Source of the DNA: an uncultured Chlorobiaceae bacterium
GTDB taxonomy: Bacteria > Bacteroidota > Ignavibacteria > UBA10030 > SZUA-254
Reading direction: 5' to 3'
Length of the DNA stretch: 64,000 bases
NCBI GenBank assembly: GCA_964484465.1
Contig: CAZAFL010000007.1
Coordinates: forward strand, 16,567 to 80,566
Part shown: positions 1 through 64,000 of the stretch, in pieces
Layout: the number at the start of each line of letters is the position of its first letter
How positions within the stretch are numbered: position 1 is the stretch's first letter
Translations under genes and position numbers: made by a program
The notes under the pieces: generated by a model
What the model was told of the DNA's origin: nothing
Seen by the model: the letters and a program-made list of their open reading frames with translations, nothing else
The model's database searches: none

Positions 1-11172: not shown

Positions 11173-11330
11173 TTTCTATTGGTTAAGCCATCATATATTT
11201 ATGAAGAAATAGATGTTAGGAAAGCAGGATTTATGCGTCTTATATGTAGAGACAAACAAAGTAGAGTCATTAAAATCAGTTATTTCTTGAAAAAATGAAT
11301 CAGCGTCGGATATCCAGAAAAGGTGAATTT

Positions 11331-12116
11331 ATGACAACTAGATTGGAGAGCATCAAGCAACGCGTTCGTGCTATAGTCGGGAAAAAAAGGCTCTTAGTAA
11401 ATCATATCGGCAGTTCGGAGGAAGTCAGACGTGAGCTTAAGTCGGTCTTAAATCCCAAGTTCGACGTCGATGGTTATCTGGATCACCTCACACATGCAGA
11501 CCCATTTGAGGATCGTGTTGGCAACACGCCTCAATGTCTTTCTATTAATGACTTTATGCAATATTTTGAGCATAATATTGATTCCAAGTTAAGACAAAAG
11601 ATTGAAAAACATCTTAATGAATGTGATGAATGCAAAGAATCCATGACAATACTTCAAAGGGCCTTTAATAAATTAGATTCCAAGGATATTTTGGAAAAGG
11701 TTGAAATGGCCGGAGCGTACGAGGAAAAACGTCAACGTCCTCTTGATTTGGAAATAAGGCTAGCAGTAGATTCCTTAGCACTCAAGGCTTTACCAGCTTT
11801 CATCCCTGTAGAGATTGTTGGGGCTAGTGGCGTCGATCTAAGTAAACTAGATAAGAAATCTTTGAAACTAAGGGGTGTTATTAAGTCTGAGAGATGCCGT
11901 ATCGTGGAGAAGAAGCATGATAAGCATAGTAATCAGGTGAAAGCTCTAAAGGTGGAATTCTACGATGTCAAAGCTGCTGGATTGGTAGGTCGAGTTTTTA
12001 ACCCTACCAGTAAAGAGGGGTTTGACAATCTTAGAGTCGTAGGTAAAACAAGTAAGGGCGTCAAGGTCTTAGGCTCGACTTTCGCCAGGATAAGAGGTCA
12101 GGAGGTTAAGCAGTAA
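11331..12116 (+). CDS. Zinc-binding (HxxxCxxC) anti-sigma factor with C-terminal beta-sandwich-like domain
   Basis: HLNECDEC motif; follows ECF sigma; AAGGTGA before ATG 11331 (ORF track starts at 11295). Confidence 0.75.
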   Translation: MTTRLESIKQRVRAIVGKKRLLVNHIGSSEEVRRELKSVLNPKFDVDGYLDHLTHADPFEDRVGNTPQCLSINDFMQYFEHNIDSKLRQKIEKHLNECDECKESMTILQRAFNKLDSKDILEKVEMAGAYEEKRQRPLDLEIRLAVDSLALKALPAFIPVEIVGASGVDLSKLDKKSLKLRGVIKSERCRIVEKKHDKHSNQVKALKVEFYDVKAAGLVGRVFNPTSKEGFDNLRVVGKTSKGVKVLGSTFARIRGQEVKQ

Positions 12117-12240
12117 ATACGTTCCCGGCTTTCGTGAAGTGAGGGGGGTATCTTTACGTGACCATTCCGCGCCGAGCCATCGGTTAAGGCTCTAGCCAAT
12201 TACGCCAAGTATCAATAATTCCATTCTCACATTTACATAT

Positions 12241-12990
12241 CTATTCTGTTTTACCATGTTGGTTTCGAAGAGAATCTTTATTCAACGAATCGACCGCATG
12301 GCCGTGTTCCTGATTCAGAAGCAGTACTTTAGTTGTGTCGCGAAAGATATTTGGGTTGGTAATAGTCACATTTCGGTCAGTCTTATATGTGACATACTGG
12401 AATACCGTAGTAATCAAGCCTAAGACGATGGTGGTAATGCCAATGCCGATAGTCCAACGTTGTGCAGTTCTTCGCGCAATCCGTTCCTCTCCCAACGCAA
12501 GCTGACGATCATGAGCTTCTGATTCCCATTTGTTCACCTCCTCCTGATGCAAGAATTCTGCTTCGGTTAGGTAATTACGATCGACGAAATCTCTAAGAGG
12601 AGGCAAGACTGCAATCCTTTTGTGGAAATACGGGTGGATCAAGGAAATTAGACTGTAATGGGGTTGAGAGCTCTCAGTGAAGATGTTTAGAATACGGACC
12701 TTGAACTGTAGCATTTCGAGAGTTTTAATGAAACCGAGCTTTTCAAGATAATCCCAAGTCGCAATGAAAACCCTGAATTGATTAGTTATCTCCTCTTCGT
12801 ATTGATTCGGTACTCGATTGATATGATCTCCTGGTCTTATCCTATAATCAGTATAGATTGTGTAATCACCTTGGGAATAGTCACCCCCCCACAGCTTAAC
12901 GCTTGCTGCGCTCACGAACGTATAGGTGTCAACGATTTCCCCATTAAGGATTTTCTGGATAAGTAATTTTTGAAAATCAGAGAGTTGCAT
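12241..12990 (-). CDS. Hypothetical protein with single C-terminal TM segment
   Basis: 249 aa ORF; hydrophobic WTIGIGITTIVLGLITTVF. Confidence 0.7.
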   Translation of the reverse strand: MQLSDFQKLLIQKILNGEIVDTYTFVSAASVKLWGGDYSQGDYTIYTDYRIRPGDHINRVPNQYEEEITNQFRVFIATWDYLEKLGFIKTLEMLQFKVRILNIFTESSQPHYSLISLIHPYFHKRIAVLPPLRDFVDRNYLTEAEFLHQEEVNKWESEAHDRQLALGEERIARRTAQRWTIGIGITTIVLGLITTVFQYVTYKTDRNVTITNPNIFRDTTKVLLLNQEHGHAVDSLNKDSLRNQHGKTE

Positions 12991-13460
12991 GGCTATCCAT
13001 TGTCATTACATTATCATATTGACTTAATATTGATATAATCGAATGCACGGTGACACGTCTTCGGAAAGCTCTTGTTCTAAGAATTGGAAGGTTCTTATCT
13101 GAATGTGGCACTGCATCCTTCAAATATTCAAGAGGAGAAGTTAGAGATGGCTTAGTTCAACTATTGGAAATAATATAGGGAATCGTGACCATTTCGGCAA
13201 GGATTTGAATATGCCCTTTGGGGAATGAGTGTATCACATCTCAGAGATACACCAGTTGAGTAGCTTGATGCTTACAGAAGGATTGAGATACTTACCTGTT
13301 TCTGACTTAATTCAATGAAGAAGGGATGAATCTGACACCGCATACAGCGCATGCAACTGAATTAAGTCCGACGTCCGCGGTTGCTTGTATTCGACACAGC
13401 AAAACGGTTTCCCTATGCTAGGCCACCACTTCGTGGTGTACGCTTCCCTACCTGTATGTC

Positions 13461-13760
13461 ATGCGCAAAGAAAAGTTAACTCTTGAGACTCTCCCCGAGG
13501 AATTTACAAGCCTCATTTTGCGAAGCACTAATGCTAGAGAGGGATTGCGCGAATATAACAAAAAAAAATCCGATCGTCACGAGGTGGATGCTGGCTCATT
13601 TTGCCCAGAACACCCTTCTCACAAAATGACCACTTTGTGGGACTCGCTTCCTGAAGGTCCGAAGGACTCCTTCGGAGGATCCCTTCGGGACAGGGTGACG
13701 GGTTTTCCGATGTTCTCGGGCATAGGAATTCAAAGTGAGCCAGTACCAAGAGGTGGATGA
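13461..13760 (+). CDS. Possible small hypothetical protein
   Basis: 99 aa ORF in a gap, no recognisable motif; overlaps mini-hairpin cluster. Confidence 0.3.
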   Translation: MRKEKLTLETLPEEFTSLILRSTNAREGLREYNKKKSDRHEVDAGSFCPEHPSHKMTTLWDSLPEGPKDSFGGSLRDRVTGFPMFSGIGIQSEPVPRGG

Positions 13761-13820
13761 AAAAGTTCGCGCAGCGCCTTGTCTCTATTGTTCAATTGTT
13801 AATAGTAGACACAGAAGCTG

Positions 13821-15566
13821 CTACACACCTTGTCTTTGAATATTGCTAATTCTTTTGGTAACCATTGACATCGTCTTTTTAACTCCGTTGGAACTAAGAA
13901 TCCGTGGTCTTGAAGTTACCGCCTCTTGTATTTTGTTCCCAAATGAAGCGACTTTTTTTCTTGCTGCCTTAATCTTGCTCTCCAAATCTTTCCTGAATTT
14001 TTCGAATTCTTGAATCGAGTTTGTCTGAGGCATAAATATATCTACGCTTTGGTTATCACTCTTGCCAAAGAGTTCAGGGTGAATATATCTTCCCTTCTCG
14101 TCTTTTCGTTTGTCTACTTCGACTTTCATCGGGTGGGCTTTAGCCCAGTTATCTTTCCTTACGCCTGATACCTGCCAACATACCGTTGCTTTTGGCTTCC
14201 CACCTGCTATGGTAAACTCATTGTTCTTTACCTCTCGAGAGATAAACAGATTAGGACAGGCGCTACCAATCGGCGTCAGTTGGTACCGAAAGTCCTCGTT
14301 AAGGGCTTGAAACCATTCCGGCAATTTAATGACAGCTTCGCCTTTCGCATCTAATATGGCTCTGCCATCGTAAATATTTTTTCTTTCGCTTGATTCGATA
14401 CCACTATGGACCAAATATTTATCGCCAGGAGCGAGAGGATGGTCGATCTTGAAATTAATATCATGCTTGTAAACATTACCATTCACACGCAAATCGCCCG
14501 TGACCAGGACATCGCCGTCAAACCTCCCTGCGTAGGTGTTATCCTCTCTGTGCTTTGTAACTCCATGAATTGCATATCCGGTTGTCTTATTAATAACACC
14601 TTTAACCCCAGTTCCCTTATCTATTTCACCATAGATGGCACAATCGACAGACCCGTCTTGATCAATGGCAAGACCGTTTAGCATTCCTTGAACTTTTGAT
14701 TCAACCCCTGTCGTTTCTGCTTCGACCGTAATACCATACATGTAGTCTTGAACATTTAGCCCGATAAGTGCTTCCTTGCTCCCACTTGCTACTTTTGCAT
14801 TGCTGGCATCCAGATCCATCCCCATCATCACAGCTGAACCAATAATCCCAACACCGCCCTTATCATTATTCAAAGCATATAGCGCAAAAGTTCCATTGTT
14901 ATTAACCACCGACATAGCAGTGAATCCATTTTCACTTTCAGCGTGAATTGCCTTACTATCAACACTCTTTGCCTGGATAGCTACATTAGTAGTGCTTTCG
15001 CCATGGATGCCTATACCGTCAGAGCTTGCCCCTGATACCCCGAATCCATCAGACGAATCATTATTACCGTATACACCACTCATACCGGAGCCGAAGGACA
15101 CAGCCGTGATCGCATCACTCGATTTGCTTATTCCTTGAATACCATTTCCATTTGTACTCATTCCCAAAATTGCAGGTTGATTATTTTTATCTCCTTTCAC
15201 TCCTTCGTTAGCTCCAACGACACCTTTCCCACCTTCTGAATAGCCAAAAACACCAATCCCGGTGTTCTCAGATATTTTCGTTTGATCAAGCCCCACGACA
15301 CCCGTTCCTCCTGCCATGTGAACTCCGAAGATACCCGCTTTGTCTATATCCTTCGCCCGACCAGTAACGCCATTTCCCTTAGTGGAAGATCCAAAGACTC
15401 CAGAGTCTGTTGAACTATGTCCGTCGACTCCCGGACCATTTGTGCTCCCACCAACGATTCCCGCTCCATTTTGGGAGTGCCCGCTAATTGCCGTGCTGTC
15501 ATTGTTCGTAACTATGAATGCATCAGAAGCAAGAGTTATGTTTTCATTAAATGGAAGAAGTGCCAT
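13821..15566 (-). CDS. Tail-fibre/adhesin-like protein: Gly-rich beta-repeats plus conserved C-terminal FKIDHP domain
   Basis: Repeated G(V/I)xGxS units; FKIDHPL...YLVHS.IES...DFRYQLTPIG...VCWQVSGVRKD block. Confidence 0.7.
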   Translation of the reverse strand: MALLPFNENITLASDAFIVTNNDSTAISGHSQNGAGIVGGSTNGPGVDGHSSTDSGVFGSSTKGNGVTGRAKDIDKAGIFGVHMAGGTGVVGLDQTKISENTGIGVFGYSEGGKGVVGANEGVKGDKNNQPAILGMSTNGNGIQGISKSSDAITAVSFGSGMSGVYGNNDSSDGFGVSGASSDGIGIHGESTTNVAIQAKSVDSKAIHAESENGFTAMSVVNNNGTFALYALNNDKGGVGIIGSAVMMGMDLDASNAKVASGSKEALIGLNVQDYMYGITVEAETTGVESKVQGMLNGLAIDQDGSVDCAIYGEIDKGTGVKGVINKTTGYAIHGVTKHREDNTYAGRFDGDVLVTGDLRVNGNVYKHDINFKIDHPLAPGDKYLVHSGIESSERKNIYDGRAILDAKGEAVIKLPEWFQALNEDFRYQLTPIGSACPNLFISREVKNNEFTIAGGKPKATVCWQVSGVRKDNWAKAHPMKVEVDKRKDEKGRYIHPELFGKSDNQSVDIFMPQTNSIQEFEKFRKDLESKIKAARKKVASFGNKIQEAVTSRPRILSSNGVKKTMSMVTKRISNIQRQGV

Positions 15567-16188
15567 TTGAATTTCCTTTCATATTTAGTTTTGAAAATGG
15601 GAAACGAACACCGGAGAGCATTATGATGCAAGTCCAGAGTCAGTAATCCCCTAGTATATTCCTCTATTTCATAACAGCAATATTAGGCTACAGAAGTGCA
15701 ACTCATCCCTTCAAAGGAGAGAGTCACAAATGCTTTTAGCAACCGCTTCGGGAGAACTTTACGGCTTGTATGATGAATTTTATTCTTGTACTCTCAAGCT
15801 AAGGTATTTGGAAAGTCAAGCCAGTGCCGGTGACTCGTCCTACCTTCAAGTTCCCCCCTGAAGCATACGACCGATCAAGTCAAAAGATAACTTGCAATAA
15901 TACGAAATTCAGAAATTAGTGTCAAGAAGAAAATAAGTAGGAACATCGACGGCCTGGTCTTCAGGTGCAACACGGCGGTCATGTTCCTGCTAAATGATAT
16001 TGAATGACGCAACACGATAGAAATTAAAATCCTTAAGTCGGTGATTCGATTGTCATTTGGAACTTATTGAGAAATTTTACAAAAAATACAATTAGCAGAT
16101 AATCTTCCAGTGTTTACCACAAGGCAACGAGGATCACAGTCAATACTCTGAAGTACTGTTATCAGAACTTTCTGAGAAAGCACCGGTG

Positions 16189-16992
16189 CTATTCCCAGTT
16201 TCGCTGCAGCAGTTCATCAGGAACAATTAACTTCCAACGGCTAGCAAGCTTCCCCCCTTTTTGATACCGAAGCCAGTAGGTGGGACCCGAGGGGATGCTG
16301 TGTGCAAGTTGCATGAGGAAGGAATCTTCCACGCGGAAAGCATCCCTGTGTTGCTCCAGGAAGAATCCCACCTGGGCGTACAAGTTCTTTTGTTCGCGGA
16401 GGTCGAGATACTCCAGAACAATGTCCGGTTTAATATTTCGAATTTTCTCCAACGATCGGTACGTCTCCTTTAGGCCACCGCAATAGTGCGGACGCTCAAG
16501 TGCCTCCACAAGCGTTCTCTCTCTCCCTGTTACATTCAGTTTCAGTCCCGCACGGTCAACTTTCTCAACGCCAAACTTTTGTTTCGATTTTGTTTCCAAT
16601 TGCTCCGGTATGGCAACCAAACGAAAGTGCTTATTTTGAAACTTAAGTGCGCGTGGAAACCCATTTGAGAAATAATGGTAAGTCTTGACAACGCTCTGAC
16701 CAAGCCCCAAAACGTCGAGAGCTGCCTGATAGGCGAGCACCACATCGGAGGCTTGTTTCGATGCGACGAGGTATGGGTCGACGGAAGTATTACGAGCATT
16801 CCGGCCCGGACGAATGGCAAAGTACAATCCGTTCTTGATGATGCCGACTCGGCCCATTTTCTTTTGGTGAAACATTATGGCAGAAGCTTGCACGCTATAA
16901 GGGGGAAGCGATAAGAATCTCCGGAATTCATCGATCGTGAACACCGGATGGGAGTTGAAGAATGATGTAATGTCCTTGTCACTTTTTGGCAT
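16189..16992 (-). CDS. Type IV toxin-antitoxin AbiEi-family antitoxin / transcriptional regulator
   Basis: N-terminal wHTH-like VFTIDEF...GLY; VTGRERTLVEALERPHYCGG motif; C-terminal RWKLIVP. Confidence 0.8.
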   Translation of the reverse strand: MPKSDKDITSFFNSHPVFTIDEFRRFLSLPPYSVQASAIMFHQKKMGRVGIIKNGLYFAIRPGRNARNTSVDPYLVASKQASDVVLAYQAALDVLGLGQSVVKTYHYFSNGFPRALKFQNKHFRLVAIPEQLETKSKQKFGVEKVDRAGLKLNVTGRERTLVEALERPHYCGGLKETYRSLEKIRNIKPDIVLEYLDLREQKNLYAQVGFFLEQHRDAFRVEDSFLMQLAHSIPSGPTYWLRYQKGGKLASRWKLIVPDELLQRNWE

Positions 16993-17542
16993 TTAATGGT
17001 TATCTGATCGAAGGTTCTGATATTCGGATAACATTAACATTTAAATTGTTACTCATATTCTGAAAACAATGAATATATGAGACAACCAATAGATAGCAAG
17101 GTCTTTTTAAGTGGACGTTGCCCTGATTCGGCAACGTAGATGAGGTCTCATTGAATGAATACACGAAGATCAGCGGTGCATCCAGAAATATCGAGGGTTT
17201 TATCGAAAGCGTGTACAACAAAAAACTGCCTTCCCCCTCCTTCGGTTATCCAGCACCAGAGAAAATGTAAGCAATGCGGGGTTTACAAGTTACTTGTCAA
17301 CATTGAAGTTGAGGATGCCAGAAGACAGGGGCGGCAGCCTTACCTCGTGGTTTGCTCAGGCGTCCCCTTCTTTGACGGGCGATGGCACCGCAATGGTTGA
17401 ACCATCTAGTGAACACATCTCTGTACCAGAAAAATACACCACCAAGCTGCTAGCAGGTCCAGGGGTACGTCTGCAATAATGCGCAGATTTTTTGGTGATG
17501 CCGGGATCGTGCAAGCGGCTTGCCACATCCTGTTAATATCTA

Positions 17543-17998
17543 CTAAGCTATTGGTTCATCGTTCGGGGGCGGGTTTCCGTCCAGGTCGGTTTGCAGACAG
17601 CCGGTTGCCGTATTCCAAGTATCCCCATCCCGGAATCGGTCAGATTTTTTATCGGCGTATTGCTGTGAAAAGCTATACATCCAGCTAGCAACCGCCAGAA
17701 CCGTGGGTTCATCAAACGACATGTTGGATTCCAGAGTATTTGTAAGCAAATCCATCATGCCAGAAACGTCCAATTGGGTCAAATCCGCTAATGCGACAGC
17801 AGCTCTGGCCTCATCATCACTAAGAGACGCAATAACACCTGGCACACTGATCAGTGCATCGCGAACATTTTGATCCCCGTCGATGATAAGCACAGTTGGC
17901 GCGAGGGAAGCATGAAGATCGCCCGAATTTTCATTCATCGCGTTTGAGATTGCTGCAGGGTCTGTATCTGTTGAAAGGATTAATAGAATCTGTTGCAT
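17543..17998 (-). CDS. Acidic hypothetical protein directly downstream of zincin
   Basis: GAGGAG RBS before ATG 17998 (ORF track starts at 18019); tight coupling to 18029-18847. Confidence 0.7.
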   Translation of the reverse strand: MQQILLILSTDTDPAAISNAMNENSGDLHASLAPTVLIIDGDQNVRDALISVPGVIASLSDDEARAAVALADLTQLDVSGMMDLLTNTLESNMSFDEPTVLAVASWMYSFSQQYADKKSDRFRDGDTWNTATGCLQTDLDGNPPPNDEPIA

Positions 17999-18028
17999 GT
18001 TCAAGCTCCTCAAGGTCAATTGAATGAA

Positions 18029-18847
18029 TCAGGGTTCGAAGACATCAAGAATGCCGTTTCCATTACTATCTACCCAACCAAGATGCCTGGGTGTAAACCT
18101 ACACATAGCAGGAGTGTTTCCCTTCATTATACAATCGACGGAATTCGGATTGTTAGCTTCACAGTTTCCATTTGGGATTTTCAGGTGACCTGCAATATCA
18201 GTGACATTGCACTGAGGTGCATATTCATCTGGCGCGCCGAAGATATGACACGTTTCATGAGCAAAAACCCGGTCGAAATCCGCATCTCCGTAGCCGCGTT
18301 CCCCAGTACCTCTAAAATTACCTGTCTTATCCGCTACCCAGTTGTAGCTCATTACAATCCGACCAAGACCCTGGCTAGCATATGCCATCCATCTCACCGA
18401 GTATTTCGTTACAAACAGAACATAGGCTGCATCAGGCGGGGTGGGGAGCCCTGCCCAATTTCCCGCCATAAGTTTATTCAGATATTGGGATATACCAGTT
18501 TGACCGGAAGAGCATCCAAGCGCATTTAGCGCCGGGTCTCGCCATAATTGTTCCCGCCCCTCATAGAGGAATGTTTTTCTTTCGGGTGAAGTTGATAGTG
18601 GGGGGGGCGGAATTGAAGCTGGATCAAGGTCAAGCTTCACAAATTCGGTCCTGGCCATAAAAAATAAAGGAACTTTAGCGGAACCAGGAGCCGCTTTTGA
18701 TTTAAGGTTATAAAGAATTTCGAATCCCTGCCCTACTTCCACAGCAACCGTCAGCTTTTCCAGTGATGTAAATTCCGCATCAGTACCTGCCTTTCCGTCG
18801 ACAATGACAATGCCCACGGCGATATTTCCAACCATAAAATCTCTCAT
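18029..18847 (-). CDS. Zinc metalloprotease (HExxHxxGxxDEY type)
   Basis: AHETCHIFGAPDEY motif and Met-turn-like CIMK. Confidence 0.85.
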   Translation of the reverse strand: MRDFMVGNIAVGIVIVDGKAGTDAEFTSLEKLTVAVEVGQGFEILYNLKSKAAPGSAKVPLFFMARTEFVKLDLDPASIPPPPLSTSPERKTFLYEGREQLWRDPALNALGCSSGQTGISQYLNKLMAGNWAGLPTPPDAAYVLFVTKYSVRWMAYASQGLGRIVMSYNWVADKTGNFRGTGERGYGDADFDRVFAHETCHIFGAPDEYAPQCNVTDIAGHLKIPNGNCEANNPNSVDCIMKGNTPAMCRFTPRHLGWVDSNGNGILDVFEP

Positions 18848-19544
18848 GATAAATCCTGATAAAATGAATGTCCTGTTTGCATGATTAAGAACATGAATGC
18901 GTCAAGTTTTCGGTACAAGATAACATCCCCAGGTTGATTAGTGAAAATCGCCCATACAAACTCCGCCATCATGTGATAGCGTAGGCTAACCGAACAAGAT
19001 AAGGTGTGAATAGGACAGCCAGGGTACAAAGTGCCAAGACTAATTCAGAATCAAGTTCAAGGGACGGATCTGTTTTTTAGTACCAAACCTTGCACGGACA
19101 CCCATGCTCTTCGATCTTTCTCAACAAGTCACGGGAGAGTCTTGAATGAACAAATCCCTTTGATGGCATAACGTAAGAATTCAAGAAACAAAAGTCAAGA
19201 AAAACTTTTACAAACAAGCAAATGTTTTACATTGGCAAATCAGAATTACAAACAATGCATAGTTGGATATGAGTTTCAAGTTATACCACGGCTTCTTATT
19301 AACGACTCGGTGCACGGAAAACTCAATTTTGCAGAGGGATACCGTCGAATGCGTACCAGTTACTCAGTTGTTAGTTAGACCTCCATTACCTTGTGGATTA
19401 CCGATGAGGTGTCACAACTCTGAATGACCACACCTTGTGGAGCGTCGTTCATCTACCAATCATGGGATCGAAAGGTCGAGCCTGTTCAGAAAATGGTCAG
19501 ACCTGCGTTCATCAGCGTAGGTTCTGCATCTGAATGTTTTTAAA

Positions 19545-20495
19545 CTATTGACTAATCAGTGCCTGCCAGGTATCCATTCCAACCGCTCCATCGCTCACCA
19601 ATGGCATTCCTTTCCGGTTCTTGTTCGCTGATTGAAACGCTATGACAGCCGCACGTGTGTCCTGGTCAAAATCTCCCGTGCTGGAGAGACCAAGTAAACG
19701 TTGAAGAGCTTCAACATTGCCACCTGAGTCATTCAGCTTAACGCTGGTCCACAATGCTGAGTTCTTTGGATTTTTCTCCATGGGGAGCTGAAGTGGTTGG
19801 CTGGCATCATTGGGGTCAGGAACGAGTATGTTATTTGAAAAAATCATGGTCTCAGGGTCGACCCCAAATGATACCACACGAGAGGCAAACAGGAAGCAGA
19901 TTTCGTTCGCACGGTTTCTTGGAATCACACCTTGATTGGTAGCTTCGTCGCTCGTAGCGCATTGTCGAGAGGCCTCCTGAAAATCAAGGTTGCCGCAGGC
20001 GGCCCGAAACTTAGGGAACGCCTTGGGATTGGGTAACTCCAAGGTTCCAAACGCCGGACCAAGCGCCCATGCCATACTCAACAAACCAAACTGGGCATCC
20101 GCTGGCCAATCATCAAAACCCGAAAACTGCGGCGTTTGCTTTAGCGTGCCCTCAAATTCTGATATTTTTCCAGCGACGAGTTGATCGATAGCTGCATTAG
20201 CCAGTTCCAAGGAAGTGATGTCCTTAAAGAATTTACCACCCTGTTGGCTCCTTCCACCAGGATCACTCTTGACCAGATTCCATTCAGCAGCAATCTCTGC
20301 GGGGCTCGCCAGGTCTCCAGTGCCTTGGGGATTGGCTTTATGCCGCCAAGGAAGAACCGAGGCTGCCTCGACGGAATCAATGAGATTCCCAACTCCAGTC
20401 GTTACCAATTTCTTCTTGTCCAAATACATGAATTCCAATCGTCCCTCAAGATCGGGACTCACTTCATTAAAGAAATCCAATGCTGCCTGTTTCAT
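19545..20495 (-). CDS. T4/GH24-like lysozyme with C-terminal peptidoglycan-binding domain
   Basis: EGRLEFMYLDKKKLVT gives E, D(+9), T(+15) as in T4 lysozyme; C-terminal VEALQRLL...GDFDQDTRAAVIAFQ...DGAVGMDTW. Confidence 0.85.
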   Translation of the reverse strand: MKQAALDFFNEVSPDLEGRLEFMYLDKKKLVTTGVGNLIDSVEAASVLPWRHKANPQGTGDLASPAEIAAEWNLVKSDPGGRSQQGGKFFKDITSLELANAAIDQLVAGKISEFEGTLKQTPQFSGFDDWPADAQFGLLSMAWALGPAFGTLELPNPKAFPKFRAACGNLDFQEASRQCATSDEATNQGVIPRNRANEICFLFASRVVSFGVDPETMIFSNNILVPDPNDASQPLQLPMEKNPKNSALWTSVKLNDSGGNVEALQRLLGLSSTGDFDQDTRAAVIAFQSANKNRKGMPLVSDGAVGMDTWQALISQ

Positions 20496-21194
20496 GAGCG
20501 AATAGTCCTTTCAGGATTGAAGCGTTTATCAATCGTAGTAATATTTATTGGAAAGTCCTTGAAATTCAATTAAGTGTGCTGGCGCTGAACGCATCTTACA
20601 AGCCTGGTAAAGATCGTGGACACCTGAATGCCCCTCGATCTCCACCCAGTGATGGTGACAACTGTATCTTTTGCACATCGTTAGCTGGCTTATCATAGAA
20701 ATCGTAGAATAATTTATCGCGAGGCGTTGATAGTGCCGCGCCAAATACACAGTGCAAAATAATAGTAAGAATCAAACACAATTGCCAAAACCTTCCTCCC
20801 TGCGCGAAGCCCTTGCCGCATTTTCGGACTTAACCTTCCTTATAGTTTGAAAAGGACTTCCGGATCTTGTGCTCCTAGTCGTCAGTGGAACCTGCAACAA
20901 TCTACGACTCTGAGGGTGCGATCAGAACAAATCAGGAACCATAACACTTGCAGTGATTTGGCCGTGGGCTTTGTTTTCCGAGATTCAAACCTCATCCGCA
21001 CACCTTCCTATGCAGGCTCCGCCAATTTTAATGGGCTAATATAATATTCGGTTGATAAATTGTCAAGAGAGCAATCACCCAAATGTTCTACTAATAATTG
21101 CGTTGACGGAAGATTAAATCCACAATAGCCACACTTCATCGGTCCAGAAAGACCATCATCACCTTGTGAATTGTAGCCGTTTTCATTACAACAG

Positions 21195-21222
21195 AAAGCC
21201 GACCTTTTGCAAAGTCGGCTTT
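21195..21222 (-). terminator. Probable intrinsic terminator
   Basis: AAAGCCGAC / GTCGGCTTT 9 bp stem about 120 bp downstream of the 21341 stop. Confidence 0.55.
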
Positions 21223-21340
21223 GGGATCGAGGTTACTGGTCTGAATTTCAATCCGTAGGCTTCACTACTGTTATACCTAGATGGCAGAAAGTTTACTCCT
21301 ACTGTTCCCATCAAAGTTCAGGAGGAGGGTAATTTCAGTC

Positions 21341-24300
21341 TTACTTCATCAAGAGAAGTTTTTTGGACCCATAGAATAGATGCTTTCCTTGTAAGTCAGC
21401 AGCCGCCATGCGGATGAAGTAAACGCCGCTCGCGGCATTCCTGCCATCCCAGCTTGCTGTATATTCTCCAGCTCCTTGCACCGCATGTACAAGGGTCTCG
21501 ATCCTTTGTCCTACGAGGTTATACACCTCTAGCTCCACTCGCACAGTCGCAGGAAGTTGATACTTGAAGGTGGTCGTAGGATTAAATGGGTTAGGATAAT
21601 TTTGTTCAAGCGCAAAAGTGGTCGGAGTTCTCATCGCGACTGTTTTCGGTGGATTGTTGAACCGGACATAGCGTCCTTTAGATATCAAGACGTAACTCCG
21701 CTCGCCAGTACCAATTTCGGGCACTTTGGCAAATTGCAACACAATCGCCTCTCCAGGTCCTAGGGTCGCGTAGGAAGAGTCGGACCGCAGTAGTTGTGCC
21801 TTTACATTCCCTTGCGTGGAGTGTATTGCGCGCCGGAGCGGAGCTTCGTGAACCTGATAGCGATCCGGAAGTCTGACAGCAAGACTCGCAAAGTCGAGAT
21901 AACACCGTTCGTCCACATTGAGGCTTAAATCCGTCGTGTCCAGCTCACCTACCGGAACGTATACGACTGAAGGGCGCCTACGAAACGTGAATACCCCACT
22001 ATGGCTTTCACTGTTTCCAAGCGCAATTTTTCCTAATCTCTGTTTCTTATCCCCAGGGGGTGGCTGACTTCCAACAAGAACTCCACCACCGTCCACGCTG
22101 GCGCCTGTTGACACTTTGGTCGACAGCTGTTCGAATCGAAGCGAAAGCACGTCACCAACTGAACCTTCTACCATTATACTGTCGCTTGCCGAGAGTTTGT
22201 CAAGCACATTAGCACCCCTAAGGATCGCCTGTGTCATTCGCATTGGCATGGTATACAAGATAACTTCACCATCTTCCGCGACGGCGACATGTGTATTTGT
22301 CGGATGGTCAATCACGAACAGCTGAAATCTGTCGAAGCGCGACCGTTCCTCCTCAAATTCTCTAATTTGCAATAGATAACTGCTATCATTTGCCACGATC
22401 CGGCGACGGAGTTTGTAGATATCAGTCACGTCTCCTTGAGAGGAGTCGGTGTACTCGCTCGCAGGAAGTATATTATTGTCTTCCACGAAGCGGGTTCCGT
22501 CCCACGTGAAAACAAATGGACAACCTCCACCCGACGATGTACTTCCTGTTGTGAATACAGATCCCGACCAACTGCCCGACCCGTTCACGTTTATCGCTTT
22601 CACTCGCCAATAATACTGCGTGTACGGTGATAAATCAATTGCGACGCCAGTGGTCGTTAACCCTGATCTCGATTCAACAATTGAACTAAAGTCTGCATCG
22701 TCATCCACTTCAAGAGTATAACTTGTCGCGCCGGGCACACAGTTCCAGTTAAATTGTACGGGGATAGGAACATCGACTGCCTGGTCTTCCGGTGCAACGC
22801 GAATGGGTTCCGGCGGCGCAGTAGCAGATGTAACCTGGCTGGTCGTAATCGAATAGGGTGGTCCATCGGTACTCGCGTAAACAAGATATCGTAGAGGATT
22901 GCTTGACGTGAACGTGCCTGAGACGTTCGCTTGCTGACCTCCGTTTGCCAGAACATAGGGATCTGTCCATGAACCGGAAACGTACTGAGCAGCAAGGATT
23001 GTCCCATCATCCTGATACCAGGTAAGTGTTAGGTCGTTCTGAGTTGTTGAGGAGTAGCGATAATCCGTCACAGCGGGCGCATGTGGCAAATATCCGTCGC
23101 CCAAGCACAAATTGGGAAATGTGTGTTCTTCTAATATGCTCCCATAGTTGCTGCTAGCCGAACGCTTTTGTGTTCTAATATACCCTCTATGCGCCACAAG
23201 ATGCTTATATTCATATGCAATAGTTACATCTCCAGCACCGTCGACTGCAATAGTCGGATGAGAGGTCACCCATAGTGGGCTATTGGAGACAACTGAATAA
23301 GGACCAAACCAGGATATATTATTAACGTCGACCGGAGGTGAAGTATTTTGGTATGTTCCATACGCAAACTTGATACCGCCGGCATCCCCCGGCTCCTCCC
23401 ATGTAATGAGGAACCAGTAATGAACTATGTCCGTGGTTTTGGTCGATCCCCCAAAGACTCTAACGGCGAGTGCCGGGTTTCTGGGATCGGTTACGTATGA
23501 GTTACTAAATTGAAATGAACTCCAGTATGATTGAAAGGGCCATCCGGAACAAGCACTTACATATGGATATCTTCCTACGGAGAATTCTAATGTTGGACTA
23601 ATAATATCATCGCGCAGGCTGCTAATTACCGCCAATAATGGTGGAGCAGTTCCAGTCGTTTTTGTAATAACGGCAACCGGATTAGGCGAATAGCTCGTTA
23701 AATAGGTAAATGCGCTGGATAAAAAGTCTGTTCTGCCACAAAACGTGTAGGGGTATATCGGTGAATAGACAGACTGACCTCCATCCCACATTACTGAATG
23801 CTCGGAGTTTTGTCCGTTTGCTATGGTTCTCTCATACATCGTATAAACCGTTGCTCCGTCATCCCCCAATATCAGGCTCGGTGAACGGTAGGCAGTATCA
23901 CCATTCGGCACCCGACTTACCAAAGCCTCTTTGCTCCAGGTATTACCATTATTTGCTGAAATTGTTTTGAATATCGCTCCTCCGCTTTCGTACACCATGT
24001 TGAGTTTGCTATCGTTCGTCTGTACAAGCTTTCGTTGCGAATTAGAGGATAGAACAGATGTTGAATTTGAGGCAAGATGAGGCATTTGAGCAACGGCTAC
24101 ATTTGAACCATTACCTTCCACATTGCCATTAATGGCAGCAACTTGAAAGGAGTACTGTTGCTGCTGTGATAATGAGAAATCCGTATAAGATGTGGAGGTG
24201 ACATCCGTTGAAAATGACGGACATGCCCCTCCGCTCGAAGTTCGATAGATCCGATACCCTGCAGCTCCTGCTACAGGGTTCCAAGTCAGCTGAACATATG

Positions 24301-26254
24301 CAGGCTCGACTTTTGTGGCAGCTAGATTTGCGGGAGCCGCGATACTACCCAACGCAGGCGTCGTCACGCTTGTTTCAGTCGAGTAAGATGACGTTGTTGT
24401 TCCGCTATAGGATCGGATTCTATAAGTGTAGCTACTGCTGGGACCTACGCAATAATCATTGTACTGCGCCGTATTTGGAGGTAGTGTAGCAACCTCAACA
24501 AACGAACCTCCCCCGGTTTTTCTTTCGACCTTGTGCCCGTCTTCAAAGGCTGAATTATCTGTAAATGTTATTGTAATATGCTTTGGTGAATTGGCGATGC
24601 CTGCAACGCCGCTCGGGCGACCAAGATATGGATTAGTTCTATTATTGTTGAGCCAAGTCATTATTTGGTTTTTGCTATCTGACGTTACCTCATCATGTCG
24701 GTGAAATGTTGTTTGTTCGATAAGACCATCAAACCATGAAGTACCCCCCGAAAGTGATCCGTCTGTGTTTCTGACGTAGCCATCTAAATCTGTTGCACTT
24801 TCAGTTGGGATAAAACCGGGATTATAATTCACGGTAAAGTGCCAATTTGCGGCAGCTCCTAATCCGAAAATAGGCCAACCAAAATAGTAATACTTGAACC
24901 CATCAACGTGAAGCGTAGTAAGGTCAAGTGGAAACGTAGATCCTGGCCATAGATCGCGATTCTGGCTAGGAAAGTTATATGTTGCTTCAGCAAGGGGCAG
25001 TGTAATAATATCTCCATAATTCATATTTGCGTAAACTATCAGAGTAGCCAGAGGACTACTTGTAGTAAGCGTAGGATAGTTGGTGTTTAAATTGCCGTTT
25101 GAGACAGCATAATTCTTACACCTGCGAGGATACCCGTTCGTATAACCTAATAGCGGATTTGAATTATTTAGACCACTTATTGATTGATAAAAACCGTTAT
25201 GAATCCCTCCCGATGGATCATAAACATCCTCATATAGCATCTGTTCGGCCGCTGTTGCCGTAAGTAAATATTGCTGAACAGCATTACCATAAGTTTTCAA
25301 TACTCCCTGCAAATTGGTGTTGACGTGAGCCCCTTGTTGTGGAGCATCGAAGGAGATAAATGTGTTGACGAAATGATCAATATATTGTCCTGGATGAAGC
25401 CCGCTAGCCGCGTCATCTTCTGCCCAGGCAAGTCCATATCTCGCCACCACACCACCCATGCTAATTCCAACAACTTGAACAGCTGCATCAGCGCCATTGA
25501 GTTTGTCATGGAGAAATTTGGTTGATCCCAAGAATACATTTTTATTAAGGGTAATATCTGCTCCCCCATATCCATATCGAAGAATGAATACATCATAGCC
25601 CTGATTTCTTGCCTCCTGAACAAGATCGAAACCCGCAGCATAGATAAATCCCGGGTCAGATGCACCTCCTGGATTTGGATCATATCCGGGTAATACAAGA
25701 ACCGGTCGATTGTAAGCGTTATCGACTCCCTCCCAGTAATACAATTGATCAGGTGCTGGGCTGTCATCTTGATACACTGCGGTCGGCAATGGTGCGACAT
25801 GTAATTCATATTGTTTTTGACGCGTTGTCGTCTGACCTGCGGTATTAGTTAAGCGCAATTCGAAGGTTAATATATATTTACCCGGGGTCGAGTAAGTTTT
25901 AGTTACTGTCGCATGAACATCATTAAGAGTGCTCTGTTGCGAGAACCAATCATGCCACTGGACACCGTTACTAGCGTCAAGATCATCATCCCACCGCAGA
26001 TCTTGGAATACCGCATTGGATCCCGATGTCCCATAAAAGGTGTAAAAATAAAAAGTGATCGGTTGACCGGCATACACAAGACGTTGTGAGGGAACATAAT
26101 TATTGACGTCAAGCGAAACAAGTGGAAGGTTAATAAAAAAATCAACGTGATTGTTAGGTGAAAACGAGATGGGAGTAGAGCTAAAAGTTTGAGCGTATCC
26201 AAAAGTTACACTCTGCAAAACACAGAATGTGAGGAAAAGTATGCGATAACACAT
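21341..26254 (-). CDS. Large secreted multidomain protein: PKD-like, lipase-type alpha/beta hydrolase, FN3 repeats, T9SS-like C-terminal domain
   Basis: Signal peptide; GISMGG and FDAPQQGA; FN3-like blocks (YTYRIRSY, YSFQVAA, YYWRVKA); GGCPFVFTWDG; FALEQNYPNPFNPTT...SGVYF. Confidence 0.85.
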   Translation of the reverse strand: MCYRILFLTFCVLQSVTFGYAQTFSSTPISFSPNNHVDFFINLPLVSLDVNNYVPSQRLVYAGQPITFYFYTFYGTSGSNAVFQDLRWDDDLDASNGVQWHDWFSQQSTLNDVHATVTKTYSTPGKYILTFELRLTNTAGQTTTRQKQYELHVAPLPTAVYQDDSPAPDQLYYWEGVDNAYNRPVLVLPGYDPNPGGASDPGFIYAAGFDLVQEARNQGYDVFILRYGYGGADITLNKNVFLGSTKFLHDKLNGADAAVQVVGISMGGVVARYGLAWAEDDAASGLHPGQYIDHFVNTFISFDAPQQGAHVNTNLQGVLKTYGNAVQQYLLTATAAEQMLYEDVYDPSGGIHNGFYQSISGLNNSNPLLGYTNGYPRRCKNYAVSNGNLNTNYPTLTTSSPLATLIVYANMNYGDIITLPLAEATYNFPSQNRDLWPGSTFPLDLTTLHVDGFKYYYFGWPIFGLGAAANWHFTVNYNPGFIPTESATDLDGYVRNTDGSLSGGTSWFDGLIEQTTFHRHDEVTSDSKNQIMTWLNNNRTNPYLGRPSGVAGIANSPKHITITFTDNSAFEDGHKVERKTGGGSFVEVATLPPNTAQYNDYCVGPSSSYTYRIRSYSGTTTSSYSTETSVTTPALGSIAAPANLAATKVEPAYVQLTWNPVAGAAGYRIYRTSSGGACPSFSTDVTSTSYTDFSLSQQQQYSFQVAAINGNVEGNGSNVAVAQMPHLASNSTSVLSSNSQRKLVQTNDSKLNMVYESGGAIFKTISANNGNTWSKEALVSRVPNGDTAYRSPSLILGDDGATVYTMYERTIANGQNSEHSVMWDGGQSVYSPIYPYTFCGRTDFLSSAFTYLTSYSPNPVAVITKTTGTAPPLLAVISSLRDDIISPTLEFSVGRYPYVSACSGWPFQSYWSSFQFSNSYVTDPRNPALAVRVFGGSTKTTDIVHYWFLITWEEPGDAGGIKFAYGTYQNTSPPVDVNNISWFGPYSVVSNSPLWVTSHPTIAVDGAGDVTIAYEYKHLVAHRGYIRTQKRSASSNYGSILEEHTFPNLCLGDGYLPHAPAVTDYRYSSTTQNDLTLTWYQDDGTILAAQYVSGSWTDPYVLANGGQQANVSGTFTSSNPLRYLVYASTDGPPYSITTSQVTSATAPPEPIRVAPEDQAVDVPIPVQFNWNCVPGATSYTLEVDDDADFSSIVESRSGLTTTGVAIDLSPYTQYYWRVKAINVNGSGSWSGSVFTTGSTSSGGGCPFVFTWDGTRFVEDNNILPASEYTDSSQGDVTDIYKLRRRIVANDSSYLLQIREFEEERSRFDRFQLFVIDHPTNTHVAVAEDGEVILYTMPMRMTQAILRGANVLDKLSASDSIMVEGSVGDVLSLRFEQLSTKVSTGASVDGGGVLVGSQPPPGDKKQRLGKIALGNSESHSGVFTFRRRPSVVYVPVGELDTTDLSLNVDERCYLDFASLAVRLPDRYQVHEAPLRRAIHSTQGNVKAQLLRSDSSYATLGPGEAIVLQFAKVPEIGTGERSYVLISKGRYVRFNNPPKTVAMRTPTTFALEQNYPNPFNPTTTFKYQLPATVRVELEVYNLVGQRIETLVHAVQGAGEYTASWDGRNAASGVYFIRMAAADLQGKHLFYGSKKLLLMK

Positions 26255-26290
26255 AACATCCTCCTTCGGTTAAGGTGAGTGGGGGGGAAC

Positions 26291-27409
26291 TTATTTGTGA
26301 TAGATGTCTAACTTCTTAAGTTCATTCGTTTGTAAATCGTATGTATAATTATAAAAAGTACTTGTTTGCTGATTCTCCGCTGCATATACGAGATGATTGT
26401 TGTCTGGTGACCAAGCATAACTGAACAGTGAAACGTTGACACTGTCAGTAAGTCTCTTAATGTCAATGCTATACTTATCCACAACATAAAGATCTCGTTG
26501 TATCGTCGAACTCGCTAGTAAGAAGAGGAGGCGGTTTCCATCTGGTGACCATTGCACCTCACTTCCTCCAGCCCCGCTGGGTATTTGATGGAAATTCGAT
26601 TTTGTTGTTGGCAAACTGACGCTGTCGAGATCTATCAGGTACTCTCCATCATCACTTTCCCCACCCAGACCCCAAACGAAAATCAATTCATTTCGCATTG
26701 GCGATGGACGTGGAAACGCGCTTGCGTAAGACGTTGTATCAACTGGTAGAGAATTTGACCCATCAACATTCATCACAAAAACCTTCCCTCCATATTGTGT
26801 CGCAATACGACCTGATAAATACGCAATTTTTTGACCATTACTCATAAAGCTTCCATCCTTATTTGCGAAACTACCATATGTCAGTTGTGTTAACGATCCA
26901 GTCTGAACATTGGCGCTTACGAGTTGGTAATTTACCCCACTTCCGTTGTCTATCCCACCATCAAAAATGAGTGTTCGGCTATCGGGTGACCATCTAAGGT
27001 TTTCCCAGTTGCCTCCGATCGCCGTGAGATCATGGGGATTAGTTCCATCAGCATTCATAATCCACACGTGCGCGCAGCACCATTGTCTACCCACTTCCGC
27101 CGCCAGGTATGCAATCATACTACCATCCGGCGAGAGGGTAGGAGACAGTTTTGCCAAGGAATCTTTTTCCAGAAGGCTTGCTAATCCTCCAGCAGGATCT
27201 ACCGAATAAAATTGATCACCTTCCAATCCTGAAGAGCCACTTATGCCGATAATCCGTTTTCCATCCGAGGACCAAAAAGGAGAGCGTAAGGTCAAGACCG
27301 AATCCACGGGCGGTGGCGGACCAATGATTGTCGAATCCTTCTTGCAATCGCAGTTGAAGCATGTACCAAAAATTATCAACGCTATCGGAAGGAGGAACCA
27401 CTTTATCAT
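26291..27409 (-). CDS. TolB-like PD40 beta-propeller, probable lipoprotein
   Basis: Repeated WSPDG/LSPDG/WSSDG; AAGGA before ATG 27409 giving signal MIKWFLLPIALIIFGTC (ORF track starts at 27502). Confidence 0.85.
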   Translation of the reverse strand: MIKWFLLPIALIIFGTCFNCDCKKDSTIIGPPPPVDSVLTLRSPFWSSDGKRIIGISGSSGLEGDQFYSVDPAGGLASLLEKDSLAKLSPTLSPDGSMIAYLAAEVGRQWCCAHVWIMNADGTNPHDLTAIGGNWENLRWSPDSRTLIFDGGIDNGSGVNYQLVSANVQTGSLTQLTYGSFANKDGSFMSNGQKIAYLSGRIATQYGGKVFVMNVDGSNSLPVDTTSYASAFPRPSPMRNELIFVWGLGGESDDGEYLIDLDSVSLPTTKSNFHQIPSGAGGSEVQWSPDGNRLLFLLASSTIQRDLYVVDKYSIDIKRLTDSVNVSLFSYAWSPDNNHLVYAAENQQTSTFYNYTYDLQTNELKKLDIYHK

Positions 27410-27955
27410 CGTAGGAGTATCCTTATGAAAACAGAATTGTTGCATATCGGTGACTCTTTTCCAGCGCATTAGAGAGGAAAACAAACGATCTCTAATAGTC
27501 AAAAAGTTAATGCCAAAATTGTTCTAATGGTATGTGTTTATTTCCATAGCAGATAGACAATTCAGTGGTACTGTTAAGACATCTTAATACCCTTTTTCTC
27601 TTAAAGGTTTAGTAAGATTTAAAAGCACATAACTGGGCAATAGCAAAAGAACGGGGTATGAATAAGCTCTAAACGAGCGATGTGGCACCTTCTCCTCCTC
27701 TCTGTCCTCGGTCTAACTATTATCAATGTACAACTCATTATTACAATAATCAAGCAATATCGTTACTTCCGCGCGAAAAAATTTCTATTAGTTGCAGAAA
27801 TTTCTCCCTCGTAAAATTCTTTGTATAAAAGCCAGAAACAATTTACGTCTGGCAATTTTGGCTCTTAGGTTAAAAGGCATTACAGATCGGGGAAAAATCT
27901 GGGGATACAGTTTGAAGGTTTGACAGGAAGGCAAAGAATTTTAATTTGGCTTTTT

Positions 27956-28750
27956 CTATTGTATCCAATGATAACCTTCACGAGTTATGCTCATAATTCG
28001 TATAGGTGCTCCATTCCCTGTAGGGTCGATTTCAATTGCTTTTTGAAGTCCTACTTGAATGAATGCAACGGGATTAACAACACCCAAATTCTTGAGAATT
28101 CCAAGTGTAAGTTGGTCACTGACATCACTAATCCAGTCGGAATAAGTAGAATCGACGGCGTTGATAGACGGATATACAGATTTAACTACCACAAGTTCGG
28201 GGACAAAATACGGGGAGTGGTCAAGCGCAGAAGGAATATTTTTTGGTCGAAAATCATACAAAATAACAGTGGGTATGTCTTCATAAAAACCAAAAATGCC
28301 CACCGCTACCCGACGTGCAAACAAATTGGGAAAAAGTGTAGTGGTGAGCATGTTTTTCCACGCATCCTCAATTGGCTTTCTGATATTGATGCACAGCATT
28401 TCAGCTTGTTGGTAAATGTTACTGTTAAGAGCGAGAGAAGAATCTACAATCTTAAATATATCAAAGCCGGTCGGCGAATAGGAATATACTCCCGATACAG
28501 CATAACAAGTATTTCCGACCGCTCTAATTTTTTCAGTAGTAGTAGATTTAAGAAGGGAGATTCCGGCATAGTCATAAGAAACTTTACTATCAGCCCCGAC
28601 AACGATGCTATCTTTCGTTCTGACCAAAACAATGGTGGTTCCGTGAGTCCATTCTTGAGCCAGAGCAACAGTAGTATTCAAAAAGAATCCAAAGATGACA
28701 ATTTTAAAATAAATTACTATACAGTTTATTTTGACTCTCTTGCTTGGCAT
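27956..28750 (-). CDS. Exported proteasome-beta/HslV-like Ntn (Thr) hydrolase
   Basis: Signal-like segment ending VALA, then QEWTHG-TTIVLVRTKDSIVVGADSK...KIRAV...AVSG; start at ATG 28750 inferred (ORF track starts at 29017). Confidence 0.7.
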   Translation of the reverse strand: MPSKRVKINCIVIYFKIVIFGFFLNTTVALAQEWTHGTTIVLVRTKDSIVVGADSKVSYDYAGISLLKSTTTEKIRAVGNTCYAVSGVYSYSPTGFDIFKIVDSSLALNSNIYQQAEMLCINIRKPIEDAWKNMLTTTLFPNLFARRVAVGIFGFYEDIPTVILYDFRPKNIPSALDHSPYFVPELVVVKSVYPSINAVDSTYSDWISDVSDQLTLGILKNLGVVNPVAFIQVGLQKAIEIDPTGNGAPIRIMSITREGYHWIQ

Positions 28751-29043
28751 GGTGGAATGCAAAATAGAAGTCTTAAAGGACAATGGATGCAATCTGTTAA
28801 TGATATTGACTTGGATATTAGCGAAGATGAAGAACATTGGTTTCATCTTGTTGGGTTTTTGCCTTGTGTAAACAATTTGCCTTCGGTTCACTTCAAGAAT
28901 AACGGATAAAAATGAGGTAAATTCAAGCAAGAAAACATCGGATACCGCCATAGATATTCGATAAAGACATTTTAGAAATCCTTCTCGTTCGCTGCATTGA
29001 CAGCGAGGGTAAACCAAGAGTTTGCTCTATGGCACGGGAAGGA

Positions 29044-29282
29044 TTTTTTCATGCAATTATGACCAATCAAGAAATATATGAGCTATTGAGACAGCGTCCC
29101 AACATGGCAGGAGAAGATTTATTAAGGATGGCACTTACAAAATCGGGACCACGTCGTCGGCATAGGACCGCATTCTAAAAGTCGCGCGAACTGTTGCTGA
29201 TCTTGGAAATTCGCCAGGCAGTCACTCTGATAATATCAACGAAGCAATTCAGTACAAAAGCCTGGATGGCAATATTTGGTAG
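29044..29282 (+). pseudogene. comM: Decayed 3' fragment of comM/YifB Mg-chelatase-like ATPase
   Basis: Translates AGEDLLRMALTK then after a frameshift A*DRILKVARTVADL...EAIQYKSLD..W*, matching the ComM C-terminal AYDRILKVARTIADL...EAIQYRSLD. Confidence 0.8.
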
Positions 29283-29334
29283 GAACGAATCTCAAAACAA
29301 CTGATTTCATCTTAGTTCATTACTGGTTCATTTT

Positions 29335-32300
29335 CTAAAATCCGCTGTTTCTTAGAGCATCGGTCAGCATTAACGCCGACACATCCAAATTCGCTATTTC
29401 AGAATACACAATTCTCCCCTGACCGGGAAGAATGCCCGCCGGACCTACCGAGCCCCCAAAATTTTCAGAACTTATGTATTCAGTTTCGGTTATCAGAAGG
29501 CGGAAATTTTTCAAATCCGGCTCTTGGTCAAACACAACCGTACCAGACCAAAGCATCACATCCGGGGTGTTCACTGCGGGATTAACGGGAAGAGCATCCA
29601 CCCTTGCAACGCTCGCAGGAACGGAATTCCACGCAAGGTCACTCGTGACGTTGTGATCCTTTTGCTGAACTTCAACGGCAAAGACCGTAGGCGCAGACAA
29701 TGATGAATTCGTCGAGCCTAAGGGAAGTTGCGGTCCTCTCGGTGTTACTCCGCTCACTGTCACCTTAACGTTCCTCGGATGATGCGGGTCAACCGTGATT
29801 AGTGCCGTTCGTCCTTGCGGGAGTTGCGCAAAATCGGCAACGGCGACGCGCGAAATCATGGCATCTTCCAGGGCATGTGGCTGATACCGCACCAATGCCA
29901 GCCGGATAAACGGCATGTACGTTCGTGTTTGTGTTTCAATGGTAATGTCGGCAAACCATAAGCCGCGCGTTTCATCAAATTTGACCGGAAATCCCACCAC
30001 ATCAACGCGCCCGGGCATATTGGAACCAAAAGACGCTGAGGGTTCTTCGAGCGTCACTGAGAGATCGTGCGCAACCGCATCCGGGAAATTATATACTGAT
30101 GGAGTTCCGTACAGAAGATCTGTTTCCCAAATGGGATCCATTCCCCACTGTGTGATGAACGATTTGAACTTATCTCTCGTGGCAGAATCCAATACGGGGT
30201 TTTCAACGCTCCACAATGCGACGCCGAGGAGTTCCCCTTCGCCGGATGAGAACCACGGACGTTTCAGGTACACCCTCAAACCGCCGCCGAAACGAATGCT
30301 CCTTTTGACGTTCGAATCCGTTTGACGCTCCCAGCCGAACGTGGGAACGACATACACGATCTCCGGAGCCAACGGGCGCGCGGATGCGGGAATATCGACA
30401 ATGACGGGAAGGCCTGTTCTCGTAAAATCGGTATTCGGATCGGGTTCAAAATAATCCTGATAACGCGAGGTTGCAACCGCCGAATAACTGACGAGATGAT
30501 GTTTGGTGTCGTTCAACATATGACGGGGAGCGGCATGGGCGGTGAACTCAAACAGATTATTGCCATCACCAAGCAGGTCATTCTTGCGCGCAAAAATGAT
30601 CTGATCATGCTCAGTGTCGTAATATCCCGTTTGACGAATTTCGATACCGGGTGCATATAGGAAATCCTCATTGAGCGAAGGCAGGCGCAGCTCGTCAACC
30701 GTGCCCGAGTGATGACTTTCCGTTAATGCGATCAACGCGGGATCGTCGACAGGATCAGTCCACGCCGCAAGGAGGTCAACCTTAGCGGTGCTTGCCCCGT
30801 GGATTTTCAATGCACCCATAATGAGCGCATCGTTGGAATTGGGATAACGCCATGCTGTGAGAGGTGCGAGCTCGTTCGAATCGGTTCTTCCGCGGTCTCG
30901 TGCGCGTTGAAGCTTGTCCGGCACAATCTCGACGGCGCTGTGTTCAATATCGACGCCCGTGAATTCCGGCAGACCGAGAGGCTGTTGAACGGCATGAACG
31001 AGGTTCAATAACCTCGGTGGTGTCAGCATCCAATGCCCGCCCTCCATCGTCCGTTGAAGGATATGGGCGATCCGGTCGACATTGCTGCCGGGCTCCGGAA
31101 CTTCGGATTCAATGCCGCTCAAACTCATCTCCTGGATCTGTTCGCTCAACCATTTCCACATCCCCATCAGCGGCAAATCTTCCGGCTTAAGGTAACTGGA
31201 AAGCGGAACCACTTTTGACGTTCCCTTCGGTAAAAAGACGGTAAGAACGCGCTCGATTGCGTTCCAGTGCGGCTTCGGGTCTGTCTGACCCGGGGCAGGC
31301 TCAGCCAAAGCAAGTCTGAAGCCCGCTTCCTGCTGCCATCCGCTCTCGCCGCCGAAACTCACAGTCACTGCCGAGCCGGGACGCGGATTGGGATCGCTGA
31401 GTTTCTTATATGGCGCCGGACCGGTTCCGGAAGTCCTTCCGCCCATGCGGGCGAGCGTGCCGTTTTCCGTTCCGGGCAGATCGCGGAGCGCGGCTCCCCG
31501 GGAAAACAGATCAGGCAAATGTGGCAATGGATTAATCTGTGGTCCCGCATCAAGAGGATACTCTTCAGGGTCATGACCTGCGGTCGCGAATTTTTGTTTT
31601 TTGAATTCCCCCTCATCGCGCTGAGCAATGAGAGACCACATTGCTTTGCTCCCGTCGATTTTACCCGATGCGTCATCAAACATACCAAGCTGCTCTCCCA
31701 TCTCAATGCTTGATCGGGGTGGGACGATGTGCCGGTCGCCTGCGGTGGTGTCCGGCGCAAGACCGTCTTTTGAGATATCGTTATTGAACGTTCGGATCAC
31801 AAGGCGCTCCATTGCCGACCCCGCTCCCGTGATGGCTTTGGGATCGCGAATGATCACGTACGGCGCCCCAACCGGCTCAAAGCGCAGATACGGTATGCCG
31901 TCGCTATCGTTAGGAAGTGCAGCAGACGGAAATTCTTTTATAAGCTTTTTCGTAATCTCCTCGTCGAGGCCGATGCTGTTGCCCGATAAATCGACTGCGC
32001 GAAGGCGAAAGCGGTACCGCGCTCCGAAGCGCAGCCGCGGCAACGTTCCCGGCGGCAGGTTGAATGTCGTCGTAAGTTTGAACGGAGTGTCGGGCTGATT
32101 CTCCAGAAACTTCCCTTCCGGGTCGGAGTCGCCTTTCTTTTGTACGGCGTCCTTAGAATTTGGGTAACGCGACAAGTGCTTGCTCGGGCGGGGAACGCTT
32201 AAACTCCATCCCGCCCATCGGGTAATTGCCTCGTGCAAATAGAGGTCGTCCGTTGCCGGCTCCGAGTTTTTGGCAGGTTGTGTGAGCGCGAGCTGGATAA

Positions 32301-33756
32301 ACCCTTCTTCGGAATCGACATGAAACAATTGATCGCCGATCGTATAGTCGCCGGTGCGGAGATTGACCGAATGCCACTTGTCCGTGACCGAATCCCACAC
32401 GTCGAGCCGGTATCCGCGAGTAAGATCTTCAGCTTGAAAAACGGTGTCGCTTGCATTGTTGTTCACAATCGCATCGTTAAAACTCAATGACTGCGCCATA
32501 ATGTTGCGGACGTTTGCAAACCGGTTATCGAGATACAGGGAAAATCCCGCAGACCTGAGCGAAGCCAGTGTGGCTTCCGGATCGAACACTTCCGGGTTGT
32601 CGGCGGGGTTTACTTGAGCGTCGGGGGTAGCGTTGCGTTCCGCCATTGCATTCGTATCTAATGTTTCCGCCGTCATAATCATCTTGTGCATCGCCCCATC
32701 GACGTCAATCTGGGTGACGCCATAGGTGCGTGAATTCATGAGAAGCAGGCCCAATACATTGATGGGAAAATTTGCAAGGCTGAAGTTCCGCGGTTCGGTA
32801 AAGAAGGAGCGCCCCCCCATGTCGACCGCATGAATGTACGAGGTTTTGAATGCGGGCAGCACAGGTTGCATTGCCCAAGCTCGTTTTGCGTCGATGACGG
32901 AAAGCCTTCCCGGCACATTCTCCGCGGTTTCAGTCACGAAGTCACGCGGCAATTCGAGATCAAAGACCAACCCCAATGCCCGCAGCAGTTGTGGATACGA
33001 ATTCAACGAACTGAGCGCCTGATGAAAATCAAGGATGGTATCCTTGTCAAGATCTTCTTCGATAGGATGATCTTTCCGAGAAGGCGTCGGCATATGGTGA
33101 AATACTGAAAATGGCATGGTCATCTTTTCAAATCCCTCCTTTTCCGTGCCATCATTTATTGCTCCGTCGTCGTCTACCGATTGGGGAGGAAGAAATCCAA
33201 AAGAGCCATTGCCGATACTGCCCTCGGTGAAGCTTTTGACAATATCCCGCTTGCGAGGAGCTTCTTTTCCGTTCCAATGAACCGCAACGCCGTCCAGAAA
33301 TCCGGAAAGAGTGTTACGGTTAGATCCGCGCTGATCGCGACCGGACGGAAGAACGATCGCTTCGCTCGCTCGTTTATAAATGGATTTGACTGCACTGAGC
33401 ACCCGCCGGATCGGATAGGTGATTATTCCGCGGCCAGAATAATCGTCAAACGTGTGCGAGCGGACAAGTGTATCCTCCCTGAACAAGGCTTCCCATAACT
33501 CCGGCTGCAAAACGCTTCTATCAATCTTTACCGAGGTAGTTTTAAGGTTCCCGTTCGCTGCATCGTGCGATTGTATCTTGAGCAGCAACCCTTTATCCCG
33601 GAGCAGGCGCGTCCACCCCAACCAGTCAGGAAATTCACCAAGCTTTTTGCCGCCGGTCAGGCGTGGAGCCACGAAGACCGAAACAGGCATCGGATCGCTG
33701 TCAACGCTTATCCCACGCGCCATGATCGTGAAAACAATTGTATGTGCTGCTGGCAT
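29335..33756 (-). CDS. Large hypothetical protein, family B (about 1473 aa); paralog of 3075-6596
   Basis: AGGAG RBS before ATG 33756; shared motifs with 3075-6596. Confidence 0.85.
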   Translation of the reverse strand: MPAAHTIVFTIMARGISVDSDPMPVSVFVAPRLTGGKKLGEFPDWLGWTRLLRDKGLLLKIQSHDAANGNLKTTSVKIDRSVLQPELWEALFREDTLVRSHTFDDYSGRGIITYPIRRVLSAVKSIYKRASEAIVLPSGRDQRGSNRNTLSGFLDGVAVHWNGKEAPRKRDIVKSFTEGSIGNGSFGFLPPQSVDDDGAINDGTEKEGFEKMTMPFSVFHHMPTPSRKDHPIEEDLDKDTILDFHQALSSLNSYPQLLRALGLVFDLELPRDFVTETAENVPGRLSVIDAKRAWAMQPVLPAFKTSYIHAVDMGGRSFFTEPRNFSLANFPINVLGLLLMNSRTYGVTQIDVDGAMHKMIMTAETLDTNAMAERNATPDAQVNPADNPEVFDPEATLASLRSAGFSLYLDNRFANVRNIMAQSLSFNDAIVNNNASDTVFQAEDLTRGYRLDVWDSVTDKWHSVNLRTGDYTIGDQLFHVDSEEGFIQLALTQPAKNSEPATDDLYLHEAITRWAGWSLSVPRPSKHLSRYPNSKDAVQKKGDSDPEGKFLENQPDTPFKLTTTFNLPPGTLPRLRFGARYRFRLRAVDLSGNSIGLDEEITKKLIKEFPSAALPNDSDGIPYLRFEPVGAPYVIIRDPKAITGAGSAMERLVIRTFNNDISKDGLAPDTTAGDRHIVPPRSSIEMGEQLGMFDDASGKIDGSKAMWSLIAQRDEGEFKKQKFATAGHDPEEYPLDAGPQINPLPHLPDLFSRGAALRDLPGTENGTLARMGGRTSGTGPAPYKKLSDPNPRPGSAVTVSFGGESGWQQEAGFRLALAEPAPGQTDPKPHWNAIERVLTVFLPKGTSKVVPLSSYLKPEDLPLMGMWKWLSEQIQEMSLSGIESEVPEPGSNVDRIAHILQRTMEGGHWMLTPPRLLNLVHAVQQPLGLPEFTGVDIEHSAVEIVPDKLQRARDRGRTDSNELAPLTAWRYPNSNDALIMGALKIHGASTAKVDLLAAWTDPVDDPALIALTESHHSGTVDELRLPSLNEDFLYAPGIEIRQTGYYDTEHDQIIFARKNDLLGDGNNLFEFTAHAAPRHMLNDTKHHLVSYSAVATSRYQDYFEPDPNTDFTRTGLPVIVDIPASARPLAPEIVYVVPTFGWERQTDSNVKRSIRFGGGLRVYLKRPWFSSGEGELLGVALWSVENPVLDSATRDKFKSFITQWGMDPIWETDLLYGTPSVYNFPDAVAHDLSVTLEEPSASFGSNMPGRVDVVGFPVKFDETRGLWFADITIETQTRTYMPFIRLALVRYQPHALEDAMISRVAVADFAQLPQGRTALITVDPHHPRNVKVTVSGVTPRGPQLPLGSTNSSLSAPTVFAVEVQQKDHNVTSDLAWNSVPASVARVDALPVNPAVNTPDVMLWSGTVVFDQEPDLKNFRLLITETEYISSENFGGSVGPAGILPGQGRIVYSEIANLDVSALMLTDALRNSGF

Positions 33757-33770
33757 GATGTTATAGCTCC

Positions 33771-36700
33771 TTATGCGTACGCGTGTGCATAGAGTTCCCA
33801 CCGTTCGGGCTCGGGGAACAAATCTTGGAACGTCGGATCTCCGCTGCCGCCAAAACCGCGTTCAACCGTCAGCTCGACCGATTTGCTGAAACCCAAGACT
33901 TCAACATTAACGGTGAGCGTCGCGCGCCCGTAGACTTTATCCGGCGATTCATAGGTGAAACTCAGATTGAACTCGACCGAAACGGAGACAATCCCCAAGA
34001 CGCAAAGCGAGCCGCCCATACGGAGATAGCCTGTGAGAACCGCGGTGAGATTTCCCCCGCTCTCTTTCTTTTGCAGGCAAAAATAAATGCCGGCAAGGAT
34101 ATGGACTTCGCCGCTTGCCACACCGATATCGATTGCAGCGACGGCACCAAACTCGAGCGCAGCTTCCAATTTCTTCATACCGCCGGCATCCAATTGCATG
34201 GCGAAGAAACCGCCGCCGCCGAGCAAACTTACGGTCAGCAGGAACGGGTGTTGCCGTTCGCAGAAATTGAAATCAAACGTCGGAGAACCTTCCAAGAATG
34301 GAAGCAAGAGCGACGATTTCATGCTGACATCTTTCAATGCAAACACGCCCACTGCCAGGGGCGGCAGAGCAATACCGAACCCTGCCTTGACGCCTGGAGG
34401 ATCTTGAACAACGTCAACGGAAGCGCCCGAACCGAACAGACCGGGAGGGATCGCTTGCCGCAGGTCTTCAACAAAGTGTAGATCGTTGATAAATTCCAGC
34501 GGAGGAGCGCCTAATTTCACTCCTACGCTCGGCTTGCTGCCGGATCCGGAACTGAAAGTGAATTCATCGATGTGCAATAGAACACAATCAGCCAAGCTGA
34601 CATCGACCCCGACCAACTTTCCGTTTATTTGCGTCTCCGGTGGCTGGAGAGCCTGGCCCAGTGAAGCGACCGGTTTTCTTATGACCGAATGAATCGTTAA
34701 GTTGTCTTTATTTTTTACGGTTAGCGTTGCAACGCCTGAATGCACCTTATTCATGAGGGAGGGATTCCAATCAAGCGATGTAACAATCTCTTTTCCTATG
34801 CCGCTTGCGGCATCGCGGGTCTCTGTCTGCATTTTCGCGGCATTTTTCCCTATAGGTGCGGAATCTAACAAATCGCCTAATTTGAATACTCCGAATAGTG
34901 TTCCCGTACCATCAAACATACTATTGCCATCGCCCGTAAAACCACCGGCAACATCGTCCGCATCTATCGAAACAGGACCTAAACTTCTGGTCAATGAAGA
35001 GATTGCCATGTTGGGAGTGGATATCCCTCCCCCTTTTTCTGCTGAGAACGTAACTGGAAGTTTGACAGGAATTCTGGCGAATACACCCTCATTTCCATCA
35101 AATCCGTTTGACACGTAATCCCCATAGAATTCAATTGTTGTCGCCGCATCGCTTCCAATCAGCTCCTGCACTTGCGGAATGCGCACCCTGGCATTACGAA
35201 GCGTAGGATGTGAATCCCATGAATCGTCAATCAGCATTGCATCCGTGACAAGCCGTGTGTTATCGGTCGGATTCGCAAGGTCGCGTTCCGCAAAAGTTAT
35301 TCTTTGCCCTAAGCAATCTATGGATTTATCGCCGATCTTCGACGCAGAATTAAACTCATTAAATGCGCTTTTAGCTGCATTAGAAACTGAACTAAGGTCT
35401 CCAAGATCAGTATCATCAACGAACATCATTGGAAGAGATAAATCCTTTCGCTCCCCTCCTTGATCGACTCCGGTGCAATGAAACCTGAACGGCATCCTGC
35501 TTCCACTGCCGTTATCAACTTCCAACCAAAAAGAATCCTTAGTACCTGAAATAATATCCGGTTGGGCAAGATCGGGCGTTATGAGCGTGGAAAGACGCAT
35601 GCTCGTAAACGGATTAGCGCGGAAAACCCCGCCGTCATCGGCAGTAAACGTTCTCTCCGGAACACGCACAATCACAAACACCCTCTGCATCATGTACGCG
35701 CCAATGATACCGCTCGGAGCCGTCATGAATTTCCGCTCTGTTATCTTAATCTTTGCAGCGGGGAATTTCCCCGGAAGCAGTACTCCTTCATGAACTATGC
35801 GGACATAATGATCGCGTCCCTGGCTTGCCTGATGCACCCATTGTGAAAGTGACAGTTTCTCGGAATCTTGGCCCTCTCCTTCGCCAGGACCGATGACACG
35901 GCCCGCAAAAGCAGTTGTGCTCGAACCGGTTAAGACGGTCCTTCGTAAAAGGCGGGACTCCATATCTCCCGCCGGTCTCGGTCCTGCGTCGTTAGGGTCG
36001 TAAAATCTCCAAGGAGGAATCCAGTCGCCGTGAGAATTGAGCCATCCGCCCAACGAGGAAAGCATCAATTGTTGAGCGTAAAATGGCTGCGGAACATAAA
36101 AGGGAGACGAGGGTGGCGTAACCGCAAGACCCGGTATCGCCGGAGATGGTTTGGTAAATAAAAAAAACTTCGACGGCTTTTTTACGACAGGTTTTTGATT
36201 AAACAATCCATGAAAGCCCGATGTTAAAAAGACAATTTCTGCTCTGTCGTCCTTTGTCATTGCCATGATGCCGAGATGTTCATCGGGTCCGGCGGATGGC
36301 AGATCCGCGAATCCCGGGAAATCCGGCGACCAGATTGCGCGCAATGACGCGGGATTTTGGATGCTAAGGTCTGTTGATTGATTGCCCGTGTTCAAGCAGA
36401 GCCGCGTATGCCAAAGCTCGGTACGGCCGCCGACAGTGAACGGCGCCGTACGGTGCTGCCAGACGATTTCGCGGGTGGGCGAGATGATCAGGCGATAAGG
36501 AAGCTCGATGGCAGTCTCATTCGGACTCGGCTCGGCGATATTCGGCGCATTTGCAATTTCATCAGGCGATGGATTCGGCCCGATCGCCGCGGTCGGGTTG
36601 ACGTTGGGAGTGAGTTTTGACCAGTCAAGAATTCCCTGACTCGAGTACGGAATCGTCACGCCGGAAGGAACCTTAAACGCAAGCCGGCTCGAGTTGCCGA

Positions 36701-36968
36701 TCTTGGCGGTAGCCTGACGTGGCAGACCAGAAACCGGATGAGGGTCTATGATGCCAGGTTCATCAAGCTTTGTGGCGGAAGACTCAAAGTATGCGGTCTC
36801 CGCAATCGTTTGCGGTGGGAAGGTCACAATGACAAACGCATCTTTCGAAGCGTCATTAATTGTCAAGATTGGATTCGACGGGTCGTCCGAATCTATCCGA
36901 AGATTGATAAATTCGAACGATAGGTGCAAAAGGTCATCTGGTCGGATTAAGTCTATCTTATGGAGCAC
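33771..36968 (-). CDS. Large hypothetical protein, family A (1065 aa); paralog of 48-3059
   Basis: GTG start with AAGGGA; RPDDLL, TAIELPYRLIISP, ELWHT, GGGFF, GVASG, AGIY. Confidence 0.85.
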   Translation of the reverse strand: MLHKIDLIRPDDLLHLSFEFINLRIDSDDPSNPILTINDASKDAFVIVTFPPQTIAETAYFESSATKLDEPGIIDPHPVSGLPRQATAKIGNSSRLAFKVPSGVTIPYSSQGILDWSKLTPNVNPTAAIGPNPSPDEIANAPNIAEPSPNETAIELPYRLIISPTREIVWQHRTAPFTVGGRTELWHTRLCLNTGNQSTDLSIQNPASLRAIWSPDFPGFADLPSAGPDEHLGIMAMTKDDRAEIVFLTSGFHGLFNQKPVVKKPSKFFLFTKPSPAIPGLAVTPPSSPFYVPQPFYAQQLMLSSLGGWLNSHGDWIPPWRFYDPNDAGPRPAGDMESRLLRRTVLTGSSTTAFAGRVIGPGEGEGQDSEKLSLSQWVHQASQGRDHYVRIVHEGVLLPGKFPAAKIKITERKFMTAPSGIIGAYMMQRVFVIVRVPERTFTADDGGVFRANPFTSMRLSTLITPDLAQPDIISGTKDSFWLEVDNGSGSRMPFRFHCTGVDQGGERKDLSLPMMFVDDTDLGDLSSVSNAAKSAFNEFNSASKIGDKSIDCLGQRITFAERDLANPTDNTRLVTDAMLIDDSWDSHPTLRNARVRIPQVQELIGSDAATTIEFYGDYVSNGFDGNEGVFARIPVKLPVTFSAEKGGGISTPNMAISSLTRSLGPVSIDADDVAGGFTGDGNSMFDGTGTLFGVFKLGDLLDSAPIGKNAAKMQTETRDAASGIGKEIVTSLDWNPSLMNKVHSGVATLTVKNKDNLTIHSVIRKPVASLGQALQPPETQINGKLVGVDVSLADCVLLHIDEFTFSSGSGSKPSVGVKLGAPPLEFINDLHFVEDLRQAIPPGLFGSGASVDVVQDPPGVKAGFGIALPPLAVGVFALKDVSMKSSLLLPFLEGSPTFDFNFCERQHPFLLTVSLLGGGGFFAMQLDAGGMKKLEAALEFGAVAAIDIGVASGEVHILAGIYFCLQKKESGGNLTAVLTGYLRMGGSLCVLGIVSVSVEFNLSFTYESPDKVYGRATLTVNVEVLGFSKSVELTVERGFGGSGDPTFQDLFPEPERWELYAHAYA

Positions 36969-37293
36969 AAATTGATCCCTTTATTTTGTATGTACTACCC
37001 CCGAAATTCCAGCTAATCCCACGTTGTGACCCATTTAGGGTCGAAAATTTGAAAGTACAAATTTTGGGATAGTTTGTCAAGATTTTTTTTCTTTATAAAG
37101 TTTTTTTGCACCCGCCTATACACGGCTGGCTTGTCATCAATTTGGAATCACTCACCTTTCTGGGATTGGACGATTGGCTATTGCGATCCATGCAATTTAT
37201 CCATCCTTGAAGAACTTCCAATAAGGTCCCCGCGAAATGCAAGAGCCCGCCCTCTGGAATCTCATTTAAATTCCATCCTACGGGTTTCATAGC

Positions 37294-37560
37294 CTAATGC
37301 CTCAACTGTATTGGGTACAGATTTTCATGATTCCCTCCACACAGACTACTGAGTTTTCGATAGGACCTAATCTGCTCTTCAGGAAAGTCGTCTCGAGCCG
37401 CCACTGGATTGTAACCCAAGAACTCGATCACATTTGGAGTGAATTCAAGGGCGGGTGAAGTGCGTCTCTTCTCCCAATTCGTAACCGTTGATGTGCTTGC
37501 GTTGACCCTGCATCGCACATCTTTCTGATGTAGCCCGAGGTGGAGCCTGCAGCCTGTTTT
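37294..37560 (-). pseudogene. XRE-family HTH regulator remnant
   Basis: LGLHQKDV...STVTNWEKRRTSP...IEFLGYNP; no credible start. Confidence 0.55.
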
Positions 37561-37570
37561 GGTGAAAAGG

Positions 37571-37720
37571 TTACCCAAGGATGATTGAAGTGATTTGGAC
37601 GGAACTTTCCACGCTACAAAAATTTCCCGCATAGGCTTTCTCAGAAGGCTGAATCAGGGCAACCACCGCGACAATCAGCGCAATGGCTAACATGGCTGTT
37701 TGCTTCTTGAACTGTTTCAT
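37571..37720 (-). CDS. Small secreted peptide (49 aa), absent from ORF track
   Basis: AAAGGA RBS; MKQFKKQTAMLAIALIVAVVALIQPSEKAYA-GNFCSVESSVQITSIILG*. Confidence 0.6.
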   Translation of the reverse strand: MKQFKKQTAMLAIALIVAVVALIQPSEKAYAGNFCSVESSVQITSIILG

Positions 37721-37756
37721 GACCATTCCTTTCTTTAATAGTTTGTCGTTGAACCG

Positions 37757-38349
37757 TTAGTTAGAGAGCACTTTCGTTTGGCCCACGAGATTCTGAATTT
37801 CACTCGTTTGATCATTTGACAATTCACCTACCCATGCCTTCTCCACATCCCCATTTCCGTTCAACCAGAATTGTCTCAGGAACGCCATTAATCTTATACT
37901 TGCGGCTAAAGCTTGTATCTTTTTCAACGGACACTGTGTAAAAGCCGACATTCTTTGATGTGACAAATCTTACTGTTTGTTCGAGGCTGTGAACACACAG
38001 ACCGAGGACATTACAATTTTCAGGTTTATGGGCTGCGATGACATTCCACACGGGCAACATCCTTTCACAATGCTGACACGTGGTTGAAAGCACGAAGAGC
38101 AAATATTTTTTCGACCCATCTGAATATTGTAAGTCTGTTGCCATGCCATCCAAGGTCTGAATTTTTACTGGCTCGACTTTCTGCCCGGGTCTTAGCGGTT
38201 CAACCTCTCCCTGCATCGATGTACGGTTAAGCATGTTCTTGAACCCTCTGTTTTTGGAGGGTCAAGAAAACAACCTCTGCGGAGAGCAACAGAACCAGTG
38301 TGATCGCGCCTAATTGAATCCAGTTAGTTTTCCTGCTTGTAGTTTCCAT
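37757..38349 (-). pseudogene. TlpA/redoxin-like thioredoxin-fold protein split by two frameshifts
   Basis: N-terminal TM METTSRK...LVLLLSAEV, STTCQHC CxxC motif, GVPETILV, and C-terminal VEKAWVGELS lie in three successive frames. Confidence 0.7.
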
Positions 38350-38569
38350 GCAGTTTAATTATATGATGACAAAGAAGAATTGTGCCAGGAGGCTTGGACG
38401 CATGACTTTACTCCATTAATTTTAATTACCTGATCGTGTTTCTATAAGGAAAGCTGCAAACTCTCGAAGCAATATATATTGGGCGGTTTAAAGAGGCAAT
38501 GGGGGAATGTCCGTATTTTTGAAGCCGGATTCCCGTATAGAAAGGCGGCAACTGCAGGGATAGAAGTTT

Positions 38570-38890
38570 CTATTTATCCACTGATGTCATTCCTTCCCGT
38601 ATGGCATATTTGGTAAGCTCTGCAATACTGTGCATTCCAAGTTTTTCAGAAATGTATTCTCGGTGTTTTTCAACGGTTTTCACACTGATAAAGAACTTTT
38701 CGGAAATCTCTTTTGTCGATTTTCCTTCAGCAATAAGCTGGAGAACCTCCCGCTCTTTAGTTGAAAGCTGGAGCGACACAGCCGGCTCCAGTTCTTTCGA
38801 GAGCCCGACTGCATGCTTTGCTATGGTAGTCATGATTTGGGGACTGACATAGACCTGACCGCGTACCACACTCTTGATAGCATGGGTCAA
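38570..38890 (-). pseudogene. 5'-truncated NarL/LuxR response regulator
   Basis: LSTKEREVLQLIAEGKSTKEI...ISVKTVEKHR HTH; most of the receiver domain absent. Confidence 0.75.
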
Positions 38891-39008
38891 CTCTTCGACT
38901 CAGCCCCCTGTCAATTCTATACTGTTTGATCCTTTCTCCCAGGAAGGTCGCATTGCTCTTGCATAGAACATAATGCATGTCATGCAATCTATTTGATATG
39001 AACCTCGG

Positions 39009-40886
39009 TCACTTTCTACGGGGTGCATTGACAACTTTTCCTACAGCGACCGGGTTATGCATGCCAACAAAAACTCGCGCTGCCCTATCGTCGCCGATCA
39101 CTGCAACGTCGAGTGTGGCAGCGTCCAAGAGTGCCCCCTCTTTCACACCCGCTTTTCTGGCGACTGCGCGCGCACGCTTGTAGACTTTCAAATCAAGATT
39201 GCGCGCATAGAACAGCTTTGCAGGAATCCCGCTTTTAATTTCCCGGCTCCCACAAGTAGGTAAGAGCGACTCATTCGGTGAGACGCGCCAGCTATCGGCA
39301 TAGTGGTAGTAAAGCTCTTCGAAGTTAAACGGATTCGTTAGTACGGCTCCATCGCGCGCGGCGATCTTGTTGACGTTTCCATCGACGTTGGCGAGGAGGC
39401 CTCTTACTTTGCCACAGCAGTTGCCGAGACCGACGGAGACATCGATCCAGCTTGTGTTAACTGTGGCGCGCACGGAATTGCCGCTCTGGCTCGTTATGAA
39501 GTAGACATTCCCCCTTCGGGTGACATCGACACCCTCAGGCGTGGAAAACGACTTGCCATCTGTCAGATCGGTAGCTTTGCCGTCGATAGTAAGCCCATCG
39601 AGGCAGAGAGCGACCACGGTCTTCCCCATTCGCGTCGCGACGGCTGAGTTGACTGATGCGTCTGGCCATTGCGGCGCCCCCGACACCTGCCGCGTTTGAA
39701 CGACAAAGTCGGAATCGACTTCCGCCAGTACAAAATCTCCCGACGCCTGAAAGTCGTACAATAAGCCTTTGAAAGTAGTCAAATGTGTGTCACCTACGGT
39801 GGTTGCATCCGCGCAGTTGGCCGTCGCGTCGCCGACGCTGGTCTCGGTCACCAGGATTGCTGGCCCCGGTGGCGACGCGGCAGGTGGAGTCGGGGAGAAG
39901 TTTAGATTATTGGTCTCACCTGTAAAACCTTGCGCCAGACAGTCGGGAGCCGCATTGCTGCCGTAGACGATCTGCGTTCTGGGGACAATTGTCGATCCAG
40001 TGTTGAAATTCGCCTGCCCCCCATTTGCATCGCCGACGATACAGAACTCGGCGGAAGTCCAGCCGGCTGAAGCATTGACGGAATTGTCACCAGAGACAGC
40101 GTACATATCGCTTCCTGTGGACAAGGTGACCATATCTCCAATTGCAATTGCTGTGCCAGTCAGCGATAAATTAGCCAGATTGGAAATTGGCTGGTTGGGC
40201 ACGGGCACAGCCGCGCTGTTTCTGTAGCAATAGATGTCTGGTAAACCAGGGAACATAAACTGGATCCAATCCGTCCCCGGGCAGGTCGTATTGTATTTTA
40301 GCAGCCAATACTGAATGAACAAACTGCCCGAAGTACCGTCGTTTACGAACACGAACTGTTCCCAACCCTGGCATCCCGCATTAGTGGAGCCGGTGCAGTC
40401 AGTGGTAGCAAAGGGGTCTGTGTTGAGTTGGAGCGAGTAGGCATTGGCAACCTGCGGCCCCGTTGCGTTAATCTGCCCAGCCTCGCTCGTCACGCCGGTG
40501 ACGCTGGCGAACGAGCCAGTAGCCGAGATAATAAATCCACTATGCGCATGAGCGGAGACATCGTTCCCCTTACCTACAATGAGGGGCTTTGGTCCGCGCC
40601 GCGGAATATATGGATAGGGCGGCGCAATAATGGTCGGAACCTCGCGCCATGCCTTATTCGGATAGGAGGCCTTGAATGCGCCCTTCTTCGGCAGCGGAAT
40701 CCGCGTCATGGAATCGCGCCAAGCCTCCAAAAGCCTGACATGTCTTGCACTCTGTGTCTGAAGCCTGGCCGTTTTCGCGGGCACAGGGGTAGATCCTGGC
40801 AAATGTTGAGCTGGTGCGGTTGGCTGGGTAAACCCTGTAACGCACATGGAGAGAAGAAATGCTACTACTGCGATTGATGTTTTCAT
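39009..40886 (-). CDS. Secreted protein with C-terminal von Willebrand factor type D domain
   Basis: Signal MKTSIAVVAFLLSMCVTG; GDTHLTTFKGLLYDFQASGDFVL...RGLLAN...ADSWRV; Cys-containing central domain YSLQLNT...CQGWEQFVF. Confidence 0.75.
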   Translation of the reverse strand: MKTSIAVVAFLLSMCVTGFTQPTAPAQHLPGSTPVPAKTARLQTQSARHVRLLEAWRDSMTRIPLPKKGAFKASYPNKAWREVPTIIAPPYPYIPRRGPKPLIVGKGNDVSAHAHSGFIISATGSFASVTGVTSEAGQINATGPQVANAYSLQLNTDPFATTDCTGSTNAGCQGWEQFVFVNDGTSGSLFIQYWLLKYNTTCPGTDWIQFMFPGLPDIYCYRNSAAVPVPNQPISNLANLSLTGTAIAIGDMVTLSTGSDMYAVSGDNSVNASAGWTSAEFCIVGDANGGQANFNTGSTIVPRTQIVYGSNAAPDCLAQGFTGETNNLNFSPTPPAASPPGPAILVTETSVGDATANCADATTVGDTHLTTFKGLLYDFQASGDFVLAEVDSDFVVQTRQVSGAPQWPDASVNSAVATRMGKTVVALCLDGLTIDGKATDLTDGKSFSTPEGVDVTRRGNVYFITSQSGNSVRATVNTSWIDVSVGLGNCCGKVRGLLANVDGNVNKIAARDGAVLTNPFNFEELYYHYADSWRVSPNESLLPTCGSREIKSGIPAKLFYARNLDLKVYKRARAVARKAGVKEGALLDAATLDVAVIGDDRAARVFVGMHNPVAVGKVVNAPRRK

Positions 40887-41358
40887 AGGTTTATGCATTT
40901 TTGTTTATGTGGATAGATTTGACAATACCGAAAGCCTGAACAAGATTAAGCGGAGCAGTCAACACCAGTCTCGCGAACATATTAGACTAAGCGTTCCATC
41001 GTAAACTGACGCAAGAATCTTGCGTCACCATCAGCAAAAAATTAGCTCAAAAGCAAAGGAAATTAATTAATTAGTTTCACGCTGTCAAGTATTTTTTTAA
41101 TCATTAGAAAAATCTAATAAATTGTCCTACTGAATCTTCACAAACCTAACAACTCGAATGCCGATCAACTCAACCCGTGCTCTGCTAAAATCTTGCGGAA
41201 CTTCCGCAGGAGCTTCCGTATACCCTTATCCCACTTCGCCAGACTGCCAAGATCGATAATTAATACTTCTGCCAGCTTACGAAGACAGCCCAGGATACGA
41301 TACAAATTTGTTTCGGACCGCTGTCAACCAGTATAGAAGGAGGCGGGTAAACAACCCG

Positions 41359-41985
41359 CTACCCTGCACACCAGTAAAACGTGGAATAGCCAGCGACAGA
41401 AACAGGAACCCAATGGCCACCGCGACGAAGCTGAGGCAAGCCCCACTGACCCGCGGGCAGGCGTGTACAAGAACCCGCCAAATAGAAGACGGGGGAAAAG
41501 CCAACACAGAAAACAAACACCGAAACGCCCAAGCGAGCGGCAAGGCGACACGCAAGCAGTGAACCACGAGAACAGGGGGATGAAAGAAAACATACTAAAG
41601 CAGACGGCTGGTTATGAGCAAGATGCTTGACCATTGCAACTGAACGTAACGCAAGACGTTGACGCAACCCAACAGTTGGAATCCCACCCGACCACCAGCG
41701 AACGGACGCCCCTTCACGAAGTGCAGTGAGAACTGAACGAACAGACGAAAGATAGCATGACCCTACCCCACCGTACCCAAATGCGCTGAAGATTGTGAGC
41801 CGACTCAATTCATGCTTTGGAACAGATAAAATAACTTGAGCGTCTGCACCAACTGAACAGCCAGCGGATAGTCTGGTGCGGGAAGTAGCAACAACAGATT
41901 GCACTATAGCTGAGACAAGAGGTTGAGCACTGACGGGAAGTTTACGAGAGCCGCAAAAGCCAACGGAGGCGAATGAAGAGAGCAT
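41359..41985 (-). CDS. SLOG/DprA-like Rossmann-fold protein
   Basis: VGFCGSR, AGCSVGADAQV, LALRSVAMV, SRGSLLACRLA; ATG at 41985 (ORF track starts at 42048). Confidence 0.6.
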   Translation of the reverse strand: MLSSFASVGFCGSRKLPVSAQPLVSAIVQSVVATSRTRLSAGCSVGADAQVILSVPKHELSRLTIFSAFGYGGVGSCYLSSVRSVLTALREGASVRWWSGGIPTVGLRQRLALRSVAMVKHLAHNQPSALVCFLSSPCSRGSLLACRLAARLGVSVFVFCVGFSPVFYLAGSCTRLPAGQWGLPQLRRGGHWVPVSVAGYSTFYWCAG

Positions 41986-42076
41986 GGAGAAGTATGTAAG
42001 TACGTGAGTAGATGAGTAGTTGAGAAACAAAATGAAAAAAAACAACAACAGGAATAATCACATTTTTCTTCGAAGG

Positions 42077-42220
42077 CAAGGTGCTGCTGCAAGGGAATTC
42101 ACCCTGAAGGCGCGCAGTATCCGCCGTAGGCGGTACGAGCACCGAAGGGCGTCAGCCCCGTCACACTCCGATTGTATCGGGGTGTGACGGGGGTAAAACC
42201 CTTGCGGCAGCAACACCTTG
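42077..42220. repeat. Nested inverted-repeat structure upstream of the SLOG gene
   Basis: Outer arms CAAGGTG.TGCTGCAAGGG / CCCTTGCGGCAGCAACACCTTG; inner 17 bp stem 42156-42192; CCGCC-GTA-GGCGG at 42121-42133. Confidence 0.8.
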
Positions 42221-42580
42221 AAGATTGGACTCAAGCTGTTGTTGTTTTTAATCGAGGAGTTTCGTCACGTCCTGGTATCTTCAATAAACAGCGAGGACTA
42301 GAATAGATATTGCCAGCAGCTGCGTGGGAGGTATTTCCTTCCCCTTTTATCAAAGAATTGACGGAATTCTGTTTTTTGAAGAAACTTATTGATACTTTTC
42401 TAAAAAAAACTTACTTTTCAGATGTTGTGTTGGGAATACATCAAGTCTTTTAAAGGGGGTTGTGCAATCCCGATAGCTCTGGGACCTATCTGACTGCGAT
42501 CAATCAAGCTTGTGCCGCGAGTTATGAATGCGAGGCTTCGTAGAAAAATAATAAGAACGCACAATTGCGTGCTTACAGAT

Positions 42581-42625
42581 GTTGTGACGGACATTCGCTT
42601 CGCTCATGAGCTTGTCCGTCACAAC
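42581..42625 (+). repeat. Palindrome at start of cassette array (attC-related)
   Basis: GTTGTGACGGACA...TGTCCGTCACAAC 13 bp perfect stem; GTTGTGACGGACATTCGCTTCG recurs at 43542. Confidence 0.55.
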
Positions 42626-42652
42626 GTGCTCCATTATTGAAATGAGGGCAAA

Positions 42653-43369
42653 TTGTTTACAGATAAATACACATCCTTGGTGATTGTTTTTGGTGTGTAC
42701 GTCATTGCAATTCCACTTTTTGCTCTTGCCTACTTCCGTTTGTACAGACGCAATAGTGCGAATTTCGTCTTTGCTTCTGAAATATACATGTCTAGGTTGA
42801 CTGAGAAGAGAATTGAGACCAGTGAGAAAATCATGGGGCTCAGGATACTGATTAAATATTTTGCCGATTGTTCTGCACATCTCTTAGATAAGACAGTACG
42901 GATCCAACGTTCGATCGACAAGACAACAATCCATTTCAACAACAATCAAATTATTATCCTGGAGCGTTTCGTCCAACACGTTCCACAAGGAGGCGAATCT
43001 GAACTAGCTCCGTTTGTTCGTTTATATCGTCCAGATGGTGCCCAAGAATGGCAAGGGCTCGTAGTTGGTCATGGATTTCTTTCTGACTTCAATGATCCTG
43101 TAGAATATATTGGCTCCGTCGTCCAGCCGCTGAAGGATGACCTTGATAAGGTAGAAAGTTATCTCAAATCTCTCGATCAACCCAAACCGGTTATTTGGGG
43201 ATATTTGGACTTTTTGTATTTCAGCACGATCACCCAGTCCACTGTTGGATATGGTGACATTCTGCCCAACAGTAGCACAGTTCGTAGCGTCGTGATTGTT
43301 CAATTGATAATCACGTATGCTCTTTTGATTATTGTGTTGAATGTAGTATTGACCAAACTATCGTCATAG
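42653..43369 (+). CDS. Two-TM potassium-channel-family protein (cassette gene)
   Basis: YFSTITQSTVGYGDILP pore/selectivity-filter motif flanked by TM helices. Confidence 0.85.
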   Translation: MFTDKYTSLVIVFGVYVIAIPLFALAYFRLYRRNSANFVFASEIYMSRLTEKRIETSEKIMGLRILIKYFADCSAHLLDKTVRIQRSIDKTTIHFNNNQIIILERFVQHVPQGGESELAPFVRLYRPDGAQEWQGLVVGHGFLSDFNDPVEYIGSVVQPLKDDLDKVESYLKSLDQPKPVIWGYLDFLYFSTITQSTVGYGDILPNSSTVRSVVIVQLIITYALLIIVLNVVLTKLSS

Positions 43370-43417
43370 TATGTGCAAAGATTATGATCATAGTCAATTC
43401 AAATATTAGCGCGCTGC

Positions 43418-43548
43418 ACATAACACGCAAAATAATGTCGCTGATAATTTTACGGTTTGATAAGGCCTCGCTCAATGGTTTTGTTCATGGGCGATTGTCC
43501 AATGAATAGATTCGCAAAACCACTGCATTATTTTGCTAAACGTTGTGA
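43418..43548 (+). mobile_element. Integron attC site
   Basis: ACATAAC + GCAAAATAATG ... CATTATTTTGC + GTTGTGA. Confidence 0.75.
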
Positions 43549-43583
43549 CGGACATTCGCTTCGTCCCGCCGAAGAGCGGGATC

Positions 43584-43663
43584 GCACAACTACAGGAAGC
43601 ACGGCAATGTTCGCTTATGCCTGCGGCAAGCTCGCGCTGCGTGCTTGCCGCGCCACGTTAGCT
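43584..43663 (+). mobile_element. Integron attC site closing a gene-less mini-cassette
   Basis: GCACAAC ... GTTAGCT; GCACAAC is complementary to the upstream GTTGTG core. Confidence 0.6.
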
Positions 43664-43727
43664 GCCATGCTGGTGGATTTGTTTCCTGACTTAATCAACA
43701 GCCAACTAATAATTGAAGGAGTTCATA

Positions 43728-44333
43728 ATGGTTGACCTAATTAAAGATGTCGTGTCCGCACCTTTGTCAACAATTTTAGTCGTTGCGGGAATCACATGTG
43801 TAGGCTTTGCGATCGTCGGCCGTTACAAAAATGTTCTCCGACTGGTCGCGTGGCAAAGGGTTTGTTTTGCCTTACTGGGAATCGCACTATTTGGTTGTGT
43901 CTTGTGGGATCGAGGATATTTTGGCGGTAATGCCCCTATCAAGTATAAAATGTTTGGATTAGGTATTACAAAGGGAAACCCAACGTCGGACTATTTTGAA
44001 ACTGTCGACTTCATTCCGGGAAAAACTCACGATGGGGAAAATGAACTATTGCATCTAAGAGCCAGGAAAGCAGTCGATATCTCCAGAGGTTTTGTGGGAG
44101 ACAAACATCAGTCCCGTAATGCGCCTCTCCCCGATTCTCTGCAGCTACGTGCCTCGGAGGAACTGATGATCTTTACTAATGCTCGCTTTGGCGTCATTCC
44201 GCCGGGGATTCGAGTGGTTGAACTTTTCAGCAAGGGTGGCTTTTGGAAACAAAAAGACGGCGAATCGGATGGAGTGGTCCTTACCAATAAATCCGGGGAT
44301 GAAATGCTAAGCTTTTCATACAGAGTGCCATAA
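43728..44333 (+). CDS. Hypothetical membrane-anchored cassette protein
   Basis: AAGGAG RBS before ATG 43728; two N-terminal TM segments; bounded by attC sites. Confidence 0.75.
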   Translation: MVDLIKDVVSAPLSTILVVAGITCVGFAIVGRYKNVLRLVAWQRVCFALLGIALFGCVLWDRGYFGGNAPIKYKMFGLGITKGNPTSDYFETVDFIPGKTHDGENELLHLRARKAVDISRGFVGDKHQSRNAPLPDSLQLRASEELMIFTNARFGVIPPGIRVVELFSKGGFWKQKDGESDGVVLTNKSGDEMLSFSYRVP

Positions 44334-44371
44334 TATGCCTAAGTATTTTAACAAAAAGCTCGCAGCACGGC

Positions 44372-44505
44372 AGCTAACACGGCAAATAACGACGCTGGAA
44401 TGAAGAGCCAGAGAAATAAGAGCCTCGCTCCACCGTTTTGCTCCACGAAATATTTGTCTATTTGTAGTTCGCAAAACGGCGGCGTTATTTGCCGAGACGT
44501 TAGCC
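44372..44505 (+). mobile_element. Integron attC site
   Basis: AGCTAAC ACGGCAAATAACG ... CGTTATTTGCCG AGAC GTTAGCC; GGCAGCTAAC is the exact complement of GTTAGCTGCC at 43657. Confidence 0.9.
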
Positions 44506-44525
44506 GCAATTGCCACTGAACACCA

Positions 44526-45659
44526 ATGGACATTCTCTACTACCCGAATCTGTACGTTTCTGACGAGCACACCTTGAAATCTCTTCTCTTGTTTTGGGGT
44601 GACGTTCGGACAATCGTTCCTCCCTCTACAAAGCACTGGATCGAGTCGTATCTTAACGGCAGGACCAACGCACATGACCCCTCCTTGGAACTCGTCAAGA
44701 AAGTCAATGATATTGCCGGTCGGTCGGCAGTTGATTTTGTCGTTATCTCCGATGAAGAACGCCATCGCTCAACTCAGAAGATGATGCGACTTCTTGATCA
44801 ATGGGGAGCAGACTCGCATTTCTTTGACCAATACCGAATCAATTCGATCGATGACCTAATAGGCAAGACCATCGAATACTATTGGTTCTTGCATGAGAAA
44901 CTGGAGCAACCCCTCGTTCAACGACTAGCTTCTGAGAATCTCGCCGTCAACGTAGCCCCTGGTGAAATGGTGAGCTTCAAAGAAATTGGCCACACGTATA
45001 TGTCAATCCTCGGAGAGGAAATCCGTACGGGTAGGAACCTTCCCTTAGTCACCGACCAAGAATTGCTCGTGATACCAAGGATGTACTCACAATACACACG
45101 AGCGGCACTTCCGAATCAGGTGCATTACGATGGATATCAACTTGTCGGGCTTGCCGTACCCGATGTTTTCTTGGGAAAGAAAGAGCTAGGGAAATTGAGC
45201 TTCAAGCGGATACTTGAGATTCGAAATGATGTCCTGCCCCTCGCTGAAGCCTATCACTCCGAAATTTCCTCCTATCAGGGGCGGATCAACGCACTTGCCA
45301 ACGCGGCGCAAGAGAAGGAAGCCTTCGACTTGTTTCTTGAACTCTGTAATCGTATCGCGCATTCATTCCATCCGTTTGCGAAGGAGTATGGCAAGATACT
45401 TCGATTCTTTTCACGGTCGCAGAACATCACTCTGTTGACAGGGATCGCCCTGCCTACCATAAAGTTGCTTCTGGAAAAAGCGGATGTTGAAAAGGTCTGT
45501 GAAATTGCGGCAATATCTACGACGGCGGCCAATTACTACATCGAATCACACAACGTTAAGGGGGGCTTCGAGTTTCTGTCAACACTAAATCGATCAATAC
45601 GTCGGAAACTGCTGGCCAACCGCTTTCACGTACTCGTACCGAAAGTTTTGCGAGGATAA
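44526..45659 (+). CDS. Hypothetical cassette protein (possibly DUF6236-like)
   Basis: N-terminal LYYP...LKSLLLFW..V.TIVP pattern; bounded by attC cores. Confidence 0.65.
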   Translation: MDILYYPNLYVSDEHTLKSLLLFWGDVRTIVPPSTKHWIESYLNGRTNAHDPSLELVKKVNDIAGRSAVDFVVISDEERHRSTQKMMRLLDQWGADSHFFDQYRINSIDDLIGKTIEYYWFLHEKLEQPLVQRLASENLAVNVAPGEMVSFKEIGHTYMSILGEEIRTGRNLPLVTDQELLVIPRMYSQYTRAALPNQVHYDGYQLVGLAVPDVFLGKKELGKLSFKRILEIRNDVLPLAEAYHSEISSYQGRINALANAAQEKEAFDLFLELCNRIAHSFHPFAKEYGKILRFFSRSQNITLLTGIALPTIKLLLEKADVEKVCEIAAISTTAANYYIESHNVKGGFEFLSTLNRSIRRKLLANRFHVLVPKVLRG

Positions 45660-45673
45660 TCAATGGCAACTGC

Positions 45674-45697
45674 GGCTAACACGGCAAATAACGTCGC
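45674..45697 (+). mobile_element. Truncated attC (left arm only)
   Basis: GGCTAACACGGCAAATAACG nearly identical to the left arm at 44372; flank complementary at 16/17 nt to GTTAGCCGCAATTGCCA at 44499; no right arm found. Confidence 0.7.
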
Positions 45698-45904
45698 TGG
45701 GAACATTGGCTCTACCTGGTTCAATCGCCAAGAAAACAGATTGGTAGACCGCCATCTCTTCTGTGTTGATGCTTTACCTCGGCGTTTCATTATCATTTAT
45801 GTTCATTCTGGCAATCTTCCTCATGTTCTCCGGGCTCATCGAAAAAGGATAAAGTTCTAAAGAAGTGATCGCAACCAATTTGAAAGAATTCTAACAGGAC
45901 ATCC

Positions 45905-47593
45905 ATGTCATATCTTAGTCTGTCTGTGCGAGAAGCCATCAATCTTGTTAACGCCCCCGTCAATGGGTGGTTCCTGCCATCCATCCAGCGACCCTATGTT
46001 TGGGGAAGTCGGTATGAAAGTGAGCTATACATCTGCAAGTTATTCGACTCTTTGTTGCGGGGTTATCCCATCGGCGGACTGATCGTCTGGAACACAAAAG
46101 AGGAAGTTCCGTTCAGAGAATTCATGCATGACTACCACAATGCTTCCATCCCAACACAGGTCGACAAGGGTCAGTGGAAGAGGCCGGACAAGTGGCTTGT
46201 GTACGACGGACAACAACGTTTACAGACTTTGTTTTCGTGCCTCCGGTACACTTTCAATGGAAAGGTGCTCATCTTCGATCTGCTTTTTGACCTGGACAAA
46301 GAGGACCGGGAGATGGATGAAACAGGTTTTTCTTTCGTCGGTAAGAACGATTCGACTGAAGCCCATCTTGTTCGACTCAATTCCCTATTCACGCAAAAGC
46401 CCGACCAAGACCCTGAGTTCGAGGAGCAGATATTGGCTAGCCTTGGTTCACTTTCCAAGGAGCAAACGACTCTAGTTAAGAAGAACCTCAAACGTCTGTG
46501 GAAGGTGTTTGTGGAAACGGACAAGAAATCACTCGCCTATTTCCCCATCGAAAACAAGAGAGAGGAAGAAGTTAATGAAGTCTTCCAAAGATTAAATACC
46601 GGCGGTGTTCCTCTCTCGCTTGCCGACTTGGTTTTATCACGCATCAAGGAGGACTTCTTTGACTTCGAGGAAAACCTGCAAATGTTTTCCAGAGACATTT
46701 ACAGCCACACCACCAACGGATACACTTTCTCTCACTACGAAATTCTTCAACTTATTTATCTCATCCACAAAGGAACTATGAGAATCGACCCAAAACAAGT
46801 CAATTCTACGAAGGACACAAAGGCGATGAATGACATCTGGCTGAAGCTCAAACCGTCTCTGGATAGCTTCTTCGTAGACTTCATTTGGGGACAATTCAAA
46901 ATCAACAATTCTTCCATCGTTCCCCGCCAGAGAGCCCTTCTTCCTCTTATCGTGTATTTCTTTGAGCTGTACAACAATGGTGTCTCGTTCAAAAAGCTGA
47001 AGCCTGAAGCGTTACTCTTGCTGAACCAATATTTCATTCTCTCCCAAGTCAACGATTGGAGCCTACAATCGCTCATCGACAATTTCAGCAAGACCATACT
47101 GGACAAATCAAAGAAGTCCGATGGCTACTTCGATTTCCCACTCAACGATTTCATCGCCTCGCTCTACAAGACAAAGAAGCGAGAAACACAGTTGCTTGAA
47201 GCTCGCTTTACTGAATACACGTGGTTTTCACTGAAGGTTCTCACGCCCCAAAGGGTTTACCAATTCGATCCAGATTCATCGGGAAGATTCAGTCCGGAGA
47301 TTGACCACATTTTTCCTATGAAGCTCGAAGATCAAACCGATGAGTACTATGAATCGGTGGACATTATCTGGAACATGCAACCTGTAAAAGGCGACATAAA
47401 TAACTACAAGCGGCGAAAGCATCCGCTTGAATTCTTCACCGGAGATGGGCACAAGTTCTTGAAGGACTATGATTTTCTCCCGACTCATGACTTATCCGTC
47501 GAAGTCTGGAACCAACCAATTCCGTTCATCAAGGTGCGGCGCGTCAAGATGATGAAATTCCTGAAAGATGAATATGGCTTGGTTCTCAAATAG
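45905..47593 (+). CDS. GmrSD-type (DUF262 + DUF1524/HNH) modification-dependent restriction protein
   Basis: LPSIQRPYVW, DGQQRLQTL, FQRLNTGGVPLS, EIDHIFP...N. Confidence 0.85.
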   Translation: MSYLSLSVREAINLVNAPVNGWFLPSIQRPYVWGSRYESELYICKLFDSLLRGYPIGGLIVWNTKEEVPFREFMHDYHNASIPTQVDKGQWKRPDKWLVYDGQQRLQTLFSCLRYTFNGKVLIFDLLFDLDKEDREMDETGFSFVGKNDSTEAHLVRLNSLFTQKPDQDPEFEEQILASLGSLSKEQTTLVKKNLKRLWKVFVETDKKSLAYFPIENKREEEVNEVFQRLNTGGVPLSLADLVLSRIKEDFFDFEENLQMFSRDIYSHTTNGYTFSHYEILQLIYLIHKGTMRIDPKQVNSTKDTKAMNDIWLKLKPSLDSFFVDFIWGQFKINNSSIVPRQRALLPLIVYFFELYNNGVSFKKLKPEALLLLNQYFILSQVNDWSLQSLIDNFSKTILDKSKKSDGYFDFPLNDFIASLYKTKKRETQLLEARFTEYTWFSLKVLTPQRVYQFDPDSSGRFSPEIDHIFPMKLEDQTDEYYESVDIIWNMQPVKGDINNYKRRKHPLEFFTGDGHKFLKDYDFLPTHDLSVEVWNQPIPFIKVRRVKMMKFLKDEYGLVLK

Positions 47594-47613
47594 CGATGAG
47601 GGCTTCAAACAGC

Positions 47614-47680
47614 ACATAACAGCTGTAAGAGTGACATGCTGAGTCGGGGATGAAAAAGAAAGTAACGTCTAGCGTTAAGC
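47614..47680 (+). mobile_element. Degenerate attC-like site
   Basis: ACATAAC just after the gene stop and GTTAAGC downstream; internal arms pair poorly. Confidence 0.3.
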
Positions 47681-47786
47681 TCAGCAGTTTTGCTCGCACG
47701 CCCATTGGCCCATGCAAAGGTTCGCAAAGCTGCTGACATTTGACGCCAAACGTTGGGAAACCATTTGCTGCATTCAGCGTAACTTG

Positions 47787-49163
47787 ATGAAAGATAATCA
47801 GAAAAAAGAGGGAGAGCGTTGGGACATTGAGTGCCTCAGGCGCGAAGTCCCGGATTTGCGATTAGGCGAAATTCTGAGCGATGAACGACCTGACTTCATC
47901 GTTCGTTCAACCGATCCAAAATTGGGCATCGAGGTCACTCGACTATTCAAGAAGAAGCGAGGGTCTGGAAAGCCTATGCAGGCATTTGAGTCAGAAAGGC
48001 GTGCGATAGTCAAGAGAGCCCATCATCTTTTTGAGCGAAACTGTGCGGTCAAGTTGAAGGTGGCGGTCTTTTTCTCAGGAACCGACGCCCCGTCGAAGCG
48101 GGTGAGAGAGAAAATCGCAATTCAGATCGGTGATATAGTTCGTTCCTGCATGCCACTCGATGACAATTCGGTCCGAGTTGACTCTCAGACCAGCGAACTC
48201 ATTTTTCCAATTGAAGTCTCGTCAATTCGTGTTACTCGATTCGGACCATTCATTCAGAGTATATGGTACGTACCAGTGGCCGGTTGGGTTCAAGAAGATT
48301 TCGTTGAAGAGCTCCAAGATATAATTGATGATAAAGCGAAGCTCTTCCCAAAATACTTGGCAAAATGCGATCGTTGCTGGTTGCTCATCATCGCGGATGC
48401 GACGGGTGAATCAGCGTTCTTTGAAGGTTCAGGCGAGACAATTGGGCATGAGTATCACTCTCCATTTGAACGAACGTACTTGTATGAAACCTTATCTCAA
48501 AAAGTGTTCCGGCTGCTCACCGTGGAACCAGTGTCTCGAATGAAAAATCCGTTTGTTCAACAGACATCCGAAGTTGATCGACTGAGAAACTCGCTTAGGG
48601 AGCATCTCGCACAAATGTGCAGAATTTTGCAGGCACCAGATCGTGATACTACCAATGCTTATATCTTCATAGCGGGGCAGCTGCGCGCATTGCTTTGTGA
48701 TCAGTATGCCATCATGGTCAAATACGCCGAGATTCAGAACCACGAGCTTAAAATTTGGGGCCCCAAGCCAAAGGAAATCATAGAAGGACATAACGTACTA
48801 ATGAGTGTTCACTTCCTCGTTGCGTCTTATGAAAGCAATCCGTTGATGAGAGAGATGAGCATCAAAGAGTATTTGCATACTCCCATTGGCGTCGCAAATT
48901 GGGAGAAGTACACCCCGTCGGAGATCATCAAACTCGTGGCAAACAAGGAGGGCGCAGCTCACCTCGACCCACACCAAAACGAGAAGCTCGAAGCCATCAA
49001 GAGCACGTTCGTTGTGAAAGCTTCACCCTCTGGTCGTGCTGATGACGACAAGCATGTTATATTGCGGACTGCAGTTCTTCAGATTGGGGCGTGGGCAAGT
49101 CGCTCTATCGAGGACCTCCTCGCACTACCTTTAGATCATAACAACAAGGCGGGCGCGAGTTGA
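47787..49163 (+). CDS. Two-domain hypothetical protein; N-terminal PD-(D/E)xK-like nuclease fold
   Basis: ERPDFIV...LGIEVTRL; second domain with ANKEGAAHLDP; ATG 47787 (ORF track starts at 47712). Confidence 0.6.
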   Translation: MKDNQKKEGERWDIECLRREVPDLRLGEILSDERPDFIVRSTDPKLGIEVTRLFKKKRGSGKPMQAFESERRAIVKRAHHLFERNCAVKLKVAVFFSGTDAPSKRVREKIAIQIGDIVRSCMPLDDNSVRVDSQTSELIFPIEVSSIRVTRFGPFIQSIWYVPVAGWVQEDFVEELQDIIDDKAKLFPKYLAKCDRCWLLIIADATGESAFFEGSGETIGHEYHSPFERTYLYETLSQKVFRLLTVEPVSRMKNPFVQQTSEVDRLRNSLREHLAQMCRILQAPDRDTTNAYIFIAGQLRALLCDQYAIMVKYAEIQNHELKIWGPKPKEIIEGHNVLMSVHFLVASYESNPLMREMSIKEYLHTPIGVANWEKYTPSEIIKLVANKEGAAHLDPHQNEKLEAIKSTFVVKASPSGRADDDKHVILRTAVLQIGAWASRSIEDLLALPLDHNNKAGAS

Positions 49164-49227
49164 CCAGAGAGTCGAGTTGCGCTGACTGCCTGTCGCAGCT
49201 GAGGCGTTCGACTAACGCCTCAGCACA
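49136..49227 (+). mobile_element. Degenerate attC-like end of array with perfect hairpin
   Basis: TCATAAC overlapping the gene end; GCTGAGGCGTT-CGACT-AACGCCTCAGC 11 bp stem. Confidence 0.4.
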
Positions 49228-49304
49228 ACCAACATAACGGGTCGCTGGCTCTTACATAACCATTTAAGTGATTGTATCTGCATAAACCTGCGCTGTGTCG
49301 TTGT

Positions 49305-49419
49305 GGGCATTTCCTGTTGCCACATAAATTCAAAGAATTATGATTATTCTATCGGCAACAGGATATGCCCTTTGGACAGGCTTTGGCGCTAAAAGCGCCA
49401 GATTTTCAAATGAGTGCTT
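49305..49419. repeat. Structured repeat family 2, copy A
   Basis: GGGCATTTCCTGTTGCC...GGCAACAGGATATGCCC; then TGGCGCT-AAA-AGCGCCA; then GAGTGCTT. Confidence 0.85.
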
Positions 49420-49554
49420 ATCCCGCTGGAGTGAATTTGCAGCGGGATAGGCACAATTCTAATTCTATGCTGGCGTTTTTCTCTCTCTATTATATAGACC
49501 ACGCCCTAGTCAAAGACCATTTACAGCTATTTTGCACTGTTAGGTGCTGATTTG

Positions 49555-50073
49555 TTAACGTATTACAAGATGTGTCCCTCGAAGGATCTCAACGCCTTTC
49601 GGAATGACTCCAGTGGCTTTAACATGTTCGAGAATTTTTGCCTTGTCTACTTCCACTTTGATTTTCAAGAACTGCTCATCGAGTTCATCCATGTTTTTAA
49701 CATCAACACCCGACTGGCTTTGGGCAACGTATATCGTGAATAAAGCGTATTTGATTTTTTCTGAACCCGACGCTTCCATGCTGACTTTGATATAGTTTTT
49801 CAGCCAATCGATGCGATTGTCGAACGAACGTTTGCGTTCAGAAAGGCGTTTCGCTTCGCCCGCCAGCGCATCCCGCTGTGCTTCGAGATTCCTAATGAAC
49901 TTCACGATGTCGGTCACTTTGTCAACAAACTTCATGTTGAGGTGGTCGAGAGCGTCGCGGAACTGTTCGAGGCGTTCTTTGCCTTCGCCGCTGGAATTGT
50001 CGGATATTTCAGATTCATCGAGTTTGTTTAATACTATGAGTTCGCTTGTGATTTCATAAAGAGGTTCGTTCAT
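49555..50073 (-). CDS. Siphovirus Gp157-family protein
   Basis: K...IVKFIRNLEA...EAKRLSERKR...NRIDWLKNYI...VDKAKI...GVEI...HLVIR. Confidence 0.85.
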   Translation of the reverse strand: MNEPLYEITSELIVLNKLDESEISDNSSGEGKERLEQFRDALDHLNMKFVDKVTDIVKFIRNLEAQRDALAGEAKRLSERKRSFDNRIDWLKNYIKVSMEASGSEKIKYALFTIYVAQSQSGVDVKNMDELDEQFLKIKVEVDKAKILEHVKATGVIPKGVEILRGTHLVIR

Positions 50074-50192
50074 TGGTCGTTCGCCTTCATGGATGGTTTG
50101 ATTTGTTGATAGTTAATGATTGTGAATTTGTTATACCAAATCGAGGTTAGAATTTCGGAACTTTCTTTGGAAGAAAGTTCCACAAAGAACAT

Positions 50193-50358
50193 CCGCAATC
50201 GTAAACGCACAGCAACGGAATGTCAGTCCACGATAAAAAACGATTTCATCTGCCTCATTTAACCTGATATTCACGGACATCGGTCGTCGATGAAATCGCA
50301 AAGCTCAGATTGATATTCCAACCGCACAGGCTAAACGATTGCGGAGGCGGCGTTTGAA
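50193..50358. promoter_or_regulatory. Structured repeat family 1, copy 1 (upstream of gp157)
   Basis: Stems CCGCAATCGT/ACGATTGCGG and CGATTTCATC/GATGAAATCG; minus-strand CTGACA-N17-TACGAT. Confidence 0.7.
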
Positions 50359-50481
50359 AGGAATAGGTTGAGGGGCATGGAGTGCTGGTTGTATGCCGTC
50401 GTCGATTTCAAATTCTTACCTTGCAATCGGCAAGGGCGGATATGGTTCCGCCCTTGTTTTGCATCTATGGAGAAAAACCCA

Positions 50482-51186
50482 TTAGAACGGTACGTCGTCC
50501 TTTTCGCCTTCCACTTCTGCTGCGACCAGAGCAACCTGAGATGAATGTTCCCTGTTGTCCCCCACAAGAGCGGATGTCTGCTTCGTGCGGCGTGTTCGCT
50601 TGTTATTGCCGTTACCGTTTCCATTGCCGTTGGAAAGGCAATGTTGAGCGGTAAGCTGGCCGGTACGAGACAAGAACAATGTAACACCGATTTTTTCGAT
50701 GTCAGTGTTTCTCCACTCTACCCCGGGAATCAAACGGGTAATATCGACAGCATCGAGCAACGATTGATGCATCACTAACGTATCGCCGGAAAACCCCTCC
50801 GGAGTTAAGTTTGGGGGCATGACTATCTCCGCAGGTGGCTGTAATAGCTGTTGGGCGATCGTTTTTCCGTTTACGTTGTGAGCTGTATCCGACACCGCAC
50901 CTTTTTTCTGGTCAATCACATTGATAACCGTGAATGGTTCTCCCTTTTGTGGCGTGATCGTTTCTTTCAGCAGGCTTAATGTGTCGCCTACTTTCACATC
51001 GAACTTGCGAAATTGCTTTTCGAGCCGGTCTGAAACTTTCAGCGCCTTCTCTTTTCCGTCGTGAAGGACAGTATAGAGCTGATAGGAACCGAACTGTCCT
51101 TCCTTTTTCAGACCAGTCGCAAATTTTAAGGTGACATCCACAAGCTGACGCTCGGGGATTTGGACAAATTCTCTCTGGTTATTCAT
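50482..51186 (-). CDS. Phage-type single-stranded DNA-binding-like protein
   Basis: AAAGGAG RBS before ATG 51186; beta-rich N-terminus and acidic tail ending EKDDVPF (SSB-Ct-like). Confidence 0.55.
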   Translation of the reverse strand: MNNQREFVQIPERQLVDVTLKFATGLKKEGQFGSYQLYTVLHDGKEKALKVSDRLEKQFRKFDVKVGDTLSLLKETITPQKGEPFTVINVIDQKKGAVSDTAHNVNGKTIAQQLLQPPAEIVMPPNLTPEGFSGDTLVMHQSLLDAVDITRLIPGVEWRNTDIEKIGVTLFLSRTGQLTAQHCLSNGNGNGNGNNKRTRRTKQTSALVGDNREHSSQVALVAAEVEGEKDDVPF

Positions 51187-51314
51187 TGTACCACTCCTTT
51201 GGTTGGTATATTGAAAGTTGATTGTAGAAATCTTATACCAAATTGGAAGGCATTTCATTCGGAATTTACTTTCTCTTTGAAGAGAAAGTAACAAAGATCC
51301 CGCATTTGGCGGGA

Positions 51315-51479
51315 CGCAATCGTAAACGCACGGCTTTGTAAAGGCTGACTCGGCTAAGAGGCGATTTCATCTATCGACCAGAATGAGTTATTTGAATGCG
51401 TCCGCTTTCGATGAAATCGCAAAGCTCCGTTTGATGTCCGACCGCTCACGCTCTACGATTGCGGAGGCAGGCCTTTGAA
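51315..51479. promoter_or_regulatory. Structured repeat family 1, copy 2 (upstream of SSB-like gene)
   Basis: Stems CGCAATCGTA/TACGATTGCG and GCGATTTCATC/GATGAAATCGC; TTGATG-N17-TACGAT in the right arm. Confidence 0.7.
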
Positions 51480-51510
51480 GCAAAAAAATTTCTTTTATTC
51501 TGCTGTAGGA

Positions 51511-52104
51511 TTACAGACTAAGCTCGAGCTGAAATTGTGAAATTCCGGAGATTCTTGAAGAAAGGCGATTAAGGGCATTCTTCACAGTTTGAACCTGCAC
51601 CGATAGGCACTGAGAAATTTCTTCATCACCAAAACCGCTAACTTTCATATCAATGATGGTTCGTTCATTCTGTGACAGGTGTGAAAGTTTTTGCTCAATA
51701 TCGATCTTGAATGAGACCTCGGTTTCAATATCGATGGCTGCGCTGATATTATCGGCGTATGTATCGTCTTCACCTTCAAAGACCGGGTTATGAACGGAGT
51801 ACAGTTCCAACCTTCCTTCGTAGTAATTGCGTTTGTTGAACACATCCCTCTTGTTAGTTCGTGAGTACCCTCGCATTTCGATTTGCACTTCCGCTCTGCG
51901 GAATTTCATATAATTGATGACAAGGGGTAACTCCATGATCTTACCCTCACCCGCCTTGCGCGTGAATACCTCGTATGCAAGAACTATAAGGTCCTGTACT
52001 TTATCCTCGAATTGTGGATGACGCTTATCGATCATTCGTTGCGCTGCTTTGTATAAACTTGGTGTGTAATTTGAGAAAATGGAGTTGAGTTGTTGGTGGG
52101 ACAT
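51511..52104 (-). CDS. Phage-like sigma-70-family protein
   Basis: C-terminal sigma-4-like LSQNERTIIDMKVSGFGDEEISQCL...TVKNALNR. Confidence 0.65.
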   Translation of the reverse strand: MSHQQLNSIFSNYTPSLYKAAQRMIDKRHPQFEDKVQDLIVLAYEVFTRKAGEGKIMELPLVINYMKFRRAEVQIEMRGYSRTNKRDVFNKRNYYEGRLELYSVHNPVFEGEDDTYADNISAAIDIETEVSFKIDIEQKLSHLSQNERTIIDMKVSGFGDEEISQCLSVQVQTVKNALNRLSSRISGISQFQLELSL

Positions 52105-52182
52105 ATTGGCCTCCTGAATTGGGGTAATGGTTAAATGATTACTGGTTTATTGATAGAAATAGATCTTATTATTCTTGATCAG

Positions 52183-52234
52183 GTCCTTCGACTCATCCCG
52201 TCCCGATATATCGGGACGGGATTCGCTCAGGACG
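52183..52234. repeat. REP-like element with inserted 28 bp perfect palindrome
   Basis: GTCCTTCGACTC[ATCCCGTCCCGATATATCGGGACGGGAT]TCGCTCAGGAC. Confidence 0.6.
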
Positions 52235-52322
52235 AATTTTTCGTCCTCACATATCGGTACTCAAAATTCGATTGACCGCTTGTAAGAAATCATCATTTTT
52301 ATATAGAGACCGAAGTCAAGGG

Positions 52323-52378
52323 TCCCGCCCCGAGAATCGGGGCGGGATTTAAATGCCGTCACCTGTTTTGTGACGGCA
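52323..52378. repeat. Two adjacent GC-rich hairpins
   Basis: TCCCGCCCCGA-GAA-TCGGGGCGGGA and TGCCGTCAC-N7-GTGACGGCA. Confidence 0.7.
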
Positions 52379-52507
52379 GACTCGCCCTTGACGAGGTCAT
52401 TGAGAACAAATTACAATTACAAGCGGTCAATCAGCTCGAATGACCGGCGTTCTTTTGAGATGATTGAATGATGGGATTGAGATGCGGGATTACCATGGCA
52501 GTCGGAA

Positions 52508-52621
52508 CGGCATTTCCTGGATTTTAAAAATCCTATAACAACAATGATTGTTTTTTAAAATCCAGGATATGCCGACGCGAACACTATTGCGCCGAAGGTG
52601 CAATTTCTTCAATTGAGTGTT
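52508..52621. repeat. Structured repeat family 2, copy B
   Basis: CGGCATTTCCTGGATTTTAAAAA...TTTTTAAAATCCAGGATATGCCG; TTGCGCC-GAA-GGTGCAA; GAGTGTT. Confidence 0.85.
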
Positions 52622-52759
52622 TGTGCGAGAAGAACCATAGGGTACGGCAGAACAATGAAAGGCTATCATAAAACCTGTCTACCCTGTGGTTTTGAGCGCA
52701 CATACACAATTCTATTGATCAGAATCAGGGAATGAGTGTGATTCGTATGGGTGGGGTTT

Positions 52760-52873
52760 CGGCATTTCCTGCCATTAAGAAAATCGAGAAAAAGCTATAG
52801 TGTTTTCTAATGGCAGGATATGCCGGCGTTGCAGTATTTGCCCCAAAGGGGCAAAGTTAACGAAGGAGTGCTT
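52760..52873. repeat. Structured repeat family 2, copy C
   Basis: CGGCATTTCCTGCCATTA...TAATGGCAGGATATGCCG; TTTGCCCC-AAA-GGGGCAAA; GAGTGCTT. Confidence 0.85.
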
Positions 52874-52982
52874 GCTTGGACGAAGTGAAAGCATGCACAA
52901 ATTAATAACGCGTGGTGGGTTGGGGTTTGAACGATGTACAGCGGGATGGAATTACTTAGTATCCAGATCAGCTAATTCATTT

Positions 52983-54266
52983 TCAATTGTTATGCTCCTG
53001 AAGTATGGTAAACAGTTTATCCTTTGTTTCTTTCACAGAACGTTCCAAATGCGCAGTTTCTCTTAAATGAAAAAACAACGTGTCGGAAAGAGTAAGAAAG
53101 TGGATGGACATGAACAACAATACTTTGCCGACCATCGCGACAGTAACGAGAACAATCTTGATACCTTCATTCCAGTTATGTAACATGCCAATGCCTTCAC
53201 CTTGCGGTAAAATCAGGGTGAACGAACCCTGGATTCCAAAATATAAGAACAGAGCAACCACTATAGATCGAGGGAGAGAGAAAAATTTGCTCGTGGACGT
53301 GCTCACGAAAAATGCCATTGCGACAGTAGCCAGAACCCCTGCCATCATGCTAAATACAATGGAAATGATCTGACTTTCCTCAGAATGAGATTTTGACGAC
53401 CATTGGAGAATTATTTCAAGAGAAAATATCATAAGAAAGATCACTACCGGTACTTGCCAATTCATTTTTCTTTCCCTAATCACCACCTCTTTCTCCCTGA
53501 AACCACTCGAAGGAAGAAAGCCCGGAAGTGGGTCGCTCTCTTGTTTCTGCACTGTATCGACTGTTCTATCTGTGAGTATTAAAAAACATATGTAAAGGTA
53601 TACACTATCAAGGTTGTTCAGAAGGTCAAGTATTGGATTTACCCAAAATTCTTTAAGCTGAAGGTATTCAAAAATGGAAAAAGAGAAATATAGCAAGCTC
53701 CACAAAATCCAAACCACTTGCCAAAACTCCCAGAACTGCTTGGTAGCAATTGATGCTCTTTGGTCTTCCGGTAAAGAGAGAGGCTGGAGGCCAAATCGTA
53801 TCACGAAGAGAACAAAGGTTGCTGCAATCCCCTGAATTCCAAAGGAAAGCACCTTAAAAGGTGGAAAGTTAGGATTGACTGTAAGGACCAACGCCATCAT
53901 GAGGATCGAACCCAATGTAAGACCATAGATTATGAATCCAGCGGGATAACGCAAGGCCGATGAGACCCATTCCCCGAAGGTATTCTCTCTATTTGGCCTG
54001 GGGAGAAAAATGGCCCTCTGGACAAGTAATGAGAGTCGTTTTGTCAATGTGACCGCCGGGAAATGAGGTCTACGCGTATGTTGTGATTCTATTTGAAACC
54101 AGGCGGAATCAAACTCTCGCACCGAATGGATGAGTTTCGTGCAATCTTTGCATTGCGCAAGATGGTTGTCCATAGCAAGGTTATCATCATCCGATAATAA
54201 CCCATCAACATACTTGCACGCATTTTCGAATGTAACATGCAGGTCTTTTTCGAATTCCCTGGTCAT
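52983..54266 (-). CDS. Zinc-finger (HxxxCxxC) anti-sigma factor fused to a polytopic membrane domain
   Basis: N-terminal HLAQCKDC; about 7-8 hydrophobic segments; overlaps the sigma gene stop (ATGA). Confidence 0.8.
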   Translation of the reverse strand: MTREFEKDLHVTFENACKYVDGLLSDDDNLAMDNHLAQCKDCTKLIHSVREFDSAWFQIESQHTRRPHFPAVTLTKRLSLLVQRAIFLPRPNRENTFGEWVSSALRYPAGFIIYGLTLGSILMMALVLTVNPNFPPFKVLSFGIQGIAATFVLFVIRFGLQPLSLPEDQRASIATKQFWEFWQVVWILWSLLYFSFSIFEYLQLKEFWVNPILDLLNNLDSVYLYICFLILTDRTVDTVQKQESDPLPGFLPSSGFREKEVVIRERKMNWQVPVVIFLMIFSLEIILQWSSKSHSEESQIISIVFSMMAGVLATVAMAFFVSTSTSKFFSLPRSIVVALFLYFGIQGSFTLILPQGEGIGMLHNWNEGIKIVLVTVAMVGKVLLFMSIHFLTLSDTLFFHLRETAHLERSVKETKDKLFTILQEHNN

Positions 54267-55222
54267 TTCATAACCAACCCTCTCATGACAAATTTTTGCT
54301 TTGTATCTTCAAGCACCGAGTGAGACCAATGACTTATTATGCTTGCTTCATCTTCAATGTTGTTTCCTCTTTCCCCGTAATACATTGCGAGGAAAGTAGT
54401 TCCTACCACTAGTTCGAGATATTCCGCCAGCCTCTTTTGGTTAACTCTGTCCTTTTCCTTTATGGTCTGGTTTAGTTTTTTTTCCATCTTTTTTCGGAGA
54501 GCTACGAATTCATTTGTAAGATCGCATGTAGCATAAGATTTCTCAATATCAGCGGCCAGCAACATAAGTTTGGTAGCAGATTTCTTCAACGCGATGTCGG
54601 CCGGCTTCCATCCCAACAAGCGATTATAGAAAAAAACCAGGAAGCACCAGGGGTAACAAACCTCAACTGCAATTGCAATAATCCGCTGAATCCTAGCGTC
54701 TGGCTCCAAGTCTTTATTCCGGGGAGTATCATCAAGCGATCCGCCCGCTTCATCCCCCTCTTTCGAATGGAACCGCTTCTTGAAAAAATTAATAGCCGTA
54801 TTCCTTATTACTATGAATAACCAAGTGGAAAACCTCGCTTCCGGAATAAATCTTGGTGCAGCGAGTTCAACTTTAATCCAAACTTCCTGACCAATGTCAT
54901 TGCAATCGTCTTTGTTTGCCCAGTCGATATATCGAACCTGATGACTAATAATCCGCTCAACATATCTTCTGTAAAGCTCATAAAGATAAGCTGTCGATCC
55001 TTGACGATACAATTCAAGTTGAACAGTTATATGATCATAGAGTAATATTTTCAAATGACTGAGTGCATTTTCTGAAACCTCAAAAGAATGTTTGAGATAA
55101 TCTGATTTTGTTGCCTGTAAGATCGCTTCACGTTTCTCTGTCGGTACAAAAGCAAAACTCATGAGGTGCCCAGTGAGCGCCTGCACATATTTCGTCCAGA
55201 TATCCTCTGTGGGTTCTTTCAT
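54263..55222 (-). CDS. Atypical ECF sigma factor with N- and C-terminal extensions
   Basis: DIGQEVWIKV...RFSTWLFIVIRNTAINFFKK region 2; degenerate region 4 LLGWKPADIA. Confidence 0.75.
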   Translation of the reverse strand: MKEPTEDIWTKYVQALTGHLMSFAFVPTEKREAILQATKSDYLKHSFEVSENALSHLKILLYDHITVQLELYRQGSTAYLYELYRRYVERIISHQVRYIDWANKDDCNDIGQEVWIKVELAAPRFIPEARFSTWLFIVIRNTAINFFKKRFHSKEGDEAGGSLDDTPRNKDLEPDARIQRIIAIAVEVCYPWCFLVFFYNRLLGWKPADIALKKSATKLMLLAADIEKSYATCDLTNEFVALRKKMEKKLNQTIKEKDRVNQKRLAEYLELVVGTTFLAMYYGERGNNIEDEASIISHWSHSVLEDTKQKFVMRGLVMK

Positions 55223-55481
55223 AAATGAAACAGTTCCTTCTGAGATGTGTCCGCGATTATCAGACGCCGGCCGTGATCCTGAAAATCAGGGAATAATGTA
55301 TGCAGCATATTTACGAAAAGCAAACACACCTTCTTTCAAAGGTTAAACATTTGGTAGTGTCAATTATCCCACCACGTCGGAAAAAAACGCAAATATTCGC
55401 CGAAATTCATGTTATGCCGGGCATGGTATCAAGTAATTTCCAATTCAAAGGTTCAACATAGCAAGAAAGGAGGTGATAATC

Positions 55482-55598
55482 ATGAAAGCGATAATCATGG
55501 CATTGTTGAGTGCATTGCATATGCATTCTCAAGTTCATGCGACTACAGCAGTGGATTCGCCATTCATTTGTCGAACGCCCCCGATCCCATGCTGCTGA
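55482..55598 (+). CDS. Small Cys-tailed peptide (38 aa), absent from ORF track
   Basis: AAGGAGGTGA RBS; MKAIIMALLSALHMHSQVHATTAVDSPFICRTPPIPCC*. Confidence 0.75.
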   Translation: MKAIIMALLSALHMHSQVHATTAVDSPFICRTPPIPCC

Positions 55599-55620
55599 TA
55601 TCCGCAACGCCGTACCCCAA

Positions 55621-55648
55621 GGGTGGGTCCAGCAATCCGGGCCCACCC
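55621..55648 (+). other. Stem-loop between peptide gene and acyltransferase genes
   Basis: GGGTGGGTCC / GGGCCCACCC stem with no U-tract. Confidence 0.6.
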
Positions 55649-55684
55649 ACATTTACCAACTTTGAGAACATAGGAGAACACGGT

Positions 55685-56605
55685 ATGGATAGAAGGGACA
55701 CTGAAGATATACTCGTCGGGACAATGAACAAATTCTTGCCAACATCTTGTCATGATTTTGGGGCGCTTTTGACAAGCAGGATTTCATTGAAACTCTTTTC
55801 GAGAGATCAAAAACGAATTCGTCAGATCCTATTACATGCCATTCCCACAATGAGAATATCTGAATGCGATCGAGCCCTCTCAAAACGAGAGCACATTCTC
55901 CATACGAACCTTTGGGATCTTGCTCTTGCGTCCAGCCATCCCATGACATTTGCGAAAGTGGCTAGTCAAATAACGCACGACTTTTCAGGTTTAGGTCCAT
56001 TAGAACTTGCAGTTTCCTCGAAGCGGCCTGTATTGCTTGTAACGATGTACAGTGGACGAATGACAATGTCGTCGTTTTCGATGATTAGCCATGTTTTGCC
56101 GAGACATCAGATTGTGTTGTACATGTATCTCAACCCTACGATGGCACCCTTTTGGCGAAACCTGGTTTCCAGATGCTTACCGGAAGTATCAAGCTACTTT
56201 CAACCGATTGCTTTCACGCGTGGACGTGAAGATCGCAATGTCGAGAGGCTTCTTTTGCGACGACTTATTTCTCGCGATGCATGTATTTTTTTTGGTTTTG
56301 TTGATACAATTCTTTTCCCAATAGGTTCACCAACGATTCCGCTTCCCTGGTTGGGTTCGTCCTTCGAAACGTCTGAGTTTCTTGCCCGGATAGCTCGGAC
56401 AGGAGATTGTTCAGTTCTCGCTTTTGAGTCACATTGGGATTCAGAAAGCAGGAATTGCATCCGATACACGGCTACCAAGTTGTTCGACCATGCATCGGAG
56501 GTGAACGGAACAGAATTCAATAAAGCAATCCTTGGGTATGCACAGAATTTTGTTCTGGAGAACCCCCACGAGTGGCACAGTTGGCATTCGGTATTTCATT
56601 CTTAA
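55685..56605 (+). CDS. Divergent LpxL/LPLAT-like acyltransferase homolog (catalytic His apparently replaced)
   Basis: AGGAG RBS before ATG 55685; LLVTMYSGR at the usual HxG position, GFVD, LARIAR, FVLENPHEWHSW. Confidence 0.6.
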   Translation: MDRRDTEDILVGTMNKFLPTSCHDFGALLTSRISLKLFSRDQKRIRQILLHAIPTMRISECDRALSKREHILHTNLWDLALASSHPMTFAKVASQITHDFSGLGPLELAVSSKRPVLLVTMYSGRMTMSSFSMISHVLPRHQIVLYMYLNPTMAPFWRNLVSRCLPEVSSYFQPIAFTRGREDRNVERLLLRRLISRDACIFFGFVDTILFPIGSPTIPLPWLGSSFETSEFLARIARTGDCSVLAFESHWDSESRNCIRYTATKLFDHASEVNGTEFNKAILGYAQNFVLENPHEWHSWHSVFHS

Positions 56606-56615
56606 GGAGGTCAAT

Positions 56616-57566
56616 ATGGATTTCTCCAATTTCTATTTCCGATTACTTGAGCGTAAACACGGCGCAGCGTTGCTCCGAACGTTGGCAGCAGCAAGACGTC
56701 TAATTTCAAAAATTGCACTTTTTGTTGCGTTGAAGCGCCAGTTACAGTATTACCGCCAGAGTTCGAAGGCGATAGAAGTATCTCTTCCTCATACCTCTCT
56801 CCAAGAACGAGAAACAATAGCGAGGTCAAGTTACGAAGCGACAATTGAGCAATTCTTTCACTATTCGCAACTTCTTTCACCTCAATGTATGCAGAGCGAG
56901 CTTGAACGTTCGAAAGAGTATTGCGTGCGAGGGACCCAATTCTTAGATAACGTGCTATCGAGTACATCTGGAGCGGTTTTCGTATCTTGTCACTTGGGCC
57001 GTTTCTATGACATTCTTCTGGCGTTAGCGCCGAGAGCGATGGGCCGACAAATAATCATTCTTCGAGGTTACTCTTCACCTTGGCGTTCAGCGATCCTCGG
57101 AAACATCAGCCAGTTAACCTCCACCAAGTTTAACGATCTCGAAATCCTTGACCGCCGCACGGGCCTCGCTGCACACAGAAAGTTACAGGAAGGTGCGTTT
57201 CTTGCTACGATGGTGGATTATCATTACGCCAATACTCGCTCGTGCCAATGCGATTTTTTTGGTCAACCAATTAATGTTCCTGTCGGGATGGCAATCCTTG
57301 CAAGCAGAGCCCATGTCCCTCTTATCCCTGTTGTGACTTACCTGGACAGCAGCTCCGGAAGCCGTGTGGTCGAATTGTGTGGAAACATTAATGTGAGTTC
57401 AGGAAAGCATGGTCCTGAGGGGGCGATTAATGAATGTTTGCACTTCTTTGAAACGAGAATACGAAATTTTCCCGGTCAGTGGTTACATTGGCCGTTGCTA
57501 CCAGAATTGTGGGTGTCGAATGAGATCAAATCTGAAGAAGAGCATCTTAGGAAGAATCAATTCTAA
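56616..57566 (+). CDS. LpxL/LPLAT-like acyltransferase
   Basis: AAGGAGG RBS; FVSCHLGRFYD, MVDY...DFFGQP...GMAILA...PLIPV, ETRIRNFPGQWLHW. Confidence 0.8.
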   Translation: MDFSNFYFRLLERKHGAALLRTLAAARRLISKIALFVALKRQLQYYRQSSKAIEVSLPHTSLQERETIARSSYEATIEQFFHYSQLLSPQCMQSELERSKEYCVRGTQFLDNVLSSTSGAVFVSCHLGRFYDILLALAPRAMGRQIIILRGYSSPWRSAILGNISQLTSTKFNDLEILDRRTGLAAHRKLQEGAFLATMVDYHYANTRSCQCDFFGQPINVPVGMAILASRAHVPLIPVVTYLDSSSGSRVVELCGNINVSSGKHGPEGAINECLHFFETRIRNFPGQWLHWPLLPELWVSNEIKSEEEHLRKNQF

Positions 57567-58019
57567 GCTGCGTGGAATTCAATTTCTCCGAGATCTTTTG
57601 TTTGTCTTGAAATAACCTTTGTGATGTCATTCGTAAGATGTTTCCAGCGGATGCAAATAGTTTCACCCTGTTTGTTTTGGTTTAGTGCCCGCCGCCCCAG
57701 TTCCTTACCTTTATTGAAGAGGATGCGTCCGCTTTGCTCCGTTTCCGGTGCTTTTAGAACCCACTCAATTATTGCCAAGAGAACGTTCTGGTCACATTTT
57801 ATGCTATTGAATTCCTTCGGTCGTCCGGCTAACAGCGAGACTCAGGGCATATTTCCTCTCCCTTCACGAGGTGAGGAGGACAGATTTATCACCCACGTGC
57901 AGATGCTCTCGCCTGCCGAGCATTGCATTACCTAGAGAGGGATTTTTATTTGAACTTGTTGGAGTGGGCTCTGCTAGACCAGCAAGGAATGTTAGCCGTG
58001 AGCATTTGTCGGGTTGCTC

Positions 58020-58424
58020 TCAGGCGAAGGGTAAGCCTTTTGGGGTGAAGGCGTCCAACGCAAGGTGTATCAAATAAGCAGCGATTGCGACGAGGAGAAG
58101 AAGGAGAATGAGCTGCACCCACGGGTCTGCCTCCTTAACCTTCTCTAAAAAAAGGCTCTCTTGTGTCAATTCCTTCCAGACTTGAACCCCGACATAACCT
58201 ACCGCGAGTCCAAACACAAAACTGTGACAGAATTCTCTGTGATTCGGATGCAATGCGGGCTCAAGAATATCGGGAAACCTACCAGTGGCGGCGCCGGTAA
58301 CGCCGCAGAAGATGAGATGACCCAAATCGGCGGGTTGACCGGGGCGTGTTTTTTCTTGCAAGATAAAGGAGGTCGCGACTCCGGCGAGCATTCCTGTTAA
58401 AGTGTGTGTCTTTCCGTTTGGCAT
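58020..58424 (-). CDS. YdjM-like membrane metal-dependent hydrolase
   Basis: GKTH, PDILEP, HREFCHS, HLALDAFTPKGLP. Confidence 0.85.
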   Translation of the reverse strand: MPNGKTHTLTGMLAGVATSFILQEKTRPGQPADLGHLIFCGVTGAATGRFPDILEPALHPNHREFCHSFVFGLAVGYVGVQVWKELTQESLFLEKVKEADPWVQLILLLLLVAIAAYLIHLALDAFTPKGLPFA

Positions 58425-58460
58425 ATCTTGTTTTCCTTTCTCAGATAAAAATAATTTCTA

Positions 58461-59813
58461 TTAGAGGTCAAGCCATACCGTATCGCCTGCTCCGAGATAC
58501 GCTTCGCACTTGGAACATGATAGATTGGGTTTTACTGACCAATTTTCCAGCGTTCCGGTCATCCCGTCGAATTTTTTGATGACTAGAGGATAGTCCCCAG
58601 GGCGATAACCAACAAGCAGTTGCATAACCTCATTCATTGCAGCACTTGCGAGTAAGCCATTGAAACTAACAACCTGTGCTTGTTTATCAGTTCCCTGAAA
58701 GTAACTGCGTGGTTTACCGCCTGTTTCTACACTAAGTTTGCGACCTGATAAGAAACCCATACACCACATACACAATTGGCCGGGGACCAAAGTAAGCACA
58801 TTCCCTCCAATACTCGCAGAGTCATGCCCATTCGGAGTGATAAGTAATCCAATGTCCACATAGGGAATACAATAGCGGAGACAAATTTCCTGGATGTCTG
58901 ATCGGGTTGTTAAACTATCAACGCACCCTACTACGATGTCTGCCCGTTTAAGCCGGTCAATTGCTTCCTTAGAAGGAACTTTGTATGGAACCGGTGTGAA
59001 TGTAATGGTTCGGTTAATCCGACTAACAAGGTTTGCCATAACTTTGGTTTTCTTGTGCTTCATCCGCACATTGAACCTCGAAAGTCCAACCATACGATGA
59101 CGGTTCTCTTCTTCTGAGACATCATCATCGATTCCAATAATTTCGCCGATACCCAAGTGAGCCGCCTGCTGCACCACATGGCTTCCTCCGCCGCTCAGGC
59201 CGACAACCGCTATCTTCGCACCTTGCAATCGCCGTTGCCCCCTATTCCCAATTAGCAACGCCTGCCGATGGTACATGCGATCGACAGGATTGTGTGTTGA
59301 TGTGATGCTATCGTCATCCCAATCGACCATAGTATTTCGCAACCAGCGCATGCGAGAAATTTCTCTGAAGTGGGCTGTCTCAGGCATAAGGATGAGACCG
59401 GATGCATGCTCCTCCCCTATGACAATTGAACCGTGTGGCCGCCACGGGACCAAGTTTTGATATGTAGGTAAAAGAGTCTTTGCGCTCTGGAGGTCGTCTT
59501 TAGAAAGACCAACCTTACCCTTGTGCCCGTGCGCGTGAAAAATGATGATACCAAGCTTCTTTTCTATCGCTTCATTGATGATGTGGATTGTCGCAGAACC
59601 ACGCCACATTGCGCCATGATGAGTTGTTTCAACGTATTGCTCTTCATGCAGTGTGAAGAGCTTCTTTATCAAGAGAAGGCTCTTGTCAGTTGTTTCTGCG
59701 CTACTGATGAGGGCGAAGACAACATGCTCATACCTGCCAGGACGAAAAACCTCCTCTTTCAGTTTCTTCCCCAAACGATCAGGAATTCGAACTTCAATTG
59801 GTTTTTGTATCAT
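58461..59813 (-). CDS. JAB/MPN peptidase - ThiF/E1 fusion (BubCD-like)
   Basis: FHAHG...SKDD JAB motif; GLSGGGS, DDD, RHR, GCVDS adenylation motifs; CMWC and CSKC zinc ligands. Confidence 0.85.
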   Translation of the reverse strand: MIQKPIEVRIPDRLGKKLKEEVFRPGRYEHVVFALISSAETTDKSLLLIKKLFTLHEEQYVETTHHGAMWRGSATIHIINEAIEKKLGIIIFHAHGHKGKVGLSKDDLQSAKTLLPTYQNLVPWRPHGSIVIGEEHASGLILMPETAHFREISRMRWLRNTMVDWDDDSITSTHNPVDRMYHRQALLIGNRGQRRLQGAKIAVVGLSGGGSHVVQQAAHLGIGEIIGIDDDVSEEENRHRMVGLSRFNVRMKHKKTKVMANLVSRINRTITFTPVPYKVPSKEAIDRLKRADIVVGCVDSLTTRSDIQEICLRYCIPYVDIGLLITPNGHDSASIGGNVLTLVPGQLCMWCMGFLSGRKLSVETGGKPRSYFQGTDKQAQVVSFNGLLASAAMNEVMQLLVGYRPGDYPLVIKKFDGMTGTLENWSVKPNLSCSKCEAYLGAGDTVWLDL

Positions 59814-60172
59814 TCGTGTTTGGCAAACCTTCTGAGCGCACCTTCAATGAATTGTACAATGGTGTGCTGATTGGGATCCCACGAGAGCTGGTAGGAAAAC
59901 TGCATCCAGCTTTCACCCTCAATGGCAACAACACTTGTACTCCGGGGGTCGCGGCCGTTAGCCAATTTGATGCCAGGTTTGACATAGATTTCAGGCGTCG
60001 CCTGACCGAGTCGGACTACAAGCAATACCGGGGTAGATTGGGGATTGCATCCATCTGGCAATGCGACTGCAGCAATTTTAACAAAAGTTGCCGAGGCATT
60101 CGCTGCCATACTGACAGAATGGTATTGTTCCTTGACCTCCTCGAGGCCGGGTGATATAACTTCTGCGGTCAT
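59810..60172 (-). CDS. Prokaryotic E2-like protein lacking canonical catalytic Cys (BubB-like)
   Basis: LPDG...WMQFSY...WDPNQHTI pattern; between the Ubl and E1 genes. Confidence 0.7.
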   Translation of the reverse strand: MTAEVISPGLEEVKEQYHSVSMAANASATFVKIAAVALPDGCNPQSTPVLLVVRLGQATPEIYVKPGIKLANGRDPRSTSVVAIEGESWMQFSYQLSWDPNQHTIVQFIEGALRRFAKHE

Positions 60173-60181
60173 TCTCGCCTC

Positions 60182-60448
60182 CTAGCTAATACTTCCTGCA
60201 GGAAGAAGGACGAAGTGATCCCCCTCTTTTATCTCGATTACCTGGTCATCTGGTACAAATTCTATCTTCCCGTGGACTCGATGGCCGAGGTCATTGTTTG
60301 GTGGGACGCTTGCTTTCGCCTTAATTTGTGCGCCGGTCACATGGTCTACATCGAACTCAATTTTTCGGTGATCGGTCTTCGAGAATTCCACGAAGATGTG
60401 AATTGCCTTTTCAGTTTTCGGTTTAGTTATTGCTTCAGTAGGTTGCAT
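60182..60448 (-). CDS. Ubiquitin-like (multiubiquitin-type beta-grasp) protein (BubA-like)
   Basis: VTGAQIK...DDQVIEIKEGDHF pattern; ends PAG-SIS. Confidence 0.75.
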   Translation of the reverse strand: MQPTEAITKPKTEKAIHIFVEFSKTDHRKIEFDVDHVTGAQIKAKASVPPNNDLGHRVHGKIEFVPDDQVIEIKEGDHFVLLPAGSIS

Positions 60449-60461
60449 TCTTCGGTCCTCT

Positions 60462-60767
60462 CTATGAAAAAATATTTAATTTCTTATACGTATTTTGATT
60501 GCCTGTAGATATAACGTTGCATTTGAGGCGACCATCACTTTTGTCAACATTGTTTTCCCACTGGAGGGGTCGGAGGTTGTGCAATGAATCTGAACCCCCC
60601 GGTAAAATGTGATCTATTTCCCAGCCATAATCGGAATTTCTATTTCCGTATTGTTCTCTGTTGATCCAAGCACCACAGGCATCCTTTCTCCAAACTGATG
60701 GATCATAACTGGGTACCACGGTCCCCTTTTCCCAAACATCTTGGACGATTTCTTCGGTATTATTCAT
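60462..60767 (-). CDS. HNH endonuclease
   Basis: WRKDACG...GWEIDHI...NLRPLQWENN; GAGGAG RBS before ATG 60767. Confidence 0.9.
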   Translation of the reverse strand: MNNTEEIVQDVWEKGTVVPSYDPSVWRKDACGAWINREQYGNRNSDYGWEIDHILPGGSDSLHNLRPLQWENNVDKSDGRLKCNVISTGNQNTYKKLNIFS

Positions 60768-61430
60768 TCTAGTTCTCCTCATCTATTTTCGGACATCTCG
60801 TGAAAGAATGCCGGCGATGCCTCGTTGAGAGTCGAGTAAAATATTGTGCCGGATATGTATCAGCCATGAATACGTCCGCGGCGTAGGTTTTACTGCGAGA
60901 CAGGTGTGTTAGTCTGAGCGATAGCTCGCGAGATGGCGATGCGAATGGAAACCTGCGATCCCGATTGTAGTGGGCTGACCAAAGACGCCCTATGCCCCAT
61001 TGGGGTGTCAGGCGATGTGAAGCAAAGCCAAGATCCAACTCTGAAGTGCGATGGTGAAAACCGTACTTCCCTGAGGTGGCGGAAACCCGTTTCCGACGCG
61101 TTGGATTTATTGCAGGCCAAAACGCACCAACTCTCCCTAAAGCACACAACGCAACTGTTGATGTCGCCAATGCTACGGGAGCAGATGATTTCGATTGCGT
61201 GGTAGAATGTCATATGAATTCAGCCCAAGTCATGGGCTGATGGAGCGTCAATGGATCAGCCTCACTCGCCGCCACTTTCTCAGACTCCCATTCGACGACA
61301 CATCGCTCGGAGATTCTGTCTCATGAATAAGAACGGTGGTCAACGCATCATAGGTTGGCTTCGCGGTCTTTCCCGATATGCTCGATCCACCCATCCACAT
61401 GCAAGTCAAGTCTGGCGGAAAGGCACTCGA

Positions 61431-62783
61431 TCATAATGCTGGTGTGTGAGTTGTATGAGGTGAAAGCTTTGCCCCCCCGACATGGCGGATATTCTGCGCT
61501 CTCAATCCAGCACGATTCTTCTTCTTATCGAAGGACGGAACCGTGTCGAAGCTTACCCAATCACCCTCTTTCGAGTCTGCTGGAAGGTCGGACTTGAAGC
61601 AGAAGACGTCACCGTCTGACTTAGTTTTGATAAAGCAGTACGGGCGATCACTGGGGCCAAGTAGAACCTGCCCATGAATGTTTTCTTTTCGTAGCGGACG
61701 ATTTCCCAAGCGATTGGCAGAACCTCCAGCAATTTCGTTCCAGAAGAGACGACATATGTCCAGTGTTTCTTTCATGGGTAATTCCGGGAGAGGTGTTGAT
61801 GACAGTCTGGCCAATGAACTTGTCAATGATTGCGGCAATGACCAACCCTTTTCTTGTCGAATTAACTTCGAGAGGCTCAGATGAATCCCAGCTTCCACAT
61901 CCTTTGCGAGATCCAAGCAGATTTGTCCAATATCAGCGTACAACGTAACTGACATTTCGACGTTTGGGCAACTGAGTGCAGATTGACACATCATAGCCAA
62001 TGCTTCTTCCTTATGTCCATTGTCTGATATTACAGTAGCATATTCGTGTAATAACCACCACTCCGTATGCTTTCCCCGGCAGATATCGGAGTAGAGTTTT
62101 TGAGCCTGATCCAGCTCCCCCACTTTATGAAGAGCTATCGCTTTAAGTCGGAGGAAGAACTTTCTTTGCCTTAGGAATCTGGATGAAATCTCATCCACAA
62201 TTCGAATGACGTCCGAAAAATCCTCCTTTTCCAACAACGCATTAAGGCGATAGTTGTACCAAAGAGACTGATCACTCCAGCCTTCCCGTCCATTATCAGT
62301 CTTCATCGGCTCCATGGAGAGTGCAGCCGGATCAATTTTCACTACCCACTCGTCTACAACTTCCCACTTACCCAAGGCCTTCGCTACTTTCAACACTTTA
62401 AAGACTACTAGTTTGAGAGCAAGGCCATCCGGGTTAAGATCCATTATTTTCTTGGCAACGGGAAGCACGTCCTGAACGGTAGCCTCTTCACTTAATTTAG
62501 ACAGTACTCCTTCGATGTAGGTCCAAATCACTTCAACGCGGCACCACTCGAGATCGATGCAATGCGGTGCGAGCTCGTCTGCAAGCGGGACGGCTTCATC
62601 GAAGAGCTTGAGTTTGCGAAGAGAATTTAGGAGACCTACACCGTCAAACTTGTCTCTGGATTCATTCCACAGCTTGGCATAGATCCCTCGAGCATCAGAA
62701 TAGTTGCCCGCCTTCCGGAGTTCCTTGGCCGTCTTCTTCAAATCATATTTGTCTGAGGTGTTCACAGCAGAACTTCTTCTCAA
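61431..62783 (-). CDS. TPR-repeat protein with C-terminal cold-shock (OB) domain
   Basis: Helical repeats; C-terminal PYCFI...DVFCFKSDL...GDWVSF...RAQNIR; start may be GTG 62765. Confidence 0.75.
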   Translation of the reverse strand: MRRSSAVNTSDKYDLKKTAKELRKAGNYSDARGIYAKLWNESRDKFDGVGLLNSLRKLKLFDEAVPLADELAPHCIDLEWCRVEVIWTYIEGVLSKLSEEATVQDVLPVAKKIMDLNPDGLALKLVVFKVLKVAKALGKWEVVDEWVVKIDPAALSMEPMKTDNGREGWSDQSLWYNYRLNALLEKEDFSDVIRIVDEISSRFLRQRKFFLRLKAIALHKVGELDQAQKLYSDICRGKHTEWWLLHEYATVISDNGHKEEALAMMCQSALSCPNVEMSVTLYADIGQICLDLAKDVEAGIHLSLSKLIRQEKGWSLPQSLTSSLARLSSTPLPELPMKETLDICRLFWNEIAGGSANRLGNRPLRKENIHGQVLLGPSDRPYCFIKTKSDGDVFCFKSDLPADSKEGDWVSFDTVPSFDKKKNRAGLRAQNIRHVGGAKLSPHTTHTPAL

Positions 62784-63286
62784 TCATTATTCAAGAATCA
62801 TACCCGTGGTTCGAAAATTAAAGTTTGAAACTCTTTTCAAAACTTGGTTCCCTAGTTGTGCGACTAATATTCGTGTAGAACTCATGATGATTCAGATTCT
62901 GAGAGACCTTTTGGAAAAAAGAACCCATACTCCGATTTCGTTTGCTGCATTCTCAAGAACTAATGGAGACGAATAAGGGGAGAGACAACTGCAGACAATG
63001 TGAGACTCGGATCTTCCAGTCATTGATGTTGTTGTCCTGATGTGATACCCAGTCATGAACGACGGTTTAGGAAACTTGGCCTCTCGTTTCGTAAGGATGT
63101 GAATCGTTGCATTGGCTTTATCATATTGGCAGTCTCGAGAGTAGAGAGTCCCAAACGATCTGAGAGAAACAATTCTGAATTATTCTTCTCCAGAAGTTGT
63201 TTAATATTTTGAATTCATTTATTCTAGTCCGACAAATCCGCCAATCTGTTTGCTAGCATAGATACCAATTCAATTTCTTTCTTCAC

Positions 63287-64000
63287 TTAATCCTTAATGA
63301 TTTTCTGTGTGGTCTTGAAATGCAGTTTTGCAACTTTCTCCAGACCAGGTTTTCCATGCTGTTTGTAGATGGTTCGTGCTACGGCTACCACCTGGTCTGA
63401 GGCTCCCTTAAGAAGATTAAAACCTATTTCTTGCGATAGTTTGCTTAGACCCTTAAGAAACTCTGCCCTAGCAAGGATTGACGCTGCAGCAACACCCGTA
63501 TTCTGTTCAGCCCGATGACGCTGGATAAGTTTAATGGATTTGCCTTTCGCCATTAGAGCATCAAGTATAAAACTTTCATCTCCAAATTGATCCGAGATAG
63601 CGTTTCCCACCTGGTGCTTTGCAAGGATGTTTTCGATTACACGCGCGTGACCCCATGCAAGAAGGCGGTTCAAATTGTGTTGGATGCCATGTTCTTCATA
63701 AAGCTCGTTATATCGAGTCGGAAAAATTCTTACAAGATCGAACCTTCCCTTGCATACAGACTCGATTTGGGAGGCAATGTGCGTCGCCTGTTTGTCATTA
63801 AGCAATTTGCTGTCTCTGACACCAATTTTTCTCAGGTCTATTTCAATTTCCTTGTCGACCAATACGCCCGCAATCACTAGAGGGCCAAAGTAATCGCCCT
63901 TACCGGATTCATCCACTCCGATCCATGGACCAGTAATGCTGGGGTCTGTGGTTGATCGCTGATCTTTGACTATTCTGTTTTGATCATTGTCATTGTCAAT
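63287..64000 (-). CDS. rnhC: Ribonuclease HIII (5'-partial, open to window edge)
   Basis: IGVDESGKGDYFGPLVIAGV, RDSKLL, DQF, VAAASILAR, AKLHFKT; frame stays open to 64000. Confidence 0.9.
   Translation of the reverse strand: MDNDNDQNRIVKDQRSTTDPSITGPWIGVDESGKGDYFGPLVIAGVLVDKEIEIDLRKIGVRDSKLLNDKQATHIASQIESVCKGRFDLVRIFPTRYNELYEEHGIQHNLNRLLAWGHARVIENILAKHQVGNAISDQFGDESFILDALMAKGKSIKLIQRHRAEQNTGVAAASILARAEFLKGLSKLSQEIGFNLLKGASDQVVAVARTIYKQHGKPGLEKVAKLHFKTTQKIIKD

Follow-up and report, generated by a model that had tools for sequence, protein, structure and literature searches.

A gene on the minus strand of the analysed DNA (a stretch of 64,000 nucleotides, here called the window) probably specifies the precursor form of a protein that is exported and belongs to the proteasome-like superfamily (Ntn, MEROPS T1-type); its cleavage, autoprocessing and activity are inferred. 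The translated precursor is laid out as MPSKRVKINCIVIYFKIVIFGFFLNTTVALA, followed by QEWTHG and then TTIVLVRTKDSIVVGADSK. An earlier note on this DNA had described a hydrophobic leader ending in VALA, the hexapeptide QEWTHG, and a following sequence that begins with TTIVLVRTKDSIVVGADSK and goes on to KIRAV and AVSG. All of these elements were present in the translated frame, the last two within EKIRAVGN and YAVSG. The features on which the argument rests are collected in Table 1.

Table 1. Positions of the features discussed, numbered along the window.
Feature	Position	Strand	Basis or conservation
Precursor ORF, predicted exported proteasome-like Ntn hydrolase	27956..28750	-	264 aa + stop; PF00227, AF2, Foldseek
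Predicted Sec / signal peptidase I signal peptide, M1-A31	28658..28750	-	Sequence, AF2 helix, homologue leaders, following Gln
Propeptide QEWTHG (Q32-G37), six residues	28640..28657	-	Motif conserved in clade; cleavage inferred
Mature catalytic domain T38-Q264, 227 aa, alpha-beta-beta-alpha sandwich (predicted)	27959..28639	-	AF2 pLDDT, Foldseek
Thr38, catalytic Thr1, N-terminal nucleophile (by homology)	28637..28639	-	T in 138 and S in 9 of the 147 sequences with a residue there
Asp54, Asp17 equivalent, GADSK motif	28589..28591	-	D in 144, E in 3
Lys74, Lys33 equivalent, EKIR motif	28529..28531	-	K in 150/150
Gly87, Gly47 equivalent, oxyanion hole	28490..28492	-	G in 139/151
Codon-aligned antisense ORF, 329 aa from TTG start	27920..28909	+	Spans whole protease gene
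Conserved C-terminal motif of antisense ORF, NDIDLDISEDEEHWFHLVGFLPCVNNLP, Asp-box-like	28799..28882	+	Outside protease coding sequence

Predicted fold, family and catalytic residues

The earlier note had called the protein a proteasome-beta-like Thr protease, and a proteasome-type Ntn fold was predicted with high confidence by AF2, by Foldseek and by comparison of the family profile with the PDB. The Pfam model PF00227 (Proteasome) gave 24.5 bits (E 2.4e-5), above its gathering cut-off of 22.4, but matched residues 36-85 only; the same model was matched at E<=0.01 by 18 of 58 relatives. In the AF2 model the mean pLDDT was 85.6, and values exceeded 90 in most 10-residue blocks of the domain. 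Foldseek comparison with the PDB returned 20S beta subunits as all of its top matches (probability 1.00, E 5e-8 to 1e-6), and 20S subunits accounted for 50 of the 50 matches listed, again at probability 1.00. Structural similarity to solved proteasome subunits is remote by the same comparison, with 12-17% identity and a TM-score of about 0.4-0.6; normalised to the target, the TM-score against beta subunits was 0.55-0.62. The family profile matched only proteasome beta/alpha subunits, BPH and HslV among the 60 PDB matches listed. Near the C-terminus, ...AIEIDPTGNGAPIRIMSITREG aligns with ...AIKRDNASGGCIRMASITREG of the proteasome beta type-1 subunit (PDB 8adn_N).

The family is rare. Word-index searches for homologues gave 2 and then 10 proteins, and the family became visible only by an exhaustive profile search, which recovered 145 cluster representatives at E<1e-3, 22 of them at E<1e-10. 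Conservation of the catalytic residues, as given in Table 1, was counted over 151 aligned family sequences. Specific to the family are insertions after ADSK and before the last helices. The window's close clade comprises 11 members; it was not found in GTDB species-representative genomes or in IMG/VR, and a single locus was found in metagenomes. As to evidence of expression, the sequence was found only in DNA runs from a rock metagenome, where it showed no variants. At two other loci (L006 and L048) the family members are phage-borne.

No conserved operon partner was found in the window or at about 20 other loci, and the neighbours differed at every locus examined. An adjacent unfoldase or Mpa/ARC/PAN-type ATPase was likewise lacking at the loci examined, as was an alpha subunit or second proteasome-like gene in the window or beside any homologue examined. 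Searches with PHROGs and PADLOC gave no matches, and Rfam gave nothing in the window. That the enzyme is independent of an ATPase is inferred from its predicted location together with the absence of a conserved neighbour.

Leader, predicted export and activation

By inspection, the leader is arranged in n-h-c order and contains an AxA motif; it consists of the n-region MPSKRVK, a hydrophobic core, and a c-region TVALA that is followed by Gln. AF2 placed a helix over the hydrophobic segment, and a strongly hydrophobic 10-mer was present in 127 of the 140 family leaders of at least 10 aa. The Gln at the predicted +1 position, six residues before Thr1, is invariant in all 11 close-clade members, and the window's two other Sec-type signal peptides also precede Gln (GYA/QTF and GFT/QPT). 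A Gln at +1 is the Q-rule of Bacteroidetes signal peptidase I (PMC5837995, PMC10653852). The placement of Gln fits this rule, and the leader would, as judged by inspection, qualify as a substrate of Sec and signal peptidase I. The window also encodes a protein with a T9SS C-terminal domain, which fits the literature on the Q-rule. The T9SS sorting domain (Por_Secre_tail) is absent from the protease, which has no Pfam match beyond PF00227 and ends in ...ITREGYHWIQ; the protein is therefore predicted to be periplasmic rather than surface-secreted. The gene probably comes from a diderm of Bacteroidota type, and the periplasm is therefore also the most likely location.

Relatives of the window protein bear on the same question. 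A Cys before Lys33 covaries with a C-terminal Cys (both present in 113, neither in 21, discordant in 6), a CPGxxC pair occurs in several relatives, and several end in a transmembrane segment with an Arg/Lys-rich tail. The covarying cysteines and CPGxxC suggest disulfides in these relatives, and the cysteine pair and presumptive C-terminal membrane anchors speak for a site outside the cytoplasm. The pair is missing, however, from the window's own clade, which has EKIR and ends in HWIQ. Counting against the signal peptide reading, the h-region includes a Lys (IYFKIVIFGFFL). A leaderless minority also exists in the family (e.g. MFHG/TT and MRYG/TT), so that either export is not universal or those gene calls are truncated. 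The earlier note had inferred an exported proteasome-like enzyme, and the n-h-c/AxA leader, the +1 Gln, and the cysteine pair and C-terminal anchors of the relatives support it, with export itself an inference.

Translation might instead begin at the in-frame TTG at L24 of the 264-aa form (MNTTVALAQEWTHG/TT), past the hydrophobic core; the product would then be cytoplasmic, resemble HslV or BPH, and carry a short propeptide. A few family members do have short, non-hydrophobic leaders. However, nearly all homologues begin with Met and basic residues followed by an in-frame hydrophobic leader, this leader is kept also at loci where the DNA there is under no other constraint, and the cysteine pair and C-terminal anchors of relatives indicate an extracytoplasmic site. 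We consider the TTG start very unlikely, and the objection raised in the earlier note, that the true start could lie downstream of the hydrophobic segment, did not hold.

The hydrophobic segment could also be an uncleaved signal anchor (N-in, C-out), such that the domain would stay tethered to the inner membrane until autolysis between Gly37 and Thr38; the enzyme would still be extracytoplasmic, with signal peptidase uninvolved. Consistent with an anchor, the n-region is long and highly basic, the hydrophobic stretch of about 23 residues contains a Lys and was modelled by AF2 as a single continuous helix (residues 43-61 of a 296-aa form, considered below), and Gly-Thr autoprocessing alone would free the domain. 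However, AxA with a following Gln does not vary within the clade and agrees with the other signal peptidase substrates of the window. Moreover, AxA adjoins Thr1 without a Gly at -1 in many relatives, an arrangement that is sensible only if signal peptidase cleaves there. An anchor is in our view improbable, and a cleaved signal peptide is the preferred reading.

With a cleaved signal peptide, the N-terminal M1-A31 would direct export of the precursor by Sec, as inferred from sequence and family evidence, and signal peptidase I would cut after VALA to leave Gln32 as the new N-terminus in keeping with the Q-rule. By homology with proteasome beta subunits, Thr38 would then attack the Gly37-Thr38 bond intramolecularly and thereby remove QEWTHG. 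The free Thr1, with Asp17, Lys33 and the oxyanion hole at Gly47, would form an amide-bond hydrolase centre, most likely that of a peptidase, in an enzyme without an ATPase partner; this activity is likewise an inference. The pattern Q-x-x-x-[HYD]-G-T is kept in 11 of 11 close-clade members, and Gly stands at -1 in 93 of the 151 family sequences. Among the members fetched as DNA, many Acidobacteriota/Nitrospirota loci read ...AAA/TT, ...ARA/TT or ...ANA/TT. In many relatives there is no propeptide and AxA lies directly against Thr1, and in these export itself would unmask the nucleophile. Activation would thereby be placed beyond the cytoplasm, which would play a part similar to that of compartmentalisation in cytoplasmic proteasomes.

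An exported, Ntn-active enzyme need not be a general peptidase. It could be a specific transpeptidase/ligase (cf. connectase) or a non-protein amidohydrolase, with cell-wall peptide, lipopeptide or acyl-homoserine-lactone-type compounds as candidate amides, and it would then probably be a monomer or dimer and not a ring. Small amides are the substrates of other exported Ntn hydrolases, among them penicillin acylase, PvdQ and GGT. The present family is remote from the ring-forming members and carries its own insertions at the two sites named above. Fuchs et al. (2021, PMC8665760) noted that the insertions of many divergent homologues do not allow stacked rings to form and that connectase acts as a monomeric ligase. 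However, the catalytic constellation is the same as that of the peptidase members, and we regard a non-peptidase activity as possible but doubtful, the peptidase remaining the preferred assignment.

The opposite strand and the position of the start codon

The open frame opposite the protease gene may represent a long antisense overlapping gene. Its ORF ends 159 nt upstream of the protease start. None of the 19 Leu and 21 Ser codons of the protease gene is TTA, CTA or TCA (P = 1.7e-4 under the codon usage of the window), and the antisense frame is open across the whole protease gene in seven divergent loci (the window, L001, L003, L004, L006, L040 and L048). It is not open in 35 of the 37 loci that lack the C-terminal motif. 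This motif is clear in the window and five divergent loci and degenerate in one phage contig. In the six loci it is conserved with a protein-coding pattern of substitution: differences by codon position were 0.34, 0.135 and 0.53, and the third position is the most variable in the antisense frame only. Of 169 differing codon pairs in the motif, 78 (46%) are synonymous in the antisense frame, compared with 11 (6.5%) in the protease-strand frame. In the antisense frame Ser is written as either AGC or TCT and Leu as either CTT or TTG, and a protease-strand stop lies inside the motif block in L006 and within the motif in L007.

These observations bear on the start of the protease. The public gene call for this ORF (P0001) is longer than the 264-aa ORF, with 331 aa from an ATG at 28951, and the true protein might be this form, or one of 296 aa from the 'MKP' ATG at 28846, with a cytoplasmic extension (MKPMFFIFANIQ...) before an internal transmembrane segment. 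The conserved extension motif MKPxxxhhANIxV occurs in 19 family gene calls, in 17 of the 19 at the very N-terminus, and the extension can be aligned between the window protein and P0002. Alignment of the extension among homologues at first favoured the 296/331-aa N-terminus; comparison of the DNA of six loci led to its rejection. Against the longer form stand the codon pattern and the stops just described, and also a protease-strand stop just upstream of the start ATG in L004, despite DNA that is conserved across four aligned loci. In addition, the AF2 pLDDT is below 50 over extension residues 1-25, bar a few isolated positions, and the signal peptide is the direct start in many homologues. 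We thus give the longer form scarcely any credence. To judge from the codon comparison, the 331-aa database gene call is wrong, its N-terminal extension being the shadow of a conserved peptide on the opposite strand. Since the extra N-terminal part is not protease coding, the start at 28750 was retained.

The putative antisense product, of about 330-460 aa, would have an N-terminal hydrophobic helix and a C-terminal DIDVSxDxxxWxHLxGxxCVNNL resembling an Asp-box. The antisense ORF had no Pfam match and no database homologue, and single-sequence AF2 gave a pLDDT of 34, with the N-terminal helix alone confident, so that the model is uninformative. Synonymous-site constraint in the overlap was not evident, 4-fold-site identity being not clearly above controls except in one close pair (0.54 vs about 0.35). 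Inversion of the segment was considered and rejected, there being no convincing flanking inverted repeats. A further candidate, the motif as an element elsewhere in phage contigs, was also rejected; its degenerate DNA pattern gave two unrelated IMG/VR matches, about the chance expectation.

Only tentatively, and with less confidence than the assignment of the protease itself, do we propose a joint reading in two parts. The first is that the protein belongs to an exported branch of the proteasome superfamily that has not been described before (although it may coincide with one of the groups of Fuchs et al., for instance a PMI or PHD group), in which signal peptidase I makes the Thr1 N-terminus in many members, such that export is activation. 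The second is that at some of the loci this DNA also codes for another product, in codon register, on the opposite strand. Overlapping genes of such kind are discarded by standard annotation (PMC7457138, PMC8850804). Conservation across several phyla would make the antisense frame, should it be translated, an unusually clear case on which to test long overlapping genes. If the joint reading is true, few of the antisense overlapping gene pairs known from prokaryotes would equal this one in length and in breadth of conservation.

Comparison with known proteasome relatives and exported Ntn hydrolases

To our knowledge, all characterised proteasome relatives (20S core, HslV, Anbu, BPH, connectase) are cytoplasmic. 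Their N-terminal Thr is held in check by self-compartmentalisation, propeptides or ATPase gating. An exported branch, with a fold that is apparently disulfide-stabilised, would show a new control of the Thr-Ntn active site, in which signal peptidase unmasks the nucleophile in many members, and it would take the proteasome fold into the cell envelope, a compartment without available ATP. It is also a possible source for biotechnology of small, ATP-independent, secretable Thr hydrolases or ligases, as with connectase.

With the 20S beta subunit (PsmB/PrcB; PF00227, MEROPS T1) the window protein shares the alpha-beta-beta-alpha Ntn fold, the Thr1/Asp17/Lys33/Gly47 set and a propeptide before Gly-1/Thr1; it passes the Pfam model, and the C-terminal D-x-x-x-G regions align. 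However, it differs in its predicted Sec signal peptide and extracytoplasmic location, in having no nearby alpha-subunit gene or Mpa/ARC/PAN-type ATPase, in a structural identity of only 12-17%, and in a propeptide of 6 residues that is absent in many relatives. HslV (ClpQ) provided the best single-sequence PDB match (1g3i, E 0.002) and is similarly a bacterial single-gene catalytic subunit with a TTIV...GxDxxxS-type N-terminus. The scores with the NCBIfam HslV equivalog models, however, were 18.2 bits (cut-off 137) and 13.7 bits (cut-off 157.75), and the window protein has a leader and no hslU or AAA+ neighbour, whereas HslV is cytoplasmic. HslV is ATP-dependent through HslU. According to Fuchs et al. 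(PMC8665760), propeptides are confined to beta subunits and HslV.

Anbu and BPH resemble the window protein as stand-alone bacterial homologues without a dedicated unfoldase. BPH was matched at E 1.3 with the single sequence and at E 1.6e-4 with the profile (5ovs), over about 55 residues. The window protein differs in its 37-residue leader and in lacking an Anbu-type operon; Anbu and BPH are described as cytoplasmic self-compartmentalising complexes (PMC5666114, PMC5777263). Fuchs, Alva and Lupas (2021, PMC8665760) described 22 divergent proteasome-like groups, under the names DPH, RPC, PPH, CPH, AAH, WPH, PHI, ACC, PMI-1..6, PHD, FC1-5, DAH and GPH. Like the present family, these are remote and sparse prokaryotic or phage homologues, some of them phage-borne, that keep the catalytic residues and have lineage-specific insertions; signal peptides, secretion, membranes and disulfides are, however, never mentioned there (PMC8665760).

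Penicillin G acylase, PvdQ and gamma-glutamyltranspeptidase belong to other Ntn families, form two chains (alpha/beta) after an internal cut, and were absent from the sequence and structure matches listed. These exported hydrolases carry a Sec signal peptide and then undergo periplasmic autoproteolysis that exposes an N-terminal Ser, Thr or Cys, which is the same logic as that inferred for the window protein.

Proteasome likeness of the protease family

Translation of the minus strand at 27956-28750 gave a 264-residue product, MPSKRVKINCIVIYFKIVIFGFFLNTTVALA-QEWTHG-TTIVLVRTKDSIVVGADSKVS...TEKIRAVGNTCYAVSG...IDPTGNGAPIRIMSITREGYHWIQ (stop), in agreement with the leader, QEWTHG propeptide and catalytic region that an earlier note had read there. 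The proteasome-beta-like identity proposed in the same note was borne out by Pfam, by AlphaFold2 and Foldseek, and by conservation of the catalytic residues. The Pfam model PF00227 (Proteasome) matched residues 36-85 at 24.5 bits (E 2.4e-5), above its cut-off of 22.4; the NCBIfam HslV and archaeal beta models matched weakly, far under their cut-offs. A single-sequence search of PDB sequences matched HslV (E 0.002) and also 8adn_N, a proteasome beta type-1 subunit, the latter aligning at two places, around the N-terminal Thr and over the C-terminal stretch ...AIxxD....G..IR..SITREG. With the family profile as query, only beta/alpha subunits, BPH and HslV were among the 60 PDB matches listed (E 1e-7 to 3e-3). 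The AlphaFold2 model, built from a 58-sequence family alignment (mean pLDDT 85.6, pTM 0.78; in the catalytic domain, pLDDT above 90 for most 10-residue blocks), has a strand and helix order that agrees with the proteasome-type sandwich. When its fold was compared with the PDB by Foldseek, the 50 matches listed were solely 20S subunits (probability 1.00, E 5e-8 to 1e-6, target-normalised TM-score 0.55-0.62, identity 12-17%). The best viral match was an uncharacterised Gordonia phage protein.

A word-index search returned a single protein besides the window's own, a relative at 31% identity. An exhaustive HMMER search covering 1.84 billion cluster representatives gave a family of 145 at E<1e-3, of which 22 passed E<1e-10 and 10 also E<1e-30. 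When 151 sequences were aligned to the family HMM, the Thr1 column (proteasome-type numbering) held 138 T and 9 S, the Asp17 column 144 D and 3 E, and the Gly47 column 139 G, while Lys33 was K in 150/150. Fuchs et al. 2021 (PMC8665760) define the proteasome-like family by these four positions, which in the window protein are T38, D54, G87 and K74, respectively. Given its sequence, predicted structure and residue conservation, the window protein is proteasome-like. The members retrieved as DNA belong to MAGs of Acidobacteriota (Pyrinomonadaceae, Blastocatellia, Terriglobia), Nitrospirota and Dissulfurispiraceae, to unbinned metagenome contigs and, in one case, to a phage contig of IMG/VR; the window's own clade had no member among 185,579 GTDB species representatives. 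The IMG/VR viral contig carrying a family member is L048 (1-12705). Another family locus, L006 (1-13092), has phage-like surroundings too, with DUF5131, an N6/N4 methylase and numerous small genes; at L005 (3358-13280), again in a phage-like setting, the family gene adjoins a GH46 enzyme and a series of large genes, maybe tail proteins.

Leader sequences and export signatures

Signal peptides were called by inspection, without a dedicated predictor. A strongly hydrophobic 10-mer lies just ahead of Thr1 in 127 of the 140 leaders of at least 10 residues, and textbook-like signal peptides open many family sequences, for example MKRNIIFVLFIISFISQPIYSQISFHG before TT and MRTLIGIVVFLSLGSSVALA before TS; the leaders of about a dozen members are short and not hydrophobic. 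In the window's clade, all 11 sequences fit the pattern [small]-Q-x-x-x-[H/Y/D]-G-T, and Gln as the first residue past a signal peptidase I cut is known as the 'Q-rule' of Bacteroidetes (PMC5837995, PMC10653852). Since the window's two other Sec-type signal peptides also end before Gln (...TFGYA/QTF, from a protein that has a T9SS C-terminal domain, and ...VTGFT/QPT), the organism appears to follow the Q-rule, and the protease appears to be an ordinary signal peptidase I substrate. Many Acidobacteriota and Nitrospirota loci have an AxA site that abuts the nucleophile (...GQAAA/TTIV, ...NAARA/TTIV, ...GVANA/TTIV); at -1 the 151-sequence alignment has Gly in 93, Gln in 21, Ala in 20 and Ser in 5. 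Because the nucleophile follows AxA without a Gly at -1, this arrangement implies that signal peptidase would itself generate the catalytic N-terminus.

Two cysteines covary across the wider family, one immediately ahead of Lys33 (CKIR) and one in the C-terminal WIQKKxxC motif, with 113 sequences having both, 21 neither and 6 discordant, and several members also have a CPGxxC pair. This is the pattern that would be expected for disulfides, which form outside the cytoplasm; the cysteine pair is missing from the window clade. At the C-terminus of several members a transmembrane helix and then an Arg/Lys-rich tail are added, forming an anchor that would place the catalytic domain outside the cell. 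In the family proteins P0042, P0045, P0085, P0137 and P0150, a Pro/Thr-rich linker, the helix and the tail all come after the conserved WIQKKPxC motif, which suggests membrane-tethered versions of the exported enzyme.

Export of the protease, with a signal peptide, had been inferred beforehand, and it is supported by five agreeing lines of sequence evidence (leaders, Gln at +1, AxA at Thr1, cysteines and C-terminal anchors), from which export itself is inferred. The window protein has neither a T9SS sorting domain nor a lipobox Cys, so the periplasm is favoured as our best guess for its location. The data establish the predicted fold, the conservation of the catalytic residues, the leader architecture and the family-wide export signatures; the pathway is our inference. 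The Sec system would export the precursor, signal peptidase I would cut at A31/Q32, the remaining stub would possibly form pyroglutamate, intramolecular cleavage would occur at G37/T38, and Thr1, Lys33 and Asp17 would hydrolyse amide bonds.

Start codon and antisense reading frame

The maximal protease-strand ORF extends upstream as far as a TTG at 29017, and the public gene call (P0001) starts at ATG 28951 and has 331 aa. An apparent N-terminal extension, MKPxxxhhANIxV, about 30 residues ahead of the hydrophobic segment, is found in 19 family gene calls and in the alignment of P0001 with its relative P0002. DNA comparison of the loci ruled it out as protease sequence: conservation runs on upstream of the supposed extension ATG, a relative's locus (L004) has a protease-strand stop just upstream of its start ATG inside DNA conserved across four aligned loci, and in two others (L006, L007) the protease-strand frame has a stop within the motif. 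Extension residues 1-25 had AlphaFold2 pLDDT below 50, save a few isolated positions. The motif mirrors a peptide that the opposite strand encodes. Since the conserved extension DNA encodes this opposite-strand peptide, the protease start is placed, as judged from the aligned loci, at ATG 28750, and P0001 (by window 28751-28951, minus strand) and the 19 family calls are over-extended at the N-terminus. Past the hydrophobic core, the sole candidate start is a TTG at codon 24, and conservation of the leader across the family speaks against it; the same conservation upholds the hydrophobic segment as part of the protease ORF.

The conserved opposite-strand peptide, ...D-I-D-[IVT]-S-x-D-x(3,4)-W-x-H-[LF]-x-x-x(1,3)-C-[VL]-[ND]-x-[LF], is in codon register with the protease. 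Across 18 aligned codons from six loci, differences at the three antisense codon positions were 0.34, 0.135 and 0.53; differing codon pairs were synonymous in 78/169 cases in the antisense frame, including switches from Ser AGC to TCT and Leu CTT to TTG, and in 11/169 in the protease-strand frame. The peptide forms the C-terminus of a plus-strand ORF that spans the entire protease gene. An open antisense frame demands that TTA, CTA and TCA codons be absent from the protease gene, and none occurs among its 19 Leu and 21 Ser codons (P = 1.7e-4, based on 19% of Leu and 20% of Ser codons being of this type in the window's other genes). All motif-bearing loci have a full-span open antisense frame and protease genes without these codons; antisense stops occur in 35 of the 37 loci without the motif, the two exceptions being at 59-63% G+C. 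A hydrophobic helix opens all these antisense ORFs and is the sole confident element in the one model made of the window ORF.

The antisense ORF had no Pfam match and no database homologue, its single-sequence model was poor, and synonymous sites in the overlap were not clearly constrained, all of which counts against a folded second protein. A short divergent gene of 48-85 aa on the antisense strand, with its window ATG at 28757, 6 nt from the protease ATG, could be proposed instead, but it would leave the open frame across the protease unexplained. Long antisense overlapping genes are documented, if rare (PMC7457138, PMC8850804), and the ORF spanning the protease gene may be one of them; that it is translated we consider possible, yet doubtful.

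Gene neighbourhood and relation to known systems

The window sequence comes from a rock metagenome and is present in DNA runs only. Around the protease gene (window 27500-29500) G+C is 38-40% against 45-56% in both flanks, and the locus looks compositionally foreign. Upstream, at about 29020-29290 (+), lies a frameshifted remnant in two frames, ...DRILKVARTVADLGNSPGSHSDNINEAIQYKSLD..., which we take to resemble the C-terminus of a ComM/YifB-type Mg-chelatase-like protein. Genomic islands are known to integrate in ComM genes, so the protease gene may lie beside the site of an old insertion or rearrangement. A 38-nt stretch that begins with the last base of the antisense stop codon (28909-28946, +) is unique within the window; it recurs, with 4 mismatches, on a different contig in three of the same rock-metagenome runs and may be a small repeated element or terminator.

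On its downstream side the protease is followed by a PD40 beta-propeller protein and a T9SS cargo of 1637 aa. Giant proteins form two paralogous two-gene modules (26% identity; E 1e-79 and 2e-76) that face each other around the protease region; no Pfam match was found in the three members scanned, no PHROG or PADLOC match for the downstream pair, and no family match for the two giant ORFs upstream of the protease. Most large window ORFs scanned likewise lacked a family match. The region of the GmrSD-type, E1-like and sigma genes resembles a variable or defence island.

No neighbour is common to the family loci, at which toxin-antitoxin-like, ImmA/IrrE-like, ribosomal protein L21, phage-like small, GH46, M43 peptidase, LpxD, MgsA and other genes were found. 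Nor was an AAA+ unfoldase consistently adjacent in the loci compared, which fits a stand-alone, ATP-independent enzyme; the ATPase independence suggested in the earlier note is compatible with this and remains inferred.

Coordinates of features in the window and of antisense ORFs at loci of family relatives (L numbers; locus coordinates)
Feature	Coordinates	Strand	Size or remark
Antisense ORF, window	27920-28909	+	329 codons
Antisense ORF, L001	319-1380	-	360 codons open
Antisense ORF, L003	2318-3562	-	415 codons open
Antisense ORF, L004	2672-3805	-	378 codons open
Antisense ORF, L006	7022-8398	-	459 codons open
Antisense ORF, L040	1093-2145	-	351 codons open
Antisense ORF, L048 (phage contig, degenerate motif)	5734-6828	-	365 codons open
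Giant module 1	48-3059 and 3075-6596	+	1003 + 1173 aa
Giant module 2	33771-36968 and 29335-33801	-	1065 + 1488 aa
GmrSD-type restriction endonuclease	45905-47593	+	
ECF sigma / zf-HC2 anti-sigma pair	52983-55222	-	
ThiF/E1-like protein	58461-59813	-	matches PADLOC E1-E2 models

A survey that added 22 new groups limits propeptides to beta subunits and HslV and makes no mention of signal peptides, membranes or secretion (PMC8665760). Full-text searches turned up no report of an exported proteasome homologue, and the family may overlap one of those 22 groups. The window protein belongs to the proteasome-like superfamily and would work in the manner of a proteasome beta, HslV or BPH catalytic subunit. 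By the criteria specific to each, it is neither HslV, nor a true 20S beta subunit, nor Anbu or BPH.

Follow-up and report, generated by a model that had tools for sequence, protein, structure and literature searches.

A conserved, predicted three-hairpin element of fixed orientation at the outer edge of a sigma-factor gene module in uncultured Ignavibacteria/Bacteroidota-type genomes

Gene Module, Non-coding Region, and Cargo

The analyzed window, a 64-kb stretch of DNA, carries a conserved gene module with the following genes and adjoining region:

51511..52104, minus strand, sigma-factor-like gene (197 aa), first of the conserved module
50485..51186, minus strand, SSB-like gene (234 aa) with an N-terminal OB-fold domain, disordered linkers, and a C-terminal DDVPF tip
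49555..50073, minus strand, Sipho_Gp157 family gene (172 aa; PHROG 253, annotated as "Mu Gam-like end protection")
41359..42048, minus strand, short homolog of a downstream backbone gene (340-457 aa in relatives)
52105..52508, minus strand, proximal structured non-coding region, from copy B of the element described below to the sigma start codon

The fold of the SSB-like protein matches the SSB and PriB OB folds, and its DDVPF tip resembles the SSB acidic tail. A backbone protein of 65 aa in related loci ends in GVPF at its C-terminus, and the downstream backbone family is distantly DprA-like, PF02481 being found in 5 of its 34 members. Together with Gp157, these features point to an ssDNA-handling context, although DprA-like domains are also found in defense systems such as ShosA (PMC12961424), so the gene context is not unambiguous. 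No assignment was obtained from Pfam, PHROG, or PADLOC for the backbone genes of 340-457 and 65 aa, nor any match of the DprA-like family profile to PDB sequences, any exact-protein record for the Gp157 protein of the window, or any plasmid match in tblastn searches with the SSB-like protein.

The non-coding region at 52105..52508 contains nested long-range inverted repeats (ATTGACCGCTTGT/ACAAGCGGTCAAT and GACCTCGTCAAGGG/CCCTTGACTTCGGTC) plus GC-rich hairpins; its fold z-score is about -6.6 to -8.9 in the window, and its architecture is kept in relatives. The fold asymmetry between the strands of the adjacent non-coding region is explained by base composition alone, as judged by shuffles. The island backbone anchors defense systems (type I, type III, and Eco57I-type restriction-modification, GmrSD, AbiE, CBASS-like, and ubiquitin-like). 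In the window, inserted cargo spans 42.6-49.2 kb and is delimited on its far side by the homolog at 41359..42048; copy A of the element lies at the junction with a second cargo block. No tRNAs flanking the islands were found in tRNA scans.

Three Copies of the Element in the Window

The pattern GGCATTTCCTG-N42/43-CAGGATATGCC occurs exactly three times in the window, every time on the plus strand, and in none of 100 dinucleotide shuffles, the chance expectation being zero. The three structured repeats (family 2) of the preliminary description are thus real, although the starts given there (49305, 52508, and 52760) are each one base low. The full units and their parts are as follows:

49306..49461, plus strand, copy A, between a convergent 483-aa gene (plus) and gp157 (minus): P1 49306-49369, P2 49382-49402, GAGTGCT 49412-49418, P3 49414-49454, tail AATTCTA 49455-49461
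52509..52714, plus strand, copy B, with a C-GAA-G triloop and one G.T pair in P2: P1 52509-52573, P2 52587-52603, GAGTGTT 52615-52621, long P3 52617-52707, tail AATTCTA 52708-52714
52761..52905, plus strand, copy C, its 3' end about 78 nt short of the anti-sigma stop codon: P1 52761-52824, P2 52837-52855, GAGTGCT 52866-52872, short P3 52868-52898, tail AAATTAA 52899-52905

The base of hairpin P1 comprises 11 bp with a T.T mismatch and is invariant among the three copies (22/22 positions identical), whereas the upper stems are unrelated in sequence yet pair in each copy (TTGCC/GGCAA, GATTTTAAAAA/TTTTTAAAATC, and CCATTA/TAATGG), exactly as had been proposed. The triloop hairpin P2 and the subsequent GAGTGYT were also recovered, with a P1-P2 spacing of 12-14 nt. 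The true unit is longer than first described, since GTGYT forms the 5' arm of a third hairpin, P3, closed by RGCAC and followed by the 3' tail. In the window and its relatives the three-hairpin unit spans 145-250 nt. Fold z-scores against shuffles are -7.1, -10.4, and -4.1 for copies A, B, and C, respectively.

The P1 base is the exact start of the duplicated unit, and TCTA is its end. The copies share only the structural core, not the overall sequence, and no flank sequence is common to copy A and copy B or C; hence, neither a promoter nor a terminator moves with the unit. Two further candidate features were rejected. A long-range pairing of the P1 3' arm (GTGCC) with the P3 3' arm (GGCAC) fails in the window, where P1 has ATGCC without a matching change in P3, and small ORFs overlapping the units (49365-49550 and 52800-53066, and gene calls in two related loci, L010 and L029) are conserved in neither frame nor length and were considered spurious.

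Distribution in Related Loci

A covariance model built from the element and searched in related metagenomic loci gave matches in all 13, with 15 distinct sequences. Eleven loci carry one copy upstream of the sigma gene, and L033 carries a tandem pair. The bracketing of the sigma-SSB-gp157 genes by the copies holds in the window but is not a conserved trait, the relatives having a single copy or a tandem pair; being window-specific, it lends no comparative support to the suggested cassette excision between copies A and B/C. Exact-pattern scans of viral, genome, and metagenome collections with the window P1 base returned chance matches only (L001-L009), recognized as such by the lack of a variable stem and of downstream hairpins, and a viral-contig scan with GAGTGCTTGTGAGTGAG returned a single chance match (L028) without a covariance-model match.

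The element lies at the far end of a structured non-coding region of about 0.5-1.4 kb, beside variable defense-gene cargo, and 0.4-1.3 kb from the sigma gene (0.4-0.65 kb in the window, 0.45-1.3 kb in relatives). Many of the related loci are in contigs of 0.4-1.1 Mb. Homology between loci stops at TCTA in clade 2 and within approximately 15 nt of it in clade 1, with unrelated cargo beyond, which makes the element the outermost conserved piece of the backbone. As judged from sequence comparison, this is an undescribed, conserved, predicted three-hairpin element in fixed orientation at the outer edge of the module in uncultured Ignavibacteria/Bacteroidota-type genomes.

Being palindromic, intergenic, and present in several copies, the element could in principle represent a dispersed selfish repeat of the REP/BIME or MITE type, or a palindrome that arose by chance. 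However, only three copies occur in 64 kb, all within one island and with unrelated variable parts, no RAYT or transposase was found, and the element is orthologous, mostly single-copy, and constant in position across 13 loci, even though the proteins flanking it share only 45-68% identity. With a zero expectation for a chance palindrome as well, this explanation is effectively refuted.

Pairing, Covariation, and Strand Polarity

Across the 15 distinct sequences, 89% of P1/P2 cells are paired, compared with 33-50% in slid controls, and 15 of the 23 P1/P2 pairs show changes on both sides. The P1 base, invariant in the window, varies between genomes by compensatory changes. In the P3 base, 96% of cells are standard pairs on the window plus strand, and 11 of 13 sequences have a U.G pair there that would be C.A on the complement. 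P1, P2, and P3 are predicted, with covariation support, in all copies. The argument from covariation to selected structure, originally made with three copies, is much stronger with 15 sequences across genomes, and the comparison indicates that the predicted three-hairpin structure is under selection.

Each of the 18 covariance-model matches lies antisense to the module, and this holds for the relocated copy A and for both tandem copies of L033 as well, so the common orientation noticed for the window copies extends to every match. This fixed polarity places the elements on the template strand of the sigma, SSB-like, Gp157, and DprA-like genes. The plus-strand polarity gave the better fold in 11 of 11 units tested. 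Internal G.T pairs outnumber A.C pairs 28 to 11 (20 to 12 when stacked on shared helices, a symmetric wobble count), a bias that is modest after allowing for shared ancestry and suggestive, not decisive. CTA exceeds TAG (33 vs. 12), and 46% of unpaired positions are A. The P3 hairpins of the main clade have repeated GA/GAA internal loops, and triloops of GAA or AAA with a C-G closing pair, a classic mini-hairpin of high stability in DNA, predominate among the short P2 loops. Located 2-4 nt 3' of P3, the tail reads TCTA in 12 of 13 aligned sequences, ACTA in the second L033 copy (L033b), and TTAA in copy C.

The active form of the element is most likely a folded single strand, which could be RNA or, as a priming signal, DNA. 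Of the functions listed in the preliminary description (ncRNA, recombination site, or ssDNA signal), all still stand; the evidence only narrows them to single-strand action with the polarity of the window plus strand.

Searches Against Known Families and Signals

Rfam 15 gave no match at the gathering threshold in the window and nine related loci, and at E ≤ 10 only generic hairpin matches to miRNA models, all far below threshold; the impression that this is no known RNA family is borne out. A match to a described Rfam family, REP class, or IS end was looked for, and none was found. For the region, megablast found no match among phages, plasmids, or E. coli genomes, and the same held for copies B and C in blastn (word size 11) when 50,697 phage and 72,556 plasmid records were searched.

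Relaxase, rolling-circle Rep, T4SS, integrase, and transposase genes were absent among the scanned window ORFs of at least 130 aa and within 6 kb of the module in the 13 loci. An integrase/transposase was found only in L012, 7 kb from the element. Likewise, neither an accompanying dso nor an oriT turned up in the window or over the 6 kb around the module in the 13 loci; the island ends lie beyond.

Promoter and terminator scans of the units gave totals not above the shuffled background. The P1-P3 stems contain no -35/-10 pair, with one chance-level match inside the P1 loop of copy A, and neither a terminator at P1, P2, or P3 on either strand nor a T-run 3' of the hairpins was detected. The CS-6 motif (consensus TAGCGT/A) is absent in 10 of 11 units, the single match, in L010, being outside any loop, and no RSB sequence was found in the element. 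The attC core sites RYYYAAC...GTTRRRY are absent on both strands, and the scanned window ORFs contain no integrase domain.

RNA and Recombination Readings

A new structured ncRNA transcribed from the window plus strand, divergent from sigma and convergent with the cargo gene, is nearly as likely as the ssDNA priming signal considered below. It could be a separate RNA of 150-250 nt or the 3' domain of a longer one spanning the structured non-coding region, and might act via single-stranded segments that are conserved (TCAAATGAGUGCUU, GAACGAAC..CACAAAUCUA) or through an island protein to which it binds. Functional RNAs are usually marked by covariation, by conservation of unpaired nucleotides, and by helices of variable length, as seen here; the A-rich unpaired positions, the G.U pairs tolerated on the plus strand, and the internal loops of P3 also agree with an RNA. 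Further, the plus strand carries a sigma-70-like TTGACG-18-TACAAT about 90 nt upstream of copy B, and copy A could ride on the 3' UTR of the 483-aa gene. However, no promoter is conserved: the TTGACA...TAnATT pair of the relatives is spaced by 22 nt, promoter-like matches do not exceed the shuffled background, and copy A has no upstream sequence in common with B or C. The duplicated unit has no promoter, no terminator follows it, and triloop P2 hairpins are atypical of RNA. Like the GOLLD, ROOL, and HEARO class of ncRNAs, the element is a conserved multi-helix structure with A-rich loops found in metagenomes beside mobile or defense genes, but a promoter or terminator is not evident and no Rfam relative was found.

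Alternatively, the element may be a cis-acting RNA in longer transcripts, i.e., a terminator or insulator, a 3'-end stabilizer, or a put-like antitermination signal for the sigma-operon leader. It lies between convergent or tandem transcription units, ahead of a leader rich in terminator-like hairpins, and the complement of the tail, on the module-sense strand (TAGAAT / TAGATTTG), resembles a -10 or Bacteroidota -7 box. Yet no hairpin is followed by a T-run on either strand, the module-sense strand would have U-rich loops and C.A mismatches in place of the conserved U.G pairs, and a start downstream of TAGAAT would remove the P3 5' arm, although the P3 base pairs covary. Such a role is improbable.

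Slightly less improbable, though still unlikely, is a structure-specific protein-binding or recombination site at the backbone edge where defense cargo is exchanged, its hairpin being read folded or as a cruciform, functionally like an integron attC or IS200/IS605 ends. The element is outermost on the backbone, copy A adjoins the second cargo block, and homology ends at or near TCTA before unrelated cargo; however, any conserved functional unit beside a variable region would show the same homology end. The identical P1 base in the window, with its compensatory changes between genomes, suggests a sequence-specific trans factor, and hairpins that recombinases recognize typically retain a mismatch. 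Integron attC sites share the conserved hairpin base, variable paired center, conserved unpaired position, strand specificity, and location at cargo boundaries. In contrast to them, the element lacks R''/L''/L'/R' boxes and IntI, has two extra hairpins, and occurs as one site per locus instead of one per cassette. Neither attC R/L core sites nor, in the window or beside the element in 12 of 13 loci, an integrase or transposase was found, and the relatives have no second site on the other side of the cargo.

Comparison with Single-strand Initiation Sites

The phage G4 origin consists of three stem-loops followed on the 3' side by a primase start trinucleotide and requires only primase and SSB (PMC6783573). 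The start site d(CTA) is common to Firmicute and Proteobacterial DnaG, while d(TTA) is used by the Firmicute enzyme (PMC2978363). The element resembles this origin and G4-type plasmid ssi sites in having three stem-loops, here predicted, on one DNA strand over about 150-250 nt and an adjoining SSB-like gene where G4 function is SSB-dependent. Its conserved CTA/TTA 3' of the hairpins is a candidate start trinucleotide, as judged by the DnaG of other phyla, which may differ from that of the host. G4 has CTG at this point, not CTA/TTA. The element also shows no sequence similarity to G4, P1 is much longer with a sequence-invariant mismatched base, the carrier is not a known ssDNA phage or plasmid, and priming is putative.

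In single-strand origins (sso) of rolling-circle plasmids and ICEs, the loop-distal stem is conserved, another stem varies, and the loop motif is semi-conserved (PMC8860593; PMC5703833), with CS-6 located in the loop (for its role, see PMC8860593). They are one-orientation imperfect palindromes of about 160 nt or larger, their RSB is also a recombination site, and cargo cassettes often lie between them and other replication functions (PMC5703833; PMC8860593; PMC4595007). The element shares with ssoA/U/T/W and the ICEBs1 sso1 the orientation-specific imperfect palindrome (145-250 nt, one polarity in 18/18 matches), the conserved, RSB-like loop-distal stem with variable stems that keep pairing, a short conserved loop motif, and cargo between it and other functions. 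It differs in its phylum, in lacking RSB, CS-6, and a -35/-10 pair in the stem, and in that no Rep, relaxase, or dso was found near it.

Frpo/ssi sites, the single-stranded promoters in the leading regions of conjugative plasmids, recur as structured non-coding elements on the strand that serves as template for early genes, SSB among them (PMC11541004). Family 2 is likewise repeated, structured, and on the template strand of module genes including the SSB-like one, but is not directly upstream of a gene and has no promoter hexamers in its stem, and no oriT or relaxase is known for the island. Separately, the other long hairpins upstream of each module gene ("family 1" and the sigma leader) look closer to Frpo than family 2 does.

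A Tentative Model of Single-strand Initiation

Our preferred reading, to which we assign a probability of only about 0.37, is a strand-specific ssDNA priming signal resembling the G4 origin or a single-strand origin and read as a folded single strand. It draws on the conserved structure, the fixed polarity, the strand measures favoring the plus strand, the unit without promoter or terminator, the topology of the G4 origin with a CTA/TTA tail, the sso-like design of P1, the DNA-type triloops of P2, and the gene context suggestive of ssDNA handling. From the observed structure, conservation, polarity, position, and gene context we infer an ssDNA state, priming, and a recognizing factor. The element would be an ssi/sso-type initiation site for complementary-strand synthesis heading an "establishment" module (sigma, the OB-fold SSB-like protein with its SSB-type acidic tip, Gp157, and the DprA-like protein) of an uncharacterized genomic island of Ignavibacteria/Bacteroidota-type bacteria. 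When the window plus strand, the template strand of the module, becomes single-stranded in island transfer or replication, the folded P1, P2, and P3 would exclude SSB, and a host or island factor would bind the sequence-invariant P1 base with its T.T mismatch. Primase or RNA polymerase would then begin a primer at the conserved CTA/TTA just 3' of P3, and synthesis toward lower coordinates would turn the module into duplex DNA.

Several observations weigh against the priming reading. The 46% A at unpaired positions is typical of structured RNAs, and many loci lie in large (0.4-1.1 Mb) contigs. The fold asymmetry of the neighboring region is compositional and the wobble bias modest. No similarity to phage or plasmid sequences, CS-6, or -35/-10 pair in the stem was found, and since relaxase, Rep, T4SS, integrase, and transposase were not found among the scanned window ORFs or within 6 kb of the module in the 13 loci, nothing shows that the island ever exists as ssDNA.

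A wider and more doubtful extension of the model would make the element, together with the hairpin-rich region of about 1 kb, the ssDNA control region of an unrecognized island family in Ignavibacteria/Bacteroidota-type bacteria. Under this joint proposal, such islands might enter or replicate as ssDNA with their own establishment kit (sigma, the SSB-like and 65-aa proteins with SSB-type tips, the Gam-like Gp157, and the DprA-like protein) and shuttle defense systems, family 2 being a new class of single-strand origin whose mismatched hairpin base may co-evolve with its recognition factor.

Should its role prove to lie in priming or establishment, the element would become the first known single-strand origin of the FCB group, and would flag a widespread, unannotated island backbone that anchors defense systems, providing a handle on island movement. 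If it is an RNA, it would constitute a new conserved ncRNA family linked to the same backbone. Either way, its invariant mismatched P1 base poses a directly testable problem of protein-nucleic acid recognition, and the covariance model is a specific marker for finding these islands in metagenomes.

Structure of the Repeat in the Window

The pattern GGCATTTCCTG-N42/43-CAGGATATGCC is present in three copies in the 64-kb window (at 49306, 52509, and 52761), exclusively on the + strand, and was matched in none of 100 dinucleotide shuffles; its half-sites taken alone are found elsewhere in the window at chance frequency. The preliminary description had attributed to these copies a shared orientation and a stem (P1) with the same T.T mismatch and three unrelated self-complementary extensions, exactly as observed here. 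The succession of P1, a triloop hairpin (P2), and GAGTGYT is likewise real, but the repeat unit is longer than had been described, since GAGTGYT forms the 5′ side of one more hairpin (P3), which is 31–91 nt long in the window copies, has the closing arm RGCAC, and is followed by the tail AATTCTA (copies A and B) or AAATTAA (copy C). Similarity between the copies extends from the first base of P1 to the tail and no further, and their comparison revealed no flanking sequence common to copy A and either B or C. The folding energy of all three units is far below that of their own shuffles.

Full repeat units in the window (coordinates, strand, copy, folding z-score vs. shuffles)
49306–49461, +, copy A, z = −7.1
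52509–52714, +, copy B, z = −10.4
52761–52905, +, copy C, z = −4.1

Gene Context and Related Loci

Three genes of a conserved module lie between copy A and copies B and C. AlphaFold predicts with confidence a β-barrel at the N-terminus of the 234-aa protein, and the PDB entries that match best are SSBs, both bacterial and human, and PriB. The probabilities are 0.9–0.99 but the E-values weak (~3e-3), so that the designation SSB-like is reasonable but not proven. Approximately 100 homologues of this protein were found, all of metagenome or MAG origin, and 13 distinct related loci were retrieved for comparison. The gene order sigma, SSB-like, Gp157 is kept in all 13, with module proteins 46–69% identical in amino acid sequence to those of the window in the eight loci compared directly, and each locus has a gene-free region of 0.5–1.4 kb ahead of the module.

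Module and backbone genes (coordinates, strand where given, description)
49555–50073, −, Sipho_Gp157 gene, between A and B/C
50485–51186, −, 234-aa gene (product C-terminus DDVPF), between A and B/C
51511–52104, −, sigma-factor-like gene, between A and B/C
41359–42048, −, shortened homologue of the 340–457-aa backbone gene, from comparison with related loci
L013 9602–9799, 65-aa backbone gene
L019 9224–9421, 65-aa backbone gene
L016 9286–9483, 65-aa backbone gene
L012 9215–9412, 65-aa backbone gene

Flanking defence genes differ in almost every locus (AbiEii; type I, type III, and Eco57I-type restriction-modification; SMODS; ThiF/Multi_ubiq; HNH; GmrSD; REase-ARP; SNF2 with N6_Mtase). Gp157 is followed by a conserved pair of genes encoding 340–457 and 65 aa, sometimes with a second cargo block in between. 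The larger protein family is distantly DprA-like (PF02481 is matched by 5 of 34 members). A proteobacterial homologue is carried by plasmids of Nitrosococcus and methanotrophs, including pNHAL01 of Nitrosococcus halophilus (L034), with a gene of the Gp157 family and one for DUF932 lying ~4 kb away, so that the association of the two families extends beyond this clade. The 65-aa proteins, whose gene is absent from the window, end in G(E/S/V)GVPF, which resembles the C-terminal tip of SSB, as does DDVPF of the window SSB-like protein; two island proteins may thus mimic the SSB tail, by which partners such as primase, chi, and RecO are recruited.

The shortened DprA-like homologue marks the 42.6–49.2 kb part of the window as an inserted cargo block, and copy A is located at the junction of this block with Gp157. 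To the left of copy A, the + strand encodes a 483-aa protein without known function and a GmrSD-type nuclease (PADLOC HEC-05). The entire block (42653–49163, +), lying between Gp157 and the DprA-like gene, additionally encodes a K+-channel-like protein and 206-, 377-, and 65-aa unknowns. It has short repeats of its own: one family of 32 nt has members at 43413, 44367, and 45669, and a 22-mer is repeated exactly at 42581 and 43542. Upstream of copies B and C, an ECF-type sigma factor (319 aa) and a zf-HC2 anti-sigma factor (427 aa; 52983–55222, −) fill the position of the defence cargo of the relatives (HNH, YdjM, AbiE, and others); another ECF sigma factor is encoded at 10504–11172. A T9SS sorting domain encoded in the window, taken with the source names of homologues, indicates a genome of the uncultured Ignavibacteria/Bacteroidota type. 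A scan of window ORFs 130 aa or longer brought up no integrase, transposase, relaxase, or reverse transcriptase.

Bracketing of the module by the repeat, as noted in the preliminary description, is seen in the window and is not shared by the relatives; being unique to the window, it lends no comparative support to the proposed excision of a cassette between A and B/C. As a lesser alternative, the element could be a site of structure-specific binding or of recombination where the cargo begins, in keeping with the position of this boundary at the tail motif TCTA or no more than ~15 nt from it.

Conservation and Covariation of the Element

Reading of the sequences revealed the three-hairpin element in the gene-free region of each locus, and a covariance model covering P1, P2, and GAGTGCTT, constructed from eight sequences, detected it in every related locus (E-values from 2e-23 to 3e-7). 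In every locus it lies at the sigma-distal end of the gene-free region, in antisense orientation relative to the module. A single copy is present in 11 of the 13 loci, and L033 has a tandem pair similar to window copies B and C. The L033 pair (3942–4071 and 4672–4805, −) lies in an enlarged gene-free region of 1.4 kb, and its P1 stems diverge above a common GGCAC/T.T base, as those of B and C do.

Covariation had previously been taken as a sign of selected structure, and the comparison upholds this reading. Among 15 distinct sequences, 89% of P1/P2 cells form standard pairs, compared with 33–50% when the partners are slid; double-sided changes occur in 15 of 23 pairs, and the covariation score of 0.437 (0.128 for shuffles) was reached in 0 of 500 shuffles, all these figures being somewhat inflated by the model-fitted alignment. 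In a separate, trivially aligned set, the P3 base is 96% paired, with double changes in three of eight pairs. The T.T mismatch of P1 is retained in all sequences except L019 (T.G). A comparable irregularity is seen at the fifth pair of P3, which is U.G in 11 sequences, with U.U in two others. The P1 base varies among genomes through compensatory changes (GGCAT/ATGCC in the window, GGCAC/GTGCC, GCAA/TTGC, GCACA/TGTGC) and is identical at 22/22 positions in the three window copies despite their unrelated upper stems. This combination fits sequence-specific recognition of the P1 base by a factor that would co-evolve with it.

The apical loops of P1 and P3 often share the A-rich motif AAAGGCTAT or GCTAT/ACTAT (e.g., at 52795–52803 and 52660–52668 in the window, and in L013, L015, L016, and L019), so that CTA is unpaired three times per unit. 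On the element strand of the window, P1 is directly preceded (5′) by a purine-rich tract (52440–52508, +) of degenerate GATTGA/GGAGGAT-like repeats; such a tract is similarly placed in L012 (~4480–4590, complement), and the corresponding tract is G-rich in the L013–L016 clade (GAGTGGGTGGCGTGGG). These tracts could be iteron-like binding sites.

Other structured DNA accompanies the module. A second repeat family (family 1; ~250 nt, blocks 72–93% identical, sense on the − strand) precedes the genes for Gp157 and the SSB-like protein (50117–50363 and 51219–51483, respectively), and a related block is located upstream of sigma in L010. It contains a long hairpin, CGCAATCGT...ACGATTGCG enclosing GCGATTTCATC...GATGAAATCGC, then a short one, CTTTCT(C)TTC-AAAG-AGAAAG, and TTGGTATAA(G/C), an extended −10 lookalike. 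The remaining gene-free region before sigma (52105–52508; 4372–5118 in L013, 4610–5294 in L015, and others) has folding z-scores of −5 to −12 on both strands, with nested long-range inverted repeats, CTTGACCGCTG...CAGCGGTCAAG and GACCTTGTCAAGGG...CCCTTGACAAGGTC, conserved across loci, and a conserved CCCTTGAC(A/T)-N12-TAAAAA just ahead of sigma.

Probable Active Strand and Possible Function

The + strand folds better in all 11 units tested (mean difference −8.2 kcal/mol with RNA parameters, −2.7 with DNA parameters). Conserved U.G pairs become C.A mismatches on the complement, internal G.T outnumber A.C (28 vs. 11), unpaired positions are 46% A, and CTA, which recurs in the P1 loop, P3 loop, and tail, exceeds its complement TAG (33 vs. 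12). Since these counts come from related, non-independent sequences, and base composition suffices to explain the folding asymmetry of the neighbouring non-coding region, it is likely, not certain, that the element acts via the window + strand, which serves as template for the module genes.

No feature is decisive between RNA and single-stranded DNA. A new ncRNA transcribed from the + strand, for which the A-rich loops speak, is the main rival and only slightly less probable than the reading favoured below; a cis-acting RNA structure is a lesser alternative. DNA is favoured by the GAA/AAA triloops with a C-G closing pair, a type known from DNA mini-hairpins, by the absence of any promoter or terminator within or near the unit in our scan, by the fixed polarity, including that of the relocated copy A, and by the gene context. 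The last argument is weakened by the occurrence of DprA-like domains in defence systems as well (PMC12961424).

Our tentatively favoured reading (probability of roughly 0.37), drawn by analogy, is that the element serves as a single-strand initiation signal: priming on the + strand would lead to copying of the module in the direction of its transcription. The G4 origin has three stem-loops with a primase start trinucleotide 3′ of them, and primase and SSB suffice there (PMC6783573); the element also has three hairpins and then a candidate start trinucleotide on the 3′ side. The start site d(CTA) is common to Firmicute and Proteobacterial DnaG, d(TTA) being Firmicute (PMC2978363), and the tail, 2–4 nt past P3, reads TCTA in 12 of 13 aligned sequences, ACTA in L033b (from L033), and TTAA in copy C. 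P1, with its conserved loop-distal stem, variable paired middle, and semi-conserved loop motif, resembles single-strand origins of plasmids and ICEs (PMC5703833, PMC8860593, PMC4595007). Serious weaknesses of the initiation reading are that it presupposes a hypothetical ssDNA stage of the island, that no relaxase, Rep, or T4SS genes were found among the window ORFs scanned or within 6 kb of the module in the 13 loci, and that the element does not resemble known ssi or sso elements in sequence.

Relation to Known Families

In agreement with the preliminary description, which did not recognise a known RNA, there was no Rfam match at any threshold. Tests of the element for the defining features of attC, REP/RAYT, MITEs or IS ends, Frpo, and intrinsic terminators were all negative; family 1 looks nearer than this element to Frpo or a structured leader. 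A selfish repeat is a lesser alternative. The G4-type ssi and sso elements are closest in presumed way of working, without membership in either class being assignable. The element is real, conserved, undescribed, and structured, and by analogy we place it among the folded signals of mobile DNA that act in a strand-specific way; it would instead constitute a new ncRNA family if shown to be transcribed.

Follow-up and report, generated by a model that had tools for sequence, protein, structure and literature searches.

Here we describe a three-gene operon that may pair a ribosomally made peptide with two peptide-directed acyltransferases of the LPLAT type, AT1 and AT2, recruited from the LpxL/PatA family of late acyltransferases. 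The operon lies in a 64 kb stretch of DNA, which was analysed whole and is hereafter called the window; the reading is drawn from sequence and we hold it tentatively, as one whose chances come close to even. Slightly more tentative is the wider reading that a distinct clade of LpxL/PatA-fold enzymes comprises tailoring enzymes that attach lipids to ribosomal peptides through a Cys or Ser at the C-terminus, and thereby marks a class of lipidated RiPPs and bacteriocins that is both new and widespread. This class would take in multi-core xW[ST]K[AGS]TC peptides as well as GG-leader, microcin-like peptides, with the window as its minimal representative, one that has no exporter and works with an active enzyme, an inactive paralogue and a leader resembling a signal peptide. 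A preliminary description of the locus had proposed that an active/pseudo-enzyme pair acylates the peptide: its anatomy stands (a peptide, a hairpin, and a His-less and a His-bearing enzyme), while its interpretation gains partial support in that the gene contexts of relatives favour a peptide-directed acyltransferase, which would be predicted to acylate the peptide.

Anatomy of the operon

Table 1. Features of the operon and of its divergent neighbours (positions in the window; SD, Shine-Dalgarno sequence).
Feature	Position	Strand	Details
Anti-sigma factor, zf-HC2	52983..54266	-	427 aa; overlaps the sigma gene by 4 nt
ECF-type sigma factor, Sigma70_r2	54263..55222	-	319 aa; divergent from the operon
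Direct repeat, two 16-nt copies	55335-55350 and 55444-55459	+	TTCAAAGGTT(A/C)AACAT; in the promoter region ahead of the small ORF
SD of the small ORF	55466..55476	+	AAAGGAGGTGA; ATG 5 nt further on
Small ORF	55482..55598	+	38 aa; ATG 55482, TGA 55596-55598; sequence MKAIIMALLSALHMHSQVHATTAVDSPFICRTPPIPCC
Stem-loop	55621-55630 and 55639-55648	+	arms GGGTGGGTCC / GGGCCCACCC; 10-bp stem (one G-U), 8-nt loop
AT1, degenerate LpxL/PatA-fold paralogue	55685..56605	+	306 aa; SD AGGAG at 55672-55676
AT2, Lip_A_acyltrans (PF03279) enzyme	56616..57566	+	316 aa; SD AAGGAGG at 56604-56610

The preliminary description had reported a 38-aa ORF missing from the ORF track, preceded by a strong ribosome-binding site and followed by a stem-loop and by two LPLAT genes with ribosome-binding sites of their own, one bearing the catalytic His (HLGRFYD) and the other a Tyr. 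All of these elements are found (Table 1): the ORF is present, being listed in the track as 55473..55598 from an upstream GTG start, its SD is near-perfect, the stem-loop is a 10-bp hairpin at 55621..55648, and the two enzymes are AT2, with His126, and AT1, with Tyr122. The small ORF precedes AT1 by 87 nt in the same orientation, and its position next to, and co-oriented with, both acyltransferase genes is that of a precursor gene in a RiPP cluster; we predict it to be a candidate RiPP precursor. The first 20 residues of its peptide are hydrophobic and resemble a Sec signal or a leader (ending VHA/TT, the slash marking the presumed cleavage site), and the 18-aa tail is rich in Cys and Pro and ends in CC. 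No lipobox [LVI][ASTVI][GAS]C is present at the cleavage site (...HSQVHA/TTAV...), the first Cys being at position 30 in the context PFIC; the peptide also lacks the GG motif by which class II bacteriocins and microcins with a double-glycine (GG/GA) leader and PCAT export are recognised, and its core contains neither Trp nor Lys.

The hairpin begins 22 nt past the stop codon of the small ORF and, having no T-run (U-run in the transcript), is not a canonical terminator; it probably stabilises or attenuates the transcript. A terminator scan of this region found none, and Rfam returned chance-level matches only, with no element among them. Upstream, the sole promoter-like match near the small ORF overlaps the ORF's own SD, and in the intergenic region no ECF-type promoter was recognised with confidence, only the 16-nt direct repeats, which are possible promoter or operator elements.

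AT2 is matched by PF03279 at E 4.2e-14 and 52.9 bits (cut-off 22.3) and conserves His126 (CHLGRFYD) and Asp201. Its HX4(D/E) motif is non-canonical, with Tyr at +5 and Asp at +6 of HLGRFYD, and its nearest relatives likewise lack the acidic residue; the C-terminal motif reads PGQWLHWPLLPELW, and no hydrophobic N-terminal anchor is evident. The marks of a late lipid A acyltransferase are missing: the best NCBIfam equivalog reached 42 bits against a cut-off of 273, and no lipid A, lpx or Kdo gene was found when the approximately 40 ORFs of 100 aa or more in the window were scanned, in agreement with the earlier remark that no lipid A genes are nearby. Among solved structures, the best sequence match of AT2 is PatA (E 0.046). 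The AT2 SD overlaps the AT1 stop codon, which indicates translational coupling.

AT1 is degenerate in that Tyr122 occupies the column of the catalytic His, the sole exception among 29 sequences aligned with MAFFT, and it keeps both Asp207 and the C-terminal PxxW..W motif. Pfam and NCBIfam gave no match to AT1 even at E 10, and a PDB sequence search returned noise only. By four tests of sequence and modelled structure AT1 is LpxL-like: hhalign against the LpxL-like family (92.8%, E 3.9e-7), custom HMMs of that family (18-23 bits), the MAFFT alignment, and an AF2 model (pLDDT 80.8, pTM 0.81) that matches LpxM and PatA (5KNK, 5KN7 and 5F2Z, each at probability 1.0), with a TM of about 0.65 to LpxM. 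This model was computed from aligned LpxL-like sequences and is for that reason biased towards the LpxL fold; single-sequence AF2 gave a pLDDT of 39.5 and no usable model. An upstream extension of AT1 from the ATG at 55409 was rejected, there being no SD at that site and the N-termini of homologues aligning with the start at 55685.

The window contains no rSAM or other maturase gene, no ACP gene and no C39 transporter gene, and no ABC/MFP exporter or peptidase gene lies within about 10 kb of the operon; the leader protease or dedicated exporter typical of a RiPP cluster is thus missing from it. The neighbouring anti-sigma factor has a long, hydrophobic C-terminal region that by eye is apparently multi-pass.

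Gene contexts of the AT2 relatives

Both enzymes are orphans, a word-indexed protein search with either one returning the query alone and identity to any relative reaching about 30% at most, and AT2 is only 20-32% identical to members of the clade nearest to it, so that any transfer of function is weak. This clade is LpxL-like and non-canonical: AT2 scores 207.5 bits with the clade HMM versus 144.8 with the canonical HMM, and the top phmmer matches carry H-x-[GAS]-x-[FY]-x, without the acidic residue, together with QWxxW, the canonical HxGNWE...QWxWxHRRWK ranking lower. An ABC-type exporter adjoins every clade member with a readable neighbourhood, most members also adjoin a short, precursor-like gene and its downstream hairpin, and radical-SAM maturases, peptidases or a C39 bacteriocin transporter are frequent further neighbours. 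A scan of homologous enzymes for upstream small ORFs, the check that had been suggested beforehand, finds them, with hairpins, in clusters for peptide maturation and export, and the refuting outcome named in advance did not arise.

The cluster of the closest relative (L001) encodes an ACP, a ketoreductase (KR), an rSAM/SPASM protein, an acyltransferase, a peptide, a second acyltransferase, YcaO, CPBP and ABC proteins, and so shares with the window two LpxL-like genes and a Cys-ended peptide. The L001 peptide has 35 residues, ends in KSSC and is served by a promoter (TTGACA-17-TACAAT) and the SD GAGGAGGTGA; when the two pairs of enzymes are compared, AT1 matches best with the second L001 enzyme and AT2 with the first. 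In another set of loci (L006/L007, L012/L016, L017, L019, L002/L003 and L013), a precursor ending in W[ST]K[AGS]TC is accompanied by an rSAM protein, the acyltransferase, peptidases S49/S9 and an ABC protein. These xW[ST]K[AGS]TC precursors have 1-4 tandem cores, and WxKxTC clusters were found in Sagittula sp. S175 (JBNAGB010000008.1, about 211.5-217.5 kb), in Ca. Thiodiazotropha and in metagenomes; their rSAM/SPASM proteins have PapB, DynA and DarE as best NCBIfam matches, all below cut-off. The window has neither the rSAM/SPASM gene nor the WxKxTC core of such clusters. In the remaining arrangement (L008-L011 and L018), the acyltransferase is followed by an MFP and a C39 ABC transporter, and the GG-leader peptides end in RDDC (L009) and TTDDS (L018); the C-terminal motif of AT2 is common to this GG-leader/C39 subgroup. 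NCBIfam recognises neither the related precursor peptides nor their LpxL-like enzymes.

Hairpins equivalent to that of the window follow the precursor genes in L001, L006, L012, L013 and L017. Eight of the ten peptides beside clade members end in Cys, as opposed to 4.2% of 2988 random small ORFs, and with the window's ORF counted in they represent about 3-4 independent peptide families; the exceptions are the peptides of L014 and L018. On the short contigs L005, L010/L011 and L015 no convincing precursor gene was found. A profile search with the relatives' alignment recovered 8 proteins only and a scan of the genome collection two loci only, and no relatives were found in metagenome contigs (scanned with another alignment) or viral contigs (scanned with AT2).

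Proposed mechanism and relation to known systems

If the operon does make a lipidated peptide, AT2 would take an acyl chain from acyl-ACP, as in its family, and place it on the peptide. The likeliest site would be at or next to the C-terminal Cys, giving an S-acyl group, because the peptides encoded beside clade members, otherwise unrelated, have nothing in common but a terminal Cys (in one case Ser). AT1 could then be a non-catalytic partner that contributes to binding of peptide, ACP or membrane, and the hairpin may keep peptide mRNA in excess of enzyme mRNA. The hydrophobic N-terminal 20 residues would serve as a leader, a membrane tether or a Sec signal, and in doing so stand in for the ABC exporter absent from the window; the product might be an antimicrobial, a signal or an envelope-associated lipopeptide. 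Counting against this scheme, an N-terminal Sec signal is hard to square with enzymes that have no signal peptides reaching the exported part. In the rSAM clusters, moreover, the terminal Cys could serve rSAM thioether formation rather than the acyltransferase.

Like LpxL/LpxM (HtrB/MsbB, PF03279), AT2 scores above the Pfam threshold, has the catalytic His and the conserved Asp, and by family membership is expected to use an acyl-ACP donor, and the AT1 model superposes on LpxM. Unlike them, AT2 carries Tyr at +5 and the C-terminal motif QWLHWPLLPELW in place of QWxWxHRRWK, has no lipid A, Kdo or lpx neighbours, and has its relatives in peptide clusters. Among the top fold matches for AT1 is PatA, the mycobacterial phosphatidylinositol-mannoside acyltransferase (5F2T, 5OCE, 7OJT). 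PatA is a peripheral LPLAT with no transmembrane anchor, and its His and distant acidic residue, Glu200, parallel His126 and Asp201 of AT2; it uses palmitoyl-CoA to acylate a mannose hydroxyl of a glycolipid, and differs from AT2 in having no peptide context and in sharing less than 20% identity with it. Acyl-ACP-dependent lipidation of a ribosomal protein is known from the RTX toxins, in which HlyC, of the TAAT family, acylates internal Lys residues of large toxins that are then exported by the ABC/MFP system HlyB/HlyD. The order of acyltransferase, MFP and C39 ABC transporter in L008-L011 and L018 resembles hlyCABD, whereas the fold of HlyC is unrelated to that of AT2 and the window is without ABC/MFP genes.

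Among lipidated RiPPs, the precursors of selidamides, lipolanthines, goadvionins, lipoavitides and aphotorhaptins are acylated by GNATs of their clusters (PMC13647313, PMC8784127), and the RiPP fatty acyltransferases listed in a 2026 paper are GNATs only. These systems resemble the operon in combining a ribosomal precursor with a cluster-encoded acyltransferase, and differ from it in forming amides on Lys, Orn or the N-terminus, as opposed to the LPLAT-type enzyme and conserved C-terminal Cys seen here. DAG-RiPPs depend on the Cys of a lipobox, located where the signal peptide is cleaved, and are lipidated by the housekeeping enzymes Lgt, Lsp and Lnt (PMC13056109); they too are small, ribosomally made and equipped with a signal peptide at the N-terminus, and become lipidated and membrane-bound, and the N-terminus of the window peptide is signal-like, but it has no lipobox, its Cys is C-terminal and the LPLAT genes are dedicated. 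The three-residue cyclophane or darobactin-type RiPPs (for example WprA/B/P) share rSAM/SPASM, a W-x-K motif, tandem cores and S9/S49 peptidases with the xW[ST]K[AGS]TC clusters only; they have no acyltransferase, and none is mentioned in the paper on them (PMC12957482), whereas the window has no rSAM gene and a core devoid of Trp and Lys.

In the literature searched, fatty acylation of RiPPs proceeds through GNATs or the housekeeping lipoprotein pathway, and neither LpxL/LPLAT enzymes in RiPP contexts nor the core motifs were found; the preliminary description likewise knew of no pathway with this layout. If true, LPLAT-type, acyl-ACP-dependent acylation of a peptide would be a new tailoring chemistry, in which the fold of a lipid A enzyme had adopted a peptide substrate, and, should the terminal Cys prove to be the site, bacteria would have their own equivalent of S-acylation. 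Genome mining and the making of gene-encoded lipopeptides would gain a new starting point as well. The related clusters, one of them in the named genome of Sagittula sp. S175, offer a testable entry point.

Alternative explanations for the operon

It is conceivable, though on balance rather unlikely, that the pair acts on an envelope lipid or glycolipid (lipid A, a lysolipid or a mannoside-type substrate), either for stress adaptation under the ECF sigma factor or for immunity to a membrane-active peptide. On the same reading the clade members of peptide clusters would serve immunity and not tailoring, and the product of the small ORF would be either the toxic peptide that is guarded against or a small peptide, secreted or in the membrane, with no relation to the enzymes. 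Indeed, to our knowledge every characterised LpxL/PatA-family enzyme acylates lipids or sugars and an acylated peptide product has been seen nowhere; in structure LpxM and PatA match best, the operon has a divergent ECF sigma/anti-sigma pair next to it, maturase, protease and exporter are lacking in the window, and immunity genes are common in bacteriocin and RiPP clusters. Yet the ECF pair stands beside none of the relatives' loci, lpx/kdo genes are absent nearby, and AT2 is 63 bits closer to the peptide-cluster clade than to canonical LpxL. In the rSAM peptide clusters the LpxL-like gene overlaps the maturase gene by 4 nt, the enzyme subgroup co-varies with the peptide class (HF[AS]CFY with WxKxTC, HMGDY with GG-leader), and the ACP and ketoreductase genes within the L001 cluster fit a product that is supplied by an acyl donor of its own. 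Were the pair lipid-directed after all, the clade would represent a new lipid-based self-protection tied to peptide antibiotics.

It is improbable that the 38 codons, instead of encoding a substrate, arose by chance behind an equally fortuitous SD, or that they form a regulatory uORF whose translation, for example through ribosome pausing at the Pro-rich PPIP near the stop codon, tunes AT1 and AT2 expression together with the hairpin. The peptide has no homologue that we could find, no paralogue by similarity searches of the window and all fetched loci, and no Pfam or NCBIfam match even at E 10, and codon-usage likelihood does not separate the ORF from random small ORFs, with a mild preference for the overlapping AT1 frame. 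Strong SDs also arise by chance in the window: AGGAGGTGA occurs twice in 64 kb versus 0.47 expected, and since its other copy precedes a 6-codon ORF the SD of the small ORF is by itself no proof. For a regulatory role speaks the minimum-energy fold, in which CCGUACC (55610-55616) pairs with GGUAUGG across the AT1 start codon and encloses the hairpin; against it stand the modest z-score of that fold (-1.9 to -2.3), the missing U-run and the absence of an Rfam match. The same succession of a strongly signalled, Cys-ended small ORF, a hairpin and the enzymes recurs at six relatives, whose small ORFs, with their repeated cores or GG leaders, are clearly precursor genes. Finally, we consider it very unlikely that the operon is a decaying remnant, now without function, of a larger peptide cluster acquired horizontally on a defence or mobile-element island, AT1 being already inactivated and the exporter and maturase genes lost. 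The missing catalytic His of AT1, the orphan status of both enzymes, their weaker codon adaptation compared with other window genes, and the defence genes and phage leftovers around the operon would all fit such decay, but none of the three reading frames is disrupted, good SDs and translational coupling are present, and AT2 retains every residue that is invariant in the clade.

The small ORF and the acyltransferase pair

The 38-aa, Cys-ended ORF with a strong ribosome-binding site named in the preliminary description is present, in the 460 bp that separate the first acyltransferase gene from the divergent ECF sigma gene (start 55222); the stem-loop and the two RBS-bearing LpxL-like genes (AT1 and AT2) said to follow it were likewise recovered. 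AGGAGG is found 5' of several long ORFs in the window, AT2 among them, and such Shine-Dalgarno sites are in use by the source organism. Because the second of two AGGAGGTGA copies in the window (0.47 expected) precedes a mere 6-codon ORF, the site before the small ORF is suggestive of a real gene rather than proof of one. Codon statistics of the ORF were uninformative, and a similarity search of the window and the fetched loci found no homologue of its peptide. GATAATCATG is present twice (55475 and 55490), giving a second in-frame ATG (Met6). The hairpin has no 3' U-run, and a terminator scan returned no terminator there.

Features of the window and precursor genes at related loci (loci in their own coordinates)
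Feature	Position	Strand	Details
Small ORF	55482-55598	+	ATG to TGA; encodes MKAIIMALLSALHMHSQVHATTAVDSPFICRTPPIPCC
Shine-Dalgarno of small ORF	55466-55476	+	AAAGGAGGTGA; 5 nt from ATG
Hairpin	55621-55648	+	10-bp stem; begins 22 nt past small-ORF stop codon
AT1	55685-56605	+	Shine-Dalgarno AGGAG
AT2	56616-57566	+	Shine-Dalgarno AAGGAGG, overlapping AT1 stop codon
L006/L007 precursor	L006 2880-3020		C-terminal QWSKATC
L002/L003 precursor	L002 578-721		C-terminal KWTKATC
L013 precursor	527-715		C-terminal GWSKSTC
L012/L016 precursor, Sagittula sp. S175, JBNAGB010000008.1	6283-6492		4 x SWTKATC
L017 precursor, Ca. Thiodiazotropha MAG	5052-5318		2 x EWSKATC
L019 precursor	2241-2501		3 x TWTKGTC
Patatin-like phospholipase	9222-10136
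1637-aa protein	21341-26254	-	fn3 domain; weak C-terminal Por_Secre_tail (T9SS sorting domain) match
GmrSD/HEC-05-like nuclease	45905-47593
Siphovirus Gp157-like gene	49555-50073
Small sigma/LuxR-like gene	51511-52104
YdjM-like membrane hydrolase	58020-58424	-
JAB-ThiF/E1 fusion	58461-59813	-	JAMM motif HAHGH
Possible E2-like protein	59810-60172	-	120 aa; upstream overlap with JAB-ThiF/E1 gene
Small HNH-like protein	60462-60782	-
TPR + cold-shock-like PDC-M16B-type protein	61431-62783

AT2 belongs to the Lip_A_acyltrans family (PF03279, E 4.2e-14) and conserves His126 (CHLGRFYD), Asp201 and a PxQW..W motif; it scores far under all NCBIfam LpxL/PatA equivalog cut-offs, and its top solved-structure relative is PatA (E 0.046). 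AT1 matched nothing in Pfam, NCBIfam or PDB sequence searches. Four tests support its placement in the LpxL/PatA family: hhalign aligns residues 98-303 with an LpxL-like profile (92.8%, E 3.9e-7), it is picked up by custom HMMs (18-23 bits), Asp207 and PHEWHSW are retained in a MAFFT alignment, and LpxM and PatA are probability-1.0 structural matches of an AF2 model (pLDDT 80.8), a fold that is biased and not independent proof since the model was built from the MAFFT alignment of LpxL-like sequences. As described earlier, only AT2 carries the histidine; Tyr122 of AT1 occupies a column that holds His in 28/28 other sequences. The two genes are translationally coupled. The AT1 frame stays open for 92 codons 5' of its Shine-Dalgarno-linked ATG (55409-55684), overlapping the small ORF in a different frame, which we read as chance; an extended AT1 starting at ATG 55409 was rejected, as that codon has no Shine-Dalgarno and homologue N-termini align with the 55685 start.

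Both enzymes were orphans in a word-indexed search of 5.8 billion clusters, and an exhaustive phmmer search of 1.84 billion representatives gave 476 matches to AT2 at an E cut-off of 0.001; the strongest had E 2.3e-19 and was 25% identical. Top-ranked matches are non-canonical, with H-x-[GAS]-x-[FY]-x lacking the acidic residue at +5, plus QWxxW, whereas lower-ranked ones are canonical (HxGNWE and QWxWxHRRWK). AT2 itself scores 207.5 bits on the non-canonical HMM versus 144.8 on the canonical one, and its C-terminus, PGQWLHWPLLPELW, agrees with an HMGDY/QWLHWHLLPEM subgroup. Because AT2 pairs best with the first (E 1e-27) and AT1 with the second (E 9e-6, 216 colinear residues) LpxL-like enzyme of L001, the locus of the closest relative (P0003), the pair may be ancestral; unlike AT1, both L001 enzymes retain His.

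Peptide clusters around the relatives

Related enzymes without an upstream small ORF had been named beforehand as evidence against a peptide substrate. Among relatives with readable flanks, most do adjoin a peptide gene and all adjoin an ABC-type exporter, and a hairpin lies past the precursor stop codon in five loci (L001, L006, L012, L013 and L017), likewise in the window. L001 is an unusually rich hybrid cluster that encodes an ACP, a ketoreductase, an rSAM/SPASM protein and an LpxL-like enzyme, has a 35-aa gene for MKKIKLPKIIKASPKDPTPAWKWSIKVGWGNKSSC (promoter TTGACA-17-TACAAT, Shine-Dalgarno GAGGAGGTGA) and a second LpxL-like gene, and also contains YcaO-TPR, CPBP and ABC genes; the genes of 203-1219 and 4923-9668, with two CPBP (Rce1-like) proteins, the YcaO-TPR protein and the ABC transporter among their products, lie around the LpxL-like pair.

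In a second group, the precursor and a strong hairpin are followed by an rSAM/SPASM maturase, an LpxL-like gene (4-nt overlap with the rSAM gene), a small unknown protein, S49/S9 peptidases and ABC/MacB exporters; the rSAM enzymes are like PapB, DynA and DarE, with scores under equivalog cut-offs. These precursors carry one to four tandem heptapeptide cores, xW[ST]K[AGS]TC, and are Cys-terminated in all six loci or locus pairs. The third group (L008-L011, L018), closest to AT2 by motif, combines an LpxL-like gene with MFP and C39 ABC transporter genes, and its peptides have a GG leader, are rich in Gly/Ala and terminate in EERDDC (L009) or TTDDS (L018). Where the LpxL-like gene bears HMGDY and QWLHWHLLPEM, the MFP and C39-peptidase transporter are always directly 3' (L018 4303-10461; L008 8001-12177; L010 3813-8088), and in L018 the peptide and a 552-aa rhomboid-domain protein lie 5'. 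L005, L014 and L015 have exporters alone or a doubtful 38-aa ORF. NCBIfam (June 2026) holds no model for the related peptides or their LpxL-like enzymes.

The small genes adjoining clade members end in Cys in eight of ten cases (the others in Ser and, for a doubtful gene, Glu); in 2988 small ORFs drawn at random from these sequences the share was 4.2%. Counting the WxKxTC loci as one family leaves about three to four independent Cys-ended families (WxKxTC, L001, L009 and the window), a pattern that chance would be unlikely to yield, with a probability of roughly 1e-4 to 1e-5. Terminal Cys is the sole feature common to the window peptide and the others. In rSAM clusters it could instead serve thioether formation; a link to the acyltransferase is favoured because the window and L009 have no nearby rSAM gene.

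Peptide, lipid or neither

These comparative data shift the balance from a lipid enzyme with a small ORF as a fortuitous neighbour towards a peptide-directed LPLAT system, to which we give slightly less than an even chance. In such a system acyl-ACP would be the donor and the window peptide the acceptor, probably at its Cys, with AT1 as a putative non-catalytic partner; the hairpin may have a role in the operon, and the N-terminal 20 residues of the peptide could serve as its leader, be a Sec signal or tether it to the membrane, although a Sec-type signal fits oddly with enzymes lacking signal peptides. The RiPP-like reading of the preliminary description is partly supported: it gains from the clade's peptide clusters and the terminal-Cys enrichment, and loses from the window itself, where no exporter, protease, maturase or ACP gene was found near the operon. 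The 20-32% identity of AT2 to clade members, the lack of a peptide homologue and the uninformative codon statistics weaken it further.

A lipid-directed or immunity function, unlikely in our estimate, accords with AT1 and AT2 being LPLAT/LpxL-PatA proteins by fold and sequence, but both are rejected by the tests for a functional lipid A acyltransferase. That the small ORF is regulatory or fortuitous we consider improbable, and a decaying remnant, which the missing partner genes would suit, has a slim chance beside the intact reading frames. Nothing connects the ECF sigma/anti-sigma pair, once proposed as a sensor, to the operon, and no such neighbour occurs at any relative's locus. The window locus is a minimal, atypical and unproven candidate member of these systems; the wider clade offers the better lead, above all in its multi-core xW[ST]K[AGS]TC clusters.

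HlyC is acyl-ACP-dependent and acylates a ribosomal product that HlyBD then exports; the proposed system would be alike in outline, and the order of hlyCABD resembles that in HMGDY-subgroup loci (L018, L008, L010). GNAT-lipidated RiPPs (PMC13647313; PMC8784127) are similar but use a different enzyme family; a 2026 paper lists only GNATs as RiPP fatty-acylating enzymes. DAG-RiPPs (PMC13056109) depend on the lipoprotein pathway and need a lipobox, which the window peptide lacks. Lipidated ribosomal peptides are a known kind of product; the proposed system would make them with an enzyme family not described for that purpose. In keeping with the earlier statement that no such pathway is described, the freely searchable literature had nothing relevant on the core motifs or on PF03279 in connection with RiPPs, nor anything that links LpxL, lysophospholipid acyltransferase or lauroyl acyltransferase to RiPPs, rSAM enzymes or bacteriocins.

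Other features of the window

Four very large ORFs (48-3059, 3075-6596, 29335-33801 and 33771-36968) have zero Pfam matches. The weak sorting-domain match of the 1637-aa protein is a hint that the source belongs to the FCB group (Bacteroidota and relatives). The regions 44526-52104 and 61431-62783 form a defence/mobile-element island. The minus-strand group at 58020-60782, which also holds an 88-aa ORF, resembles a bacterial defence operon for ubiquitin-like conjugation, with weak PADLOC E1-E2 matches; convergent with the acyltransferase operon, it is probably unrelated to it. The divergent promoter region contains three related elements (55214-55235, 55331-55352 and 55440-55459), with the forms TTC(T/A)(T/A)(T/A)C/GA..(T)GAAAC, GGTTAAAC and GGTTCAAC; the two best copies read TTCAAAGGTT(A/C)AACAT and are spaced 109 bp apart.
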